A stretch of DNA of 64,000 nucleotides from a virus. The stretch lies in IMG/VR virus record IMGVR_UViG_3300033153_016035, positions 32,001 to 96,000 of that record. One strand, written 5' to 3'. The position numbers and the translations under genes were made by a program. Below the pieces are notes generated by a model. It did not search any database. It saw nothing but the letters and a program-made list of their open reading frames with translations, and was not told the origin of the DNA. Below, piece after piece: positions 1 through 64,000 of the stretch (the first letter of the stretch is position 1; every line of letters starts with the position of its first letter).

Positions 1-1938
1 AATTACCCATGAGAATGCGTCAGCTATAAGTCGTGGGAATGCTGTTATAAAGTTAAAAGCTGTAGAAAATACCGTTACAACTAGAGCAACGGCGGCGGCC
101 AAGACACTCAGATACCAACTGGCTATTTTTGCACCAAGAATCATAGACTTTATCATGATTGGGCCGAAAAGATATGTCAGGAAAAACCCCATCATTTGTA
201 CCATTAGTTTGATAATAGGCATAAGAGCCACCGCTAATTCACCTAAAGCTTTTACCATCTCTATAATTGCGGGCACCATCGGTGGCAATAATTGCTTAAC
301 CAAATCTATAAAAATGCCCACCATCAATCCCAGCACAATCATGTACACTGGAAGAAGCTCCTTTATTACTGTGAATATGGCCTCAATTAAGGGCTTCAAG
401 GCGGTTACAAGAGTAATTACAACGGGTATAAGCATATCAAAAAGCTTTATGAGCGTAGGCAATAACAACTTTACGAAGTCCATAACCATGTCGACAAGTA
501 CTTGAAAGAGCTGCATTAGCGATGGGAGCAGTGCTGTTAGTGTTTTACCAATAACCTGACCTATTATTTTACCTACTTTGGCCAGGACGGTCACCAGAGA
601 AGTAAGCATACCCTTAAAACCACTCCCTTCCGACATGAGCCCCTGAATTATCTTCAAGACATCTTTCAGGACAGAAGCAGACATATTTATAAGAGGCACA
701 AGTACGGTTTGTATTATGGGTACGAGTTCTATAATAATTTCATTTAAAACATTGGAAATTGGGGTCATGACAGCTATCAGGCTATCTTGAAGAATTTCCC
801 AGAAATCCCAGAAGTCGCCTAATACATTACTAACTATGGAAACAAGTGCCATAGCCCCGGTAATTTTAAAGGTAAATGAAGTCATCCTTTTTAGGGCCCG
901 CAGAGCTGTGGAAACGCCGGTTATCTTTCCGAGGAATTTGCCCGCGTTGGTTATATTTGTTTTGAGTTGGGCACCAAAGTTTTTTAAAGCTTTCCAACCA
1001 CCTTCTATTTTTAACTGGACGTCCTTTATGGTTTTTACAATCTTGGTGCCGTAGTCACTCACCTTATCATATGTATCTTTAATGGTCTGCGGGAGTCCCA
1101 GGGCTAAACTGGTGACCTTCATAACACCCGCTTCCGCTGCAAGCCAGGGGCCTTGAAGGGCTTTTGTAAGGGGAGATTGATTTTTAAAGAACTCTGATCG
1201 GATCTGGGCGTAACTATCTCGCAAAATCTTTGGAATCTCCGTTGCCAGTCCCAAAAATCCCTTTTGCTTTACCTCCTCGCCAAAACCCTTGAACGTGTCC
1301 ATGAGTCCTTGCACTTGCGTAGTCGCCCAACCCATAACACTTTCAGTATGTTTTTTTAGGAATTCTGACGAGGAGGTTGCTATACGCTCCACCACTTCCG
1401 TTACTTTTGGATAGGTTCTTTTTATGTCATCTACCAGCTCATTGGTCTTTATCTTGACGGAGTCAAACGCGGGCACAACCGCGTCGTAAAATGTGGTACC
1501 TAGCTGAGTAATCTCTTCCTTACTATCTGTAATAAACCCAGCCGTGACTTTAGATATATCAGAATAGGCACCCCCGAGTGCTTGACCCATCCCCTCAAAT
1601 TGATTTTTAACGGGGTCAAGTACATTTTCAGATAATTTACCAACCACCAAGTCCTTCTGTTTTGTCAGAAAGTCACCGGCGGTATTAGTCCATGATTTTA
1701 AACTAAGGGTAGTATCAGCCAAACCGGCGTCTACAGTCGCTTTGTACGACTGCATTGTGGTGTTAAAGCCTTCGAGTGTATTATTTATACTGGTTTTTAA
1801 ACCATCCAGAGACTTTTGTACACTTTCTGTTATGGCTTTCGCGGCCTGTTCAACACCACCGACTTCTTTTTCAAAGTCTTTTACACCGGCAGTCTTAAAC
1901 TGCATTTGTAGTGTATCTACTGTCGACGTGCCAGCCAA
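1..1938 (-). CDS. Tail tape measure protein, N-terminal part (continues beyond the left edge)
   Basis: Frame is open where spot-checked, from TTG at 1938 (GAGGG RBS upstream; LAGTSTVDTLQMQFKTAG...) to base 1 (...AFNFITAFPRLIADAFSWVI). Amphipathic helical composition; lies downstream of sheath-tube-chaperone genes. Absent from the ORF track because there is no stop in the window. Confidence 0.8.
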   Translation of the reverse strand, partial: MAGTSTVDTLQMQFKTAGVKDFEKEVGGVEQAAKAITESVQKSLDGLKTSINNTLEGFNTTMQSYKATVDAGLADTTLSLKSWTNTAGDFLTKQKDLVVGKLSENVLDPVKNQFEGMGQALGGAYSDISKVTAGFITDSKEEITQLGTTFYDAVVPAFDSVKIKTNELVDDIKRTYPKVTEVVERIATSSSEFLKKHTESVMGWATTQVQGLMDTFKGFGEEVKQKGFLGLATEIPKILRDSYAQIRSEFFKNQSPLTKALQGPWLAAEAGVMKVTSLALGLPQTIKDTYDKVSDYGTKIVKTIKDVQLKIEGGWKALKNFGAQLKTNITNAGKFLGKITGVSTALRALKRMTSFTFKITGAMALVSIVSNVLGDFWDFWEILQDSLIAVMTPISNVLNEIIIELVPIIQTVLVPLINMSASVLKDVLKIIQGLMSEGSGFKGMLTSLVTVLAKVGKIIGQVIGKTLTALLPSLMQLFQVLVDMVMDFVKLLLPTLIKLFDMLIPVVITLVTALKPLIEAIFTVIKELLPVYMIVLGLMVGIFIDLVKQLLPPMVPAIIEMVKALGELAVALMPIIKLMVQMMGFFLTYLFGPIMIKSMILGAKIASWYLSVLAAAVALVVTVFSTAFNFITAFPRLIADAFSWVI

Positions 1939-1948
1939 TTCACTACCC

Positions 1949-2170
1949 TCATTTCTTTGATCTTAGAGCACCAAGTTTGGACTGCATTTCCTGCTCTAGC
2001 CGCTCATGCTCTTTACGTAAGTTGTCCTGGTGTTTTCTAAACCTCTCGCAGAAATCATGTCTCTGCCAGTGAACCATTTGTCCCCATTCTTGGAACGTAC
2101 GTTTTGCGTACACCATCATATTAAAACGTTGTTCTCTTAGATCATCAAGTTTGGGAACTAAATGAACGAA
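1949..2170 (-). CDS. Small tail/baseplate assembly chaperone domain (T4 gp51-like position), possibly made by +1 frameshift from the upstream gene
   Basis: LREQRFNMMVYAKRTFQEWGQMVHWQRHDFCERF...; lies between chaperone and tape measure; no good RBS before its ATGs. Confidence 0.55.
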   Translation of the reverse strand, partial: FVHLVPKLDDLREQRFNMMVYAKRTFQEWGQMVHWQRHDFCERFRKHQDNLRKEHERLEQEMQSKLGALRSKK

Positions 2171-2921
2171 AGAAGTCGAGTGGAACCTGGGCTCTAAACA
2201 TGTTTCCGCAGGAGGGACATGAGAACTCAGGTCGTAGATTGAAACCAGTTTCCTTCGCATCTATGTGGTGGCGCATTACATGTAAATCCCGGGCAATGCA
2301 TTTTCTAACCCAGCGCATTCTGTCCAAATCAGACATATTAGAATTGCCGTCTATGCTGTGGATATGTGAAGCCAATGTGAATGTGTAAGTGGGATCGCCC
2401 ATTTTCATCTGTGCCTGCTTACGTTTGGCCTGCGCGGAGTACTCCTCAATCCTTTGGAGATCCCTAAGGCGTAGCAGTCTAAACTCCACACGCTGTTTAC
2501 AAAGAGGCAGTTCTTCGATCACAAAAGGCTCTTTATACCCCTCCTCCCCTTCCTCAAAACTGTCTGCGGTGACGCATTCCAATTGGGATAAGTTCTTTGT
2601 TTCTTGAAGTACAAAGGAACACGCCGGGCATGGTGGAGTTAAAGTGAGGTCTGGAGAATATGAGGCGGCCATAATATTAAAAGTTATCGCCACCCAATCC
2701 GATACCAATAGTTCGGGGAAGGGAAACCCCTCGGGCAGTACTGAGAGCTGTTTGGTTACTTCCCGGAGCATGATGGCGGCATTTACCCCCTGTCCTGCTC
2801 CGGCAAGAAGCTCTTCTTGCTCCCCCCGGATAGGGGTTATTTGAATATCCCCATTGGGAATAGGGACTTTGTACAGTCTACCTAAAGACGGTAAACGACA
2901 AGGAATTGTAATCTCTGGCAT
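2145..2921 (-). CDS. Baseplate hub / tail assembly chaperone (T4 gp26-like)
   Basis: LPSLGRLY start, two CPxC motifs, FRLLR, C-terminal VPLDFF; located between tube and tape measure. Confidence 0.7.
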   Translation of the reverse strand: MPEITIPCRLPSLGRLYKVPIPNGDIQITPIRGEQEELLAGAGQGVNAAIMLREVTKQLSVLPEGFPFPELLVSDWVAITFNIMAASYSPDLTLTPPCPACSFVLQETKNLSQLECVTADSFEEGEEGYKEPFVIEELPLCKQRVEFRLLRLRDLQRIEEYSAQAKRKQAQMKMGDPTYTFTLASHIHSIDGNSNMSDLDRMRWVRKCIARDLHVMRHHIDAKETGFNLRPEFSCPSCGNMFRAQVPLDFFRSFSSQT

Positions 2922-2950
2922 AGTTTAACACCTTCCATATTTACACCTGT

Positions 2951-3514
2951 TTATAAAATAAGCCGTGCGGCCGACAAAGACCCTAGGGATTCGTCTTCAA
3001 TAGTGTCACAAGAAAAGCCTATCGACATGTCAATAAAACCGCCACTACCGAAATCTATCGGTGGAATAGATGGATCTTCGGTTGGCCATAGCCCCGTCAA
3101 AAAGTACGTGGCGCGGGTTACCCCGTCCTGACCAAAAAGCACCATATGTGCATCAGCCTTTATTTGACTTGCTAGATGACTTAAACCGGTTCTTTCGTCA
3201 AAGACCAGATCAAACCATTGGTGCAGTATTTCACGCTGCCGCCCGTTGATGTAGTCCTGAAAGACACACGTAAGATCGTCGGTGGGGGATACCTGCGTTG
3301 GGTGGTTGATTGCACCATTTAGATATCTAATTGTGTCTTTCCCCATTGTCCGGCCTTTCGGCATTGTAAAGCTTTTTAAACCTAGCATTAAAATGTCACG
3401 ACCACCAGGAACTAACTCCTCTATATGGAATTCAATCATTCCGCAGTGTGATAACTGCGGATCCAGATTTGCCCTGGAAAGCCTTGAGGCTGTGAAATCG
3501 TAAGGAAGTACCAT
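2951..3514 (-). CDS. Tail tube protein (T4 gp19-like)
   Basis: 187 aa directly after the sheath; QWFDLVFD...TG and LTGLWPT motifs typical of gp19-type tubes. Confidence 0.8.
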   Translation of the reverse strand: MVLPYDFTASRLSRANLDPQLSHCGMIEFHIEELVPGGRDILMLGLKSFTMPKGRTMGKDTIRYLNGAINHPTQVSPTDDLTCVFQDYINGRQREILHQWFDLVFDERTGLSHLASQIKADAHMVLFGQDGVTRATYFLTGLWPTEDPSIPPIDFGSGGFIDMSIGFSCDTIEDESLGSLSAARLIL

Positions 3515-3530
3515 TTTAAACTCCTGTGTT

Positions 3531-6518
3531 TTAACCTAAGGGCGCGACTTCGTCAAACGACGCTGTCGTCGGAGTGAAGATCATTTGGAATTCAATCTCC
3601 TCTGCAACTTCCACAAATTTGATAAACAATTTGGCGACAACCTTCTTACTGGAAATCACCGCCGGGGTGTTGGTTGTGGCATCGCAGACGATTCTGTAGT
3701 CTGTGATGCCTCTTTTAGCTTTAATGGGGTTGAGGGTGGAGTTGAGCATAGCCCGAATTTCACGCCACAGAATTTCGTCATTTTGTTCGTGGGGATAAGT
3801 TCTACCTCGAAGCAGAATCGTATTGGCTATAAGATTCGCTGTCCACCGCACATGCAGTCTATCGGTTGCCTTGGGATCTCTAGCCATAGTTCTTTGACCG
3901 TAAAGGAATATCCCCTGTCCTACAAAGTCCACAAAGGGGTTTAAAACCTCTATTCGAGTCCCAGACCTGCCGTACGTTGCAGCTCTTTCTCCTACATCGG
4001 GGGAATGGCGGACACTACTAAGATTACTGAGTTGCCCTCTTCGGATGCCGGCGATGGGGAACCACGGCTCGTACTCGTTGTCAATCTTCCCTATAAGTCC
4101 TAAAATGTCCCCTTCTCCTGGTTCCCACACCTCTTCTCCGGAGTATGCATCTTCATATAAAAGCCAGGAGAAGCTACAAAACGCCGAGGAAGAATCCACG
4201 GCAGACAAGAATGGGTAGGGGATATGGGGTTTTGGACGGGGTAGTGCTCCCGGACTTGGCGCGTTATACTCACCATTGACGAAGTCGCGGGCATCATATG
4301 TACTTTCAAAATCGGGGACCGACAGAATCCACACACACCGGCGCCCCTCACAAAGGGATATCCCGGCGTTTTGTACCTGTCGGTGGTACATTCCGGGGGC
4401 ACTAAGAAAGTGCAAAGGGATAAGTTCCGAATTGGAAAACAGTTGCATCCCGGAGTAGGTTGGTCCCACATGAGCACCAATGACATCTGCCGTAGTGAAA
4501 GCCCCAGCCATACCAATCTTTTGTCCATTGCCGGTGTCATAGGCTGTGTTTATCTCACCGTGGTACCCGGTTTCCTCCACGTGAACATATTCTGAACCAT
4601 TATCCGTATCATTTACAGTGGATAACAATTCGGCTACAGTACGGAGATTGTCAAAAGTCTCCACTGCCAACGATCCGACGCCACTGCCATCATTAAACAT
4701 AACCCTTACTCGGTACCATTGATCCCCAAGGTTTACAACGGGGGTATTTGGGCTTTTGTCCACCCACACGAAAATACCATCCGCGATGGGGTCTGATTCG
4801 TTACCGGTCGGCCCAGCGTAGATCGACGCAAAATGTAAAAGTATACTGTGGTACTCCGCTCTTACAGGAAAACCCATCGCCGGGGCCCCGATAAAAGTTA
4901 CAGAGTATTCCCCCGTCACATAATCTATAGTGCCAGAGCCTCCCGCACCAGAGATGCCGCCAATCCCATCGTCAACAAGGGGGGCGGTTGGGGATGTGGC
5001 ATAGTAAATCTCAACCGACCCGGGCTTGATCGGGTATTCCTGGAGAGTTCCCTCGAAGGTCACCTCTATAGCGTCACCATAATCTAAAACCGTAGCATGT
5101 TTAAAGAAGGCGTCAAAAGCACCACCATCTTCATTTTTCGGGATGTAATTTCCGGCTGGGATAAAAGTATGGATGAGGGTCCAAGCGCCGGTCTTATACT
5201 GGATAGTTCCTGCCACATTTGCTCCCGCTAGAATACCAGCCCCATTATCCACAACGTAAACCCGATATTTTATCATTATCGGTTCGCCGTTCTTGACGTC
5301 GGATGAAAATTGAAAATTCAGCACGCCGGTGGCATAGGTGATCGTTCCGGGAACAACAAGATTCCCGGTGAGTGCCCCCGACCCGTCATCAACGGCGGAC
5401 ATCTCATTGCCCAAGATATCCTTTGTGGTGATCTCTACGGAACCCTGAACCACGTCCGCTCCTATAGTGGGATTATAGGTATCGGTGGCACCATCCCCTA
5501 AATCTACCTGATCGTCTCTAGGATCAAATATCATAAGACTGCCGGGGGCTACGCCGTTTCTTGATACATTACCGCTATAGTTAGTCTCGTACTGTGAGGC
5601 AGTTTTAAGTACTTCGTAGGTGGCCCTTTGATAATTCACAGTTACTGCCGCAATGGGAACCACATTGAAGGCTACCGACCAGGCCCCAGTTTGGTAATTT
5701 ATAACACCAGAACCCCCACCGCCTCCGGTGAGTGTCCCGTCCTTATTGTCCGTAAAGGTTTCAACGCCGTCGGTTATTGAAATGGAGCCCGGTACTATGG
5801 GTCTATCCTCATTTCCACTGTAATTTGCGGTGGTGTTAACCGCCATCATGTAATTCCAGACACTCGCGGCCGACACTCCGCCGGTGGTCGACTCTGGGGA
5901 CTTAGATGATGCAAAAGAGCCATCATCACCAGAAGCCAAAGACATGGGCACTAAAACTTCCGTCTCAGAATCTAATGTCTCATTTGGAAAAACTAATCCG
6001 GCGTCCCGGTGAAGGGCTACCTGTATGTAAGTTGATTCCCTATTTACCTCTGTTTCCACTGTTCCGTTGGTAAGGTTATCAAACCTTTCCACAATTTGGT
6101 CCATAAAATAGACCATAATGTTGTATGAGCTGGCGGGATCGCCGTTATGTGTTATGTTAATTTTTACCGTACCGTTTGCCCACGTACCGGCCGATATGCC
6201 TTCGATACGAATGATGGGTATGTCGATGCCGCCAACACTCTTCCACTGCTCAACAAACGCTGTCTTTAGTAGGGTTCCCGCTACCCTTACAAATTTCAAC
6301 TGGTTGCCAAACCGCAGATAGCGGATAGCGCCCCTTACCGCATATTGGTAGTTTACAGGGCGACCGTGTGCGGAGACAAAATTACCTTCGTCTGTAAACT
6401 CCCCCAATGCGTTAATCGGACCTTTCGTTGCAGGGCCTATAACCCCTACGATTGCCCGGCTTCCTGCCGGTGTATACGCTGCAAGATCAAATTCTTTAAT
6501 ACTGATTCCTGGAGGCAT
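3531..6518 (-). CDS. Contractile tail sheath protein (T4 gp18-like) with inserted beta-modules
   Basis: N-terminal PGISIKEFDL...GPATKGPIN; C-terminal PWFPIAGIRRG, YGQRT, DRLHVR, CDATTNTP, AEEIEF. Confidence 0.95.
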   Translation of the reverse strand: MPPGISIKEFDLAAYTPAGSRAIVGVIGPATKGPINALGEFTDEGNFVSAHGRPVNYQYAVRGAIRYLRFGNQLKFVRVAGTLLKTAFVEQWKSVGGIDIPIIRIEGISAGTWANGTVKINITHNGDPASSYNIMVYFMDQIVERFDNLTNGTVETEVNRESTYIQVALHRDAGLVFPNETLDSETEVLVPMSLASGDDGSFASSKSPESTTGGVSAASVWNYMMAVNTTANYSGNEDRPIVPGSISITDGVETFTDNKDGTLTGGGGGSGVINYQTGAWSVAFNVVPIAAVTVNYQRATYEVLKTASQYETNYSGNVSRNGVAPGSLMIFDPRDDQVDLGDGATDTYNPTIGADVVQGSVEITTKDILGNEMSAVDDGSGALTGNLVVPGTITYATGVLNFQFSSDVKNGEPIMIKYRVYVVDNGAGILAGANVAGTIQYKTGAWTLIHTFIPAGNYIPKNEDGGAFDAFFKHATVLDYGDAIEVTFEGTLQEYPIKPGSVEIYYATSPTAPLVDDGIGGISGAGGSGTIDYVTGEYSVTFIGAPAMGFPVRAEYHSILLHFASIYAGPTGNESDPIADGIFVWVDKSPNTPVVNLGDQWYRVRVMFNDGSGVGSLAVETFDNLRTVAELLSTVNDTDNGSEYVHVEETGYHGEINTAYDTGNGQKIGMAGAFTTADVIGAHVGPTYSGMQLFSNSELIPLHFLSAPGMYHRQVQNAGISLCEGRRCVWILSVPDFESTYDARDFVNGEYNAPSPGALPRPKPHIPYPFLSAVDSSSAFCSFSWLLYEDAYSGEEVWEPGEGDILGLIGKIDNEYEPWFPIAGIRRGQLSNLSSVRHSPDVGERAATYGRSGTRIEVLNPFVDFVGQGIFLYGQRTMARDPKATDRLHVRWTANLIANTILLRGRTYPHEQNDEILWREIRAMLNSTLNPIKAKRGITDYRIVCDATTNTPAVISSKKVVAKLFIKFVEVAEEIEFQMIFTPTTASFDEVAPLG

Positions 6519-7222
6519 TATACTTGCTCCTCATCATAAACTACTTCTTGAATTGGTTGTCCATTTTCGTCGCACACAAGATATTCCAATGTGTAAACTA
6601 GAGGTACGGCGTAAGGTTGGAATGGGATCCAACCAAATAAGTCCCCTGTGGCCGTCAAACGAATTGTTCGTCCCGCAAGGCCCCCGTCTTCTAGGGTGGA
6701 ATTGTCTGTTAGACTATCGAGTGTAATACGGAGGTACTGCTTACCTAAAACTTTTGCAAAGGCAAAAGGCTCATTCGGCGACTTATACCACTTTGTATCG
6801 CCGTAGTCTATTGGGATTACCCCATGCCCCTGCGGGAAAAGTGTATGAAACTGATATTCTATAAAGTCCCGTTGGGTTACATTCTTCACGTAAATATTTA
6901 CATCTATCCCGGCCTTTACCGCTTTAGGTTTACGCATGGAAAACCCATAGCCGTGCTCAATGTCTTTAGCAAACCGATACGTCGCCGGGCTTTGCAGCTC
7001 TGCTACCGGTGCAAACGGATCACGCCACACGGCTATATACGGGTACGGGGTGGTTTGCTCACCAGAAGCTTTACTGACTTTAATTCCGCGTTGCTTTTCC
7101 AACCATTCTTTTATATGTGCATGAGCACGACTGGGCCCGGAATTGACGACTGGAACTGGTCTGCCACCCCATCTGATCTGGGAGAAAAAACGTAGTAAAG
7201 CTTCTGTATATATTGTGAGCAT
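6518..7222 (-). CDS. Putative tail completion / sheath terminator protein (gp15-like)
   Basis: Immediately upstream of the sheath; PYPYIAVWR motif; size typical. Confidence 0.55.
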   Translation of the reverse strand: MLTIYTEALLRFFSQIRWGGRPVPVVNSGPSRAHAHIKEWLEKQRGIKVSKASGEQTTPYPYIAVWRDPFAPVAELQSPATYRFAKDIEHGYGFSMRKPKAVKAGIDVNIYVKNVTQRDFIEYQFHTLFPQGHGVIPIDYGDTKWYKSPNEPFAFAKVLGKQYLRITLDSLTDNSTLEDGGLAGRTIRLTATGDLFGWIPFQPYAVPLVYTLEYLVCDENGQPIQEVVYDEEQV

Positions 7223-7236
7223 AGCTTCCTCAAATC

Positions 7237-8424
7237 TTAGTCGAACACTACCAGTAGATCGACGGCAATGTTTTCTTCGTTACTGGCGTGGTCCGTAGCC
7301 CATGAGGCATCTGAGATACCTTGACAACCGAGTTTCTTGCCTGCAACAAAAGTGGCATTTGCCGTTCCCGGGGCCACGGTGGAATATTCATCGTTGACAT
7401 CCCCCGCGTCCAACTTTTCCAGGAGTCCGGCTGCGGTAATGGCCACACCGTCTATCGTAGGCTTGAAATCAGCCTCCCCGCCACTACGGTCGTCCGAACT
7501 TACAACTGATATTCCTACTATGGATCCGGCCTTCGGCATTAAGTTGTATAGGGCAACATCGCCCTCAGCAAACATGTTTCTGGTTTGCGATTGACCCAAA
7601 CCATTACGGTATGTGAAAGAGTACTTGACCGGAACTTTCTGACGGTCGGTTTCCGTAATGACCTTGTTGGACGCAGAGATGGCGGTGGCGCCGTTGATCC
7701 CGGCATACTGATCCGAGGAAATGTGATACCCGGCGGCACTTCCCAGAACCCCAGAAAGGGAGTTGTGGTCTGACAAGGAGTCAAATTTAACCCAGGTGGT
7801 GGTGGTGGCGTTGTAGGTTCTCCGGATTCCGGCCGAGCCTTCATCCTCAAAAAGAGCTGCGTACCCGGCGTTGGGTGTTGTGGATGCGAAGGCCGCTCCA
7901 TCATACTCATAAATTTTATTGTCTTTTGTGTGATTTCCGCTATCACCTGAGTCGTCATCCCCTGTCGTGAAATGGCAAAAGCGGTCCCCACTTGAAACGG
8001 CGGCCCCGGCGTCCCAAGAAAGGGCCGACTCTTCGTAGAGTTTTGCCTCATTTGTGTTAAGGCATTTCTCTCCAGCGATGGGGGTACCAGAAGGGGCCCC
8101 GGCGTCGGTTTTGACATAGTCAATCCCGTGGTCAATACTGTCCTGCCAGTCCAGGGCATCCTTTTTATCTTGATAGTAGCTTTCGGTGATGTAAGTATCG
8201 GAAGCCGAGGGGGTATACCCTCCAGGACCGGCAAGTGCTGCATTTTCATCTGTTGTAGGAACTCGGGCATCCTGGTCGGTGACGAATTTGTTACCGGATC
8301 CGGGGGTGCCTGAGGAACCTACAAGAGCATCTTTTTCTGTGGTGGAGGGGAGGAACGCCTCATCAAACTTTATTGAACTTCCGAATCCACCGCTTTGGAC
8401 GGTTACGAATGTTTTATCTGCCAT
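7237..8424 (-). CDS. Virion fibre/appendage protein
   Basis: Shares the DAL-G--G-P---N-FVTD-D-R-P repeat with 9679..12129; LDWQDSI motif; C-terminal beta domain shared with 8436..9425. Confidence 0.55.
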   Translation of the reverse strand: MADKTFVTVQSGGFGSSIKFDEAFLPSTTEKDALVGSSGTPGSGNKFVTDQDARVPTTDENAALAGPGGYTPSASDTYITESYYQDKKDALDWQDSIDHGIDYVKTDAGAPSGTPIAGEKCLNTNEAKLYEESALSWDAGAAVSSGDRFCHFTTGDDDSGDSGNHTKDNKIYEYDGAAFASTTPNAGYAALFEDEGSAGIRRTYNATTTTWVKFDSLSDHNSLSGVLGSAAGYHISSDQYAGINGATAISASNKVITETDRQKVPVKYSFTYRNGLGQSQTRNMFAEGDVALYNLMPKAGSIVGISVVSSDDRSGGEADFKPTIDGVAITAAGLLEKLDAGDVNDEYSTVAPGTANATFVAGKKLGCQGISDASWATDHASNEENIAVDLLVVFD

Positions 8425-8435
8425 AGAGAAATCTC

Positions 8436-9425
8436 CTATGCTGTATACATTATATTAAGATGGTGCATGACATTTATACCTGTTGCCGGTAGTAACGGCG
8501 CATCGGATACAAGCTGCACACCAACAAGGTCGCCTGCATTAACAAGAAAGGCAGGATCTTTATTTACATTTTTGTAGTGGTTCGTTGGGTTTGACGCATC
8601 AATAGTTAAAGTAAGACGGGGATCTGCTATAGGTACACTATTTATTGTTGGCGTTAAAATGATAGATCCCGCTGCGCGTGTTGGGGCTACTGCCGCCGAG
8701 TGTAGTCTCAAATACCCGGCTTTCGCTGCGTAATATCCTGGTATCGTGGTAAACACCGCATTAGACGCGGCCACAGTACTGGGTGACAATAACATGTAGA
8801 AAAACTCTAAGGTGTCGTAAGACTCCAGGGCTTCCAACGCTATCGGGTGCATTACATGAACCGTAGCTTTTAATGTTACTTCCGTAGGAGCCGAAGCTAC
8901 CTGCCCCACAACCTGCAACCCTACAAAGTCTCCAGTACTCAAAGCAAACGACGGATGTTCTGGTACCACAATACGCTTGTTAAAAACTGGGTGACTGGGA
9001 TCGACAAGTACATCCAAATCGCCCGCCGGGGAGGGGGTTCCATTTATAACCGGTTTTACAGTTACCCCACCGCTGGCCAGGGGGAGTGAAGCCGTCACCT
9101 CCACCATTATAATTTGACCAGATATAGGAGAGACAATTTTGTCCGATATCCCCGTTCGTTCCCGAATAGTTTGTGGGGCTATACTTGTTGTCTGAAGGTT
9201 GTAATATGTGTAGTCGTACGTGGATACTAAGTAAGCGAGGGTGCCCCCAAATTTTTGCCACCCGGAGTCTGCGCCGTAGTATAAGCCAAAATCTGGTCCT
9301 ATCGTGGTCACATAAATTAAACGCCCGTTATCCTCTGGGAGAAACGACGGCAGCGCCGTCAAGTGTTCAACCACAAAGTTACGAGCCTGATTTAACTGAA
9401 AATCTGCATGACCAGTAAGTTTCAT
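8436..9425 (-). CDS. Virion structural protein with two tandem beta domains
   Basis: Internal duplication (SGQIIMV..GGVTVKPVING / AGYLRLH..GSIILTPTINS); within the structural operon. Confidence 0.5.
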   Translation of the reverse strand: MKLTGHADFQLNQARNFVVEHLTALPSFLPEDNGRLIYVTTIGPDFGLYYGADSGWQKFGGTLAYLVSTYDYTYYNLQTTSIAPQTIRERTGISDKIVSPISGQIIMVEVTASLPLASGGVTVKPVINGTPSPAGDLDVLVDPSHPVFNKRIVVPEHPSFALSTGDFVGLQVVGQVASAPTEVTLKATVHVMHPIALEALESYDTLEFFYMLLSPSTVAASNAVFTTIPGYYAAKAGYLRLHSAAVAPTRAAGSIILTPTINSVPIADPRLTLTIDASNPTNHYKNVNKDPAFLVNAGDLVGVQLVSDAPLLPATGINVMHHLNIMYTA

Positions 9426-9434
9426 AAAGAATTC

Positions 9435-9677
9435 CTATGGAGGAGTCTGTTGAAACTCTTCCGTCGAAGAATTCCAATAGTACTCAGTCTCTGTAAACTT
9501 CGGATTAAACATATATCTGTGGTCCAGGGTGAGTAACTCTTCGTCCGCCGTCACTTCCATAATGTGAACCGCTGCTCGTAATAGTAAATTAACTGGTAAC
9601 GATGCCTCCACCTTGGTTGCCGGGTGGAAGGCCGTATGGACATTTTTGACAATTACATAATAATAATAATAATTCAT
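9435..9677 (-). CDS. Hypothetical protein (possible fibre chaperone)
   Basis: 80-aa ORF tightly packed after the fibre gene. Confidence 0.5.
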   Translation of the reverse strand: MNYYYYYVIVKNVHTAFHPATKVEASLPVNLLLRAAVHIMEVTADEELLTLDHRYMFNPKFTETEYYWNSSTEEFQQTPP

Positions 9678-9678
9678 G

Positions 9679-12129
9679 CTACAATTCCATCTTAAATCCG
9701 GCTACACAAATTCCTATCTTCCCGTCGCTCCCATCGTCCATATACTCAAATTCCCTGTCGCCGTCCAGTACCATCTGAATCTGCCCCGAAGCAACATGTC
9801 CGCTATGGCGAACATGGTAGGTCGCAGAACTACCATTCCGTCTGAAGATGAAATCGGGACTCTTATCGTTTGTCTCATGTATCTGGAATAACACGTAAGT
9901 AACACCTACTGGAATAAATGGGGAAGCGTCTACCAGTGTCCACGATCCCGGATCAGTATTCCACACCAAGTCATTGTTGATGACATCATCGTAGAAATAT
10001 TCTTTATCCGGTCCTTTCCCGTTGACGTAGAACGGTTGAAAGTCTCCAGTGGGGCCATTGAGTACATACCCAATCAATTTCTTTGCCGTGAATCCCAAAG
10101 GGAGTGTCGGCGCTGTCGGTGAGGCGGAGAGAAGACCTTTGACAATTCCCGACAATGGGTTGTAAATGACAAAGATGTAGTAGATCGTGTCATTTGCTTC
10201 CCCCGCCACATCCAGGCCATTTTCCCCAATAGTGGTTATGGCGACGAGGATGTTAGAAGTATTCTTGATATTATAAGTATCGGTATCGTTTCGCGCCTCC
10301 CCCGGTTTTATTGTAATCTGTGTTACGCTTGTATACTCCGTTAGGTACCCATACATATGGGATACTGGATGTGCCGCAGATATAGCCTCATTGATCCCGT
10401 GGAGATGGGAAGTCAGTTGGTCGATCTGGCCAACTTCCGGTGTCCCGAAATTCCTGGTGTAGTTCGTGGGAACATACGTGATATTCAACTTGTCCCCATC
10501 CATTTCGTCGGCACCACCGTCTATGTGACGGGAGGCATGGTCAGCACTCGGGAGCAGTCGCGGGTCGCTGTCGGTGACATATGTATTACTGGCACTTGGG
10601 GCACCGTCTGACCCGACGAGGGCATCATTCTCATTCTGTGTCGGGAGGCGGGTGTCCTGTGTGGTGACATAGGGGTTCCCCGCTGTTGGCGTTCCATAGG
10701 AGCCCTGTAGGGCATCGTTCTCCGCCTGTAGTGGAACTCGAGGATCATTATCAGTGACGTAGGGGTTTGCCGCACCCGGTGTACCACTGGTCCCCTGTAG
10801 GGCGTCGTTCTCGTCTAAAGCGGGGAGTCGGGGATCAGAATTGGTAACGAACCGATTGGTCCCGGAAGATGTCCCATTTGTCCCCAACAGGGCATTGTTC
10901 TCGTCTGGTGTAGGGAGACGGGGATCAGAGTCGGTAACGAAGCGGTTAGAACCTGACGGAGTTCCATTCGTCCCCTGAAGGGCATCATTCTCTCCTGTGG
11001 TGGGGAGTCGGGGATCGGAGTCGGTAACAAACCGGTTGGCGTTACTCGGGGCTCCGCTCGCCCCTTGTGCCGCATCATTCTCATCCTGAGTGAGAAGACG
11101 AGTGTCCGCCGCCGTGACAAACCGGTTAGAACCGGAGGGTGCCCCAGAGGTTCCCTGGAGGGCATCATTCTCTGCCTGTGTTGGAACTCTTGGGTCCGAA
11201 TTGGTCACAAACCGATTTGTATTCGAGGGTACGCCATCGGTGCCCTGTAAGGCATCATTCTCCGCCTGAATCGGGATGCGGGGATCTGAGTCTGTTACAA
11301 ATCTATTGGTACCTGACGGGGCTCCGTCAGTCCCTTGAAGGGCATCGTTTTCGGTTTGCAGCGGAATACGCGGGTCTGAGTCTGTTACGAATCTATTAGT
11401 GCCTGACGGTACTCCGTCAGTTCCTTGAAGAGCATCATTCTCGGTTTGCAGTGGGATACGCGGATCCTGGTCGGTTACAAACCGATTAGTGTCCGATGGG
11501 GTTCCATACGTTCCCTGAAGCGCATCTGCGATACTACTAGAAGGAAGTAGTGGGTCGCTTTGTGTTATAAATAGATTAGTACCGCTCGGAGTTCCGTCTG
11601 AACCGGCGAGGGCATCATTCTCGTCAGAGGATGGTAGTACAGGGTCAGAACTCGTTACGAACCTATTTGTTCCGGAGGGGGTGCCGTCGGTTCCGGCGGC
11701 CGCATCATATTTATCTTCACTAAGATGGAAAGGCGGTATGTCTCCGGCTATAGCACCTAGGGCATCATGTTTGGATACCCCCTTTGTCATTTGTATCCAT
11801 CGACCAGATCCGGCATCCGGGGTAACTACATGTGGAACACTTTCTGCCTGTACCGACTGAAGATCAAAGCGGAAAAGGCCATTGTTGGCGGCCACATCAG
11901 ACTCTACATAACACAGCATCCTGTCTTCACGCGTGGTATCCGGTATTGCCTTTAACTCCACAATAGTGCCAACGGCCGGATGGTATGAACCGAAAGTCGT
12001 GGAAAAGAGCGTAATAGCGGCCGACTTTGTCAAAACCGGATTGAAACGACTAGGATCTTCTGCGTAGTCTATACCATCTTTTTGCCGTGCATTGAGAATT
12101 ATATCTTGAAGATTTGTTGTGACGGTCAT
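9679..12129 (-). CDS. Fibre/whisker-like protein with 13 tandem 30-aa repeats
   Basis: Repeats ENDALQGTxGxPSGTNRFVTDSDPRxP; HASRH..GG.D motif; C-terminal fibre-type domain (NGLD...YYIFVI, SPTAPTLP.GF). Confidence 0.7.
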   Translation of the reverse strand: MTVTTNLQDIILNARQKDGIDYAEDPSRFNPVLTKSAAITLFSTTFGSYHPAVGTIVELKAIPDTTREDRMLCYVESDVAANNGLFRFDLQSVQAESVPHVVTPDAGSGRWIQMTKGVSKHDALGAIAGDIPPFHLSEDKYDAAAGTDGTPSGTNRFVTSSDPVLPSSDENDALAGSDGTPSGTNLFITQSDPLLPSSSIADALQGTYGTPSDTNRFVTDQDPRIPLQTENDALQGTDGVPSGTNRFVTDSDPRIPLQTENDALQGTDGAPSGTNRFVTDSDPRIPIQAENDALQGTDGVPSNTNRFVTNSDPRVPTQAENDALQGTSGAPSGSNRFVTAADTRLLTQDENDAAQGASGAPSNANRFVTDSDPRLPTTGENDALQGTNGTPSGSNRFVTDSDPRLPTPDENNALLGTNGTSSGTNRFVTNSDPRLPALDENDALQGTSGTPGAANPYVTDNDPRVPLQAENDALQGSYGTPTAGNPYVTTQDTRLPTQNENDALVGSDGAPSASNTYVTDSDPRLLPSADHASRHIDGGADEMDGDKLNITYVPTNYTRNFGTPEVGQIDQLTSHLHGINEAISAAHPVSHMYGYLTEYTSVTQITIKPGEARNDTDTYNIKNTSNILVAITTIGENGLDVAGEANDTIYYIFVIYNPLSGIVKGLLSASPTAPTLPLGFTAKKLIGYVLNGPTGDFQPFYVNGKGPDKEYFYDDVINNDLVWNTDPGSWTLVDASPFIPVGVTYVLFQIHETNDKSPDFIFRRNGSSATYHVRHSGHVASGQIQMVLDGDREFEYMDDGSDGKIGICVAGFKMEL
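10545..11712 (-). repeat. Intragenic tandem repeat, 13 x 90 bp
   Basis: Recurring ggcatcattctc / ggcatcgtt at 90-nt spacing, matching the 30-aa protein repeat. Confidence 0.9.
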
Positions 12130-12878
12130 TGTATTTCCTTCAACTTTTCCTCTAGGGCTGCGGCCCGCGCCTCATGTCCTATTTCTGCCCGCGCTTTCAA
12201 GATTTCCTTGAAAGCCGGTTTCCAATGTTTCCTGGGCGGAAGTTTTATTGTAACCACGCGCTCTGGATCCCCAAACAGTGGGATGGTAAAGGCACTTGTT
12301 CCAAATTCCAGCATCTTTGCTAATTTCCCAAGCATTATTCCGGATGAATGTTCTCGGTTGGCCAGAGTCACCACATAATAAACCCCAACCTCTGCCATCT
12401 TGACTTTTCTTATCACTATACCACGGAGATATTCCCCAGAAGACATAAGTTCTCTAGGGTCTAAACCCGTCTCAATTTTTTTATCAACCCACATTTCGGA
12501 CAGTCTTGGTATCCGTTTAAAAGGAACTCTTCTAACCTTTGGTTTACCCAGTGACCTGGGCGGAAGAAGTTTCTTCGTATTCATTATTTTTTCAATTTTT
12601 GGTACAATGTCCCGCTTTTTCCATTCTGGTGGTTCGTCCGGAACTTTACTTCCCCTCTTATCCGGCTGACGTTTTAATACCGGTCTTCCTTTTAGGGGCT
12701 TTTTGACCAATAGTTTGTCAATTAGAAGATCCCGTGCGCCGAAGGCCAAAAGCTTTAAATGAACTGCGGTTCCCTCTACCATAGCTTTTGACAGTACAGT
12801 TATCATCGGATCTACCGATTTTATAATGATAGTTTTTTTACCTATCTGAATTTTGGTCGACAAAGTTACCGTAACCAT
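12126..12878 (-). CDS. Putative neck/tail-component protein (HK97 gp10-like motif)
   Basis: Basic protein with LAKMLEFGT and LPPRKHWKPA motifs. Confidence 0.5.
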   Translation of the reverse strand: MVTVTLSTKIQIGKKTIIIKSVDPMITVLSKAMVEGTAVHLKLLAFGARDLLIDKLLVKKPLKGRPVLKRQPDKRGSKVPDEPPEWKKRDIVPKIEKIMNTKKLLPPRSLGKPKVRRVPFKRIPRLSEMWVDKKIETGLDPRELMSSGEYLRGIVIRKVKMAEVGVYYVVTLANREHSSGIMLGKLAKMLEFGTSAFTIPLFGDPERVVTIKLPPRKHWKPAFKEILKARAEIGHEARAAALEEKLKEIQ

Positions 12879-13465
12879 AACGGGTGGTCAATCTCCTTTT
12901 CGGGATCTCGGGCCAGTGCCTGAATTGGATTTGTACTGTCACTACGATAAAGATCCGCTTTGCCAGCCCAAGTGACAAACCGATCGACGAGCTTGTAATG
13001 GTCCGCTGCGGCAGCATCTGCTATCTCGTAGATGCTGTCATTCCATTGATAAAGATCATTTGGAGCCGGAAGATAAAAATGGTACCCCAATTCCGCATCT
13101 TCTGTTTCAAAAATCTCACCCAGTCTTATAGTCTCAGCCAGATCCACACGAAAGTTATGAACTACCTCGTCCTCAGTGCCCGTCGTCTCCAGCTTTTTTA
13201 CGGCGGCGCCGTGCCCCAAATGAAAGAGAGCTACTATAGGGTCCGCGTACTTGCGTTTTGTGGGCTCTCGGTATACCGGGTCCACGGCTGCTTCCCCAGC
13301 TAAATACCGCCAAAAGAAAACAGGAGTTAACCTCAGAGCCGCCGAACTTTGTAGTCTAATCACGTGCGTTAACATATGGTCGGCCCGTGGTTGCCACCTA
13401 CCTTTCAGTGTGTGCGGGAATATGTCCTTAAGTGTTTTTGTCGGATTGGAAGATATCATCAACAA
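12866..13465 (-). CDS. Putative neck / head-closure protein (gp14-like)
   Basis: VDPVYRE and P.PNDL..W....YEI motifs; position in the neck cluster. Confidence 0.55.
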   Translation of the reverse strand: MLMISSNPTKTLKDIFPHTLKGRWQPRADHMLTHVIRLQSSAALRLTPVFFWRYLAGEAAVDPVYREPTKRKYADPIVALFHLGHGAAVKKLETTGTEDEVVHNFRVDLAETIRLGEIFETEDAELGYHFYLPAPNDLYQWNDSIYEIADAAAADHYKLVDRFVTWAGKADLYRSDSTNPIQALARDPEKEIDHPLWLR

Positions 13466-14147
13466 CCTTCTTCGTTACAACAGGACCAAAAGCTTTACGC
13501 ATTAAATAGACTAACATAGCTATCGTATACTCTATAGGGGTTACAACACCGTACTGTGCAAAGGCGCGTATCCAACGTGGGCCACTAAAAGGGTTTATAG
13601 AATAAACAAAAAGTCTCCATCTAAAAGCCCAGTTCCGTTTACTAGCATCTTTTAGATCTGCTTCACTGGCCGTGTAACCCAGAGCATTGGCCATCATATC
13701 CAACTCATCTTCTGTACGAAGTTTCTCAAAGTATTTGTATGTCCATAGACCCTTTCGCCCCACTTGGAGTTCTTCACCGGCTTTATATAATTTCCGCAGT
13801 GCCGTTCGGGACAAGTTTACTAAATAGGAGTCAGAGGGCAATTTGGCTTTTGGCGGAGGAGGTAAAAACAGCTTCCGCATAAAATTGAAAATAGCCCTTC
13901 GTTCCTCAAGTGGCAATACTGAACTACTTGAAAAATCTTCAAATATGGCTTGCCAGTAGATGGCCCGGTCCTCATATTTAGTACCCCGAACAACCTCTAC
14001 CAACCGCTGTGTGATTGGCCGAAGAGCCGCTGGGTCAGTACTACAACATTTTGGGACAACATCCCGCACATGGCCATTTACCTCAGTTATATGAACCTTC
14101 GCCAACCAGGCATAAAAAGAACGTGCTAGAGCTAAACTATCTACCAT
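13428..14147 (-). CDS. Hypothetical protein
   Basis: 239-aa ORF in operon. Confidence 0.6.
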   Translation of the reverse strand: MVDSLALARSFYAWLAKVHITEVNGHVRDVVPKCCSTDPAALRPITQRLVEVVRGTKYEDRAIYWQAIFEDFSSSSVLPLEERRAIFNFMRKLFLPPPPKAKLPSDSYLVNLSRTALRKLYKAGEELQVGRKGLWTYKYFEKLRTEDELDMMANALGYTASEADLKDASKRNWAFRWRLFVYSINPFSGPRWIRAFAQYGVVTPIEYTIAMLVYLMRKAFGPVVTKKVVDDIFQSDKNT

Positions 14148-14152
14148 TTTTT

Positions 14153-14884
14153 CTATCCAAATATGGGTCGTGGTGGCAAGTGTCGGAGATTCCGATCTAA
14201 CTTTTCTTCCAGTTCTTTAACAGCAGCATTTCCCTCAGAGCGAAGCTCGCCGGCATCGGTAGAAATATTTCCCTGGGCCGCCGGGATAGCGCCAAATTTA
14301 CCCAGGATGCGTGCCAGAACTTTTTTTGTGTAACCTACCGCGCCGTCTAAGAAATCCACTTCTAGGTGAAATGGTATTTCCTCAACCTTTAAAGGAACTA
14401 GAAGCAAGGCCGTGGCTCGAACGCCGTCGTAAGACTTTGTATTTATAAAAAGCGTGCGAGACGGGCTGTCCCATTTCCACATAGGGCCAGACCCTAAAAA
14501 GTGGTCATACCTATCGGCAGCAACCAGTTGACTATAAATTCTACGTGGGGAACGCACGCCATAAATGCCGTGGAACGGGAAGAAATGTCGATGACCGGGG
14601 CTAAAAGTAGACTCACTGTCTTTCATAAACTTAACGTCTTTGACATTTACGCCCAACTCCACCTCTTCCGACAGGTCAAAATTCTGTTCCCCGACCAAAA
14701 GTCCTAAAGGACGCCACCGCCAAACAGGACGATATTTGTTAAAAAGAGTAAGCGTTCTCCAAATAGCGTGATCTATGGAGGGTTCGTCCAGTTCGACGTT
14801 CCACTGTGCTCCACCTAAACTTAAATAGATCCTGTCACGCCATTCAGCCAGGGTCTTCGGCTGTGCCCACGTAAGGTAGTCCAT
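14153..14884 (-). CDS. Neck / head-tail adaptor protein (T4 gp13-like)
   Basis: IYLSLGGAQWNVELDEPSID and LARILGKFGAIP...G.ELRSEG signatures. Confidence 0.8.
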   Translation of the reverse strand: MDYLTWAQPKTLAEWRDRIYLSLGGAQWNVELDEPSIDHAIWRTLTLFNKYRPVWRWRPLGLLVGEQNFDLSEEVELGVNVKDVKFMKDSESTFSPGHRHFFPFHGIYGVRSPRRIYSQLVAADRYDHFLGSGPMWKWDSPSRTLFINTKSYDGVRATALLLVPLKVEEIPFHLEVDFLDGAVGYTKKVLARILGKFGAIPAAQGNISTDAGELRSEGNAAVKELEEKLDRNLRHLPPRPIFG

Positions 14885-15324
14885 TACCGGTTCTCTTCCT
14901 CTCGTTTAAGGCGGTGAGCCTCTTGTACCCATTCGGGGACAATTTCCCCAATTCGTTCGCGCCGAGTTCCCTCCAGTGCCTGAAGGTGGACTTTTGTCAA
15001 TTTATAACACAGTTGAAGTCCTTCCAGCCGCTCTTTGGACACAAGCCTCCTAAAATATTCCCCTTTAGCCCGGTCGCCCATAAGAAGTCGAACTGAAGGC
15101 TTTGCGGGCCGACAGATCAATTTTGGGTTTTCTTCCACATTGATAATAATATCTTCTGCGCACCGTTTGGGTTCCAGTTCGTAGAGAACTTGATCTGCTA
15201 TCTCACCTTGGACCCCTTCCAGTACTGCTGTTGCTTGATCCAAAATACTATCTTCCTTTTTCTTACTCTTAGAATCACCCATTCTCAACACCTTTCTTAA
15301 TTGAGGATGGGCGCGTTGGCCCAT
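14884..15324 (-). CDS. Hypothetical protein (start may be 15282)
   Basis: ORF between capsid and neck genes. Confidence 0.55.
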   Translation of the reverse strand: MGQRAHPQLRKVLRMGDSKSKKKEDSILDQATAVLEGVQGEIADQVLYELEPKRCAEDIIINVEENPKLICRPAKPSVRLLMGDRAKGEYFRRLVSKERLEGLQLCYKLTKVHLQALEGTRRERIGEIVPEWVQEAHRLKREEENR

Positions 15325-15350
15325 CCCCCTGTTTAATGTGACGATTTGTC

Positions 15351-16790
15351 TTACAGGTTGATGACTTCAATTCGTCCCAGCATCTCGGGGTTTATCACAT
15401 GGATAACGTACTCAGTGAGGAGTGCGGTATCTTTGTGGAATGCCTTCACATGGACTGGGGCTTTATACAGCGGTATGTACATACCTATGATTGCCGCCGT
15501 GTTGATTATCTCGTTGCCCCGGTAAGACAAAACAGCGGAACCAGGCTTGAAAGTCGGATCACAAATACAGGTCAAACCGTGGTTGGTAAGGGTTCCCGCC
15601 ATTTTCGGACCGGCAAGCGCATCGGTACCACCGGGAGCCCCTTCGCCCTGGAAGCCCTTGGTATACTGAAACAGAAACCAAATGTCTGGCGCAAAGATAC
15701 ACACATTGGGGCGTACTCTTTGCGTGTTTTGCCAAATTTCATTTTGGAGTCTGGTTATAAGGATACCAAAGGAATCAATGTGCTCCTGGTAGGAAATGCC
15801 TGCGGGGTTGGTGTTGTCGAATATAATCGACCCACCCCGTGCCACCCGGTACAGATGTCGTACAACATGTTTGAACTTCTCTGCCATGATGATTTTGGCA
15901 CCAGCATCCATGATGGTTGGTTCTGCGTCGACACCCCAATCGTTGAGCAGGTCAAATACCGATTGCTGACTCCATTGCGTCGCGATAGCTCTCGGGCGTG
16001 CCTCGACGGTGACGCTCCGTAAGGAGATACCATACTTCGGTAGTTCGGTGGCTGCTTCAATATTATAGGTATATGTGGTGGTTACCGGTCCGGACGTGGC
16101 GCCGGAGAAGACGCAGGAAAATTCCCCCGTCAGGTAGTTCACTGTGTTACTGAAACCGGGAGCCGGGGCGCCTACATCACCGACCAGATTGCCGTTACGA
16201 TCATCACGGATCACCAAGGTTCCGTCGGTTATCAGAACGGAATCTGGCACCGCTGGAAGGTACTCAAGTGTACTGGTGTACTGCGTGGATCCCGCCGCTC
16301 CGATGGGCTCCTCCTTAACTTCTTCTGAGGAAAAGTCGTCGGAACCATAAAAACCCCTAAGGGCGTCGAACATTCGTTGGCCAGAGGGAAGCTTCCCTTT
16401 ACTCCTTTCTGTCTGTATATCCAGATAGTGGATACGTCCAGATCTGTTTTGGAGCGGTTGCTCGGAGATAACCTTGTCGGTCAAATCATCTGCGTTGGAC
16501 GCCGATATTAAAGCCAGACCCGTCTTAATCCACTTGGGCAGATCAGCACGGGAAGTTTCTTGCAGATTCATGGTTTTACGAACAAAGTTTTCACAGAGAA
16601 TGGCAGTCTTAGTCTTTACGAACTCATCGGGATCTTCCCCCAAGGGCTCCAGCACATTTATAGGCTTGTCTATGCCTAAATCAGTCAACGTGAACCTCTC
16701 GTAGCTTTCTACAAGTTTTCTGTTGGCCGATACAAATTGATCGACGGTAAAGGGGGAATCCGCATTCCGTCTATTGGTTGATTTTAACAT
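15351..16790 (-). CDS. Major capsid protein (T4 gp23-like) with inserted beta-module
   Basis: ISEQPLQNRSGRIHYL, TVEARPRAIATQWS...DL, YIPLY; start reassigned to ATG 16790 behind GAGGAG. Confidence 0.9.
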   Translation of the reverse strand: MLKSTNRRNADSPFTVDQFVSANRKLVESYERFTLTDLGIDKPINVLEPLGEDPDEFVKTKTAILCENFVRKTMNLQETSRADLPKWIKTGLALISASNADDLTDKVISEQPLQNRSGRIHYLDIQTERSKGKLPSGQRMFDALRGFYGSDDFSSEEVKEEPIGAAGSTQYTSTLEYLPAVPDSVLITDGTLVIRDDRNGNLVGDVGAPAPGFSNTVNYLTGEFSCVFSGATSGPVTTTYTYNIEAATELPKYGISLRSVTVEARPRAIATQWSQQSVFDLLNDWGVDAEPTIMDAGAKIIMAEKFKHVVRHLYRVARGGSIIFDNTNPAGISYQEHIDSFGILITRLQNEIWQNTQRVRPNVCIFAPDIWFLFQYTKGFQGEGAPGGTDALAGPKMAGTLTNHGLTCICDPTFKPGSAVLSYRGNEIINTAAIIGMYIPLYKAPVHVKAFHKDTALLTEYVIHVINPEMLGRIEVINL

Positions 16791-16818
16791 ATCTACTCCT
16801 CGTTTTTTCCAACGGACT

Positions 16819-18819
16819 TCACTTTTTGCGCTTACGATGCTTCGCAAGCCTACCAAATATATTGTCAGAGGGCGCGGGGCCGTCGGAGACGGTAACCGCT
16901 TGGGGTTGTGGTGGCAATTCCGGGGGCATGAAGGCTTCATTTAAATCCAAAGGAACTTGCAGTCCCACTTCATCGAAACTAGAAATAGCACCACTGGAGA
17001 TGGGTTCGTGAACTTTTCCCTTGTTACCCTTTCGGTTACTAGGAGAAGATTCGTTTAAAGCTTTTAAAAAAGCTCCTGCGGTTTCTTGTAGACTCGGAAG
17101 AGTCTTACATTTACTAAGAAATCCCTTGAACTTAACCAATTCCTTGCACTCTTTTAGAAGCCTTCCAAGTTCCACCTTGGTAAGTTCCTCTTCAAACATG
17201 CCGACCATTTCCTGGTTAATCATACGGAGATTTCCATTATCTGTGATTAGACTGTGAGCAGTCTTTTTGAGTGTCTGGATCTCCTCATTCAAATCATGAA
17301 TAACTTGATCCCTGGCCCGTATACTCCCACTGTACCCTTCCGGCACAGAAATATCAGGCTCTACTTCTTCTGCTTCTTCGGGGAAGTCTTCTGGTTCTTC
17401 GGGGATATCCCCCATTTCAACAGGCATTCCCTGGCCGCTTAACATCAATGAGTTTATCTGCGCCTTGGCCCCTTCCGGGTCATTGGCGACGGCCACCTTA
17501 ATGCACAACTTGTCACCCACCCAGAAGGTGTCTATAGACTTGACATTATCCTCCAGGGCACTCTGGATAAGATTTAAAAGGTTTTCTGATTCCTCACCCA
17601 CACGGAAAATATTTATTTTCTTACGGGTCGCGTCCGATAGACTTGTCAAAGGAAAGGAACACTCTACCGTATGGCTTATATCACCATCATTATCTGAAAC
17701 AGTCTCCGGCGGGGCTTCTGGTAATACTTCTGGAGCGGGCACCGAGTCTTCGGGGGCCGGTACTGTTTCCGCACGCTCTGCGGCATCTTTTGCTTTCTCT
17801 GCGGCGGCCTGCGCAATATTTGCTGCTGCTGCCGCCCCCTCTGGGGTACTAGCCTGCTTTGCCACCTTTAAGGCGGCTTCGGCCTCTCCGGCGGCTATAG
17901 TGGCTTGTGCTGCGGCGGCCTCAGTCTCGGCGGTATTGCCGTCAGTGCCAACTACGGCCGCAGCTTTTACGGCGGCTCCTTGCGCCTTCTCAGCCGCTGC
18001 CCGCGCAGCGTTAGCGGCGGCTTCAGCAGTTTCTACAAGATTCACCTTCCAATTTTTATAGATTTTACGTTTCATTTTGATTGCCTCATCAAGTAATCGT
18101 AGCCCCATTTTGATACTGTCTTGGGGGGTCAGGAGGTGGTTTCCCATGAAGACTAAATCATTATACCGACCCTCCCAAGTATCGTTCCACCCCTCGACGG
18201 TGCATTCTTCTTGTAGACCCCGTATCTGCACTTGCAGTTTTGCCGCTTGCTCTTGTTCTTTTAAGTCTTCCGGAGATTTTGCCCGGAGTTTTTCTTGGAG
18301 ACTTTCGTGTAGAAACGCTCCTGGCGTTGAGGGTTCAGCCACCAGGTCAAATGTTTCTGGCACGAAATCCTCTTGGACTTCATCTATTCCCTCAGCATTG
18401 CGGCGAACACTACCACGGGCGCGGGAGGAGATCCCTACGGATAAGCCATCCCGTAAAAGCGCTTTTGCCGTTTGTCCGGTGAGTGTACTGAGTGTTTCTA
18501 TTGAGCCATGAACTTCTCCGTTCTCCCGTAGAGAAATATTGGTTATGACAATAGCCGCTTCTTTTAAATGACTTTTTCCGTCTGCCGGGTGCTCCAGGTG
18601 GCCAAACACTCTCCAGGACTTTATGGCCTGCATAAAGTCGCTATTTGGGCTACAGTGTTGCTCCCAAACGCGTCTAGGATAAATTCTTCCATTGCGATTT
18701 TTTACGTCGCAGTGCTGAAATTTCCCTGAAACCCGTATTCTTCCGTCTGGAAGTTCCTCGATGGACTCTCTCAGCGTCCCGGACAAGGGAATGGAATCTG
18801 TTAACAGTTGTCTTGACAT
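16819..18819 (-). CDS. Prohead protease (T4 gp21-like) fused to scaffold-like acidic/Ala-rich and coiled-coil region
   Basis: KNRNGRIYP, GHLEHP, GISSRARGS, TFDLVAEPSTPGA; start ATG 18819 behind GGAG. Confidence 0.9.
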   Translation of the reverse strand: MSRQLLTDSIPLSGTLRESIEELPDGRIRVSGKFQHCDVKNRNGRIYPRRVWEQHCSPNSDFMQAIKSWRVFGHLEHPADGKSHLKEAAIVITNISLRENGEVHGSIETLSTLTGQTAKALLRDGLSVGISSRARGSVRRNAEGIDEVQEDFVPETFDLVAEPSTPGAFLHESLQEKLRAKSPEDLKEQEQAAKLQVQIRGLQEECTVEGWNDTWEGRYNDLVFMGNHLLTPQDSIKMGLRLLDEAIKMKRKIYKNWKVNLVETAEAAANAARAAAEKAQGAAVKAAAVVGTDGNTAETEAAAAQATIAAGEAEAALKVAKQASTPEGAAAAANIAQAAAEKAKDAAERAETVPAPEDSVPAPEVLPEAPPETVSDNDGDISHTVECSFPLTSLSDATRKKINIFRVGEESENLLNLIQSALEDNVKSIDTFWVGDKLCIKVAVANDPEGAKAQINSLMLSGQGMPVEMGDIPEEPEDFPEEAEEVEPDISVPEGYSGSIRARDQVIHDLNEEIQTLKKTAHSLITDNGNLRMINQEMVGMFEEELTKVELGRLLKECKELVKFKGFLSKCKTLPSLQETAGAFLKALNESSPSNRKGNKGKVHEPISSGAISSFDEVGLQVPLDLNEAFMPPELPPQPQAVTVSDGPAPSDNIFGRLAKHRKRKK

Positions 18820-19090
18820 TTTTATTCTCCACCACGGCGCACTCTCCCGATTGGGGTTTGTACGCAATTACCCCATGCATCCGTATCATATCAAAAAGAT
18901 TCAGTCCGTCTTTTTGCTTTATAACGTATTCAGTGTCTGCGGCACTATCAAAAGATAGGTTGTAGGTATTGCTATCGCTAAAGTCAGCATTAGGTATTTG
19001 CAAAATCATTTTACTCCCCCTACGAGGATTATAATGAAAACAAACCACCTGGTAGTCTTCCAGCTTTGGAAGTTTTAAAGTCCTACTCAT
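18674..19090 (-). CDS. Hypothetical protein overlapping the protease 5' end
   Basis: ATGA-coupled to the upstream gene; fills otherwise empty 18820-19087. Confidence 0.55.
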   Translation of the reverse strand: MSRTLKLPKLEDYQVVCFHYNPRRGSKMILQIPNADFSDSNTYNLSFDSAADTEYVIKQKDGLNLFDMIRMHGVIAYKPQSGECAVVENKNVKTTVNRFHSLVRDAERVHRGTSRRKNTGFREISALRRKKSQWKNLS

Positions 19091-19923
19091 CTATCCATTT
19101 TCCAATCCACATCATACTCAGAGTGTTCTACCAAGTCATCCGATGAATGCTCATAACCTGCTGTCAGGCCCCCCGCCGCCGGTATAAAGTCAGGCGAGAA
19201 ACTAAGTTTAATCTCCCCGGTAACGTAGTTTACAGAGTCGTCTACACTGCCCAATCGAAGATTAGGGGGAAGGGCAATCAATTTCCCTTTACCATTATCA
19301 CGAATAACATCAGCACCGCCTATGCCTGGTACTGTTATTTTAAGAGAACCCGGACATATTGGGGCATTAGCAAGAGTCTTCAAGAAATATACTTTCACCC
19401 CGTCACCGGTTCCTATGCCCTCGGTCGCTACAGTTGTATCATATGTCCTTCGTAAACGAAACAGCGGCTTATCTAAAGTCTTAACAGGGGTGCCGGTGGC
19501 AGAAATTATAATAGCTGTAATGGTGTCGGTCATTGGCGAGAATGATAGTTTATGCGCGGTTATGTGTGCTGTGTCGCCAGATACGGCTAGTCCAGTACTA
19601 AGCCACTGTACCCCGGTATAAACTTTTATTGTTCGTCGCGACACGGCATGGTAGTAGGTCATATGCCCGCCGGCGCCCTCTGTTTCAAATAGGACAAATT
19701 CGCGCCCATAATGGACAAAAGGCTGCGGTGGTTCAGCTCGTTCTAGTAACAAGGCCGTGTTATCTTTGTTAGTTTTATTTCGTCTGACCCGAAGGACTAA
19801 CGGAGTGTATCCGGCAACTGGGTGTAGGGGTATACCTTTATCGTACAAGTCGAAAAAGCCGACGTAAGGTTTGTCTGCGGGCAACCTGTCCTGCTTGTGA
19901 AGCGTATCTAGTAGTCCTCGCAT
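19087..19923 (-). CDS. Virion protein with PGS...D.G.G...NY.TG beta-module
   Basis: PICPGSLKIT...DNGKGKL...VNYVTGEIKLSF; AGGAG RBS. Confidence 0.65.
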   Translation of the reverse strand: MRGLLDTLHKQDRLPADKPYVGFFDLYDKGIPLHPVAGYTPLVLRVRRNKTNKDNTALLLERAEPPQPFVHYGREFVLFETEGAGGHMTYYHAVSRRTIKVYTGVQWLSTGLAVSGDTAHITAHKLSFSPMTDTITAIIISATGTPVKTLDKPLFRLRRTYDTTVATEGIGTGDGVKVYFLKTLANAPICPGSLKITVPGIGGADVIRDNGKGKLIALPPNLRLGSVDDSVNYVTGEIKLSFSPDFIPAAGGLTAGYEHSSDDLVEHSEYDVDWKMDR

Positions 19924-20002
19924 TCAGTTTCTCCTTTTTTGATCCTTGTCCTACTTAGTTAAAGGACAGGTATTTCAATGACCCCTATGGGGTCATCGAC
20001 TC

Positions 20003-20758
20003 CTACGCATTGTGATACGGATAATCGTCTATTTCACCTTTTATGATGGGGAGAGAAACTTCCTCATCGTTACCGTGGTAGTGGATACACAGACCAAGAA
20101 CCGTCTCAGGGTCGCTGGAGGTCTTCTTTTTAGCCACGAAGCCTATTTCCTGCTCATCAAAAGACATACCCTTCAGGATATTTTCCGTTCTGGTACTGTC
20201 ACCCTTGACTACGTAGTGCTGATAGCCTCCGGCCTTAACCAGATCGAAGGTGACGTTGGTGGTAAACTGCGTCCAATTAGTGTGACGATACCCCGTTGTC
20301 ACGGCCAAGGTGACTGCAACCTGGAATGAGAAATCCACAATTGCATCATCGTAGTTGATCGTGCCGACCAGGATAGGGTACGCGGGCCCGGCGGGACCAT
20401 TTGTCTGCCACAATTTGCCGTCGTTGTTGGAGTCTTCAATGCGCTGAGGCACACCGACATTTGTATCCACAATAACTACCGAACCTGGTTTTATTCGACG
20501 CTGCGCCAACTTCCCACGGAAGCGGTCGGTGGCCGCTACACGAAGGGCATTGATGTTTTCGGCCACTATCGGATATTCCCGCCCGCGTTTGAGTAGGGTA
20601 AAGGTAACGTCTCCTCTCCCTTTATTGTTCAGCTCAAAACTATTTAGCCGCATTACTCCTGCTCTGTTAAACCGTGCGAGTACAATATCAGAAGTGGAAT
20701 TGACTCCTAGAGTGGTAAGTTCTGCGGTCCTGTCTTGGTATTCAGCCATCCCAATCAT
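20003..20758 (-). CDS. Virion protein with the same beta-module
   Basis: RIKPGSVVIV...DSNNDGKL...GTINYDDAIVDFSF; AGGAG RBS. Confidence 0.65.
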   Translation of the reverse strand: MIGMAEYQDRTAELTTLGVNSTSDIVLARFNRAGVMRLNSFELNNKGRGDVTFTLLKRGREYPIVAENINALRVAATDRFRGKLAQRRIKPGSVVIVDTNVGVPQRIEDSNNDGKLWQTNGPAGPAYPILVGTINYDDAIVDFSFQVAVTLAVTTGYRHTNWTQFTTNVTFDLVKAGGYQHYVVKGDSTRTENILKGMSFDEQEIGFVAKKKTSSDPETVLGLCIHYHGNDEEVSLPIIKGEIDDYPYHNA

Positions 20759-20767
20759 GACTTCTCC

Positions 20768-21094
20768 TTAATCTAATACGGTTACTTGTCCATTTCTGAA
20801 CCGGACTACGTGTACGTCCAGGAGGACGTTTCCTTGAGCAAAGAGTGCAACGAGCCGTTTGTTCGAGACGACTATTTGCCCATCACTTTGACCTGGGGGA
20901 ATCGACTTTGATGTCCCTACGATGGTTGCCCAGGTGGAACCATCATCACTCTCCACATACTCTATCGCCGCCGATAAACCTGTATCTTTATTCTCGACGA
21001 CAAAGTAGGGGGAGATGGAATCGTTGTTATGCACCTGGATGATGCGTACCCCGATTCCGGGTGCAAGTAGACTCTGTGAATTTGGATTTAACAT
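20768..21094 (-). CDS. Small beta-rich virion protein
   Basis: ESDDGSTWATI motif; operon context. Confidence 0.55.
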   Translation of the reverse strand: MLNPNSQSLLAPGIGVRIIQVHNNDSISPYFVVENKDTGLSAAIEYVESDDGSTWATIVGTSKSIPPGQSDGQIVVSNKRLVALFAQGNVLLDVHVVRFRNGQVTVLD

Positions 21095-21104
21095 GGTGGA
21101 ACCT

Positions 21105-24100
21105 TTATTTCGTGGATTTTATGATGATGTCTATTACTTCATCAACCTCTCTCGTAGTCAAACCGCGTTGCTCCGTTAAAACAATTCGACCCAATTTAGC
21201 TAAGTTATGAGACTCTATGAGGGTTTTAATGTCGTATTTCCGTAGAATGTCCCCGGCTATTGACTCAGTTTTCTTTTCCTCTTTTTCTGGCTCCGCTGGT
21301 TCTTCCGTTGGGGGCTCTGCCGCTTTTTCCGGCTCTACCGGTTCCTCAGGCTCCACCTTTTTTTCTGGTTCGACGGGGGTCTCTGGTTCTACAACTGGTT
21401 CTACGGGCGGGGCTGGTGCCTGTTCTTCCTCTTTTGCCTTTGCTTCCGCCGCCGAGGCATCAGGGAATTCTTTCTTAAAGACATCATGCGCCTCGGAGTA
21501 TTGGGCCATAACCTCTTTCATCTCGTTGTAAACATCCGATATTTCTTCTGATAGCTTTTCTAAGGACTTAGCGGTTTTCTTTCCGGAGCCGTCTGCATTC
21601 ATTTGCATTAAGGAAATGATTTTCCCGGACAGCCCTTCAAAATCTACAAGAGCTTTACGTGCGGCCTGAAGCAGCGCCATTCCATCTTCAAAAACCAGAG
21701 CCACCTCATTGGCCTCATCGCCTTGAGGAACCTCCAGTTCTTCAAATAGAAAGGCCGTAGGATTTTTTCTTATAGCCGTCCGGGTGCCTACCATGAATCC
21801 CTGATAGTGCTCACAGATTGCTACCAGTTGCTTTTTCTCCCTGGAGGAAAGCCTGTGAAGTGGGAAGACCGCTACGTTGTCACTAGCATACGCTCCGTAG
21901 GTTTCCAGGAGTGAAAACATATTCGGATCATTCTCCCGTGTCAGGTACACTAACAAGTAGTCGCTTTTTTCATTTATAGCGGTGGAGGGGATACTGGTCA
22001 TAGGCACGGCACCAGCACGACTGTAGAGGCGCCGCCGAGCTATCGCTTTCATGGGTCCACCTCGGCGCATTTCTAAAAGACAGGAGTTAAGGTCAGACCT
22101 TTTAGGTAGTAAGCGTACTCTGTTTGCCGAGAACTTTTTAACCCCATTGGGGGTTACAACCTCACAAACACCACCCCTCTTTGAGGCCAAATACCCCTCA
22201 TATGCCTCGTCCTCTTCCTCCTCGGGAACTCCACTGTTTACTTCAACTGCGGGAATAGGCGGGGCCATCGGAATCGTTATTGAAGGTTCAGGTTCTGGAA
22301 CCGGCACCGGGGCCATCTCTGGTTCATATTCCATTTCCATTTCGGAATCATCCGGCACTACTACATCCGGGATTATTTCTTCTTTAGGAACAACCACGCT
22401 GGCCACTTTTTCGGGTGCGGGGTGGGGTTCGACGTTTGCTGTTTGAACATCTATCACGGCTTGTCCTATAGCATCGTCAGAGGCACCGGGAACAAGTTCC
22501 CTGGCCCGATCTATGGCTATTTCTTCTTCACCCGAGACAAGGGCCCTTGTCGCCTCTTCATCACTTATAAGCTCTTGTTTGACTATTTCCACTTCCGGCT
22601 CTGTCGCTATTGGGTCCAACTCCTCATCTCCTGCGGCAACAATTTTTTCTGCGGCAAGAACGGCGTTGGTCCCCATCATAGTATCGGTGGCTGCTGGACC
22701 GGGTTCTGGTGCTATAGTGACTGGGGGCCCCTCGGGTATTTCGTCTATATCTTCCTGAACGTCTGGTTCCCCATCAGGAACAAAAACCATCCCCCCGGCG
22801 GCGCCTTCCTCATCATCTTCATCATCGGCAGACACTGCCGGTTCTGGGGCCGGTTCCGCGATCTCATCTGGTTCCGGTTCAATTTCAGCCATCATCTCCG
22901 CCTCCCCCTCTTCCTCTGCTTCCAGGAGGTAGGTTCCGGCGGGAGAGATATTATTTAATTGTGCTACTGCAAAACCGATATCAGATGGATGGTAAGCAAA
23001 GGAAGCTGGCATTCGCATGGCTTCCCCCAACGCCTCTCTAAGATTACTAAAGGCGAGGTGACGGATTACTAGGGTATTGTCTACGAGAGTTTCCACGAAG
23101 GGGTGGAGTGGCGCTCTAGTAACAGTCTTTATGGTACAAAGGAGATTACTTTTACGTACTGGTAGCCTTTGTGCTATCAGTTGCAGTGTCCCTGTGGCGG
23201 ACTCACTGAGCTTAATATCCGCAAAGGGAAGTTCACACTCAAAAAGATGGATAGACTTCCGCAGGCCCATAAACCGCTTTAGTTTCGACGCGGCCAAGAT
23301 CTTTTGGTGTGCCTCCACTACGTGGATTCCGTGTGTTTGACGCAGGCGGCGAAGGTTCTTCTTGTAAGTATTCTCTAATTGGTCCCACTTCCGATCCATT
23401 TTTTGGTTGACACGTTTAAACTCTTTTTCATAACGCTTTTCCACTTTAGCAACAGCAACTGGATCTTGATTTACCGCAATCTCCCGCCGCTTCTTTGCCG
23501 AAATATCCAGCTCCATGCGCTGGCGCCAGGTATCCAGATCTTCACGATCTAAGGTCATCTTCTTGCGAAGTTCCTTTTTAGCCTTTCGGTAGTCGGTGAC
23601 TTCGTAGAGGTAGGACTCGTCCTCGGTGTCTAGGGACTCAGACTTACGACGCATAAGGGTGTCCATTTTACCGATGACTCGTTTTATTTTGTTAACGGCC
23701 TGTCCATAATAGTACTCCTCCGCCTGTTCTTTCGGCTTCTTAGTTACCTTCATATTGTGTTTTGTGATACTCATTGCGTTACTAAGCCGACGTCCCAATT
23801 GGTCCGAATCTGTACTCCCAGAAACCGCCCTATCCGCCCAATCATAGAGCCACTGCGCCTCCTCTTTCTTAGTTTTAAACTTCTTTTTGGCGTATGACGC
23901 AGGCATTTTCCTCTCTATGATTGCTATAGACTCATTCTTCTTTTTCTTCTCTTCCTCATCCTCTTCCTCAGGGACCACGGTCTCGTCCTCTTCCTCCTCT
24001 TCTTCCTCAGGTTTCTTTTCAGGCTCTTCCGGCTTTTCCTCTTCCGGCTTTTCTTCCTCAGGTTTCTCGGGTTCTGTAGGAGCGGCCGGTTCCTCTGGCT

Positions 24101-26765
24101 CTTCCTCGTCACCTTCCTCCGGTTCCTCAGCCTTTGGTTCCGTCCCCTGTGCGACTTGTGTAGAAAGATCCCCCAGAGCTTTGGCTACTATTTGACGTAC
24201 CTGATCTTTGCCTATGGCGGTACCATCGGGTAACTGAATGTCCCCGGTTCCGCCTTCCTCTCCAGTCACTTTTTTGTTTGTGGGAGGAACCATTTCCGTG
24301 GGTTTATCTGGGGTGGTATCATCATCTTCCTCTGTAGCTGGTGTCATATCAGTATCCCCCTCCTCTTCTTCTTCCTCATTGAGTACCTGGTCCAACAACC
24401 ACCCCGGATGGTTCTGATTTAAACTTTCAAGTTTGGCCAAAGCTTCCTCACTGTAGAGTAGTGGATATTCCTTTTCCATATCACCCATCATTTCTTGAGC
24501 CGCCTTACCGTCTAAAGTAAGGAGTTCTGTATCATTCACTTGATAATACTTTACAAGCTGTTTTGCCTGGACCCCAGTCCGTCTAGGACTTGTGAATACA
24601 AGACGACGTATGCCCCAAATATCCTTTTCTTTGTCATTTAAAACTATCTCCATACGCCAACCAATTTCGATCTCCTCCTCTTCCCCTGGTACCAGCGTCA
24701 GAGCCTCCAAAGAAGGCGGCTTTTCCTGTGGTCCAAGATAAAAAGAGTAAACCTGTTTTTTATATTCGTGGCCTTTTTTATCGCGAAGTTTTCGTTCAAC
24801 AACAAAATTAGCTTCTAGCTGCACCACATTTGGGCTACTCTTTATACGTTGAGCCTTAAACAACTTAAGTATGCCGTCACGAATCCACCTACCGGCCCCC
24901 CTTATGGAACTTTTGGCCTTCGCAAGCCAATCCGATAGATCTTTAACAGTGGGTCGGGCCTCTAAAATGGCTGGGAGGATTTGGTGTAGCTCCCGACCTT
25001 CCGCCATTTTCATTTTTGGAAACCCGTCGACCGGAGACGGGAGTGATGCACTAAATAGCTCGGCTTCGGGTTGTGTTAACTTTAGACTAGCAAATCGCGC
25101 CGCAACCATTCGATTTTCCAGATGTCCAACATTAAACCCTTTATCAGCCGTAAGGGAGGGGGATTTTACCGGGTTGAAATCGACAAAAGAACGAGTCATA
25201 ACTCCTGTAATTTTACTATCTTTGGGGGTGGTTTGGTCAACCTCCACATCTAATAGCACTATCCAATATAAATCTTTATCTACGGGAAGAAAGTCGGCAA
25301 TATGGTCTTTGATGTAACTTGCCAAAACATGTTGGTGCGTCCAGGCAGCGAACTTATTTATAGTTTTATCGAGTGACTCAATAAAACTGTCCGTATCTAT
25401 TTTCACCCGAAAAACTGCTGCGGCTGCCGGTATAACTAAATCCGTAGGAAGGAGAGACTTCTGTGCATCGGCAATAGAACGCTTTAGTTCTTGGGCATCG
25501 AAGGTAGTAAATATACCAAAAGCCTTACTCCCCCTAATAATTGAAGGTAATGTATTACTCACCCTATACACTTGTCTAATAAGGGAGGGCCCCTCAGCAC
25601 TTTTTATCGCCCCCGGAAAGTCATCGTAACCCTTTTCCCACTCTGAAAAATCGAAATTTTTCTTATCCTGCTGGAGCTTTCTTGCTTTATCCTTTGTCAT
25701 ACCATATGTTGAAAATATGGTTTGAAGGGCCCGGTCGCTTTGACCCTGAAAATGTTCGGCCCAAATAATGGTAGAATCTACAAATTTGGTTAGTTCCACA
25801 ACCGCTGCTGTCTTACAAGCATCTTCTATTGCGGCATAGTTTTTACCTAGAAAACCAAAAAACCATTCAAGTGCCATTAGACTAGGTTTTAATTTCCCGA
25901 CAGCTCTAAGCTTTTGCAGTGTTGTCTTAGCCTTTTCACGCACACCTTCTGTGGAACGAACTTTCTCCGCTTCAATTGCCTTAATTTTATCTTGCACCTC
26001 CGTCCCCATTGCATCTCTCTGGCGCGTCAGCTCTTGTATACGGATATCCAGGTCTCGTTGATCTTGCGCTACTGAGGACAGTACATCATCTTTACGTATC
26101 TGTATATCACGGATCGTACGTTCCAAATCAAGTCGGAAGTCCCGCCGCAAAACAGCAAAGGTGTCCTTAACCGACCCATATCGAAGTAATCCTAAAAACT
26201 CTTTCTGGTTTGCTTCCAGCTCTGACTTTGCCTTTGACAATTCCCCACTGGAATAACGCCTTGCCTCTTCTAAGACTTCTAGGGCTTCTATTGCTTCTTT
26301 ATCTTCCAGCACATGCACCGGGGTTTCGACAAGATCCCAAAGTAGTGCATCGGCCTCACTGGCAGTAACTTTACCCTCTTTTAAAGCTTTGGCATAACCG
26401 GCTCGGGAGTACATGTACCGGATGTGGTTTTGCAATTCCTCTGGCTTATATGTTTCACAGAGCTGATGGAGCTGAAATTTAGACACGCCGAGATTAGAGA
26501 TTAAAGGAAGATCCGTATCGAGCCCTTCAGCTTCTATTACCTTATTTAAATCAAATGGATGAGAACACCCCACCAGAGCCCTAATAACACTTCGGCTCCG
26601 TTTTGAAGACTTTTTAAAGGCGCGGCCAAGGCCAGCATCTGCCTTATTCAGGGTTCGACAAAAGACTGCTTCATCTAGCAAGACCCTTTCATCGACTGAT
26701 TGGTTTGAGGCACTAAGAGCGCAATAAATCTGTCCGGTTAGGTGCCAGAGGTCTGTATTTCCCAT
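21105..26765 (-). CDS. Very large (1886 aa) putative head-internal polyprotein
   Basis: Acidic E/P low-complexity tracts, coiled coils and many [LIV]xE motifs; upstream of the protease gene. Confidence 0.6.
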   Translation of the reverse strand: MGNTDLWHLTGQIYCALSASNQSVDERVLLDEAVFCRTLNKADAGLGRAFKKSSKRSRSVIRALVGCSHPFDLNKVIEAEGLDTDLPLISNLGVSKFQLHQLCETYKPEELQNHIRYMYSRAGYAKALKEGKVTASEADALLWDLVETPVHVLEDKEAIEALEVLEEARRYSSGELSKAKSELEANQKEFLGLLRYGSVKDTFAVLRRDFRLDLERTIRDIQIRKDDVLSSVAQDQRDLDIRIQELTRQRDAMGTEVQDKIKAIEAEKVRSTEGVREKAKTTLQKLRAVGKLKPSLMALEWFFGFLGKNYAAIEDACKTAAVVELTKFVDSTIIWAEHFQGQSDRALQTIFSTYGMTKDKARKLQQDKKNFDFSEWEKGYDDFPGAIKSAEGPSLIRQVYRVSNTLPSIIRGSKAFGIFTTFDAQELKRSIADAQKSLLPTDLVIPAAAAVFRVKIDTDSFIESLDKTINKFAAWTHQHVLASYIKDHIADFLPVDKDLYWIVLLDVEVDQTTPKDSKITGVMTRSFVDFNPVKSPSLTADKGFNVGHLENRMVAARFASLKLTQPEAELFSASLPSPVDGFPKMKMAEGRELHQILPAILEARPTVKDLSDWLAKAKSSIRGAGRWIRDGILKLFKAQRIKSSPNVVQLEANFVVERKLRDKKGHEYKKQVYSFYLGPQEKPPSLEALTLVPGEEEEIEIGWRMEIVLNDKEKDIWGIRRLVFTSPRRTGVQAKQLVKYYQVNDTELLTLDGKAAQEMMGDMEKEYPLLYSEEALAKLESLNQNHPGWLLDQVLNEEEEEEGDTDMTPATEEDDDTTPDKPTEMVPPTNKKVTGEEGGTGDIQLPDGTAIGKDQVRQIVAKALGDLSTQVAQGTEPKAEEPEEGDEEEPEEPAAPTEPEKPEEEKPEEEKPEEPEKKPEEEEEEEDETVVPEEEDEEEKKKKNESIAIIERKMPASYAKKKFKTKKEEAQWLYDWADRAVSGSTDSDQLGRRLSNAMSITKHNMKVTKKPKEQAEEYYYGQAVNKIKRVIGKMDTLMRRKSESLDTEDESYLYEVTDYRKAKKELRKKMTLDREDLDTWRQRMELDISAKKRREIAVNQDPVAVAKVEKRYEKEFKRVNQKMDRKWDQLENTYKKNLRRLRQTHGIHVVEAHQKILAASKLKRFMGLRKSIHLFECELPFADIKLSESATGTLQLIAQRLPVRKSNLLCTIKTVTRAPLHPFVETLVDNTLVIRHLAFSNLREALGEAMRMPASFAYHPSDIGFAVAQLNNISPAGTYLLEAEEEGEAEMMAEIEPEPDEIAEPAPEPAVSADDEDDEEGAAGGMVFVPDGEPDVQEDIDEIPEGPPVTIAPEPGPAATDTMMGTNAVLAAEKIVAAGDEELDPIATEPEVEIVKQELISDEEATRALVSGEEEIAIDRARELVPGASDDAIGQAVIDVQTANVEPHPAPEKVASVVVPKEEIIPDVVVPDDSEMEMEYEPEMAPVPVPEPEPSITIPMAPPIPAVEVNSGVPEEEEDEAYEGYLASKRGGVCEVVTPNGVKKFSANRVRLLPKRSDLNSCLLEMRRGGPMKAIARRRLYSRAGAVPMTSIPSTAINEKSDYLLVYLTRENDPNMFSLLETYGAYASDNVAVFPLHRLSSREKKQLVAICEHYQGFMVGTRTAIRKNPTAFLFEELEVPQGDEANEVALVFEDGMALLQAARKALVDFEGLSGKIISLMQMNADGSGKKTAKSLEKLSEEISDVYNEMKEVMAQYSEAHDVFKKEFPDASAAEAKAKEEEQAPAPPVEPVVEPETPVEPEKKVEPEEPVEPEKAAEPPTEEPAEPEKEEKKTESIAGDILRKYDIKTLIESHNLAKLGRIVLTEQRGLTTREVDEVIDIIIKSTK

Positions 26766-26768
26766 GTC

Positions 26769-27884
26769 TTATCCTTTGCCTACTGAGGTTATTACCTGAT
26801 CTACACTAATATTTTTTACAATGTTACCTATAGGTTCCGCCGCCGCTTGTGCTATTACCCCATCTTTGCCCATTGCCGGGGCTGTATCATCCGAAACCGG
26901 GGCTCCTACTACTTGCGCGGCTATGCCGGTAACTCTTGATATTTGAACCACCCACCAGGGTGAATCTTTTCCATCTGGTTTACTCGCCAGTAGCGCCTGA
27001 GGGTATGCTTGTTTTACCATCGTCATAATAACATCCATCTCATCTTGTTCTACACAAGGGTCGAAACAAAGATAAATGATATTATCGTCCAAGATGATAT
27101 CCTGTAAGGCGTCGAGAGCATCCATTATCACTAATTTCTGCACAATACCATCAACAATCTCGTCGGTGGTCTCCAGAAAGGGATTGACTTCTTCCACTAA
27201 AGACACGGCGCGCATAGAAGATGGTAGGTGAAGAAGTATCTTAGTAGCAGTTTCTGTGATAACCCCCTCTTGAACGGCCACAACATCCGGTTTAACAACC
27301 TTACTTACCGGGGACGGGTCAACTATCTCCGGTTTTGGAAACCCTGACAGGACCAAACGTCTGCCGGTGAACCTGAAAATTGCACCACAATTTTTTTCCT
27401 GATAGTAACAAGAGATGGAGGCCGGGTAATCCAACTTAACCTTTACTTCCAGAGCCTCAAGGGGGCACGGTGCCTGAAAGTATTCTTTAACAACCCCGGC
27501 AAAAGCACCGGCAAATCGTGCTAGAAGGCCAGGGCCGGGTACAGTAAAAAGGCGTTGAAGATGGCTTGAGAATTCTTGATAGAAGGTTACCTGCAACTTT
27601 TTAAGGGCTCCTACGAAATAACCCAATTGCTTTTCTACGTTCCGCACGGGCCCTTTTAACACTTTATTTAATCTCTGATACTGCCTAAAGGGTGCATCGT
27701 CAGCTACAGAAATTGTCTTACCCGCCCCCTTTGGGGTGGTGACCACCACATTTAATGCAATAGCATCCTCCTGCGCACTGGAAGACAGTCCCGGGACAGA
27801 AAGATCAACACGGTGATTTTCCCGTTGGAGTAACTCGTAATTCTTATTTGCTTCCGCAAAGACAAAGAAGATATCCATATACAT
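26769..27884 (-). CDS. Hypothetical (putative head-internal) protein
   Basis: 371-aa ORF; VQE/ITE/LVE/FLE motifs. Confidence 0.55.
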   Translation of the reverse strand: MYMDIFFVFAEANKNYELLQRENHRVDLSVPGLSSSAQEDAIALNVVVTTPKGAGKTISVADDAPFRQYQRLNKVLKGPVRNVEKQLGYFVGALKKLQVTFYQEFSSHLQRLFTVPGPGLLARFAGAFAGVVKEYFQAPCPLEALEVKVKLDYPASISCYYQEKNCGAIFRFTGRRLVLSGFPKPEIVDPSPVSKVVKPDVVAVQEGVITETATKILLHLPSSMRAVSLVEEVNPFLETTDEIVDGIVQKLVIMDALDALQDIILDDNIIYLCFDPCVEQDEMDVIMTMVKQAYPQALLASKPDGKDSPWWVVQISRVTGIAAQVVGAPVSDDTAPAMGKDGVIAQAAAEPIGNIVKNISVDQVITSVGKG

Positions 27885-27885
27885 C

Positions 27886-30800
27886 CTATAGTTTCTGGTA
27901 AAGGGACATAACTTTACTCAAACCCACATCGGTGTCCACTGCTTCACGCAAGTTTTTTAAAGAAGCATACAAGGTGTCGACGTCAACTAAAACATCTCCA
28001 GAGTAGTCTTTAGTTGTTACAACGACACGCCACATGGGAAGTACGCCTTCAGCTTTATAGTCTTTCTCGCCCATATAATCCGCTATAATGTAAACGTCTC
28101 CTGGACGCATTGGTATTTTTTTTGCTTTACTGCGCCCCAGCATCGGAACCCTTCCAACTACTCGGTCTTTAAGAACAAATCTACTTATAAACTTATTTTT
28201 CTCTTTGATACCCATTACCCGCTTCTGGGCTTCCTTTTGGGGCAGCTCTAAAAATGTTGGGGAGTGTGTTATTGCGGTAAAGACCTCAGACAAGAATGCG
28301 TAAGCTTCGCCGGGGAAGTCCGAACCTTCTAATGTAACAATGTCTTCGGGTAAAGGGTCTTTTGACAATTTTCCGCCAAAACTTTCCTTTTTGGAAAGCG
28401 CGTGTATGACAACCCGATCGCCCGAGGTAAGGAGGCTACCTTTAAACCGGGACTTCATACACATAATAGGAGCTTTGCCCAGCACAAAAGGCTCATCTAC
28501 CCAACTTAGAACAAACTTATAGGGGTCTTTCATATTGTAAATAATTGAGTTTTTGGTTAGGTACCGCCATAGGTTGCTAAAGAAGCTAGAGATGTGTTCC
28601 TTCAATCCAGCTAATATAGACTTTCTGGAACTTTCAGTTTTAGCCACCGCCGCCTGGGATTTATTTTCTATAAAAATTGTTTCTTTCCCGGATTCTCGGT
28701 AATTTTTAATCCACACCAAAGAGCCTCGCAAACCCGCTGGGATTTTACTAACAGCCCAACCTAATTTTTTAATGGAGTAGACAGTCATACCCACAGAGAG
28801 CACCAACGGCATAAAAAATCCGATAGTGCCTTCCCCCAAGAAATCGAGGAAATCCGGGTATTTGAACATAATTATAATTAGTCCGTATTCCCTGGAGGAA
28901 AAAACGCCGTGGATGGGGTGTCCTGTCTTATCTGCTTGAAGCGCAAAATTTCTCCAGTAGTCTTCCGCAAATTGACGTTCTATGGGTTCTGCTTCTTCAT
29001 ATACCTGTGCCAATTTTTCTTGTAGCTCTTTAGGAACCTTTTCATTTAGAGCTATAGAACCCCGCAACTCCTCCAATAAAAGGATGATTGTATCAAGATC
29101 TAATTTAAAAAATCGAGAGTAGGTCCAATTCCAGAACTCCCAATCCTTGGAAGTTCTAACTATGTGTGTTTTCGTACCCATTTCTGTTTTAACTACACGG
29201 CGGACTTCTACTTCCCTGTAAGCCTCCCCCTTCCACAACCACAGCCCCGGTCTATGCTTTACATTACCAGTGGCATCAAAGAGGCGGTTGAAGTCGGCAT
29301 AGGCGTGACGAATAAACTTTGTCAATTTCCGTGCGTTTTTCGCAAGGTTCGCGCTATCTCTTCCCAAAATAAAATCTTCAGTTTCCTGGTAAACTAGAAA
29401 CTTACGAAGGAAGATTTCGTCTTCATGCGTTAGCCCGCCAAAGACTGCAAACCGGTTACGCCACCACCTAAGAACCACATTCCCAATACTAAAGATGACG
29501 CCCACTTTTGCCATTAAAATACTCCACCCCCACAGTGATAAACCCAAAAAAGCCTCGTCCAGGGGTTCGTCTATCATGACAGTCTTGCCAGTGTCCGGAC
29601 CCGAAAGTACTAAAAGCTCCTGCTTTCCGCCCTCTTCGTTATAATTGGCTTGAGTTCCTGCGGGGATTTCTACCACTTCCCCTTCTGGGCCAAAGCCCCG
29701 GATGGTTTTTGGGGTAGTTATTTTACCGGGCCCACCGGCAGTAATATCACCCTCTTTAAGACGTTCAAGCTCTCGTTGCTCCCGCGCTGTCAGATCAGTT
29801 TTAACTTTGTCTATCTGCTGTTTAATTCTTTCCTTAGCGGCTTCCATTCCTTCTTTACTGGTCGTAGTAAGCTGAGCCCTTTGACGCTTTAATGCCTCCA
29901 GACGGCTCTTCCTCAATTCGACGTACCGTTGTTTAATAGCCATCGCCTTCTTAGCTGCGGCGTCATCTGCTTCCAGGAGAACCATTGTATCGGTATAATT
30001 TACTATGCTGTGTGCTTTTATCTTCTCAGATAAAAATAGTTCTTCGTGAAGCTGTACGGCGTTTCGGACATCATTATAAACTCGTATTATTATTCCCGGA
30101 TGACAACTCTTCTTTACTACCCGACCCGCCACACGCACTAAACCCTCAACCTGCTCTTCTGTCAAAAGCATGTCAAAGGCACTAATCACAATTTCCTCTA
30201 TCCGCCTACCTGCGCGAATATAAAGTCCGCCTTCCGGCTCCATCTGGGTACTTTTCGGTAGCACCTCCCCCACAAAAATATTTTCATCGAGTCCGCCTTG
30301 GATACGAAAGTATCGTACAGTACCACTAGGATAAGGGGTACCGTTAGAAAACATCCGCAGGGCTGCTTCTTCAGGTCTAATGTGGCGAATGGCGCTGTAG
30401 CCCTCATCGTTAGTCTGAAATGTCCCCACGGACCGGTGCATTCTTCCCAACTCTCTATGGAGTCGACCAGCCGTCGGATCGGTTTTATGATACCGCTGGG
30501 CCTTCACCAGGGCCGCCTTACTCTGTTTCTTTTGAAGCATGGAGCGAAAACTACGTATACGCGAAACCACTCCCCCTCGATTCTTGCGTGATAAGATTTT
30601 ATGCTGCACTTTCTTGTTGTGCTGCCGAGCTTTATTTATCCCCTTGGAGGTGAAGCGAAAACCCCCCACCACTATACGGGGATCACCCCCACGATGCCTT
30701 GGGTTTAGAACTGAACTTGGAGGCCGTTTACCGGACCACACCGTCTCTAAAAGTAAGGTGTTGCTTGCATATTCCCCCGCCTCATAGTGGTCGCAGTGAG

Positions 30801-31425
30801 GACGACTGTGTAGATAGGCTTCGACCAGAAGCTGGAACTGCCTACTTTCTGATATTGGAGATTCTATCGCCATTTCCCGTAGCCACGGAGGGGGTACCTG
30901 CACAAGTTTTTTACCCTCCCGGGCTATACGGGGAAGCTCTTCGACAACGACTCCTGGGTATACACCAATAGTTTTTGAACCCAAAGAGCCCCAGTACTGC
31001 GGCTCCTCTTCTATTTTAGTAAATGCCGCCTCTAATAAACCAAATACCTCCGGTGTGGGTTCTCGGTGCGCCGGGAAATTTAAGAACCAAAGACTCTCAT
31101 ATAGACTATCTTGTTCTACTACCCCTGCGAGGAACGGGTATGCGGATTGTCTTAGTAGGTCACGTTGCACCGCTTCACATGTCCAACTGTGCTCAGAGGT
31201 TATTATAGTCCCTTGAGACATAAAGTCTTCATATACTGCTGAGTAGGTCTCCACAACATCCGGGGCTTCTACCTCCCCTTGAAACCGAACTTGACATGAA
31301 GGACATTTAACCGGGTACCTGCCACTATATACCGGAATGGTTAGCCCACAAGAAGCGCATTTCACCTTAATTCGTCTGCTTTGGAGGACTCGTGCCATTC
31401 CTGGCGTAATTATAATCTTTTTCAA
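27886..31425 (-). CDS. Large putative head-internal protein with N-terminal Zn ribbon and hydrophobic segments
   Basis: CASC...CPSC; basic tract; two TM-like stretches. Likely TTG start at 31425 behind GGAGGG, overlapping the previous stop. Confidence 0.55.
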   Translation of the reverse strand: MKKIIITPGMARVLQSRRIKVKCASCGLTIPVYSGRYPVKCPSCQVRFQGEVEAPDVVETYSAVYEDFMSQGTIITSEHSWTCEAVQRDLLRQSAYPFLAGVVEQDSLYESLWFLNFPAHREPTPEVFGLLEAAFTKIEEEPQYWGSLGSKTIGVYPGVVVEELPRIAREGKKLVQVPPPWLREMAIESPISESRQFQLLVEAYLHSRPHCDHYEAGEYASNTLLLETVWSGKRPPSSVLNPRHRGGDPRIVVGGFRFTSKGINKARQHNKKVQHKILSRKNRGGVVSRIRSFRSMLQKKQSKAALVKAQRYHKTDPTAGRLHRELGRMHRSVGTFQTNDEGYSAIRHIRPEEAALRMFSNGTPYPSGTVRYFRIQGGLDENIFVGEVLPKSTQMEPEGGLYIRAGRRIEEIVISAFDMLLTEEQVEGLVRVAGRVVKKSCHPGIIIRVYNDVRNAVQLHEELFLSEKIKAHSIVNYTDTMVLLEADDAAAKKAMAIKQRYVELRKSRLEALKRQRAQLTTTSKEGMEAAKERIKQQIDKVKTDLTAREQRELERLKEGDITAGGPGKITTPKTIRGFGPEGEVVEIPAGTQANYNEEGGKQELLVLSGPDTGKTVMIDEPLDEAFLGLSLWGWSILMAKVGVIFSIGNVVLRWWRNRFAVFGGLTHEDEIFLRKFLVYQETEDFILGRDSANLAKNARKLTKFIRHAYADFNRLFDATGNVKHRPGLWLWKGEAYREVEVRRVVKTEMGTKTHIVRTSKDWEFWNWTYSRFFKLDLDTIILLLEELRGSIALNEKVPKELQEKLAQVYEEAEPIERQFAEDYWRNFALQADKTGHPIHGVFSSREYGLIIIMFKYPDFLDFLGEGTIGFFMPLVLSVGMTVYSIKKLGWAVSKIPAGLRGSLVWIKNYRESGKETIFIENKSQAAVAKTESSRKSILAGLKEHISSFFSNLWRYLTKNSIIYNMKDPYKFVLSWVDEPFVLGKAPIMCMKSRFKGSLLTSGDRVVIHALSKKESFGGKLSKDPLPEDIVTLEGSDFPGEAYAFLSEVFTAITHSPTFLELPQKEAQKRVMGIKEKNKFISRFVLKDRVVGRVPMLGRSKAKKIPMRPGDVYIIADYMGEKDYKAEGVLPMWRVVVTTKDYSGDVLVDVDTLYASLKNLREAVDTDVGLSKVMSLYQKL

Positions 31426-34400
31426 ACCGTAACCCTCCCACACGTCATAACTTTTGGGATATACTCGTATATGGCTTTACAGGGGGAGGCTCCGCCACAG
31501 ATGCCATGATACACGGTGATGTCTCCATTCTTTCTGAATATAAGATAATTTCCATCCTCACATAGCGCAGAAATTACATCCGTATTTTTAAAGAGAAATG
31601 GTACCTCAGACTCTCTGATGGTACTTAACTTCCTAGTTACCATAACCTCTATTGGCACAAACTCTAATATCTCCCCAACGTCTTGACATTCGTATATCAA
31701 TTTATCTGTATTAAATGTAGTATCTAGTAGCTGGTGAATTGCCTTTTGCTCCAGTACGTGTTCAAACCACGTACTGACATGCCCCAAGCGTGATTCAAAG
31801 GCCGCACTAACCGAACTACCTAAATCCACATTACAAGGAATAGCAACTACTGCACGTTGACTACCCGCTAAAACACAAGAGAAGGCGGCTCCAGAACGTA
31901 TTAGATTTTCCGTAGCTATAGCAAATCTACCCTTGTCAGGGGCTTTTTCAAATGTAAATTCTACCGTACAACTACCATTTACCACCTCAGCGGGAAAACA
32001 TGGTATTTCGTCTCGAACTTCTTGAAGAAACTCTTTTGTTGGGGAAAACGCAAATTCTATTTCCCCTTTAGACTCACACAAACGTATTACTCGTAAACCA
32101 GGATAATTGCGCGCTATAAAATTTGGTAGAGCCTCCTGGACGCTTTCTGTCTTCGACAACAGTCGCACCATGTCTGCTGCTTGTAGTTCCTGAACATCTG
32201 TTATAACCTGATGTCCGCGCATCAAATTACGAAGCTGCTGGGGTTTTTGGTCGTCAAGCATGTACCCGTCAACGCCCTGGGCTGTTTGGACAAAGCCATT
32301 TTTCGTTGTCATTTTCAGTGCCACATGGGCGCCGGTCTTTCCAGCACCGAACTGACCCTCCACTTCATCCTTAAATTTCTGTACGTCGTTTGTACTATAA
32401 AAGGCGCCGAATATGTGGAAAAGTGGCGAATGACATACAACTTGAATGGGTATAGGCTGCGCCTGGTCGCGGGCCCATTTGGGGACGTCTTTTCCACCAA
32501 CTAGATGTGGGTAGTCTTCCGGCGTAGGGCTATAACTAAAATGCAGAACTAACATAACCTCGGTAGTAAGTGGATTGTTATTGGCATCATCAAAATCAAA
32601 AAGTTCCACCTCGCAGTGGGCTGTAAACCACGGTGGAAGTGCTATAGGCGTTCTAGTTGGAACCTTATTGAAGGTGGTTAGTATAAGACCTCTATTTTTA
32701 GGGAAGGGCATTTTATTTCCAAAGAAGCGAGTTACCTGCTTTTTTACATAGCGGGTGAAATCTTGTATTATTCCAAACTTGTCTTCCCCCCAATGTATAC
32801 TCCCGCCAACTGCAGTGGCCACAGTTTTAAATATATCCTTAATATCGTCATCACCCGACAAGGCTTCCCACATAAAGCTATTTAGTTTTCTAGTAGACTC
32901 ATATTGTTGTTCCCATTCACCCGATATGTCACCCTCAACCACACCAATCTGCTCTTGCTGCTCTCTGGTAAGCTCGTGGAAACCCATCACAGAATCCCCA
33001 AACCCCAAACCTCGATAACTTTCCCCCATCTTTTCTATATTCTCACGTTCCCTTTCCGCGCCCTTGGCCTGACCGGACAAAGTCACCATCTCATCCCACC
33101 ACTTCTGTGATTCGGGAGCTAACTTTGGCAGCCCCGCCTCTACAATACTATAAGCTTCTGCGAGTATGTGTAGTTCTCCGTCGGTCATTGTGCCCAATAT
33201 ATCAGGATCTATCCTCTGCTTTTTCTCTAATTCTGCTATAAGCACTTTAGCTTCTGCATACTGCGTAGCCCGTAGTTTGACGTACGCCATCTCTTCCTTT
33301 TTTCGGGCCACCTCGGCTGGATTTTCAGTTACTTTCTGCAAAGTCCTTATGGGCTCAAAGACTTCTTCTACTTTAGCAGATACCTGGTCTAAAAACTGCT
33401 TAACAAAAGACTTTGGACCAATAACCCGGGGGGATACTTGGCCTGTAGCTAGATAGTTATTAACCAACTCAGAGGGGGAATCGACCACAAGAACTTTGCC
33501 AGCAAATACACTACCTTCCATTGTAAGCATTTTCTCAAAAGCTGCATCTTCGGAGCCAACCGGCTCCGCCACCTTATTTATACTGGGAACCGATAATGTT
33601 ATAGTATCCCCGCCGGCGCCCCCGTTAGCCATACTCTGGGCCATAAGATACGCGGCGGCAACGCCACCTAAATTATATATTAGTTTAAAATCATCTTTTC
33701 CTATAGTTTCTAGGGTTCCAAGTAGTGCGGGCATTGGTCCTCGACATTTAAACCGTCGGGGGGCACCTTGCACTACACCTAACTCCAAATCAAAATCGCA
33801 CTCTATCAACATTGGGTTAGCTGCCCCCTCTCCCACAAAACCCAAAACCCGCAGTTTAGTCTTGGTTGCCACTTTTGGTTTTATCAGGAGTGGCTTTTGT
33901 AGAGTCCAGTCAGACACCGATGTTATGAGCACACCGCCTTTAGGAACAACCCACATACCCAGATATTTTGAAACCCGGCGGATCATTGGAGCATAGTCCA
34001 CTACAGAGCGGTCAATTGGGGTTTTATACAAGTTAGGGTTATCTACCCCATAAAGTGCTTGTATCTCTTTGTCACCGAAAGCGCGGTCCAGTCTTTCTTC
34101 TAAACGTGAAGTTCCGGAACCCCTTATCCGTGCTATAATAAATGGTGTGGATTCCTTAAGGGTAGTCAGCACAGAAAAACCGTATATATCGCCGTCTATC
34201 TGACCACGTAGAAGGAGTGCTTCTACCAAGGAGCGAAAATATCGTGTTTCTTTTTCTGCTAGAAAACTCTTCGTGTCGACTGGCACGGGGAGCGTAAACA
34301 CTTTTTCGGTTACTATATTCCTGGGACTACCTACCCCGGGAATAAACCCTAAAGATGCAATGGTGGCCCGCAACCTGGTTAAAGCCGAGCCACAATTTTT

Positions 34401-34610
34401 GTAGATAATTTCATCCGTACTCTCGTACAGAACTTCATCGCCTTTAAAAGCCTCATGTATTTTACGGGAAATCTCCGTGGTTAGTCCCAGATCTTCAATC
34501 TTAACGGCAAGAGTTTTTCCCACACGGCCGGGGGTAAAGATACCATAACCGTACTTTTCATCCACTATGGTGGTAATGTCCTGATGGTTATCCCGTATAA
34601 ATTCTACCAT
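31422..34610 (-). CDS. Large hypothetical (putative head-internal) protein
   Basis: Open for more than 1000 aa; likely start ATG 34610 just after the previous TAA. Confidence 0.6.
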   Translation of the reverse strand: MVEFIRDNHQDITTIVDEKYGYGIFTPGRVGKTLAVKIEDLGLTTEISRKIHEAFKGDEVLYESTDEIIYKNCGSALTRLRATIASLGFIPGVGSPRNIVTEKVFTLPVPVDTKSFLAEKETRYFRSLVEALLLRGQIDGDIYGFSVLTTLKESTPFIIARIRGSGTSRLEERLDRAFGDKEIQALYGVDNPNLYKTPIDRSVVDYAPMIRRVSKYLGMWVVPKGGVLITSVSDWTLQKPLLIKPKVATKTKLRVLGFVGEGAANPMLIECDFDLELGVVQGAPRRFKCRGPMPALLGTLETIGKDDFKLIYNLGGVAAAYLMAQSMANGGAGGDTITLSVPSINKVAEPVGSEDAAFEKMLTMEGSVFAGKVLVVDSPSELVNNYLATGQVSPRVIGPKSFVKQFLDQVSAKVEEVFEPIRTLQKVTENPAEVARKKEEMAYVKLRATQYAEAKVLIAELEKKQRIDPDILGTMTDGELHILAEAYSIVEAGLPKLAPESQKWWDEMVTLSGQAKGAERERENIEKMGESYRGLGFGDSVMGFHELTREQQEQIGVVEGDISGEWEQQYESTRKLNSFMWEALSGDDDIKDIFKTVATAVGGSIHWGEDKFGIIQDFTRYVKKQVTRFFGNKMPFPKNRGLILTTFNKVPTRTPIALPPWFTAHCEVELFDFDDANNNPLTTEVMLVLHFSYSPTPEDYPHLVGGKDVPKWARDQAQPIPIQVVCHSPLFHIFGAFYSTNDVQKFKDEVEGQFGAGKTGAHVALKMTTKNGFVQTAQGVDGYMLDDQKPQQLRNLMRGHQVITDVQELQAADMVRLLSKTESVQEALPNFIARNYPGLRVIRLCESKGEIEFAFSPTKEFLQEVRDEIPCFPAEVVNGSCTVEFTFEKAPDKGRFAIATENLIRSGAAFSCVLAGSQRAVVAIPCNVDLGSSVSAAFESRLGHVSTWFEHVLEQKAIHQLLDTTFNTDKLIYECQDVGEILEFVPIEVMVTRKLSTIRESEVPFLFKNTDVISALCEDGNYLIFRKNGDITVYHGICGGASPCKAIYEYIPKVMTCGRVTV

Positions 34611-34611
34611 T

Positions 34612-35517
34612 TTATCCCCACAGTGCTCCGCCAGCCTTAAGTAATTGTACAAGTGTCTCTACTGCATAGTCCCACATGGTCCATAAAATCTCACCAATAA
34701 AAGGGATGTACACCGTTACCGATATTATTGTAGATATAAGAACCACGGTAGCCAGCCCATTAAAAATGGCGTCGAAGTCCTCTTTTGTCATCTCTTGATC
34801 TGTTCCCGCACGCAACACAACCGTTTCCGGGGGTACCCCCGCATGATCCTTTTGGACATGCCAAGCCCATATCTGGTCACCTATCCAACCAACGCCGTGA
34901 CGAAGCATGGGTAGATACATGCGCTGCCAAAACCATCTAAACATGCGCATGACCATACCTACTGGGTATGTGACCACGTCCCACACCCCCTCATCGAGTT
35001 TAGGGGAATACGATTCATCTTTCTTTTTAATCAACCGGCGGCGGACGTTCTCAACGTATTTCGGAATCTCTTTTGGGTTTTTAAACAAATGCTCCAAGGT
35101 TCCCTTAAACGTCGAGCTATTTCGGTCTATAAGGGATCTAAAAATCTTAATAAGGTTACGATAATAGTCCGTGTTTTCCATAAGGGGCGAGTCCGGGATA
35201 AGCTGGTCCCCAGACTTTAGACGATACCTGTCCTGAAGTGCCACGAACTGCATTTCCATTTCTTCACACAGCGGGTTTAGTGGAATAGACTCCTGGAGTA
35301 CCCAGAAAGCTTCCTCCAATACTTCCTTATCCCGCTCAAATGACTCTTCAATCTTACACCGATCTAATACCGCGTTTTTCTTTTGGGCATAGGCCACATC
35401 CAGTCTCTGAAAAGCGGCCGGTGCACTATTACTTTCCGCATGAACTCGGCTGATCTGGCGCTGCCTCCAGTTATCCAAGAGGGATAGTTCTTCATAATAA
35501 AGTGCTAAGTCTGTCAT
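34612..35517 (-). CDS. Hypothetical protein with C-terminal membrane segment
   Basis: ATGA-coupled start at 35517; LDEGVW followed by an amphipathic Trp-rich helix and a TM stretch. Confidence 0.6.
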   Translation of the reverse strand: MTDLALYYEELSLLDNWRQRQISRVHAESNSAPAAFQRLDVAYAQKKNAVLDRCKIEESFERDKEVLEEAFWVLQESIPLNPLCEEMEMQFVALQDRYRLKSGDQLIPDSPLMENTDYYRNLIKIFRSLIDRNSSTFKGTLEHLFKNPKEIPKYVENVRRRLIKKKDESYSPKLDEGVWDVVTYPVGMVMRMFRWFWQRMYLPMLRHGVGWIGDQIWAWHVQKDHAGVPPETVVLRAGTDQEMTKEDFDAIFNGLATVVLISTIISVTVYIPFIGEILWTMWDYAVETLVQLLKAGGALWG

Positions 35518-36227
35518 AAAGTAACACTCCCCACCTGCATACCCGGTATCCAAGCTTTAAAGTACTTCAGGTAGTTTATCGGTTGTGCCTCCTTCGGGTC
35601 CGTGGAGGTAATGAAATCCAATAAACTTGTACTATTGTTCATAAGGGAGAAAAAATTTATTGTCTCTATCACAAAAAACAAGGAAAAACCCAAAACTACG
35701 GTGGTTGGTACAAACCAGGGAATAGTTACCGCTAATAGTTCGGTTATCGCGGGAACGTAGGCCGCTCCTAATGTGACCAACATGAGCCCCAGACCTATCC
35801 GACCAGCCGGGTGTTTACCGAACCAACTGTCCATTACCCTCCCCAAAGCCCAAGAAAATGTCCCCCACACCCATTTTAGCGGTTGTCCAAGCCATTTCAT
35901 GGTCCCCCATACATTAGACCAGAACCCCTCAGTTAGAAGCATAGCGTCGGGGAGGTTGTAGTCCTCACGAACCTTCTTATCAAGTTGTTTTTGGATATCT
36001 TGTGCCAGCTTTTGGAGTCGTTTTTTAATGTCGCCAACCTTCACGTCTTTACCTTTAGCTTTAAGGTATGAGGCAATGAAGGCTTCTGAGCCTCCAGCCC
36101 CCGCCAAAGGTTTTAAGAACCGCTTTACCGTGTTTTCCACCGCCCGTTTTATACTACTCTCCGAGGCGGCTCCCCCGCCTTCTTCCAAATGTTTTTGATT
36201 CATCGCTTCCGCTATAGGGTAGTGCAT
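35514..36227 (-). CDS. Hypothetical membrane protein
   Basis: LTEGFW followed by a Trp-rich amphipathic helix and two TM-like segments. Confidence 0.6.
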   Translation of the reverse strand: MHYPIAEAMNQKHLEEGGGAASESSIKRAVENTVKRFLKPLAGAGGSEAFIASYLKAKGKDVKVGDIKKRLQKLAQDIQKQLDKKVREDYNLPDAMLLTEGFWSNVWGTMKWLGQPLKWVWGTFSWALGRVMDSWFGKHPAGRIGLGLMLVTLGAAYVPAITELLAVTIPWFVPTTVVLGFSLFFVIETINFFSLMNNSTSLLDFITSTDPKEAQPINYLKYFKAWIPGMQVGSVTL

Positions 36228-37210
36228 TACAAATACCTCACTTTACACCAATGATAGGACGCGTGGTCTAGTATGTGCTGGTAACTTATAATAACGGCGT
36301 CTTTTGTCGCCTTCAGCTCAACAGCTTCATCAACAATTACTAAAGTGTCCTGGGTAAATTGCCATTGACTTGGCGCTATCTGTTTTAATTTTCCCTCAGC
36401 TTCGAGTTCCTGTATGGGTATTTTGTAGAAATGGTCCCCGGTGATAGGGGGAAGAAAGTAATTTCCGGGTATTTCTTTTATGGGTTGAAATCGACCGCTT
36501 CGTAAAGATGTGGCTAGATACTCTGTTACCGTGGGGATGGCTGCGACGGTTGCACCGGTTTTCGTATAAGCTTTTACATACAATACTGTTTGACTCCCTC
36601 CCCGGAACTGACTGCCGGTTTGAGTCTTGAAAACAATACCGTTAAATCCCGCAATCACCTGATCGTGTTTGACCCGCACAGTTAACTCATTAATGTCTAA
36701 GTAGATGCTTTCTACCGCCTGTGACCCCATCTTGGTAATCCCCGAACTGTCAACCCTTACGACGGACAGTTCCATTTTAGGATCCCAACCACCACCAACA
36801 GTCCAATGGGTAAGGAGCATTCCACCGACCCAGGCTACTATCTTTTGGGCCCCACGAAACCCCACCGCTATCTGGAAATGAAATTCATCAAGTCCGGATT
36901 GGAAGAATTTAAGAGGATTTATAAATTGGACCCCAATATCTGCATTACTACCGGGCAAAAACCCTGGTGAACAAATTAGTCCATGATGGTCTACCTGTCC
37001 TCCCGGTGCCGATGTCGTTGTATAGTCAAATAGGGCGGTTGCGAAGGTATCTTCTGGCTGACGGTTAGCATAAAAGTGTGCGGAAGGTACAACCTCATCT
37101 AAAATCGAACTGGGGCCAACACCATCCCGTAGAATACCAAAACCAATGTCCTCTGGCAGAGGATCACCGTCTTGTAACTCCCGAAAGTCATATTCTAAAA
37201 GATGTGTCAT
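36227..37210 (-). CDS. Hypothetical beta-rich protein
   Basis: 327-aa ORF with TAATG coupling to the next gene. Confidence 0.6.
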   Translation of the reverse strand: MTHLLEYDFRELQDGDPLPEDIGFGILRDGVGPSSILDEVVPSAHFYANRQPEDTFATALFDYTTTSAPGGQVDHHGLICSPGFLPGSNADIGVQFINPLKFFQSGLDEFHFQIAVGFRGAQKIVAWVGGMLLTHWTVGGGWDPKMELSVVRVDSSGITKMGSQAVESIYLDINELTVRVKHDQVIAGFNGIVFKTQTGSQFRGGSQTVLYVKAYTKTGATVAAIPTVTEYLATSLRSGRFQPIKEIPGNYFLPPITGDHFYKIPIQELEAEGKLKQIAPSQWQFTQDTLVIVDEAVELKATKDAVIISYQHILDHASYHWCKVRYL

Positions 37211-37214
37211 ATTA

Positions 37215-37748
37215 CTACCCTGTTAAAACAAAGTTGTCATTTGACCATAAAAGATTTTCCAAAACCTCAAAAGTGTCAGGATTTAACGCGTACAGCAGTT
37301 CCAATGTGGGAACGTAACCTCTTTTTAATAATCTTTCTGAAAATATTTCGTAGGGTTCTTGAACCCACGGAAACTTACCGTGTTTCTGTGCTCCGCGAAA
37401 TCTGCCAAGGATCTTCTGAAAATTTGGGGAGTTCTCCACTCCCATATGTGTTAAAAGATTTTCTATAGAAGAAAATGGGGGCAATGCTTGTGATCGGGAA
37501 CCTTCCAGTCTAACTTTGGTCCCCTTGGGCACCTCAATTGGGTACCACTCGTCCTCAGTGGGAACATAGTAATATAAGGTTAATGGCGCTTTTAAATACG
37601 CTAAAGAGCCGTATGATCCTATAATCTTTAGCGCCTGCCCACGTGATATAAGTTGAAGGGACTTATCCCCCCCAACCCTTTCTTCCAACACGAAGACTGT
37701 GTGGGCACCAGGTGGCATATATTCATCTGAAATTGTATTCAACCACAT
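37215..37748 (-). CDS. Hypothetical protein, first gene of the leftward block
   Basis: 177-aa ORF with AGGGG upstream. Confidence 0.55.
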   Translation of the reverse strand: MWLNTISDEYMPPGAHTVFVLEERVGGDKSLQLISRGQALKIIGSYGSLAYLKAPLTLYYYVPTEDEWYPIEVPKGTKVRLEGSRSQALPPFSSIENLLTHMGVENSPNFQKILGRFRGAQKHGKFPWVQEPYEIFSERLLKRGYVPTLELLYALNPDTFEVLENLLWSNDNFVLTG

Positions 37749-37769
37749 CCTACTTACCCCTTTATAACA

Positions 37770-37804
37770 CCTATATTGTTTAAGATGGGGGCTATATTTG
37801 TCAA
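37770..37804 (-). promoter_or_regulatory. Possible leftward promoter
   Basis: Perfect TTGACA (tgtcaa 37799-37804) but poor -10 (TAAACA/AACAAT). Confidence 0.3.
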
Positions 37805-37908
37805 GCTTATTATTACCAGCACGTTATGGTTATTTACATTTTTATAGCCGTTTGCACTTGATCTCATGGCACAAGGGGAGGTTTAATACACAATAAACTA
37901 ATTTATCA

Positions 37909-37937
37909 TTTACATAAAAAGGTAATGATGTTATAAT
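37909..37937 (+). promoter_or_regulatory. Sigma70-type promoter of the HTH gene
   Basis: TTTACA-17 nt-TATAAT with TGn extension. Confidence 0.7.
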
Positions 37938-37969
37938 GCCTTCAGGCCGTTGTGTGGAAGGAGAATGAA

Positions 37970-38206
37970 ATGTACGTTGATTTCAAGGAGGCCGCAAAAG
38001 TACTGGGAGTCCATTACAATACCATCAAACGATGGACGGATAAATTAAAAATCAAGACACCCTCTGCGCCTAAAAAACTAAAACACGTAACCCGTGAGGT
38101 AAAGATGGTGCCCTTTCGGGAGCTTGTAAGTAAACTTACAGATGCAAAAGTATTACCATTTAGTCAAGTAGAGTCTTCTAATAATATTCCGAGTACAAAG
38201 AAGTAA
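37970..38206 (+). CDS. Small helix-turn-helix DNA-binding protein (MerR/excisionase-like)
   Basis: FKEAAKVLGVHYNTIKRW; AAGGAG RBS. Confidence 0.75.
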   Translation: MYVDFKEAAKVLGVHYNTIKRWTDKLKIKTPSAPKKLKHVTREVKMVPFRELVSKLTDAKVLPFSQVESSNNIPSTKK

Positions 38207-38321
38207 ACAGTTTGTAAATTATTTAAAAAACTACCACTACAGTTAAAAATTCTACCCCCACAATGTCAACGAACTTCCCGCTGTAACCCCCGAATTTATT
38301 ACATTTTATTTAATTTTTCCC

Positions 38322-38350
38322 TTGCATTTCCCGCATTTTTGTGGTATAAT
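38322..38350 (+). promoter_or_regulatory. Strong sigma70-type promoter reading into the non-coding region
   Basis: TTGCAT-17 nt-TATAAT with TGn extension and AT-rich upstream tract. Confidence 0.8.
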
Positions 38351-38399
38351 ATAGGTAGAAAAGGGGAAAGTTCCCCTTCATCTTAGAGATGGATTTCAT

Positions 38400-39020
38400 C
38401 CATCTCCCTCCTAGATGTCCCGCACCTCCGAAAGAGCCGAGTGGGAAACTCAAGTGGGTTTCTTCGGTGGTTGTGGGTGAGACTTTTGTCGAAAGAGCTA
38501 GATGCCGCCCTTTAACGGGGCTACAGCTCATTAGAGGCATCAACCCGCACAAGTCGCGCATACATGCGCGGATCTGGAAGGACTCCCTGCCGTGGTTTAA
38601 ATGGCACAGGTGAGGGCTTCCAGGTATCACAGGCTTAAAACAATCAGGAAACTACCAACCACAAGCCACTTTCTGGTTGACCGCTGACCCAAGAGGAACA
38701 TTCTCCAGCGGTGCTAATCCCAGTCCATCGTGACTGGGTGTGTCCCCGAAAGGGGATTCTGACCGGGGCATTTCACCATGCCCCTTGACCCCACAGCTTC
38801 CTCCTAACACGAGGAGCGGGGAAAGGTCTATTTGCGAGAACCCCACGGAGTCATCTGTGGGCCGAAAAGGATATACGACGTTGACCCTTAGGGGTCGGGG
38901 ATTGGAGAGTCCCCTGTGAAGTCGTGAAGTGGTCGCGGGGCGCAACCGCCAGTTAACCCAACCCACACTTGGGGGCCGCTGGTTCTGAAAAGAGGTAAGG
39001 GACGTTTCGGGGGGAGATGG
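38400..39020 (+). ncRNA. Putative large structured ncRNA (~620 nt), family not recognised
   Basis: 5' CCATCTCCCTCCTAGATGTCCC pairs with 3' GGGACGTTTCGGGGGGAGATGG; further nested end-to-end helices and more than 10 internal hairpins; no RBS-supported ORF. Confidence 0.7.
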
Positions 39021-39042
39021 TATGAAAAAAATTGATAAGACA

Positions 39043-39261
39043 GGTGGTAGCGATTACTGCTCACCCCATAAATTCTAAAGACCTAAGCGTCCACTGCGGA
39101 CAAGCTGAAGAAAACAAAGGTAGCCACAGAGATGGCACCAGAAACGAGGTAAGCTTGAAAGTGTTGGCAGCCTGAGGAACTTACCCATCTAAAGTTTAAC
39201 CCCTGCTTGCAGGAAGAAGACTTTTAATGGGACTTGGGGTCGAGTGGTAATTACTACCGCC
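39043..39261 (+). ncRNA. Putative structured ncRNA (~220 nt)
   Basis: GGTGGTAGCGATTACTGCTCACCCCA pairs with TGGGGTCGAGTGGTAATTACTACCGCC (~25 bp) enclosing a multibranch core. Confidence 0.65.
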
Positions 39262-39270
39262 GACAAATAC

Positions 39271-39308
39271 ACCCTGCATGGCAATAAACCATGTGGGGTT
39301 TTTATTTT
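39271..39308 (+). terminator. Intrinsic terminator
   Basis: ACCCTGCATGG-CAATAAA-CCATGTGGGGT followed by TTTTATTTT. Confidence 0.7.
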
Positions 39309-39312
39309 AACA

Positions 39313-39427
39313 AAGACCGAGCCCGGTGGCCCGCACTTTTGTGCGGTCATGAATCCTTGCTTTCCCTTGTGGTGGCATAGCGAACCGGAAGTTAAATCTT
39401 CTGGGGTTCAACTCCCTGATTGGTCTT
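39313..39427 (+). ncRNA. tRNA-like element (T-loop, closing stem), not a canonical tRNA
   Basis: AAGACCGA/TTGGTCTT closing stem; GGGG-TTCAACT-CCCT T-arm; two internal hairpins. Confidence 0.45.
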
Positions 39428-39443
39428 CAAAATTCAACAAGTA

Positions 39444-39890
39444 GTAACGGGATAAGGGTAAACATCAACCTGTTACGTGACCGTGCCCCTGACGGCCTTA
39501 GTACCCTGGACCGGGTGAAAGCCCCAGATACTTACCGGTTTCTCATGGCCTTGAGACGTTATCAGGGTCGGCATTCCGACGGTGGCATAAAGAATGGGAA
39601 CTTCGCCACCCGCTGGTTGGGACTTAGATGTCCTTGGAAAAACTACAGGAAGTAATGTTCTTCGTAGCTGTCCTGGGCGTCCTAAAGGGTTTAACGGTTA
39701 CTTGCACCCAAGTTATCCCTCGCTTCGGCCTAAAAACATAAAATGTGCTCGCGGTATTGTGGGAGGCACGCTTACCTCAGATTGTTTAACGACGGTCGAC
39801 GGTGGGTAAGTTTAGGTTAGAGTCCTAAAATATCTGCACAACGCGGAATAACAAATCCGCAAGCTTGCCCCGAGGAAGCTAAAAAAATTA
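39444..39890 (+). ncRNA. Putative pseudoknot-rich structured RNA; boundaries uncertain
   Basis: Hairpin 39444-39476 whose loop AGGGTA can pair with TACCCT at 39502; GTCGG/CCGAC and GGTGGC/GCCACC hairpins with complementary loops; several more stems. Confidence 0.45.
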
Positions 39891-39908
39891 AATAACAACA
39901 ATTTTATA

Positions 39909-39962
39909 TGTCGGCGTTGGTAGAGTGGCTACTACGTAGGTTCAACCCCTAAAACGTCAACA
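39909..39962 (+). ncRNA. Mini tRNA-like element lacking an anticodon arm
   Basis: Acceptor-like stem TGTCGGCGTT/AACGTCAACA, D-arm GTAG-AGTGGCTA-CTAC, T-arm TAGG-TTCAACC-CCTA. Confidence 0.55.
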
Positions 39963-39971
39963 AAACTTTGT

Positions 39972-40125
39972 GGGGCTAAGGCCCCGGTCCAGTATAATCT
40001 GTGTTAGAAAAGAGTTGAAACTGGACATCGACTAACACAAACTGCTTACCCCATCGGGAAAAGCGAGGTGGGGAGTTCTAACGAACTAATCGCCGTCAAC
40101 TCCGGCGAGGAAGATGGGGAAGCGT
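39972..40125 (+). ncRNA. Putative structured RNA with pseudoknot
   Basis: GTCCAGT/ACTGGAC stem with loop TGTGTTAG pairing to CTAACACA at 40032; CCCCATC/GATGGGG multibranch. Confidence 0.45.
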
Positions 40126-40228
40126 CAAAATCTTTAAACGATCCTGGTAGGGTAAAACCTACCGGGGTCATCATCTATTCTATTTCGTAACTATCACAGG
40201 GGGCCTGAGTGCCCCCGAGGAGTTTAAA

Positions 40229-40501
40229 ATGAAGACTATAGTATTACAAAGAGTCCCCGATGGGTATCGGGGAGATTTGGACTGTCTAGCGGTGGTAACG
40301 CCGCATAAAGAAATTGGCTGCACCCATAGTGGGCACGGCCACGACTATAAAGTCCACATCGTCATCGACGAAACCGTCGCAGGGACGTTGTTCCGTGAAC
40401 ACGGGAATAATGGGGGTGGAAAACCTGCCTGTGATACCTTCTATCCAGCGGAAGGTTGGAAGGTTGAGTATGACGATTACGACGACGATGACGACGACTA
40501 A
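40229..40501 (+). CDS. Hypothetical protein with acidic tail
   Basis: GAGGAG RBS; ends in TAA at a hairpin element. Confidence 0.7.
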   Translation: MKTIVLQRVPDGYRGDLDCLAVVTPHKEIGCTHSGHGHDYKVHIVIDETVAGTLFREHGNNGGGKPACDTFYPAEGWKVEYDDYDDDDDD

Positions 40502-40594
40502 AATTAACCCCAGGTGGGCTAGAAGCCCACTTGGGATATCATCTATTCCATTTTTTAACTATTACAGGGGCCTGAGTGCCCCGAGGAGTTTAAA

Positions 40595-40888
40595 ATGAAA
40601 AAAGATAATAAAAAAAACCAACTCCTGCGCTCCTTCGCGCAGGCGGCCAATTTTCCCTTTGCCGAAGCACGAAAAAGAGCGTATTGGTGGGGAATCCCCC
40701 ACTACTTCTTGGGGGAAGAGCCAAACGGTTCCCGGTGGTGGGTAGAACTCGATTTTACAAAAAACGAGTACCGCATCGTCGTCTGGGAAGGGCGGGAGTG
40801 GACCAAAGCCGTAAGAACCGAAGGCTCGAAGTTGACCAAACGCCTGGTCCGCGTAACCAGGTGTCTAAGAGGCTGGAAACAAAAATAA
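40595..40888 (+). CDS. Hypothetical protein
   Basis: GAGGAG RBS; ends in TAA at a hairpin element. Confidence 0.7.
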   Translation: MKKDNKKNQLLRSFAQAANFPFAEARKRAYWWGIPHYFLGEEPNGSRWWVELDFTKNEYRIVVWEGREWTKAVRTEGSKLTKRLVRVTRCLRGWKQK

Positions 40889-40933
40889 ACCCAACCCCAG
40901 GTAGGCTAGAAACCTGCTTGGGGTATTATAAAA

Positions 40934-41290
40934 CGTGGGTGTTGGAAAGCATCTTTACAAGGTGCCCTCCACCGCCCACCCAGCCGGGCCGGATTAACCC
41001 CTATCCCGGTTACTAAACGGACTTTGCCTACAGTCCAACAACTAAAGTAGGCGCCTTGCCGAGGACGGTATAACTCCCTTTCGGGCCCACCTGATTAACG
41101 CCACCGTGCGAGGGGAACGGGTTCAACTCCCGTGGCAACACCAATATGTGGTTTCCAATGACCACGTTCATGACAGGACACTGTTGACGTACAACTGCCA
41201 TTTGGCGGCGGGCGTCGAGTGTCCGTTGCCCGCCAGCAGTGCCATTGCATGTTTAACTCTGGGAGTCGCGACCTTAGAGTTAAAACCCAA
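40934..41290 (+). ncRNA. Second block of putative structured RNA, with an H-type pseudoknot and a tRNA-like T-arm ending in CCA
   Basis: GGACT-TTGCCTAC-AGTCC with loop pairing GTAGGC (41019-41052); ACGGG-TTCAACT-CCCGT-GGCAACACCA (41117-41143); more hairpins; no RBS-supported ORF. Confidence 0.55.
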
Positions 41291-41296
41291 TTGGAG

Positions 41297-41348
41297 AAAA
41301 AGCCCGCAAACACACCCCAACCCTGGAGTGCGTTTGCGGGCTTTTTTT
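41297..41348 (+). terminator. Intrinsic terminator (possibly bidirectional)
   Basis: AAAAAGCCCGCAAACACAC...GTGCGTTTGCGGGCTTTTTTT. Confidence 0.8.
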
Positions 41349-41401
41349 ATTTCAAATTTTTACGTTTGTGGGGTAATTGCCTACAGGCGTAATTATATTT
41401 C

Positions 41402-41449
41402 AGCCCGCAATATCCTTTCTACGAGAGGGGATGTTGCGGGCTTTTTTTT
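41402..41449 (+). terminator. Intrinsic terminator
   Basis: AGCCCGCAATATCCTTTCT-ACG-AGAGGGGATGTTGCGGGCTTTTTTT. Confidence 0.8.
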
Positions 41450-41465
41450 AATTTAAGGAGAAATC

Positions 41466-41759
41466 ATGTCTCGAAACAAAAAAAATAATATGACCCAACC
41501 CCAACCCCAACCCCAACCCCAATTCACTCCCGCCACCCAAATGAACAGTCTCCCGGCACCAGCCGAGGAGATGGTAAGTAGGACCATCGGGGAGTTGATC
41601 CAGGAATCAGTCGAAAGGAACCTGGACTTTTCAGGGTGTATACGGCAGGCCGACAAAGAGCTTGACGTCTCGTACACCCCACCCAAAGATGAGGAGGGGT
41701 CGGTGAAAAAAAGGGAGTTTCAATTGAGGTTCCGCGACAACAAGAGAATCTCAGACTAG
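41466..41759 (+). CDS. Hypothetical protein with QP repeat
   Basis: TAAGGAG RBS. Confidence 0.65.
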   Translation: MSRNKKNNMTQPQPQPQPQFTPATQMNSLPAPAEEMVSRTIGELIQESVERNLDFSGCIRQADKELDVSYTPPKDEEGSVKKREFQLRFRDNKRISD

Positions 41760-41837
41760 CCTATTCCGGGGGTGGCTCCCCCGGCTCCTTACCATGTTTT
41801 TTTAAACCCTGTAACTTTTAAGAAAAGGAGGTCTACC

Positions 41838-42860
41838 ATGATTATCATGCAAGACCAAGTTCAGAATTTTCAGGATATAAACACGTTACATGAGCACGTA
41901 GAAGCTCAGGATGTCAGCGAAAGGATCGGAACGGTAAAGCTCCAAGATATGGAGCTATGGCCGAACTCCCTGCGAGTCAGGGATGAACACTACGCGTTGA
42001 CCCGGACAGGCGTCAACGACGCTCTATCCCTGGCACATTTCCCTCAGGGAGCCTTCATTAAGGTCGAAGAGGAGAAACAAGGCGATATCGACTTGGGGTT
42101 GTGTACATACACCAACTCCTTCTATAACCATGCCTCTTGCAAAAATAAGAGGCGCAAGATAATAACCCGCGCCACCACCGAAAACGAAAAGGAGGCGACT
42201 GGCCTTGAAAGGGCTGTCATCGGCATCCCGAGTGAGCAATACTATTTGTTTTCTCACGCCGAGGCGCTTGATAAAATCAAGGCCCCGGTTTCCACTCTCC
42301 AGGTAAAAAGGGCGCGGGTGACACCGCACTTAATGGAAATATGTGTGGTGGACGACCGCTTCAAAGCCCAAGCGGGCGCGGTTGGAGACATAGTAGAGAT
42401 TGGGGTTAAAATCCTCAACTCACAAACCCGAGCAAGGAAGCTCCAATTTGGAGCCTTCACATGGCGGCTTTGGTGTACAAATGGCTGCTCCGCAGCCAGC
42501 GAAGCGTTTTCGTTTGGATTTGTCCACCGGCAGGGAATAACGGCCATCAATGGCCAGATAGAGCCAGGCATTAGAGACCTAATTGAGAAGACGGAAGTCT
42601 TCACAAAGGGTCTTCCGCGTCTGGCAGAAATGCCTGCCGACGACAAGTTCATCCGGCGGATCGAGCCTCGGCTCGTCCAAGGGATGAAAACAGCACCGGC
42701 GCAACTGTACACCGAGGGTCTCCGGGAAAACCGGCAAAACCGGTTGGATGTTTGGAACTACGTCACCGAGTACGCACACAAACATACCGGGGGCGACGTC
42801 AACAAACAGCAAACCCTGGAGAACCTTGGGTTCTCCATCCTGGAGATGTCCATAAATTAA
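41838..42860 (+). CDS. DUF932-like phage protein
   Basis: ILNS......QFGAFTWRLWCTNG motif; AGGAGG RBS before ATG 41838. Confidence 0.65.
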   Translation: MIIMQDQVQNFQDINTLHEHVEAQDVSERIGTVKLQDMELWPNSLRVRDEHYALTRTGVNDALSLAHFPQGAFIKVEEEKQGDIDLGLCTYTNSFYNHASCKNKRRKIITRATTENEKEATGLERAVIGIPSEQYYLFSHAEALDKIKAPVSTLQVKRARVTPHLMEICVVDDRFKAQAGAVGDIVEIGVKILNSQTRARKLQFGAFTWRLWCTNGCSAASEAFSFGFVHRQGITAINGQIEPGIRDLIEKTEVFTKGLPRLAEMPADDKFIRRIEPRLVQGMKTAPAQLYTEGLRENRQNRLDVWNYVTEYAHKHTGGDVNKQQTLENLGFSILEMSIN

Positions 42861-42936
42861 CAACCCAGCCCCGACAGGATAAGCTCCTGTCGGGGTTTTT
42901 ATTTCCCCAAACACTAACTCTTTGAAAGGAGACTAT

Positions 42937-43302
42937 ATGGGAAATTTCTTTTACTGGTCCAATTCGGACCTGAAGAACTTAGAAGCGGCCGCACACCGCG
43001 ATGGGTACCGGCTGCCCACAAATTTTTACATGAGGCGGTCGGAAGTAACGGCGGACCTTTACCAACAGGAAGAGGTTCGTGATGAGGCGGTAAAGGCCGC
43101 CGCGACGGAGTGGCAGAAGCTCCGTAAGGGGATTGCCTGGGTCAAGCTCGATGGAGACGACCAGGAGGTCGGTCCCCGATCGGCTGACTTTTACAAGGAA
43201 GCCCTCCCCCAGCAGTTGTTTGACTTGCTGGGAAGTTTTGACCGGAAGGCCGCTTTGGTGGCGGCTATCGAGTTTATACGCACGTATAGACCCGCAGAAT
43301 AA
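42937..43302 (+). CDS. Hypothetical protein
   Basis: AAGGAG RBS before ATG 42937. Confidence 0.7.
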   Translation: MGNFFYWSNSDLKNLEAAAHRDGYRLPTNFYMRRSEVTADLYQQEEVRDEAVKAAATEWQKLRKGIAWVKLDGDDQEVGPRSADFYKEALPQQLFDLLGSFDRKAALVAAIEFIRTYRPAE

Positions 43303-43377
43303 ACTGTGTCTACAGGGGGCTAAATGCCTTCTGTAGACTTTATGCTTTTTATTACATTAACTTTTTAAGGAAATATT

Positions 43378-43569
43378 ATGAAAAAGTACGACCTTGTATG
43401 CCCCCATTGCCACGAACCGGAGGTGGTTCACCTCCCGGCACATGCGCCCAATGAGCCCCACTGTACGGAATGTGGGGAGGATGTGGATCTTGACGAGGTC
43501 CACACATTTATCAATGGGTGGACCGATTATCTGGCTGACAGAAAAGCGTTTTTGGAGGCAAAAAAATGA
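43378..43569 (+). CDS. Small Zn-ribbon protein
   Basis: CPHC...CTEC. Confidence 0.65.
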   Translation: MKKYDLVCPHCHEPEVVHLPAHAPNEPHCTECGEDVDLDEVHTFINGWTDYLADRKAFLEAKK

Positions 43570-44006
43570 ATCTGATTGAATTCTTCCGAGGAGACTACAC
43601 CCTAAAAGTGGAGGTTCTCCTGACGGACCCTGATAATAAAAGGGTCTGCCTGACTATCGTCCAAACTGCCCCTGACACAAGGAAGGCGTTGAGGACCAAT
43701 CAGTTCTACCTCAAACTGTCGGAGGCGCGGATACTGTTTCAGGACTTTTTGTCCTGTGAATTTTGGGTCGCCAACCGGCGATATCCAAAAAGACAGTTCC
43801 GGCGGATCCGAAAGTCCAGCCGGTACCGGGATGTCATTATCCAGCCTAAGGATAATGACCTTTCCTTATCTATTATAGATGGGGAGAAGGAAAATGTCCT
43901 TCGGTTTCAGTTGACCTCGTTTGAAGCCGCCGAGATGGCGGACACGGTTTTAGACTATCTGGACAAAAAGCGCCTCGCCTGGGCGATAAAGCAGGCGATA
44001 AAATAG
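43566..44006 (+). CDS. Hypothetical protein
   Basis: ATGA-coupled; GGAGG RBS. Confidence 0.65.
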   Translation: MNLIEFFRGDYTLKVEVLLTDPDNKRVCLTIVQTAPDTRKALRTNQFYLKLSEARILFQDFLSCEFWVANRRYPKRQFRRIRKSSRYRDVIIQPKDNDLSLSIIDGEKENVLRFQLTSFEAAEMADTVLDYLDKKRLAWAIKQAIK

Positions 44007-44099
44007 GGACTACCGGGGGACACAGTTCCCCGGTAGCCGTCATGGCCCGTAACATTTCTTTTCGGCGGCCTTTCGGTCGCTATTTAAAAAGGAGAATTT

Positions 44100-44789
44100 A
44101 TGTATATTCATTTTTCCGAACCGGGCAAAATGCCCTGCCATGCCTGGTCGCTTCCGACGGCAATGTGCCAATCGGGACAAAAGTACCGGTTACAGGGCGA
44201 CCTGACCGGTAAACCATTTGCCTGTCGTGTGTGTTATGCACACCTTGGGCCTACGTCCTGGAATAAAAACCAGGGATATTTAACAAAAAACTGGGAGGCG
44301 TATGCCGCAAATCCAGATGGCTGGGTGATAGAGATTGCCGACGCTATCTGGAATCGACTAAACGCCTTGTATTTCCGGTGGAACCACAGTGGCGATATCC
44401 AAAGTGCAATCCACTTAGGACACCTAGTCGGCGTGGCCGAGCTTTGCCCCAAAACTTTTTTCTGGCTACCAACGTCCGAATTTGCCTTCGTGTCTCGATA
44501 TCTCCGGGACGGTGGCGACATCCCCAAAAATTTATGTGTACGGGTATCGGCCCCACTCATAGACGGGAAACCCCGCATCTTGCGGAGGCCGCACCCCCAA
44601 GTGGCATACAGTAGAGTAGTCTACCATGAGGTAGATGAAACCTTGTGCCCTGCTCACAGACAGGAGGGGGTTTGCGGCAAATGCCGCAGATGTTGGGATA
44701 TTAACGAGAGACTAGTATCCTATCCACTTAAGGTGGGGTACACCTACTGGCCGTTACTAACAGCCAATAGGCTAGGTCTAATAAAATAA
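44100..44789 (+). CDS. Gp88-like Cys-rich protein (mycobacteriophage gene product 88 family)
   Basis: KMPCHAWSLP, C..CYA, YFRWNHSGD, FWLPT.E, P.NL.VR.S, CPA..Q...C..CR.CW. Confidence 0.8.
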   Translation: MYIHFSEPGKMPCHAWSLPTAMCQSGQKYRLQGDLTGKPFACRVCYAHLGPTSWNKNQGYLTKNWEAYAANPDGWVIEIADAIWNRLNALYFRWNHSGDIQSAIHLGHLVGVAELCPKTFFWLPTSEFAFVSRYLRDGGDIPKNLCVRVSAPLIDGKPRILRRPHPQVAYSRVVYHEVDETLCPAHRQEGVCGKCRRCWDINERLVSYPLKVGYTYWPLLTANRLGLIK

Positions 44790-44870
44790 AACCGGGCCGG
44801 GGAGGATAGAACCTCCTCGGTTCTTTATCTTTTACTTTTAATTTTACTTAACAAAGGAAAGGAGATTTGT

Positions 44871-45422
44871 ATGAAAGACAAATCTCATCTTACCACCACC
44901 TATGACGCCTACAACACCGCCCGGATCCTCGATGACTACGTCAATGGATCCGGCGGCTTCACCGAAGTTTTTGCTGAGAGTTTCAGCTTGGAAGAAGCGC
45001 GGGTTGTGTGTAAATTTTTCTACCACTCCCTCATCTACTATGGAGGAAAAGAGGTAGGCATTGACGGGCGGAACGAATACTACGTAGGGGTCTGCAAAAA
45101 AATCAGACCAAAACATCACGCCATGCAAGTGGCAGACTGCGCAACGTACAACGGGAACAAGGAAGAAATACCGTACCACCCTGAAGAGTACGCCGTGTCC
45201 AGATTTCTGGTACGGTGGTTGAAGACTGCTTCGATGTCTGAACAGAAGAAATTCTTTCACTTCTTCAGGGAGGACACGCACAACATGCTCCAGTCCTATT
45301 TTGTAGAACTGGCCATCAAAATGTGTCTTTACTGGCACGCTAGGCTCCCAGAACTAAAACCGCTAATAAAAAGTATTGTAGATGCAGGTCACTACATAAA
45401 TACCCGCGATTTACACTACTAA
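44871..45422 (+). CDS. Hypothetical protein
   Basis: AAGGAG RBS. Confidence 0.7.
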   Translation: MKDKSHLTTTYDAYNTARILDDYVNGSGGFTEVFAESFSLEEARVVCKFFYHSLIYYGGKEVGIDGRNEYYVGVCKKIRPKHHAMQVADCATYNGNKEEIPYHPEEYAVSRFLVRWLKTASMSEQKKFFHFFREDTHNMLQSYFVELAIKMCLYWHARLPELKPLIKSIVDAGHYINTRDLHY

Positions 45423-45494
45423 AAAGAACCCGGCGCTGGCCATAAACCGGCGTCGGGTATCATAACCTATTTCGTTTCTTTTTAGGAGAAATCC

Positions 45495-45743
45495 ATGAGA
45501 TGTACGAAAGAACAACTGGACCAATGGGTCCAGATACTAACCAAACTTGTCCCACCACCCAAATGGTGTCGGTGGGAATACCGAAATGAGTATGGTCATG
45601 GGATTTTCCCCGTAATCATAAAAAATGGTGCCGTTTACGCCAACAAGGTGCTCGGCGGGATGGTCCACAATACCAAACCAGAGTTACTGTCGCACATCAA
45701 GTTTACGGTTAGTGTTATTCAAGCCCTGAAGGGGGGAGAGTAA
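45495..45743 (+). CDS. Hypothetical protein
   Basis: AGGAG RBS. Confidence 0.65.
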   Translation: MRCTKEQLDQWVQILTKLVPPPKWCRWEYRNEYGHGIFPVIIKNGAVYANKVLGGMVHNTKPELLSHIKFTVSVIQALKGGE

Positions 45744-46018
45744 TGTATTTCAAATTTAAACTAAACGTAGTCCGGGAGGCCCTATCCTCTGAGACTATTA
45801 CCATCAATCTCCGGGGGCCTAAAGAGGCACCGGTATTTTCAAATGGACTTCTGTCCGAAATTCTTGAGGCCAGTGAGGTTGAGACCTCGGTTTCTGTGTC
45901 CTCCAAGGACATCAGAGATCTACTAAAAACGCATGGGCGGTACAAAAAGTATATGTACTGCTTGGTCCAGAAGGATTACCTTCTAGTGGGATTTTCCCCA
46001 CTCAAAAAAAGAAAATAA
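45743..46018 (+). CDS. Hypothetical protein
   Basis: TAATG coupling to the previous gene. Confidence 0.65.
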   Translation: MYFKFKLNVVREALSSETITINLRGPKEAPVFSNGLLSEILEASEVETSVSVSSKDIRDLLKTHGRYKKYMYCLVQKDYLLVGFSPLKKRK

Positions 46019-46090
46019 ACCTGAGCCTGGGTGGAGGTAGAACTTCCCCGGGCTATTATCTTTAATTTCATAACTTTTTAGGAGACTACT

Positions 46091-46600
46091 ATGGATTTTT
46101 TAAAGCTTATCAGAGAAGAAGAGTACCAGACAGTAGTGCGCCAACTGGCGCATGAAGACGGGATCGAAGTGGTCCTATCTATTCCCGGAGTATGGGAGCT
46201 GGTGGCGGAGTTTTATAACAACGCCGCCATTGAGTTGTGGCAGAAGGAACTCCCCTTTACGTGGGAGGAGGATGGTCACGAGGTGGTATTGGAACTCCTG
46301 GAGACGGGCACGAAAGTCGTGCTACGCCAGTCCGACCGCCCGTGGTCCAGCCCGGGGTTTTCCCGCCTGGAGTACGAAGTCTACCAAACGGGGTTTACCC
46401 CCATTTTTGAGAATGACGACTTCGCAGTTCCGACGGGGGCGGGTTTAACCCTCAGGTCGACTTTAAGCCTACTGCGCCACCTCACAGACCCACATAAGCT
46501 GGGTCGGGAATTTGACCTCAACCAGCTCGACTGGTTAGAGACTTATGGGGGGGAGATCGGAGGATTTGCTGCCGATTGGCGGCAAAGGCTCGACATATAA
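46091..46600 (+). CDS. Hypothetical protein
   Basis: AGGAG RBS. Confidence 0.7.
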   Translation: MDFLKLIREEEYQTVVRQLAHEDGIEVVLSIPGVWELVAEFYNNAAIELWQKELPFTWEEDGHEVVLELLETGTKVVLRQSDRPWSSPGFSRLEYEVYQTGFTPIFENDDFAVPTGAGLTLRSTLSLLRHLTDPHKLGREFDLNQLDWLETYGGEIGGFAADWRQRLDI

Positions 46601-46661
46601 AACTAAACCCGGGCGGGATGACTCCTGTCCGGGTTACTATTTCTATTTTAAGGAGAAAAAT

Positions 46662-46868
46662 ATGAGCTACAAACACCCCGAAGGGTGGATCAAGCGTGGG
46701 GAGAAACACCACTTTTTCGTGGACGGCGTCTCCCTGTGTCGCCATTTCTACCAATTCACGTACGATAACCCGTCCGAACACGACGGGCTGTACAACTTAA
46801 TGGACTGCGCCGAGTGCCAGTCCAAACACAAGCATTTAATCTCTGAAAGGAGATTTAAAAATGGATAA
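46662..46868 (+). CDS. Small His/Cys protein
   Basis: GW...KHHFFVDGVSLC...CAEC; TAAGGAG RBS. Confidence 0.65.
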   Translation: MSYKHPEGWIKRGEKHHFFVDGVSLCRHFYQFTYDNPSEHDGLYNLMDCAECQSKHKHLISERRFKNG

Positions 46869-47037
46869 AAACTGTGAGGACTGTGGTACCCCCATTATAC
46901 GAGGGGGGATGGTTGTCGTCGATGGCGCCGTGAAGGCTGGCGACGTTTTACTTTGCAGCGAATGCAAAAACAAACAAAAAATTCGTACGCATAACGCCCT
47001 CACCCATATGTACGGGCAGATGGCGATGGACGACTAA
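46861..47037 (+). CDS. Small Zn-finger protein (58 aa, below ORF-track cutoff)
   Basis: MDKNCEDCG...CSECKN...; AAGGAG RBS; ends at a hairpin element. Confidence 0.6.
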   Translation: MDKNCEDCGTPIIRGGMVVVDGAVKAGDVLLCSECKNKQKIRTHNALTHMYGQMAMDD

Positions 47038-47112
47038 ACTGTGCCCGGGTAAGGATAAAACCTTGCCTGGGTTTTATTTTTTTATTCCCTAGTTTACTTT
47101 AAGGAGACTTCT

Positions 47113-47421
47113 ATGGATAAAAACTACACCGACCCCAAAAAGTGTTGGCCCCCAAAAATGGACAAAGACCTCGATCTGATTTTTCGGATCGGGGACACGA
47201 TGTCAGACTTTTTGGGGAGGCACGGGGTGGCTGGCCAACTTGATGGCCCATACCAAGCGTGGGCACACCCCAATTACCACAGGGAGACCCCCGAGACAAT
47301 TAGGGGGGACAGCTCCATCGGAGATGGGGGGTTAAATGACAAAGTCCTTAGGTCAGCCACTGCATTTGTGGCGTACAGCTTGTCTATGACGAGTGCCCCG
47401 ACTGTCGAAGTATCTGTTTGA
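47113..47421 (+). CDS. Hypothetical protein
   Basis: TAAGGAG RBS. Confidence 0.55.
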   Translation: MDKNYTDPKKCWPPKMDKDLDLIFRIGDTMSDFLGRHGVAGQLDGPYQAWAHPNYHRETPETIRGDSSIGDGGLNDKVLRSATAFVAYSLSMTSAPTVEVSV

Positions 47422-47627
47422 CATGTTACGCGTGTGGTGGGGTATGGAAGCCCAAGACCCCGCCGGAAAGTCGGGAATGTCCAGAAACCTGCATCCACTG
47501 CGGGACTTCCTGCTGCCCTAATTGCGGTGGGGAGATATATCGCGTTGAGGAGAGGGATGGAGTAGAGGAGCAGTACAGAAAAGCGTGTTCATACTGCTCC
47601 TGGCGACACTGCGGGGGGTGCATTTAA
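47418..47627 (+). CDS. Small Cys-rich protein
   Basis: Several CxxC motifs; ends in TAA at a hairpin element; start uncertain. Confidence 0.5.
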   Translation: MTCYACGGVWKPKTPPESRECPETCIHCGTSCCPNCGGEIYRVEERDGVEEQYRKACSYCSWRHCGGCI

Positions 47628-47703
47628 AATAAGGCCAGAGGGGGTTGAAAGCCCCTCAGGTCATCATCTACTTCATAACTTTTTCAAGAAGAAAGGGTAT
47701 GCT

Positions 47704-47922
47704 ATGTATAGATCAACAAGCCAAGTTATCTGCAAAAACCGAAAAACAGGCGAAGAAAAAACATATAGCGGATTAGAACCATGTGATGCTCTGATCGTCA
47801 TTTACGCGCAGAGCATCGGAGACTTTAATTCGGCGCACTACGGTAAATACTGTGCATACATACGCCGGGACGGGGTTTACAAATATGAACTTGGGGACTG
47901 GTATGTTGCCACTCCAACCTAA
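47704..47922 (+). CDS. Hypothetical protein
   Basis: Follows a hairpin element; AAGGG RBS. Confidence 0.65.
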   Translation: MYRSTSQVICKNRKTGEEKTYSGLEPCDALIVIYAQSIGDFNSAHYGKYCAYIRRDGVYKYELGDWYVATPT

Positions 47923-47999
47923 ATAAAAACCAGATCTGAGGGGGCTTACCCCTCCTCAGGTCATCATCTACTTTATTTCTTTATTAAGGAGAATTCTAT

Positions 48000-48692
48000 A
48001 TGAGAAAAATAAGCGAGACACCGAGGGACTGTTATGAGTCCTTCTTTGCGACGTCGTCGCCCATTGTGACCATCCGTCAGGTTTTAGGGATACCTAACCC
48101 TGATGAGTTTGGTATTGTAGGTGATGACGGGGCTTACAAAATATGGTTTGAGGGAACCCCTATCCAAAATTATAGGGGGGAAATTGTATCGGGAAGCTGG
48201 CCGCAGTTCAACCCCGTGGAAAAAGCACGTCAGGAGAGCCTACCCCACCTTGGAAAAGTGTGGGTTATCTGGAGTCATGATCTCGAACTCCTCGGGGAGT
48301 GGAAACAGGCCCTAAAAAAGGGTGATCCAAATTACCGTGAAGCGGTAACGGAGGATATCGTCATCATGTGGCGGTGGTTTGAAATAGACAACCCGTTTCT
48401 TTTCATCCATGACCTGCACCTGCCAAGGTCGATACCCCTACTAGACTGTGCCCGAAATGACGAGTTTCTCAGGTGGGCATACACCCTCAAATTTGAGGAT
48501 ATGACCCCCCACGAAGAAAAACACGCCATGAAGCACTGGATGCCCTCCGGTAAATGCAACCAGCACCTTGATGGCAAATTTCGCGTCAGAAAGAACCGAC
48601 GCGGACTTTGGAAATGGTCGTGCGGTTTCTGCGGGGAACGGGGCACGGAGAAGTTTAAAGCACCGAGTGAGTGCCCCCTTTGTAAAAAGTAA
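48000..48692 (+). CDS. Hypothetical protein with C-terminal rubredoxin-like Zn ribbon
   Basis: WSCGFCG......PSECPLC; TAAGGAG RBS. Confidence 0.7.
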   Translation: MRKISETPRDCYESFFATSSPIVTIRQVLGIPNPDEFGIVGDDGAYKIWFEGTPIQNYRGEIVSGSWPQFNPVEKARQESLPHLGKVWVIWSHDLELLGEWKQALKKGDPNYREAVTEDIVIMWRWFEIDNPFLFIHDLHLPRSIPLLDCARNDEFLRWAYTLKFEDMTPHEEKHAMKHWMPSGKCNQHLDGKFRVRKNRRGLWKWSCGFCGERGTEKFKAPSECPLCKK

Positions 48693-48772
48693 ACCCAGGG
48701 CCAGGAAGGATTGGAACACTTTCTGGCCATTATCTATTTATTTACTTCATAACTTTTACAAAGGAATGGTAA

Positions 48773-48847
48773 ATGACATATAGACCAACAAGCAGAGTCG
48801 TCTGTAAAAACCGAACTTTTTTAAAGGGGTGGCCATGTGTAAAATGA
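48773..48847 (+). pseudogene. Truncated paralog of 47704..47922
   Basis: MTYRPTSRVVCKNR versus MYRSTSQVICKNR, with matching upstream TACTTCATAACTTTT. Confidence 0.6.
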
Positions 48848-48978
48848 CTTTTGGGTACGTGGAATCATTCACCCATTTTAATGTCTGCGCAGATTGGACC
48901 CCCGACTGCGCGGAGATCAAAGACAAAGAGAAGTGTCAAGGGTATGAGCCCGCCACTGGGCCATGCCCTTACTTATAA
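48835..48978 (+). CDS. Small Cys-containing protein (47 aa)
   Basis: AGGGG RBS; MCKMTFGY...CPYL. Confidence 0.45.
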   Translation: MCKMTFGYVESFTHFNVCADWTPDCAEIKDKEKCQGYEPATGPCPYL

Positions 48979-48988
48979 GGAGCGACCT

Positions 48989-49258
48989 ATGTTCAGAATT
49001 GTGGCAACACAATGCTTCTGCGACCTTTCCGTTTTCACCATAAACGGAGAGACCGCAGCCTATGAAGACTTCGGCGACAAGTATGACGCCGATGAAGAAA
49101 ACGCACCCGACTATGGGTGTGGTAATATGAAATTTTTTCCCAAACCCGCAACCCAAGCGGTACTGGATAAGTACCGCACCACCACCGACGAGTACAACGA
49201 GATTTGCGCTGCGCTAGAAGCGGCGCTATCGTTTGGTGAATGCGAGTGGTGCTCCTGA
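48989..49258 (+). CDS. Hypothetical acidic Cys-containing protein
   Basis: TAAGGAG RBS before ATG 48989; FTING...DFG...YGCGNMKF...CEWC. Confidence 0.65.
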   Translation: MFRIVATQCFCDLSVFTINGETAAYEDFGDKYDADEENAPDYGCGNMKFFPKPATQAVLDKYRTTTDEYNEICAALEAALSFGECEWCS

Positions 49259-49267
49259 CAAACCTAT

Positions 49268-49312
49268 GCCCCCCGACTGTGACCAACTAGGTCATAGTCG
49301 GGGGCTTTTTTT
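49268..49312 (+). terminator. Terminator at the convergence of the plus and minus blocks
   Basis: CCCCCGACTGTGACC-AACTA-GGTCATAGTCGGGGG then CTTTTTTT. Confidence 0.85.
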
Positions 49313-49568
49313 ATTTGCCTTCGTTCAAACGATCCTGCCTGGCCCCGCGATAAAACACTGCAAACTCCTTTTTTCGTAGTGGGACTACCGTCAAGTCGGT
49401 GGCATTTACCGACGCCAACCTCTCGGTCAGCTCTACCATCGCCTTATCCAATTCTTCATAATCATCTTTCCACTCCAGAAGGATGTGGGCCATCCCCCAG
49501 GCTGCTTTGCCGTCCTCGGTCCGCGTCGTAGTACCCGAAACTTTCATATGGTTTTCCTCTCTGCTCAA
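49311..49568 (-). CDS. Hypothetical protein
   Basis: 85-aa ORF; overlaps the end of the upstream gene; start may be near 49547. Confidence 0.5.
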   Translation of the reverse strand: MSREENHMKVSGTTTRTEDGKAAWGMAHILLEWKDDYEELDKAMVELTERLASVNATDLTVVPLRKKEFAVFYRGARQDRLNEGK

Positions 49569-50004
49569 AAAACACCGTTATCATTACCCAGAAAAAGGCA
49601 AGCACGATAAGGGCAATGAAGACGACCAGGCCCCAAAATAAAACCTCATGGAACCACTTCCAATTTTCCTGTTGACGCATTTGCTTACGGGACATGATGG
49701 TCTTTAAAGCCCCCTCCGCCCGTATATAGATGCCTGATATTAAAGTTCGATGCGCCGCCATGCGTGCCTGTCGTTTTTTATATTCCGTAAATTTCTCACG
49801 GCGAATCTTAGCCTTCTCCGCCTCCGTTAACTCGGGCCCCGTTTCCAACTCGGGCACTTTCCATTGATTATCTGTCACAAACTGCCTCCGGCGCGTTGTT
49901 GGTTTTACCTCTCCTTGACATAATTGATGAAGTTCCCCTAGAACTTCCGGTGCCTCCTCCCCTTTTTTCGGAGGCTCTAGCCTCCTTAATTTCTTTTTAT
50001 CCAT
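49462..50004 (-). CDS. Single-pass membrane protein
   Basis: VLFWGLVVFIALIVLAFFWVMITVFF. Confidence 0.6.
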   Translation of the reverse strand: MDKKKLRRLEPPKKGEEAPEVLGELHQLCQGEVKPTTRRRQFVTDNQWKVPELETGPELTEAEKAKIRREKFTEYKKRQARMAAHRTLISGIYIRAEGALKTIMSRKQMRQQENWKWFHEVLFWGLVVFIALIVLAFFWVMITVFFEQRGKPYESFGYYDADRGRQSSLGDGPHPSGVER

Positions 50005-50013
50005 ATTTGTCCC

Positions 50014-50547
50014 CTAAAGTAATTCCACAAATCCCGGTTCACCGCAGGAGCATTCCCCAACCGGATTAGTCTTAAAATGAACAACGTCTTTTTTACCGCC
50101 AAGCTTCATACGCTCAATTAAACAGCGTTCACAACAAATATGGGTTGGTAAGGTTACGGGGCCTGCACCGTGTTGTTCATAAAAGACAATCTGAGTTCCT
50201 ACCTCTGTGATTTTATTTTCGCCCACTACTTTTTGGTCATAATCACATGTAATCCATTTGGGGTGGTCGTCTTTTATCCAGCCGGTACCTTTAACTGCAT
50301 CCAGTACCGGCTTACACCCCCCTATAAAATTGTCCAAATCGTAAAAACCTCTACGAGATTTTTGGTGGGCGGTAATACTCATACGACGATGGGTGTCCCT
50401 ATGGTCGCCGTGGGGGGCAAAAAGGCGTAAAAGGTTTAACCAATGGTTCTTTAATCTAGCGTAGGAGCGCCAGTGTCTACCTTTCCACGTATTTAGAGAC
50501 GGAATGCGCGCCGGTATAAAGATATCCTTTTCAACTACCAAAGACAT
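50014..50547 (-). CDS. rusA: RusA-like Holliday junction resolvase
   Basis: PSLN start, DLDN...KPVLDAV...G.I.DD motif; AAGGAG RBS. Confidence 0.7.
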   Translation of the reverse strand: MSLVVEKDIFIPARIPSLNTWKGRHWRSYARLKNHWLNLLRLFAPHGDHRDTHRRMSITAHQKSRRGFYDLDNFIGGCKPVLDAVKGTGWIKDDHPKWITCDYDQKVVGENKITEVGTQIVFYEQHGAGPVTLPTHICCERCLIERMKLGGKKDVVHFKTNPVGECSCGEPGFVELL

Positions 50548-50556
50548 AAAAACTCC

Positions 50557-50585
50557 TTGACCTATTCTACCGCCTTATGTAGAAT
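50557..50585 (+). promoter_or_regulatory. Sigma70-type promoter antisense to the gene block
   Basis: TTGACC-17 nt-TAGAAT. Confidence 0.55.
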
Positions 50586-50642
50586 GAAATGGTAAGATAA
50601 TAGTTAATGGGGGTGACGTGACCCATTGTGCCTTTTAATCCT

Positions 50643-50692
50643 ATCCCCCCTCCAAACCGGCAGGCAATGCTGGCTTGGAGGGGGGATTTTTT
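50643..50692 (+). terminator. Long terminator hairpin on the plus strand
   Basis: ATCCCCCCTCCAAACCGGCA-GGCAA-TGCTGGCTTGGAGGGGGGAT-TTTTT. Confidence 0.7.
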
Positions 50693-50705
50693 ATTAACTC
50701 CGTGT

Positions 50706-50733
50706 ATATTACCTTTTTATCTTTCTTTGTCAA
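50706..50733 (-). promoter_or_regulatory. Sigma70-type promoter upstream of the rusA-like gene
   Basis: TTGACA-16 nt-TAATAT on the minus strand. Confidence 0.5.
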
Positions 50734-50743
50734 GGGCATTAGT

Positions 50744-50770
50744 AAAAAAATTCCGCCCAGCAGGGCGGAA
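50744..50770 (-). terminator. Intrinsic terminator after 50790..51860
   Basis: TTCCGCCC-TGCT-GGGCGGAA-TTTTTTT on the minus strand. Confidence 0.7.
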
Positions 50771-50789
50771 AATATAACTAGAAACAAAG

Positions 50790-51860
50790 CTAGGATAGAA
50801 TTGTAGACCACCAGTAACTTCTGGTTTTGGATTCCTCTATTTTTGTCGCCTCAAGTTTACGCTGCCACTCAGTCTTTTTACGGCGGAGATACGTGTATAC
50901 TTGTTTATGCGTTTGTTCCACTAAAGTTTTTTTCTCACTTTTAGTCTTATCCGGCGTGCCCCGCGCTTTTTCAAAAGCATTAGTTATACGCCTGACTATT
51001 GCCTCATACTGGGGAGTATCTTTTTTCTTTCCCACCTGCCCTTTTTTTCGCACAACCCGGATCTTTCCACCTTTAGTACCCAGCTTCTTTGCTCCCTGCA
51101 CCACTTGGGTGTCGGCAAATAAGCGGTGTTGGTTCTCGCGGAGCCATTCTTTTATTTTACCCCACTCAGTCTTATACTCTAACTTCATACGCTCTACTAA
51201 AAGAAGAAAGTCCCCCTCGGGGTTTGCCCCAGGAGACCACCGAGCCTCCAGGAGATCGGCGGCCGCCTTAAAGGCCACTTCTACACCCTCACGTTGAAGT
51301 TTAAGTGGGCGCTGGGTGGTTCTGTAGGTCCAACGCCAGGTCTCTAGGGAATGATAGATCTGGGACGTGGCAGCGATCACGTCGTCCAGGTGCTTTGTCT
51401 CTATCTTCTTGTATTCCTCCCAGTAGGTGGTGTACAGTTTGGCGTAGATCTTATCTAGCTCATCAGTTTCTGAGGTATTCTGAGTCATCTCCACTTTATC
51501 ATAGAACTCCTGGGATATGGCGTTCCATTTAGCGGTTAAGGCTGCCATCTTCTCGGCCTTCCTGGCATCGAGCTTTTCTCCCAATTTTTCTGCGTAAAGT
51601 TTTACCTCGCGAGCTTCCAACTCCTCAACATCCTTTTCCATTTGAGCTAAAAACTTCTCAGCCCCCTGTCGCTTCTTCTTTAGTTCACGTTCCACCGTAA
51701 CCTGCGCCCTGGTGTCGGAAAACCGTTTCTGCATTTTTTGAAAGTAGGCTTTTTGGTTCTTGGTCATCCTCTCTATTGTTATTCGTTCGGTGAGAAGAAG
51801 TTCCACCATACTGCTGGCGGAGGGCTTACCCATTAACCGATTCCACTGATCCAACTTCAT
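50790..51860 (-). CDS. Coiled-coil, Lys/Glu-rich hypothetical protein
   Basis: 356-aa helical ORF; LLLTE near the N-terminus. Confidence 0.7.
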   Translation of the reverse strand: MKLDQWNRLMGKPSASSMVELLLTERITIERMTKNQKAYFQKMQKRFSDTRAQVTVERELKKKRQGAEKFLAQMEKDVEELEAREVKLYAEKLGEKLDARKAEKMAALTAKWNAISQEFYDKVEMTQNTSETDELDKIYAKLYTTYWEEYKKIETKHLDDVIAATSQIYHSLETWRWTYRTTQRPLKLQREGVEVAFKAAADLLEARWSPGANPEGDFLLLVERMKLEYKTEWGKIKEWLRENQHRLFADTQVVQGAKKLGTKGGKIRVVRKKGQVGKKKDTPQYEAIVRRITNAFEKARGTPDKTKSEKKTLVEQTHKQVYTYLRRKKTEWQRKLEATKIEESKTRSYWWSTILS

Positions 51861-51861
51861 G

Positions 51862-52203
51862 TTAACGCTTCTTCCTTCGCGGTACCGGGGGTTTATCTGC
51901 CGGTGGCGTAGCCGGTGACGGTGTTGGTTTATCTGCTGAGGCGGGTGGGATGCCCTTTTTGGCTGGACGAACTTCCTTTTGGGGTGTGGTGTCCCAAGAT
52001 TTCACCGTATCCTTAATCTCCTTCAGGACTTCTATTGTATCAAACTCTACATCGGAATTTTGCAGCTCACGTATTTTATCATACACCAGCCCCACAACTT
52101 TTTGGACTGGAACAAAGCCTATGCCGGCCACTTCGGGTAATTTCTTTTCCATCACGGGGGCCAGGTACGGTGCCCCTTTTATCTTTTGCGCTATTTTCTT
52201 CAT
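51862..52203 (-). CDS. Hypothetical protein with Pro-rich basic tail
   Basis: TAAGGAGG RBS before ATG 52203. Confidence 0.7.
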   Translation of the reverse strand: MKKIAQKIKGAPYLAPVMEKKLPEVAGIGFVPVQKVVGLVYDKIRELQNSDVEFDTIEVLKEIKDTVKSWDTTPQKEVRPAKKGIPPASADKPTPSPATPPADKPPVPRRKKR

Positions 52204-52227
52204 GAAAAACCTCCTTAGTTTTTGTTT

Positions 52228-52256
52228 ATTATACTGCAAGGACTTACAGGTGTCAA
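52228..52256 (-). promoter_or_regulatory. Perfect consensus sigma70 promoter
   Basis: TTGACA-17 nt-TATAAT on the minus strand. Confidence 0.85.
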
Positions 52257-52387
52257 ATATTTTCTGCAAACATACACTGTAACATACAAGCCACACATAA
52301 GTCCTCAGGTACCAGGGAGCGGTGGCGCCTTTTGCATATATAGTCTCCATCACCCGCCCCGGCCTGATCTATAATTCTATGGTATTT

Positions 52388-52618
52388 TCAAATATTTAAC
52401 TCAAATGACCGCTCCAACTCCGCCACTATTACCGGATCTTTTAGGTAGCGTCGGATGGCGTCTATGGTGGACATAACACGGACAGTTTGGTACTTTTTAT
52501 CCCAGGACTCCATAATACCTAAATACTCGTCCAGGTCCACCAAATTGATTGAATCCAACCGTCTACGACAATACTTCTTACCCACTTGAATTACGTAGCT
52601 GTCAAGTTCTACCATCAC
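52388..52618 (-). CDS. Hypothetical protein
   Basis: Overlap-coupled ORF. Confidence 0.55.
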   Translation of the reverse strand: MMVELDSYVIQVGKKYCRRRLDSINLVDLDEYLGIMESWDKKYQTVRVMSTIDAIRRYLKDPVIVAELERSFELNI

Positions 52619-52904
52619 GCAGCCCCTTTAGCAGCTTCGCTATAGTCACGGGGTGGCCCACTATGTATTCATTACGGGGCATCGTACCCGAAAAAGATAA
52701 CGGCAGCGCCATCCCCACGAAATTAGGCGGAGCCACCATGTATACCTCGGGATCTGGAACTTGAATTAACTCGGTTTTTGTTGCCTTCCAGGGGTTTAAT
52801 GAGAAAATCCTCTCCCACCACCCCCTTTTTACCTCTACGCCCTCCTCCACCGTTAAAAAGGGATCCTCATACATAGGCACGCCATCGTAACTTTTTACCA
52901 CCAT
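52602..52904 (-). CDS. Hypothetical protein
   Basis: GGAGG RBS; R.WWERIFS..PW motif. Confidence 0.6.
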   Translation of the reverse strand: MVVKSYDGVPMYEDPFLTVEEGVEVKRGWWERIFSLNPWKATKTELIQVPDPEVYMVAPPNFVGMALPLSFSGTMPRNEYIVGHPVTIAKLLKGLRDGRT

Positions 52905-54118
52905 AAGAAAGCCTCCACATCTGGATTTTTTGCCTCAAACATTTTCTTGAAGATCATGAAACACAAGTATGTGTCGTATTTCGCATCATGAAGGTTATGC
53001 CTCGCGGTTGGGATCTTATAATACTCAGCCGCCTCCTGCAATTTCGGCCATTTGTAACCCTTGTGTCTGGTACCACTAGCTGTTATTTTCACAATATCCG
53101 TATTAGAAAGCATCGTACAAAATTGCTCCCCGTCCCCCACCTCGAAAGGCAGGAACTGGTAGTCAAACTTAATGTTGTGCGCAATAAACCGATCGGCCGT
53201 CTCAGCGAACGCCACAAAATCTGTATCCTCGTCAAAATGCGCAAACCACCCATCCTCATGCCCTTTACGTTTTTCTATAAGAACATCCCTGAAAAGACCA
53301 TTTACCTTAGCCGCCGCTGTGTTGATTCTGGTACGGGGCAGATAGAACCGCTCAAAGTCCCCGGCAAAGATAAACTTCCCGTCTTGAAGTACCACCTTCA
53401 AAGCCGTTACAGCTAAAACACAGGATGACTTTTTTATGCCATTTGTCTCGAAGTCAAAGAAAACCAACTCCAGAGTGGGCTTTTGTTCAAGTGGCGGCGG
53501 AGACAAGTCTTTTATAACTTCCGTCGCCGGTACTACGGCCTTTTGGGTTTGCGCCACTACCGGGGGTTTGGGTGAGGGGATTACCGGAGCAATTGGCATT
53601 TGAAAATCCGCCGGGTCTAAGGGTTGGGCTTCTGGCGGTATGGGGGTTTGCCAACTAGCAGCCATTTTTTTCTCCTGATCTATCTTAGCCGCCAAATCAC
53701 TGAGTTCTGCCGACACTGGGTCTGGGATTTGTGACATGAAATAATCCACCGCCGCCTGCAAGGACTCCTCCTCCGCCATTTTAGTTATAAATAAAAGCGG
53801 GGCTACAGTGACTTCCTTGTACTGGAAGGCGCCGGTGTCCCGGTGCATTGATATTTGATTTTTCAAAATGCCCCGGTGCGCCAGGGCGTCTAAAAATTCA
53901 TCCATTGAAAACTGATTCATATATTCCTCCGGTTTTATGTGGGTTAAACAACATTTAACATCCGCTTCCAAGACACCGGTCATGTGAAAGATCGGTGTCG
54001 GGAATAACTCTCCGCGATCGTAGCAAAAGGCATTGTCGTGCCTTCGGTAGGTCATGCGTGAGGGCGGCAAACCGTGACCAGTCAACACCTCCACAAGTTT
54101 ATGATAATAAGTCTCCAC
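52895..54118 (-). CDS. DEDDh 3'-5' exonuclease (DnaQ-like) with N-terminal extension
   Basis: DFETNG, AHNIKFD, CTM, KWPKLQE, HDAKYD. Confidence 0.85.
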   Translation of the reverse strand: METYYHKLVEVLTGHGLPPSRMTYRRHDNAFCYDRGELFPTPIFHMTGVLEADVKCCLTHIKPEEYMNQFSMDEFLDALAHRGILKNQISMHRDTGAFQYKEVTVAPLLFITKMAEEESLQAAVDYFMSQIPDPVSAELSDLAAKIDQEKKMAASWQTPIPPEAQPLDPADFQMPIAPVIPSPKPPVVAQTQKAVVPATEVIKDLSPPPLEQKPTLELVFFDFETNGIKKSSCVLAVTALKVVLQDGKFIFAGDFERFYLPRTRINTAAAKVNGLFRDVLIEKRKGHEDGWFAHFDEDTDFVAFAETADRFIAHNIKFDYQFLPFEVGDGEQFCTMLSNTDIVKITASGTRHKGYKWPKLQEAAEYYKIPTARHNLHDAKYDTYLCFMIFKKMFEAKNPDVEAFLWW

Positions 54119-54647
54119 TGAGTTTTATCTCCGTTTTTGTCCCGCCAGCGTCTGAAAACACTACTGCATTCCACCCTACAATTTGCCCCTGTAAGAAAGG
54201 GCTCCCCACATGAGGCGCTGCGGCGCCCTTCTTCATATACGCTAGAGTGAGGTGCGGTTTATAATGGGGGTGAGTGGTTGTAACTTTAAGATGCTCGGTC
54301 AGCAACTGATTTAGTTCTGTAAAGTCCGGTGAGAGCACCTCCACCAAGAGTATGTCCTCCTCATCGTTTTCAAAAACAGATGTGGAGCCGAATGAGGCGG
54401 TGAGGCGCGATTTTAGCTGAACAATCTTTGCTACCTCTTTAGGCTCCTTTGTGTGGATTCCGTACTTTATGGTGATATGGGGCTCGTCCTCTGCCTTTAG
54501 AATCTGGTCTGGGATAAGGTTGGCTGAGACCCAATCTTTGATTTTAGCCACCAGCTCCGGGGAGCATACAACCCCAACATAGCCAAAATCATAACCCTCG
54601 TCAAGACGACCGTGGATTATATTATAAATACCCGTTTGTCTGTCCAT
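54099..54647 (-). CDS. acb1: 2H phosphoesterase, Acb1 / T4 gp57B-like anti-CBASS nuclease candidate
   Basis: Two HxT motifs, PHITIKYG and YKPHLTLAY. Confidence 0.7.
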   Translation of the reverse strand: MDRQTGIYNIIHGRLDEGYDFGYVGVVCSPELVAKIKDWVSANLIPDQILKAEDEPHITIKYGIHTKEPKEVAKIVQLKSRLTASFGSTSVFENDEEDILLVEVLSPDFTELNQLLTEHLKVTTTHPHYKPHLTLAYMKKGAAAPHVGSPFLQGQIVGWNAVVFSDAGGTKTEIKLSGDLLS

Positions 54648-54662
54648 CGTCTTTTCCTTTCC
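54618..54662. repeat. 45-bp imperfect direct repeat, copy 1 (copy 2 at 55900-55944)
   Basis: 38 of 45 positions identical by manual alignment; spans RBS and first 10 codons. Confidence 0.8.
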
Positions 54663-54696
54663 ATTATGTATAAGAGCAATCTAATCTAACAGAAAT

Positions 54697-55929
54697 TTAT
54701 TTAAACTCTGCTAAATAGTCTTCTACGGAGATAATTCCTCGCATAAATTTTTGATAAATGTTTCCAGGGGGTTTTTGGTAGGGAAGCAATGATCCATCTT
54801 GACCCGGAACTATAGATGGTAAATCAGAAATTGCATCAACAACTGTAATTGCCGATTTTTGGAAGTTAAAAAGATTGCTCTCTGTGTTCATAGTTGTGAT
54901 AGGGTCAGGCGGCTGAATTTTTTCAGATGATTTATTTTGGCCAACCAGAAAAACTCTTTTTCTTCTTTGCGGTATTGCAAAGTTTTCTGTGTTTAAAACC
55001 CACCCGGTAATCGACGACATAACACTATTGAAAGATTCTTTAACTTCTTCAAAAACTCTCCCCTTCTCCATATTGAGAAGTCCAGCTACATTTTCAAAAA
55101 CAAAACCATCGGGGTTCACCTCATTAATAAATTCCTTGTAGTTAATAAATAGTAAATTTCTTTTGTCCTTCATGGTTCGTTTATTGCCCGCTGTTGAAAA
55201 TCCTTGGCAAGGAGGACCGCCAAGTACCCAAAAAGGCAATTCCTTATGTTTTTCTTTTGCTTTTATGGCAATATCAACAAGAATTGAAAAGTTTTTTTCA
55301 TCCGTGATACTTCCTACTATCACATCTTGATGTACGTTGGCTGCGTAAGTTTCTAGGAAACGAGATTCAATATCATTGGCTATAATAGGTATCCAACCAG
55401 CCCATTTAAAACCCAAGCCCATGCCCCCTGCACCTGAAAAAAGATCTACAAAAACTCCAGGATTACCTATCGTGTTTATCACTTGCTTAGCAATTTGAAA
55501 CGTTAACAATGGAGGAACCGCATTTCCTATTTGGTTGTTTATTGCAGTTTGTGAGCCGAAAAATTTAAAATTATCGGGGAAAGATTGTAACCTTGCAGCT
55601 TCTCTTTGGGACAAAACGCGGTCTTGATTATAGTGAATATGACACCCATTTCCTGGACGATTAAAATATGTGTTTATGGTGTATGAGGGCTTATGGGGCA
55701 GAAGTCTTCCATAATAAGTAGAACGACTACCTTTCCCTTGGGCATAGCTTTCTCGAATTTGTGCGATTCTCTTAGACGGGACATGTTCCGGGATATTCTT
55801 CCAATTGCCACCAGGTGGAACAGATTTCACAATTTGCATATCTAGTTCGCTCAAACGCGAACTGAAATGATTGTGAATTTGATGAGGTTCGCTCTTCGTT
55901 ATATTATAAATACCTCTTTGTCTATCCAT
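54697..55929 (-). CDS. Circularly permuted DNA (cytosine-5) methyltransferase
   Basis: Motifs IX-X (REAARLQSFPD, QIGNAVPP) precede I (DLFSGAGG), IV (GGPPCQGFS), VI (ENV) and VIII (QRRKRVF). Confidence 0.9.
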   Translation of the reverse strand: MDRQRGIYNITKSEPHQIHNHFSSRLSELDMQIVKSVPPGGNWKNIPEHVPSKRIAQIRESYAQGKGSRSTYYGRLLPHKPSYTINTYFNRPGNGCHIHYNQDRVLSQREAARLQSFPDNFKFFGSQTAINNQIGNAVPPLLTFQIAKQVINTIGNPGVFVDLFSGAGGMGLGFKWAGWIPIIANDIESRFLETYAANVHQDVIVGSITDEKNFSILVDIAIKAKEKHKELPFWVLGGPPCQGFSTAGNKRTMKDKRNLLFINYKEFINEVNPDGFVFENVAGLLNMEKGRVFEEVKESFNSVMSSITGWVLNTENFAIPQRRKRVFLVGQNKSSEKIQPPDPITTMNTESNLFNFQKSAITVVDAISDLPSIVPGQDGSLLPYQKPPGNIYQKFMRGIISVEDYLAEFK

Positions 55930-55944
55930 CTTCTTTACCCTCCC
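55900..55944. repeat. 45-bp imperfect direct repeat, copy 2
   Basis: Matches 54618-54662. Confidence 0.8.
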
Positions 55945-55951
55945 GTTTTCA

Positions 55952-56389
55952 TTATACTTTAAGCCTAGAGATAACTGCGTAATGCTTTACCATATCCCCT
56001 TCTTGCACGGAGGTGATATTGTAAAAAAAGTGGCGATTGTACTCCTGCGTCTCCTGTTCTAGCATACCAAGCCACAGCATGACGACCTTTACAAAGAACA
56101 GGGGATCGGACAAGTGGTAGAGACCCGGAGTGGACAATACCAAAACGGGGTATGCCTCATATACTTTAGGCTCCAAGTTCTTAAGGTCGTCAGCTATATG
56201 CATAGGGCCGTTGGCACATGGATAACGAAAGATTAGGGCGGGGAGCACCAACCAATTTTTGGGAATTAAATTGGGGTCAAACTTATAAAGGTCCATTTGC
56301 CCCTTACAGTCTTGTTCCCGGTCCCGCCAGACCTGGGTGTCCGGTACCATCTGTATTTCTTCAATTTCTTTCATAGTAGTTCCTTTCAT
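55952..56389 (-). CDS. Hypothetical protein
   Basis: ATGA-coupled ORF. Confidence 0.6.
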   Translation of the reverse strand: MKGTTMKEIEEIQMVPDTQVWRDREQDCKGQMDLYKFDPNLIPKNWLVLPALIFRYPCANGPMHIADDLKNLEPKVYEAYPVLVLSTPGLYHLSDPLFFVKVVMLWLGMLEQETQEYNRHFFYNITSVQEGDMVKHYAVISRLKV

Positions 56390-56643
56390 AATAGTTCCTC
56401 ACATGTTTTACACCATATGGCACTTCCCATTCTCTGTAGGTACAAGTCATGCCCCTTATGTCCTTCCAGCCGCTTTACCCCCTCTTGGTGGTACTGCCAC
56501 TCCACGAGCCTACCGCACAAAAATTCATGGAGAACCTTGTCGAGCTTTCGCCTATTTAGCTCAGGAAACTCCGCGAGAAATTGACTCTCCGTTTCGTTTT
56601 GTGGGGTAAAGACAACAAAGTCACCATCTATGGTCGCTTTCAC
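56386..56643 (-). CDS. Hypothetical protein
   Basis: GTGA-coupled; GGAGG RBS. Confidence 0.55.
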   Translation of the reverse strand: MKATIDGDFVVFTPQNETESQFLAEFPELNRRKLDKVLHEFLCGRLVEWQYHQEGVKRLEGHKGHDLYLQRMGSAIWCKTCEELL

Positions 56644-57371
56644 AGCGGTATGCCCTCCTCCAGCCGTGCCAACATGGTCTTTATCTGGGCCACACCCCCG
56701 GGGGTTTTAAAAGCTTCTCGCGGCGTCATTCCCAAAGGCATACTAAACGTCTCCAGCCACTCCGGGTACGCATCTTTTAAAAGGTACTGTAAACGCTCCA
56801 CTAACTCCATGAAGATCTCCCCGTCAGGCTCTGGAAGCGGCGCGTGGTTAACCAGGAGCCTTGAGAGTTTACTTATAACCTCCCGGTTGTGGAGACACGA
56901 GGGACACAGTAGTGAGGCTCCGGTTTTTTTAGCGCAGGAGGCACACTCTTTAAATTCCATCCAGTGGCCCAGATCTTGACAAGTTGTAGGCTCGGGGTCT
57001 GGTCTGGGGGAGGGGATGAGGGTGATACCTAACGTATCACCCACCTCAAATGGTGTCGTTTCAGTTTTTGATGGTACATTTGGCTCTAACGTGTAGCCGA
57101 AGCTCTCTTCCATAAACTCACACATAACAGAGTGCGGGATAAAGTCCCCTTTCTGTGTCACTAACCCTTTGTTGTAGCAATCTATACATATATAGTGTCC
57201 CTCAACTTTATACTCTAACAGCCTGCATACTTTACAAACGTCACAGTAGAAGTCCCCACGACTGGGCCCCTCCTGTTGTTTCAAACAATCCGGGCATGTC
57301 TTACCCCGAAGCACGTCCGGGGGGAATAAGTTTCTACATATATGGCACATGGAGCCCAACTTTTCAATCAT
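56640..57371 (-). CDS. Multi-CxxC hypothetical protein
   Basis: GAGGAG RBS before ATG 57371; six CxxC motifs. Confidence 0.6.
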   Translation of the reverse strand: MIEKLGSMCHICRNLFPPDVLRGKTCPDCLKQQEGPSRGDFYCDVCKVCRLLEYKVEGHYICIDCYNKGLVTQKGDFIPHSVMCEFMEESFGYTLEPNVPSKTETTPFEVGDTLGITLIPSPRPDPEPTTCQDLGHWMEFKECASCAKKTGASLLCPSCLHNREVISKLSRLLVNHAPLPEPDGEIFMELVERLQYLLKDAYPEWLETFSMPLGMTPREAFKTPGGVAQIKTMLARLEEGIPL

Positions 57372-57634
57372 ATTTTTCTCCTCTTCTTGAATAAATATTT
57401 TAGTTTTGCCCACCACCCAACCGCAATATACTTTGCACGGACTTTTCTGCCGTCGGGTACAGCTTTGGTGGTGAGTTTTAGTACTCCGCAATGGTGACAC
57501 ACATATCCGAACATCATCCCGTCATCCACGCGGGCAGCCAGGCGTCCACAGTGACCACAGATACTGCGCCCCACAAAATAAGCGAGAAGGCGTTTAATCA
57601 TGATTTTCACCATCGAGTCAACTGTTACTTTCAT
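57368..57634 (-). CDS. Small Zn-ribbon protein
   Basis: CGHC...CHHC; AAGGAG RBS. Confidence 0.5.
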   Translation of the reverse strand: MKVTVDSMVKIMIKRLLAYFVGRSICGHCGRLAARVDDGMMFGYVCHHCGVLKLTTKAVPDGRKVRAKYIAVGWWAKLKYLFKKRRKI

Positions 57635-57824
57635 TTAGTTTCTCCTTCATAAGCCATACTGCTGTAAGTATCTCCCGCGAACACACAGGACAGGTTAGTT
57701 TAAGATGGAGGTCGGGCTTCCTTTCCGCCTCCACCACCAACTCTTCTATTACCCATTCTCCATGACACGGTTTGCACTCAGAGACTAACCACGCTCTGAT
57801 GCGCTGTAGTACATTCTGAGACAT
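57618..57824 (-). CDS. Small Zn-ribbon protein
   Basis: MSQNVLQ...CKPC...CPVC. Confidence 0.5.
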   Translation of the reverse strand: MSQNVLQRIRAWLVSECKPCHGEWVIEELVVEAERKPDLHLKLTCPVCSREILTAVWLMKEKLNESNS

Positions 57825-57846
57825 AACCTTCCAACCCCCAAACGGC

Positions 57847-58149
57847 CTACACTTCCTCCAGCACAATTTCACCCACAAGGGAAAAAAAGTATGTTTTTTT
57901 ACGCAGTGGGCACTTCGCTGTATTACACATACACCGCTTCTTGTCCCCTGAAAACTCCATTGCCCGTAGGCACACAGGACAAAAAACCGCTGACACTGCC
58001 ACATGCCCTGAGGTTTTAACCGGGGTCTTGGAGGCGGGGATATTGCGACACCGTTTACATGTGGGGCGGCCGCACAGCGACTGGAACGTCTCATTTTCCG
58101 GTATTGTTCTACCGCAGCTACTACACTCCGGAGGGGTTCTCCACTCCAT
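57847..58149 (-). CDS. Cys-rich hypothetical protein
   Basis: AAGGAGG upstream; several CxxC motifs. Confidence 0.55.
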   Translation of the reverse strand: MEWRTPPECSSCGRTIPENETFQSLCGRPTCKRCRNIPASKTPVKTSGHVAVSAVFCPVCLRAMEFSGDKKRCMCNTAKCPLRKKTYFFSLVGEIVLEEV

Positions 58150-58156
58150 TACCACT

Positions 58157-58366
58157 TTACACCTCCTTATGCCGTCCGGCGGCCATGCAAGCCCCGCACA
58201 CAACGATAGTGGCGGACTCTGACCCAATCTCTTCCGGAATAGGGTCCGCTGTGGTAAACTCATATCTAACAAAGCAGTCCCCCCGATCGTCGGTAAGTAC
58301 TGTCCTGGTATCTGTCCACATCTTACCGCAGCAAACACACAGCCGTAAATTCCACCTGGCCATCAC
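58157..58366 (-). CDS. Small Cys-containing protein
   Basis: Coupled to the stop of the upstream gene. Confidence 0.5.
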   Translation of the reverse strand: MMARWNLRLCVCCGKMWTDTRTVLTDDRGDCFVRYEFTTADPIPEEIGSESATIVVCGACMAAGRHKEV

Positions 58367-58677
58367 TTTTTATCCGTCTGCAACACACCCCGCTTCTCGC
58401 GATCCATCTTCCTCTTTTCGAGCCACAACCGCGCTTCTTCGAGCTTGGTTATAACAAGGTCGGTTTCGCGAGAAGGGATTAGGGTATTGTAATGTTGATG
58501 CAGCTCTATTACAAAGTCCACTAAATGGGTGGGGAAACACCCGGTGGTGGACCCCTTTTCCTTGGGGTGGCCCACCTGAAGTTGGCAGGTTAATTTCCCG
58601 TTTTCAAATGTGATGGCCTCGTGAATGTCCTGGCCTACTGTGTTAAGTGCCCCAAGTTTTTCTGCTACTGTTAACAT
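58363..58677 (-). CDS. tad1: Tad1-like (Thoeris anti-defence) signalling-molecule sponge
   Basis: Q.G..KE....G...SRET....TKLEEA.LWL.KR..DR..RGV matches the Tad1 family signature as recalled. Confidence 0.7.
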   Translation of the reverse strand: MLTVAEKLGALNTVGQDIHEAITFENGKLTCQLQVGHPKEKGSTTGCFPTHLVDFVIELHQHYNTLIPSRETDLVITKLEEARLWLEKRKMDREKRGVLQTDKK

Positions 58678-58713
58678 TTTATTTCTCCCTCAAAAAGTAC
58701 TTCTAACATACAT

Positions 58714-59166
58714 TTACTCCCCCGGCCATAAAGCGACTAGCGCAACACTGGACTCCGGCACCTTGGTTATCCGCACGGACACACCGCAGAGGTCGCAAGG
58801 GTCGACTACCAACGTAAGACCCCCATAACTCCGCTCCACCGTGGCTACAGCGCCCTGGGGTATCTTATGTTTACCATTTTCTATGGGTTTTAATAATACC
58901 ACCCTGGCGCCTACCCAATCCTTTTTAAGTTTGGGGTTTTTGGGGCGACCATCTACATTACGGCACGGGCACCAGTTATAGGAGCACTGATCGGAACACT
59001 TACACAAAAGGGTTCCACAGTGCCGACAGCGATCCGCGCACGCGCTACAAACATATTTTAAGCATACAGAACACCGCCCCAAAAACCGCCATTTGTCGCG
59101 TGCCCGTACCCGGCCGCACGCGCAGGAGTGGGTAGGTTTTTTCGGGATGGGTATTTTTTTACTCAC
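58714..59166 (-). CDS. Cys-rich hypothetical protein
   Basis: Dense CxxC N-terminal half. Confidence 0.55.
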   Translation of the reverse strand: MSKKIPIPKKPTHSCACGRVRARDKWRFLGRCSVCLKYVCSACADRCRHCGTLLCKCSDQCSYNWCPCRNVDGRPKNPKLKKDWVGARVVLLKPIENGKHKIPQGAVATVERSYGGLTLVVDPCDLCGVSVRITKVPESSVALVALWPGE

Positions 59167-59182
59167 CGCAGTCCCCTTAACT

Positions 59183-60010
59183 TTATCTGATCTTTAAAAA
59201 TGTAATCGCTGAAATGTCCTTCATTAGAGCCTGTCTATTTTTCTTGAGTTTCCCGTCCCGCAGGAAATTCCACGCCCGCACAACTGTTAGAATCTTAACC
59301 CCTGGCGTCAACTTCCCGGTTTTAGTCACCAGTTGATTCAGCAGTATCTGCCGCAGATACCATATCACGTCCTTTTCCTCCTGGAGCCCGGAATGGAGTT
59401 GGCCAAAAAACCGTTTCGCCTCCTTAGGATCTTTCTTTACCATTTCATGATAAAGGAAAAGCATAACACCACCAGATATGAGTTTAGGGGCTGTCAGCTT
59501 TGCCGTAAATGCGGCTTGACTTTTTAACTCTGGTCTTTGCTCCAAACCGCCCAACACCGCCCTGTTAGCCATAGCGGCTTTCCCTAAATGCCAATAGCGC
59601 CCTTTCGCGTAGCCGTTTATCCAACGTATGGCACTAGAAATGGCTCGACTATGTCTTTTGACCACACCCGCAACAACCAGGACGTCTGCGGCGCTTCGGG
59701 CAAGACCACAATCTATAGTTTGCATGGCCTTTGGATCCATGTTGTACACCACATCGGTTACTACCGCGATGTCCGCCGTAATGATCCCCATTAAGCGGTG
59801 CTGACCGTCCAGAAGGTTACCGAACCAATCGAACTTTATGGGGTTCTCGTCGTACACATACCCTCCCTGTCTGATATCCTCCGCGATCGCCTTATAATAG
59901 GCTGGGCGTATAGTGCGATTGCACTTATTATGGCGTAGCATTTCCCGCGCCCTATCTGGGGTAACAACCACCCCAACCTCGCGGATAATTTCTGGTTTAT
60001 CGTCTGTCAT
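59183..60010 (-). CDS. ParB/Srx-like N-terminal domain protein
   Basis: NR......I.FD..G.LLDGQHRL; TAAGGAG RBS. Confidence 0.7.
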   Translation of the reverse strand: MTDDKPEIIREVGVVVTPDRAREMLRHNKCNRTIRPAYYKAIAEDIRQGGYVYDENPIKFDWFGNLLDGQHRLMGIITADIAVVTDVVYNMDPKAMQTIDCGLARSAADVLVVAGVVKRHSRAISSAIRWINGYAKGRYWHLGKAAMANRAVLGGLEQRPELKSQAAFTAKLTAPKLISGGVMLFLYHEMVKKDPKEAKRFFGQLHSGLQEEKDVIWYLRQILLNQLVTKTGKLTPGVKILTVVRAWNFLRDGKLKKNRQALMKDISAITFLKIR

Positions 60011-60066
60011 AGCGTTTATCTCCTTATAAAGTTGTAATAAAATTTTAACACCTGTTTTTTGGGGGG

Positions 60067-60267
60067 TTACTGCAACTGTGGATTGTGGTCACCGGCAACG
60101 GTTTCCGGTATACAGCCCGCCGTGTACTCCCCAGTTTTTGTGTCGTACTCCACAGAAATTACTCTAAGTACCTGCTCCCCGTGGCATATGTACATAAGCC
60201 TTTGTGGGGGATGGGACATTTCTACTATAATGTCTTCTTTGTCGTTGAGACCTAATTTAACTTTCAT
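60067..60267 (-). CDS. Hypothetical protein
   Basis: ATGA-coupled. Confidence 0.55.
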   Translation of the reverse strand: MKVKLGLNDKEDIIVEMSHPPQRLMYICHGEQVLRVISVEYDTKTGEYTAGCIPETVAGDHNPQLQ

Positions 60268-60488
60268 GCGCCTGACGTCCTTTCTTCGCGTACCTTCCCG
60301 AAAACACTAGATAGAAGACGCTCCCTAAGTGCTTCCTTCACCTCATACTCCGACTGGCCCAGTTTCACATCAGCCGACACCACCGTCGCCGTCGGAAAAT
60401 GCGTCATGCGAATACGTCTGCCTGTTCTCACCGACATCCCGAACGTGTCTATACGCACATCCTTCATCACCGCCCCTCTGTCAAACAT
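60264..60488 (-). CDS. Mini protein resembling class I release-factor domain 3, lacking GGQ
   Basis: DVRIDTF...IRMTHFPTATVVS...SEYEVKEALRERL; AAGGAG RBS. Confidence 0.55.
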   Translation of the reverse strand: MFDRGAVMKDVRIDTFGMSVRTGRRIRMTHFPTATVVSADVKLGQSEYEVKEALRERLLSSVFGKVREERTSGA

Positions 60489-60528
60489 GTCTCTTCTCCT
60501 TTAGTCTAATATGGGTTGGTTGGGTAAT

Positions 60529-61203
60529 TTAACTCTCATAAAATGCATCCAGCGGTTGTACTACCTTAAGCGGCCCATCTACTGCATTAAACGGGCCGTC
60601 CATGACTGTTGAAACAACATTATTTATTACCCCGTCCGGATACTCATACACCGCAACCGAGACAAAGGTTTTACAATCGACGCACTCGTCGCATCCATCC
60701 ATTGTAACCTCCCCCGAGTGGAAGTCCCACATGTATTCGTGTCCCATTCCGCGCTCCGGGCCATCTGCCCCATGCTCAGTCAACTCGAAGTATTCCGGGG
60801 TCAGTGTTAACCTCTGACCACAAGCACTGCACTCCAGTATCAGTTCTCCGTCTAGTTTTATTGTTTCTGAAACATCCTCACAATGTGCCGCCCCGCGTGT
60901 GTCTCTATAAAACCGATCGGCCTCGGCATCGCGTATCTCCAACCACTTCAAGTCCCCTTCCTCGCCAACGCACCCCCCATTTTTTATCACCCACGCTACA
61001 AACCTCTCATTGACGCTTGCCTGTGAAATGTTGCTTCGCACCTTGATCTTAGTCCGGCGCGAGGACATGGATGCGGGCAGGAAAAACTCAAGATATTTCC
61101 AGGTGTCATGTTTCTTTTTTACTTCTGGCACCCCACTCCCCTCAATTTCAATATCAAAAGGATCTGGTTTGCGCTTTACATTTTGTGTCTTGTCCTTATT
61201 CAT
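60529..61203 (-). CDS. Hypothetical protein with Zn ribbon
   Basis: CSACG, ERGMGHE, YEYPDG; GGAG RBS before ATG 61203. Confidence 0.6.
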   Translation of the reverse strand: MNKDKTQNVKRKPDPFDIEIEGSGVPEVKKKHDTWKYLEFFLPASMSSRRTKIKVRSNISQASVNERFVAWVIKNGGCVGEEGDLKWLEIRDAEADRFYRDTRGAAHCEDVSETIKLDGELILECSACGQRLTLTPEYFELTEHGADGPERGMGHEYMWDFHSGEVTMDGCDECVDCKTFVSVAVYEYPDGVINNVVSTVMDGPFNAVDGPLKVVQPLDAFYES

Positions 61204-61210
61204 TTGATTT

Positions 61211-61558
61211 TTACTCCGCTTGTCCGCAAGGGATAGCAAGATAGTCAGCAAACAACTCAACCTTCTGGTATGGCGCACGTCGAAGGAAATCAGCCAAGTT
61301 CCGCACTGTAACCTCTACAAGGACTTTGCCCTTTTCTATGCGGACGACAGTGCCAATAAGCTTCATCTTTATCTGATCCGGCCCCAAGTCAATTACCGCC
61401 AATTCAATCCATTTTGGGTAATGCTTCTCACCCCACTCATCCTTGCGGGTCTTTCTAAGGCTCCGACAGTGAAGGAGGTGTACTCTCTGGTCTTTATTGT
61501 CCTGGGCCGCATAATACATTTCTCGTAATTCACTCCCCGTCATTTTTAATCTCCCCAT
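61211..61558 (-). CDS. Hypothetical protein
   Basis: ORF in tightly packed block. Confidence 0.55.
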   Translation of the reverse strand: MGRLKMTGSELREMYYAAQDNKDQRVHLLHCRSLRKTRKDEWGEKHYPKWIELAVIDLGPDQIKMKLIGTVVRIEKGKVLVEVTVRNLADFLRRAPYQKVELFADYLAIPCGQAE

Positions 61559-61703
61559 CCTCCGGCGTAAGGGGGTTTTCGGTCACTTGATATATAAGAA
61601 CCTCTCTGCACTGCGTACAGATGTAGTGTGCGTAGTGTTCTCCTTTCTTGTCTGTGTTTATGGACAAAATAGTCTGGGGTCCAGTGTGCTTGCATTCTGT
61701 CAT
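61530..61703 (-). CDS. Small hypothetical protein
   Basis: MTECKHTG...CTQC; ATGA-coupled; GGAG RBS. Confidence 0.45.
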   Translation of the reverse strand: MTECKHTGPQTILSINTDKKGEHYAHYICTQCREVLIYQVTENPLTPEDGEIKNDGE

Positions 61704-62080
61704 AAGCTTTCTCCGTCCCGACACCTGTATGACCACCGCCACTCCTCCGGCATTTGTCTTTGTATATTCCCTAGTCCATATCTCTCCAACCAGTATTTCT
61801 GGACCTGATCCTTGCTCACGCCGTAGTGCCGGGCAACTTCTGTCGAAAACAACATGAACCACCCTTGCCAATTTTCAATACCATATTTTCCCGCCAAGTC
61901 CTCATACAGCTCCGGGGTTTCCCCCACCACACCCAACATCTGCTCCACAGTGTCGGGACCGGCAAAGGATTCGTCCTCTTCCTTTCGCCAATCTGCTCGC
62001 TTAGCATCGCTCGGCACCGCTGCCGGAAATTCATAAACTTTATCACCGGACCTAAACTTTATCGTGGGAGCATTCCACAT
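61700..62080 (-). CDS. Hypothetical protein
   Basis: GGAGG RBS. Confidence 0.6.
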   Translation of the reverse strand: MWNAPTIKFRSGDKVYEFPAAVPSDAKRADWRKEEDESFAGPDTVEQMLGVVGETPELYEDLAGKYGIENWQGWFMLFSTEVARHYGVSKDQVQKYWLERYGLGNIQRQMPEEWRWSYRCRDGESL

Positions 62081-62333
62081 TTATCTTCCTCCACCGCAAT
62101 TTTAAACTTTTTTACCCGTCAATCGGCGCTCGATCTTACGTACCGCATTTTCAAGCGCCAGTAGTTTGTCACACATATTGTCGCTCCGGTCGCAGGTCCA
62201 TCTCACCGCCCACTTTCTATCCTATTGTCCACCACAACCTCGCTCTTTTTCATATCATCATTCATTTACATTACCCCATAAATTCGAGTAACTTTAAAAG
62301 CTTCATTTTCAAAATTAGAAAATCTTTTTGATC

Positions 62334-62576
62334 CTAAAGGAAATTGGAGTACAAATTGGGGATATTTACTTTGTACTCGGACTTTTTTGTATATCTCCGT
62401 AGAAGGGGAATTTCCTTCCTGTTTTTGGAGACTGCCCACCGCTTACACTCCACGATGACTCCCGTTTGACTGCTTTGAAGAAGATACATCACCTCATCGG
62501 GATCTTCACCCCGGCGCTTGCACCGCTCCAAAGCAGCATCCTTACAAATATCTATAGACATTTTATATCTAAACAT
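62334..62576 (-). CDS. Hypothetical protein
   Basis: AAGGAG RBS before ATG 62576. Confidence 0.55.
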   Translation of the reverse strand: MFRYKMSIDICKDAALERCKRRGEDPDEVMYLLQSSQTGVIVECKRWAVSKNRKEIPLLRRYTKKSEYKVNIPNLYSNFL

Positions 62577-62599
62577 ATTTTCTCCTTTTAATTGACGGT

Positions 62600-63046
62600 T
62601 TACCTGTCCCCCGATAATACCCAATTTATAATGCAGTTAAGCCACTTATCCTCTGACTCCCCGCAACCGTCGAGCTGTGCGTTATGCGCGGACTCGGTTA
62701 TGATGTATTCGATGCATTCCTGATACTGCTTTCGGATAGCCTCCGAAAACATCGCCTCCACACGCGCCACCATTAAGAATCTGAAAGACACAACTTGGAT
62801 TAGTTTCTCCGGCTCCGTTATTAGTAATAACTCTTCGATGCGTTCCGCTGCGACACGGATGGCTAGAATGAATAAATCCACCTTACCCTTAAAATAATAG
62901 TGGACTGTGTTTGGGGTAACGCTCGCTTCTTCTGCTATTTGGTGGATAGAGGCATTGTACCCCACATTTGCTATTGCTACAACCATTCCTAGGGCGATCT
63001 TCCACTTGGTCTGTTCGATCGTCACCTCTGTTTTTATTTCAGTCAT
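62600..63046 (-). CDS. TetR/AcrR-family transcriptional regulator
   Basis: GYNASIHQIAEEASVTPNTVHYYFKGKVDL. Confidence 0.8.
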   Translation of the reverse strand: MTEIKTEVTIEQTKWKIALGMVVAIANVGYNASIHQIAEEASVTPNTVHYYFKGKVDLFILAIRVAAERIEELLLITEPEKLIQVVSFRFLMVARVEAMFSEAIRKQYQECIEYIITESAHNAQLDGCGESEDKWLNCIINWVLSGDR

Positions 63047-63096
63047 CTATTTTCTCCTTTTTTAGTTGAAGCGGCAGACGTCTGCCGGTTTGCCCG

Positions 63097-63360
63097 CTAA
63101 TCCCCGTCTAACTTTTTAACAGTAATGGGACCGCGCTTTACTTGTTTTACACAGTGAGGACATATGTCGGTGGAAACCAGTACTTCTTCCCTGGTAGCCT
63201 CCCGTAGCACCTCACATGCCGCCAAAGTCATAAAACGTGTATGCGCACATATACTTAAATGAATCCTTTGCCATGCTGATGTGCTGTGTGACGTGGCTGC
63301 CTTAGTAAAAAGGTGGTTTATTCCAGATTCTGATTTGCCCACTATAAAAATCTCAGACAC
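63097..63360 (-). CDS. Hypothetical protein
   Basis: AAGGAG RBS before GTG 63360. Confidence 0.5.
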   Translation of the reverse strand: MSEIFIVGKSESGINHLFTKAATSHSTSAWQRIHLSICAHTRFMTLAACEVLREATREEVLVSTDICPHCVKQVKRGPITVKKLDGD

Positions 63361-63778
63361 CAGTTTTCTCCTTGATATTCTCAACCCTAACATAACCCGC
63401 TGCTTGATATGTTATCTTCTGATTTACTGTCTTTCGAGATATTATGATAGTGGAACCACACCCGGGACAAGTCACCAGCGTCTCAATTTTTTCTGGAATG
63501 TCCGGGAATATTGGGGGATTTGTTGTCGGTATGATTTTTTTACAAACTGGACACCCTACTCCCTCCGCATCCCCAGATTCTTCCAGACAATGTACAAGAT
63601 GTGTGCGATTTGTCTTTATCTTCCTCTTTTTATGCTCCGGTATTGGGATGAACCTAAATGCGAGTCCGTCACCCCCCACTTTTAAATTTATTTCAGGGGG
63701 ATTTTCCATTTGTTCATCAGATAATTTGACTTTTATTAAAAGGGTATTATCCTCAATTTTATATGTGGGAATTGTCAT
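63353..63778 (-). CDS. Zn-ribbon hypothetical protein
   Basis: CPVC...CPGC; AGGA RBS. Confidence 0.6.
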   Translation of the reverse strand: MTIPTYKIEDNTLLIKVKLSDEQMENPPEINLKVGGDGLAFRFIPIPEHKKRKIKTNRTHLVHCLEESGDAEGVGCPVCKKIIPTTNPPIFPDIPEKIETLVTCPGCGSTIIISRKTVNQKITYQAAGYVRVENIKEKTGV

Positions 63779-64000
63779 ATCTTTTTTCCTAAATGTATGT
63801 TTTCAAACTTGCGGTCGTGGTACAGGTTTTTTGGCTGCGCCTCTGCGAGCCCCTATGATAGGGGTTTATGTGGTAATTTGCTTGCCTACAAATAAGTTCT
63901 AGTATCAAACAGGGGTTTTCATATTTTTGGCGTTTTGGACCATACCACGTATAGAGTAGAGAAAAATCCCAAAAATGAAAAACCCCGAAGATTTCAAAAA

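Follow-up and report, generated by a model that had tools for sequence, protein, structure and literature searches.

A predicted 630-nt structured RNA closed by a long terminal stem in a large uncultured myovirus

The DNA analyzed here is a stretch of 64,000 nt (positions 32,001-96,000 of IMGVR_UViG_3300033153_016035), called the window below, and all coordinates are positions within it. The most economical reading of our results is that its plus strand carries a structured RNA, transcribed on its own and so far absent from the catalogues. In this model, 38394-39027 (+) would encode a non-coding RNA of ~630 nt, the first and largest module of a ~950-nt unit. The unit would extend from an extended -10 promoter of the host type (38322-38350) to an intrinsic terminator (39271-39309), and would lie where the minus-strand virion genes give way to the plus-strand block. 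An interrupted stem of ~59 bp, the rod, is predicted to join the two ends of the RNA and to clamp a many-armed core shut.

The phage and the putative transcription unit

Judged by its genes, the source virus is a large uncultured myovirus with a T4-like portal and capsid. The record is 119,917 bp long, with a completeness of 55% as estimated by CheckV, and phage genes are found at both of its ends, with no host genes seen at either. A Gp23-like major capsid protein, a prohead protease, a 995-aa tail sheath protein and a tape-measure protein are encoded inside the 64-kb window; the T4-like portal, a RecA/UvsX-like protein, a helicase and a family A DNA polymerase are encoded in the record outside it. 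The minus-strand virion genes reach 37748, and the only plus-strand block of this phage occupies ~37950-49300, with the RNA at its head, ~21 kb from the capsid gene. Further into this block, the stretch 40200-48000 includes real genes, such as one encoding a GP88-family protein. No tRNA or tmRNA gene was detected by ARAGORN in the window or in the whole 119,917-bp record, and no Rfam tRNA match was obtained in 39280-41500 at E <= 5. Three T-arm-like motifs are clustered downstream of the RNA, at 39405, 39939 and 41120. The RNA region is single-copy in the record and is therefore not a repeat element. The features of the region are the following:

37909-37937, plus strand: sigma-70-like promoter of the HTH gene (promoter scan)
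37952-38206, plus strand: gene of a small HTH protein, 84 aa, just upstream of the RNA (syntenic context)
38322-38350, plus strand: promoter, TTGCAT, 17-nt spacer ending in TGG (extended -10), TATAAT (read by eye)
38361-38378, plus strand: 5' leader hairpin, AAGGGGA-AAGU-UCCCCUU (fold)
38394-38475, plus strand: 5' strand of the rod, ~59 bp in nine helical segments (MFE fold, duplex control)
38476-38940, plus strand: multi-branched core (MFE fold, pair probabilities)
38941-39027, plus strand: 3' strand of the rod (MFE fold, duplex control)
39043-39261, plus strand: second stem-closed RNA module, 219 nt, with a closing stem of ~25 bp, 39043-39068/39235-39261 (fold)
39271-39309, plus strand: intrinsic terminator, 11-bp stem and 7-nt loop followed by TTTTTATTTTA (terminator scan)

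The 84-aa protein matched the Pfam family HTH_17 with an E-value of 9.9e-5 and 23 bits, under the 27-bit cut-off. The promoter at 38322-38350 was missed by the scan because its -35 hexamer matches at only 3 of 6 positions; from its sequence, transcription would start at ~38357. The 15-mer at its core, TGTGGTATAATATAG, is unique in the window when up to 3 mismatches are allowed. Folded as a whole, the unit (38352-39310, 959 nt) reached -408.1 kcal/mol (z -11.4). The initial annotation had described an RNA of ~620 nt; this RNA would not stand alone but would be the first module of a promoter-to-terminator transcript of ~950 nt. The terminator was also caught as the terminator part of a sub-threshold match to NsiR1.

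Strong plus-strand promoters were found only at 37909 and 38322, and none of the sigma-70 type scored better than 9 of 12 matches on the plus strand of 39300-49400. This same stretch contains 37 terminator-like sites, against 13.4 +/- 3.3 expected, and ~9-10 of these are strong hairpins on the plus strand that run into T-rich tails. A search of 37700-40300 revealed neither iterons nor direct repeats of note.

Predicted fold, terminal rod and controls

The minimum free energy (MFE) fold of 38395-39025 (+) has an energy of -288.5 kcal/mol, corresponding to a z-score of -10.3 with 20 dinucleotide shuffles or of -8.4 with a separate set of 15 dinucleotide shuffles. It consists of 211 pairs (121 G-C, 70 A-U and 20 G-U) with a mean pair probability of 0.85, and 67% of the 211 have a probability above 0.9. 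The earlier description of a large folded RNA with a terminal rod is borne out, the stretch of ~630 nt being gene-free, strand-specific, strongly folding and located in a phage. The predicted core is made of a small hairpin, a nested two-helix arm (38501-38541) and a domain of 396 nt. The latter is closed by 38544-48/38935-39, carries ~11 hairpins and includes a 301-nt multiloop subdomain (38627-38927). All seven hairpins that had been listed from the sequence are present in the MFE fold (38554-71, 38572-625, 38680-712, 38719-38, 38742-57, 38765-84 and 38842-61). The pseudoknot proposed between GATGCC and GGCATC did not hold, as these segments form a nested helix (38501-06/38536-41, p 0.75) around a small hairpin. 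Helix 38641-50/38670-79 is uncertain, with a pair probability of 0.19. The 19-nt loop at 38651-38669 and the start region of the divergent 177-aa gene are complementary, as noticed through repeat D11; by a rough estimate this is within chance, and the idea was set aside. A boxA-like GCCCUUUAAC at 38507 was also dismissed as probably due to chance.

The five rod pairings noted at the outset all recur in the MFE fold, with pair probabilities of 0.66-1.00. From the outside inward, the rod comprises 38400-38411/39009-39020; 38413-38421/38999-39007; 38424-38428/38992-38996; 38433-38438/38981-38986 with 38440-38444/38976-38980; 38449-38455/38967-38973 with 38456-38460/38955-38959; and 38466-38475/38941-38950. 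It continues slightly beyond the ends first noted, through the additional pairing 38394-38399/39022-39027. Its base is a helix of 27 bp (38394-38421/38999-39027) with one unpaired base per strand, and the two main segments of this base have probabilities of 0.99-1.00. Folded as a duplex, the two sides of the rod (86 nt on the 5' side and 92 nt on the 3' side) had an energy of -99.9 kcal/mol. By comparison, pairs of segments with matching lengths and spacing, 1,592 in all and taken from both strands of the record, gave a mean of -32.3 kcal/mol (sd 8.4) and a best value of -66.6 kcal/mol, leaving the rod 33 kcal/mol beyond the best genomic control pair. The rod is the strongest single feature of the region and, unlike the overall z-score, it is special in this genome.

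Controls across the genome show how the overall score has to be read. Segments of 631 nt gave z-scores of -2.9 to +1.0 in the minus-strand virion block (nine segments) and of -4.9 to -12.0 in the plus-strand block at 40200-48000, real genes included (seven segments). As the neighboring plus-strand block scores as high, the overall z-score is not special here and proves little alone. With 300-nt sliding windows the RNA region was unremarkable (z -0.6 to -2.2). The hairpins themselves are of different kinds, those in the RNA having 5-10 bp and loops of 3-19 nt and those of the neighboring array having 12-19 bp and T-rich tails. Given this non-specific z-score, the case rests on the rod, the strand asymmetry, the lack of a coding signal and the presence of a promoter and a terminator.

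The opposite strand folds worse overall (-253.7 kcal/mol, z -6.4, compared with -288.5 kcal/mol on the plus strand), and its version of the rod, at -72.8 kcal/mol, is weaker by 27 kcal/mol. As DNA, the outer arms of the rod are only 79% complementary. The asymmetry between the strands, together with the G-U pairs, points to an RNA rather than a DNA structure, and the weaker fold of the opposite strand and the 79% complementarity suggest that the structure was selected, or at least works only, as plus-strand RNA. A MITE or another mobile element with inverted repeats was considered and rejected, as there is a single copy in the record and the arms, 79% complementary as DNA, depend on G-U pairs. 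A protein-coding reading was rejected too. Seven ORFs of 53-106 aa overlap the RNA and had no PHROG match below an E-value of 0.01 (one was at 0.033), and the sole ATG with a ribosome-binding site belongs to an 18-codon micro-ORF (39022-39078) at the base of the rod.

Known RNA families and related phages

At the gathering score, none of the 4,227 families of Rfam 15 matched anywhere in the window. With an E-value limit of 10 and relaxed filters, 37900-39700 gave five sub-threshold matches, all of them to small unrelated families; no large RNA, RNase P, tmRNA, SRP, intron, rRNA or boxA/put-like family was matched in these searches. The ROOL model (RF03087, gathering score 99.1 bits, 574 positions) had no match at E <= 1 in any of five records, and as the control genomes gave none either, this search carries little weight by itself. 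The group-II-D1D4-1 model (RF01998) also failed to match in the five records at E <= 1; its control matched in 3 of 14 genomes. GOLLD, OLE, HEARO, 6S and the group I intron had no match in the all-family Rfam 15 scans, which are the comparison that covers GOLLD; these families, as well as RNase P and SRP, are presumably all within Rfam 15. The initial annotation could not place the sequence by eye in ROOL, GOLLD, OLE, RNase P, tmRNA or SRP, and the Infernal-type searches with Rfam 15 and the ROOL model agree with it. HEARO and the introns, which it also proposed for comparison, gave no match either. Our literature searches found no description of this 630-nt RNA, although such searches cannot prove absence. 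As far as sequence and model searches can tell, the RNA belongs to no catalogued family.

To place the RNA among related phages, we used the major capsid protein, which has 89 relatives at E <= 0.001, the clear ones down to 43% identity; 80 IMG/VR loci were reached in this way. The closest reachable relative on a long contig is G002 (116,166 bp), with a capsid protein 64% identical to that of our phage. Closer capsid relatives (72-90% identical) were found only on metagenome contigs such as L121 (137,813 bp, 74%) and L122 (98,550 bp, 72%). In G002, a homolog of the 327-aa protein encoded beside the RNA is followed by a small HTH gene, a promoter, ~850 nt, a terminator and, ~220 nt past the terminator, a T-arm-like motif. 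The two 327-aa homologs are ~29-31% identical (29% by tblastn) and the two HTH proteins 24% identical, with a pairwise E-value of 1e-4. The G002 promoter lies in the same syntenic place, is identical over TGTGGTATAATATAG and has the same TTGCA-N13 spacing. The ~850-nt stretch is gene-poor and has no convincing gene, the ORFs it contains being of 99 and 112 aa. Its predicted fold, in which a helix joins the two ends, has an energy of -275.0 kcal/mol (z -8.4), and Rfam gave no match to it.

The sequences of the two RNAs are not alignable and not detectably related in our comparisons. In distant mode, blastn of 38300-39600 against 50,697 phage records gave no match. With 38300-40150 against 24 related viral records, blastn gave only matches of 15-28 nt, at chance level and with nothing beyond the promoter in G002; three of these short matches were inspected and all lay in high-GC coding sequence. 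The best ungapped 90-nt identity with the G002 RNA was 43, which is at chance level, as 61 of 200 shuffles equaled it. A covariance model of 38627-38927, made from this single sequence entered twice (R1), reached at best 9.2 bits in five G002 and G003 loci (55,193 bases, filters off), in G002 and in the closing stem only, and had no match in 44 related viral records. The only sign of homology, which we regard as a hint, is a pair of short islands in the MAFFT alignment, ACAATCA.G.AACT and CAG.GGTGCTAA, separated by the same 66 nt in both RNAs; 2 of 300 shuffles reached this, with a statistic that was chosen after seeing the alignment.

Pattern searches of IMG/VR added no further member. The promoter pattern was found in 17 stretches, our own record not being among them, and by eye all but G002 turned out to lead into ribosome-binding sites and ORFs or short leaders. 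The promoter-plus-start pattern had the same outcome with 18 stretches. The two-island pattern retrieved G002 and four other stretches, all four inside ORFs, and a three-motif pattern retrieved G002 and seven others, of which four overlap ORFs of at least 90 aa and none has the wider motif context. Protein anchors did not take us further. The 327-aa neighbor had no relative in the IMG/VR search, the 177-aa neighbor had two, on contigs of 1,041 and 1,535 bp, and the downstream GP88-family protein was discarded as too widespread. In G013 and G014, the slot is not kept beside the 327-aa homolog. The element is best described as a large structured phage RNA with n = 1, the second member, G002, being at most doubtful. 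A constant promoter with unrelated content, as seen from these sequence comparisons, fits either a very fast divergence of a conserved RNA or a cassette exchange.

Proposed role, alternatives and comparison with known systems

The near-perfect 27-bp base of the clamp and the second stem-closed module resemble rRNA precursors, and from this we infer processing by RNase III and a stable product acting in trans. RNase III is specific for double strands and cuts the leader-trailer helices of rRNA precursors. By this analogy, cleavage within the terminal stem probably sets the RNA free: the host RNase III would cut the basal 27 bp of the rod, as it does in those precursor helices, and would release a compact, nuclease-resistant RNA. 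Once released, the RNA might act in trans early in infection as a structural scaffold or as a decoy. Taken as a whole, this explanation, with an orphan phage RNA of the broad ROOL/GOLLD-like class, its release by RNase III and its action in trans, has in our view an even chance of being correct.

A serious rival is that the RNA, made first from the strong host-type promoters, acts in cis as a leader, changing the transcribing polymerase or the transcript so that the 39271-39309 terminator and the hairpins downstream are read through. Such processive antitermination is known from the put RNAs of phage HK022 and from the leaders of rRNA operons. Just upstream of the RNA are the block's only strong promoters of the host type (37909 and 38322), and terminator-like sites abound downstream (37 in 39300-49400 when 13.4 are expected). 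In rRNA operons, moreover, the leader-trailer helix and the antitermination complex work jointly (PMC10250234). The promoter argument would weaken if the block had phage-type promoters, which may exist, would be invisible to a sigma-70 scan and could be represented by the T-rich motifs after the hairpins. Rfam reported no boxA-like or put-like match. The antitermination RNAs known to us also measure tens of nucleotides and not 630, and we consider the cis-acting role unlikely overall. We regard as slightly less likely the possibility that the RNA is exchangeable cargo of a conserved promoter-terminator slot, similar to PeSL cassettes, in which case the insert could be selfish or recently acquired and have no role for the phage. 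This would account for a promoter nearly identical to that of G002 between flanking proteins of only 24-31% identity, with transcribed sequences that cannot be aligned, and for a neighboring block that is a hairpin-punctuated array of small genes; cassettes of this kind are described in PMC2839356 and PMC4122927. If the inserts were unrelated, however, one would not expect both to be alike in size, to fold far better than shuffles and to be closed end to end, and a shared origin is hinted at by the two short islands with their equal spacing. Nor was a second copy of the insert found in 50,697 phage records by blastn, in 44 viral records with the covariance model or in IMG/VR with the motif patterns.

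It is improbable that the region holds no discrete functional RNA and is a spacer that accumulates hairpins, with the rod as the remnant of an old inverted duplication. Comparable z-scores in 40200-48000 are what such a spacer would predict, but the rod exceeds the best of the 1,592 control pairs by 33 kcal/mol, depends on G-U pairs that can form on the plus strand only. The 5-10 bp hairpins also differ from the T-tailed ones of 12-19 bp in the array, and the unit is bounded by a promoter and a terminator of its own. A primer transcript at a replication origin, whose RNA-DNA hybrid would prime the family A DNA polymerase in the manner of ColE1 RNA II or of the T4 oriF/oriG R-loops, appears very improbable. 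It would suit a transcript that is non-coding, driven by a promoter and made where divergent gene blocks meet, in a phage encoding both this polymerase and a RecA/UvsX-like protein. Against it, neither iterons nor notable direct repeats occur in 37700-40300, the RNA is followed by a strong terminator and by a second stem-closed module, and we know of no primer RNA that has an end-to-end clamp as a feature. The least probable of these readings is a very divergent member of ROOL, GOLLD, OLE, the group I or II introns, RNase P or tmRNA that the models missed. The size of the RNA is near that of ROOL (574 model positions) and its location in a phage would agree, but relaxed filters gave no match to any of these families at E <= 10, ROOL and RF01998 each scored 0 of 5 records, and ARAGORN found nothing.

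The preferred reading, an RNA released from its terminal stem and acting in trans, draws on rRNA precursors, in which a long-range helix of at least 20 bp pairs the flanks of a large structured RNA, as the 27 bp would do here. Another likeness to rRNA operons (PMC10250234) is that two stem-closed RNAs share a single promoter-to-terminator unit and have tRNA-like elements after them. The differences are that the sequence has no rRNA similarity, belongs to a phage and is ~630 nt long instead of 1.5-2.9 kb, and that cleavage is deduced here. The region has traits of PeSL cassettes as well, promoter-stem-loop units that shuffle variable content in T4-type phages (PMC2839356, PMC4122927). As with these, a conserved promoter precedes unrelated content in two related phages, in a hairpin-punctuated region of small variable genes. 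PeSLs flank small protein genes, whereas the unit described here would carry a large non-coding RNA.

According to 10.1101/2024.12.08.627333, ROOL occurs in phages and prophages, frequently close to tRNA islands, and forms RNA-only nanocages. The same paper describes GOLLD as having a conserved 3' region and a variable 5' region, sometimes with tRNAs in the linker. The RNA described here shares with ROOL its phage origin, a size of ~570-630 nt, a many-armed predicted fold and the lack of an evident protein partner. It differs in having no match to the model and no tRNA genes in its 119,917-bp record, only the three T-arm-like motifs. With GOLLD it shares the layout of a large two-part phage RNA, here a 630-nt module followed by one of 219 nt, but it has no Rfam match, and the comparisons made showed no relationship in sequence or fold. 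The term "ornate" stands, for ROOL, GOLLD and OLE, for a structure supported by covariation, whereas the fold presented here is a prediction from a single sequence. Kinship with ROOL and GOLLD is meant in a loose sense, as no model match was obtained and no tRNA gene was detected nearby.

It is possible, if doubtful, that a new class of large phage RNAs begins with this one, a miniature stable-RNA operon with an RNA-only architecture, possibly oligomeric and active early in infection. The operon would consist of the promoter, the clamped 630-nt RNA, the clamped 219-nt RNA, the terminator and a tRNA-like punctuation. Place, promoter, size and end-to-end closure would be kept in related phages as the sequence diverges beyond recognition. 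If place, promoter and size do persist without sequence similarity, sequence-based surveys would systematically miss such RNAs. To our knowledge, only a handful of very large structured RNAs are known in bacteria and phages, and two of them, ROOL and GOLLD, build RNA-only cages of unknown purpose. Beside these, a further, unrelated phage RNA of 630 nt, with a clear promoter and terminator and a stem that is probably processed, would give structural biology a new and compact subject, and would let one ask whether large phages generally use such RNAs early in infection.

Repeats and a short frame at the rod of the predicted large RNA

The 3' strand of the rod, the terminal stem that pairs both ends of the predicted RNA of about 630 nt (38394-39027, +), has short direct repeats in common with the second module, a predicted stem-closed RNA of 219 nt in the same unit. 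Two such pairs were found, and they may be the trace of a duplication. An ATG frame of 18 codons sits between the large RNA and the second module, and both its start codon and its ribosome-binding site are paired up within the basal part of the rod; this frame has no counterpart in G002, the syntenic relative.

Features at the rod and the second module
38987-38999 and 39141-39153: direct repeat pair, GAAAAGAGGTAAG / GAAACGAGGTAAG
38967-38983 and 39232-39248: direct repeat pair, ACTTGGGGGCCGCTGGT / ACTTGGGGTCGAGTGGT
39022-39078 (+): ATG frame, 18 codons, MKKIDKTGGSDYCSPHKF, GGAG 5 nt upstream

Separately, the 19-nt apical loop at 38651-38669 (hairpin 38641-38679) is complementary to 37740-37755, the start-codon region in the mRNA of the divergent 177-aa gene, at 13 of 16 positions, 8 of them contiguous. 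By a rough estimate, this complementarity is within chance.

T-arm-like motifs downstream of the RNA

The pattern GGTTCRANNCC has only three matches in the 64-kb window, all on the plus strand and at most 1.7 kb downstream of the large RNA. No tRNA was recognised at any of the three by ARAGORN or the Rfam tRNA model. The third lies inside an acceptor/T-arm minihelix with an ACCA end, and GGGTTGGATTCCCC is present in G002, ~220 nt past the terminator of its syntenic unit.

T-arm-like motifs
39405, 39939 and 41120 (+): pattern GGTTCAAC[T/C]CC
~3340 of locus L091: a further T-arm-like site

Flanking and distal phage genes

Three very large ORFs of 1,886, 1,185 and 1,076 aa occupy 21105-34652 (-), a part of the virion block that lies immediately upstream of the slot with the RNA. 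A Pfam scan covering the latter two returned no match for either. The phage also encodes DNA modification genes, a C-5 cytosine DNA methyltransferase and an N6/N4 DNA methylase.

DNA methyltransferase/methylase genes
54697-55929 (-), window numbering
103089-104462 (-), numbering of the whole phage record (G000)

Folding of the plus-strand gene block

The block 40100-48700 (+) as a whole folds far beyond its shuffles (z -4.9 to -12.0 in 631-nt windows), with a mean residual z of -1.7 for 300-nt windows. About nine strong hairpins of 12-19 bp, followed by T-rich tails, stand 3' of small genes in this block, and a promoter scan across it gave no sigma-70-like match above 9/12. The block is similar to the arrays of promoter-stem-loop (PeSL) cassettes described for T4-type phages.
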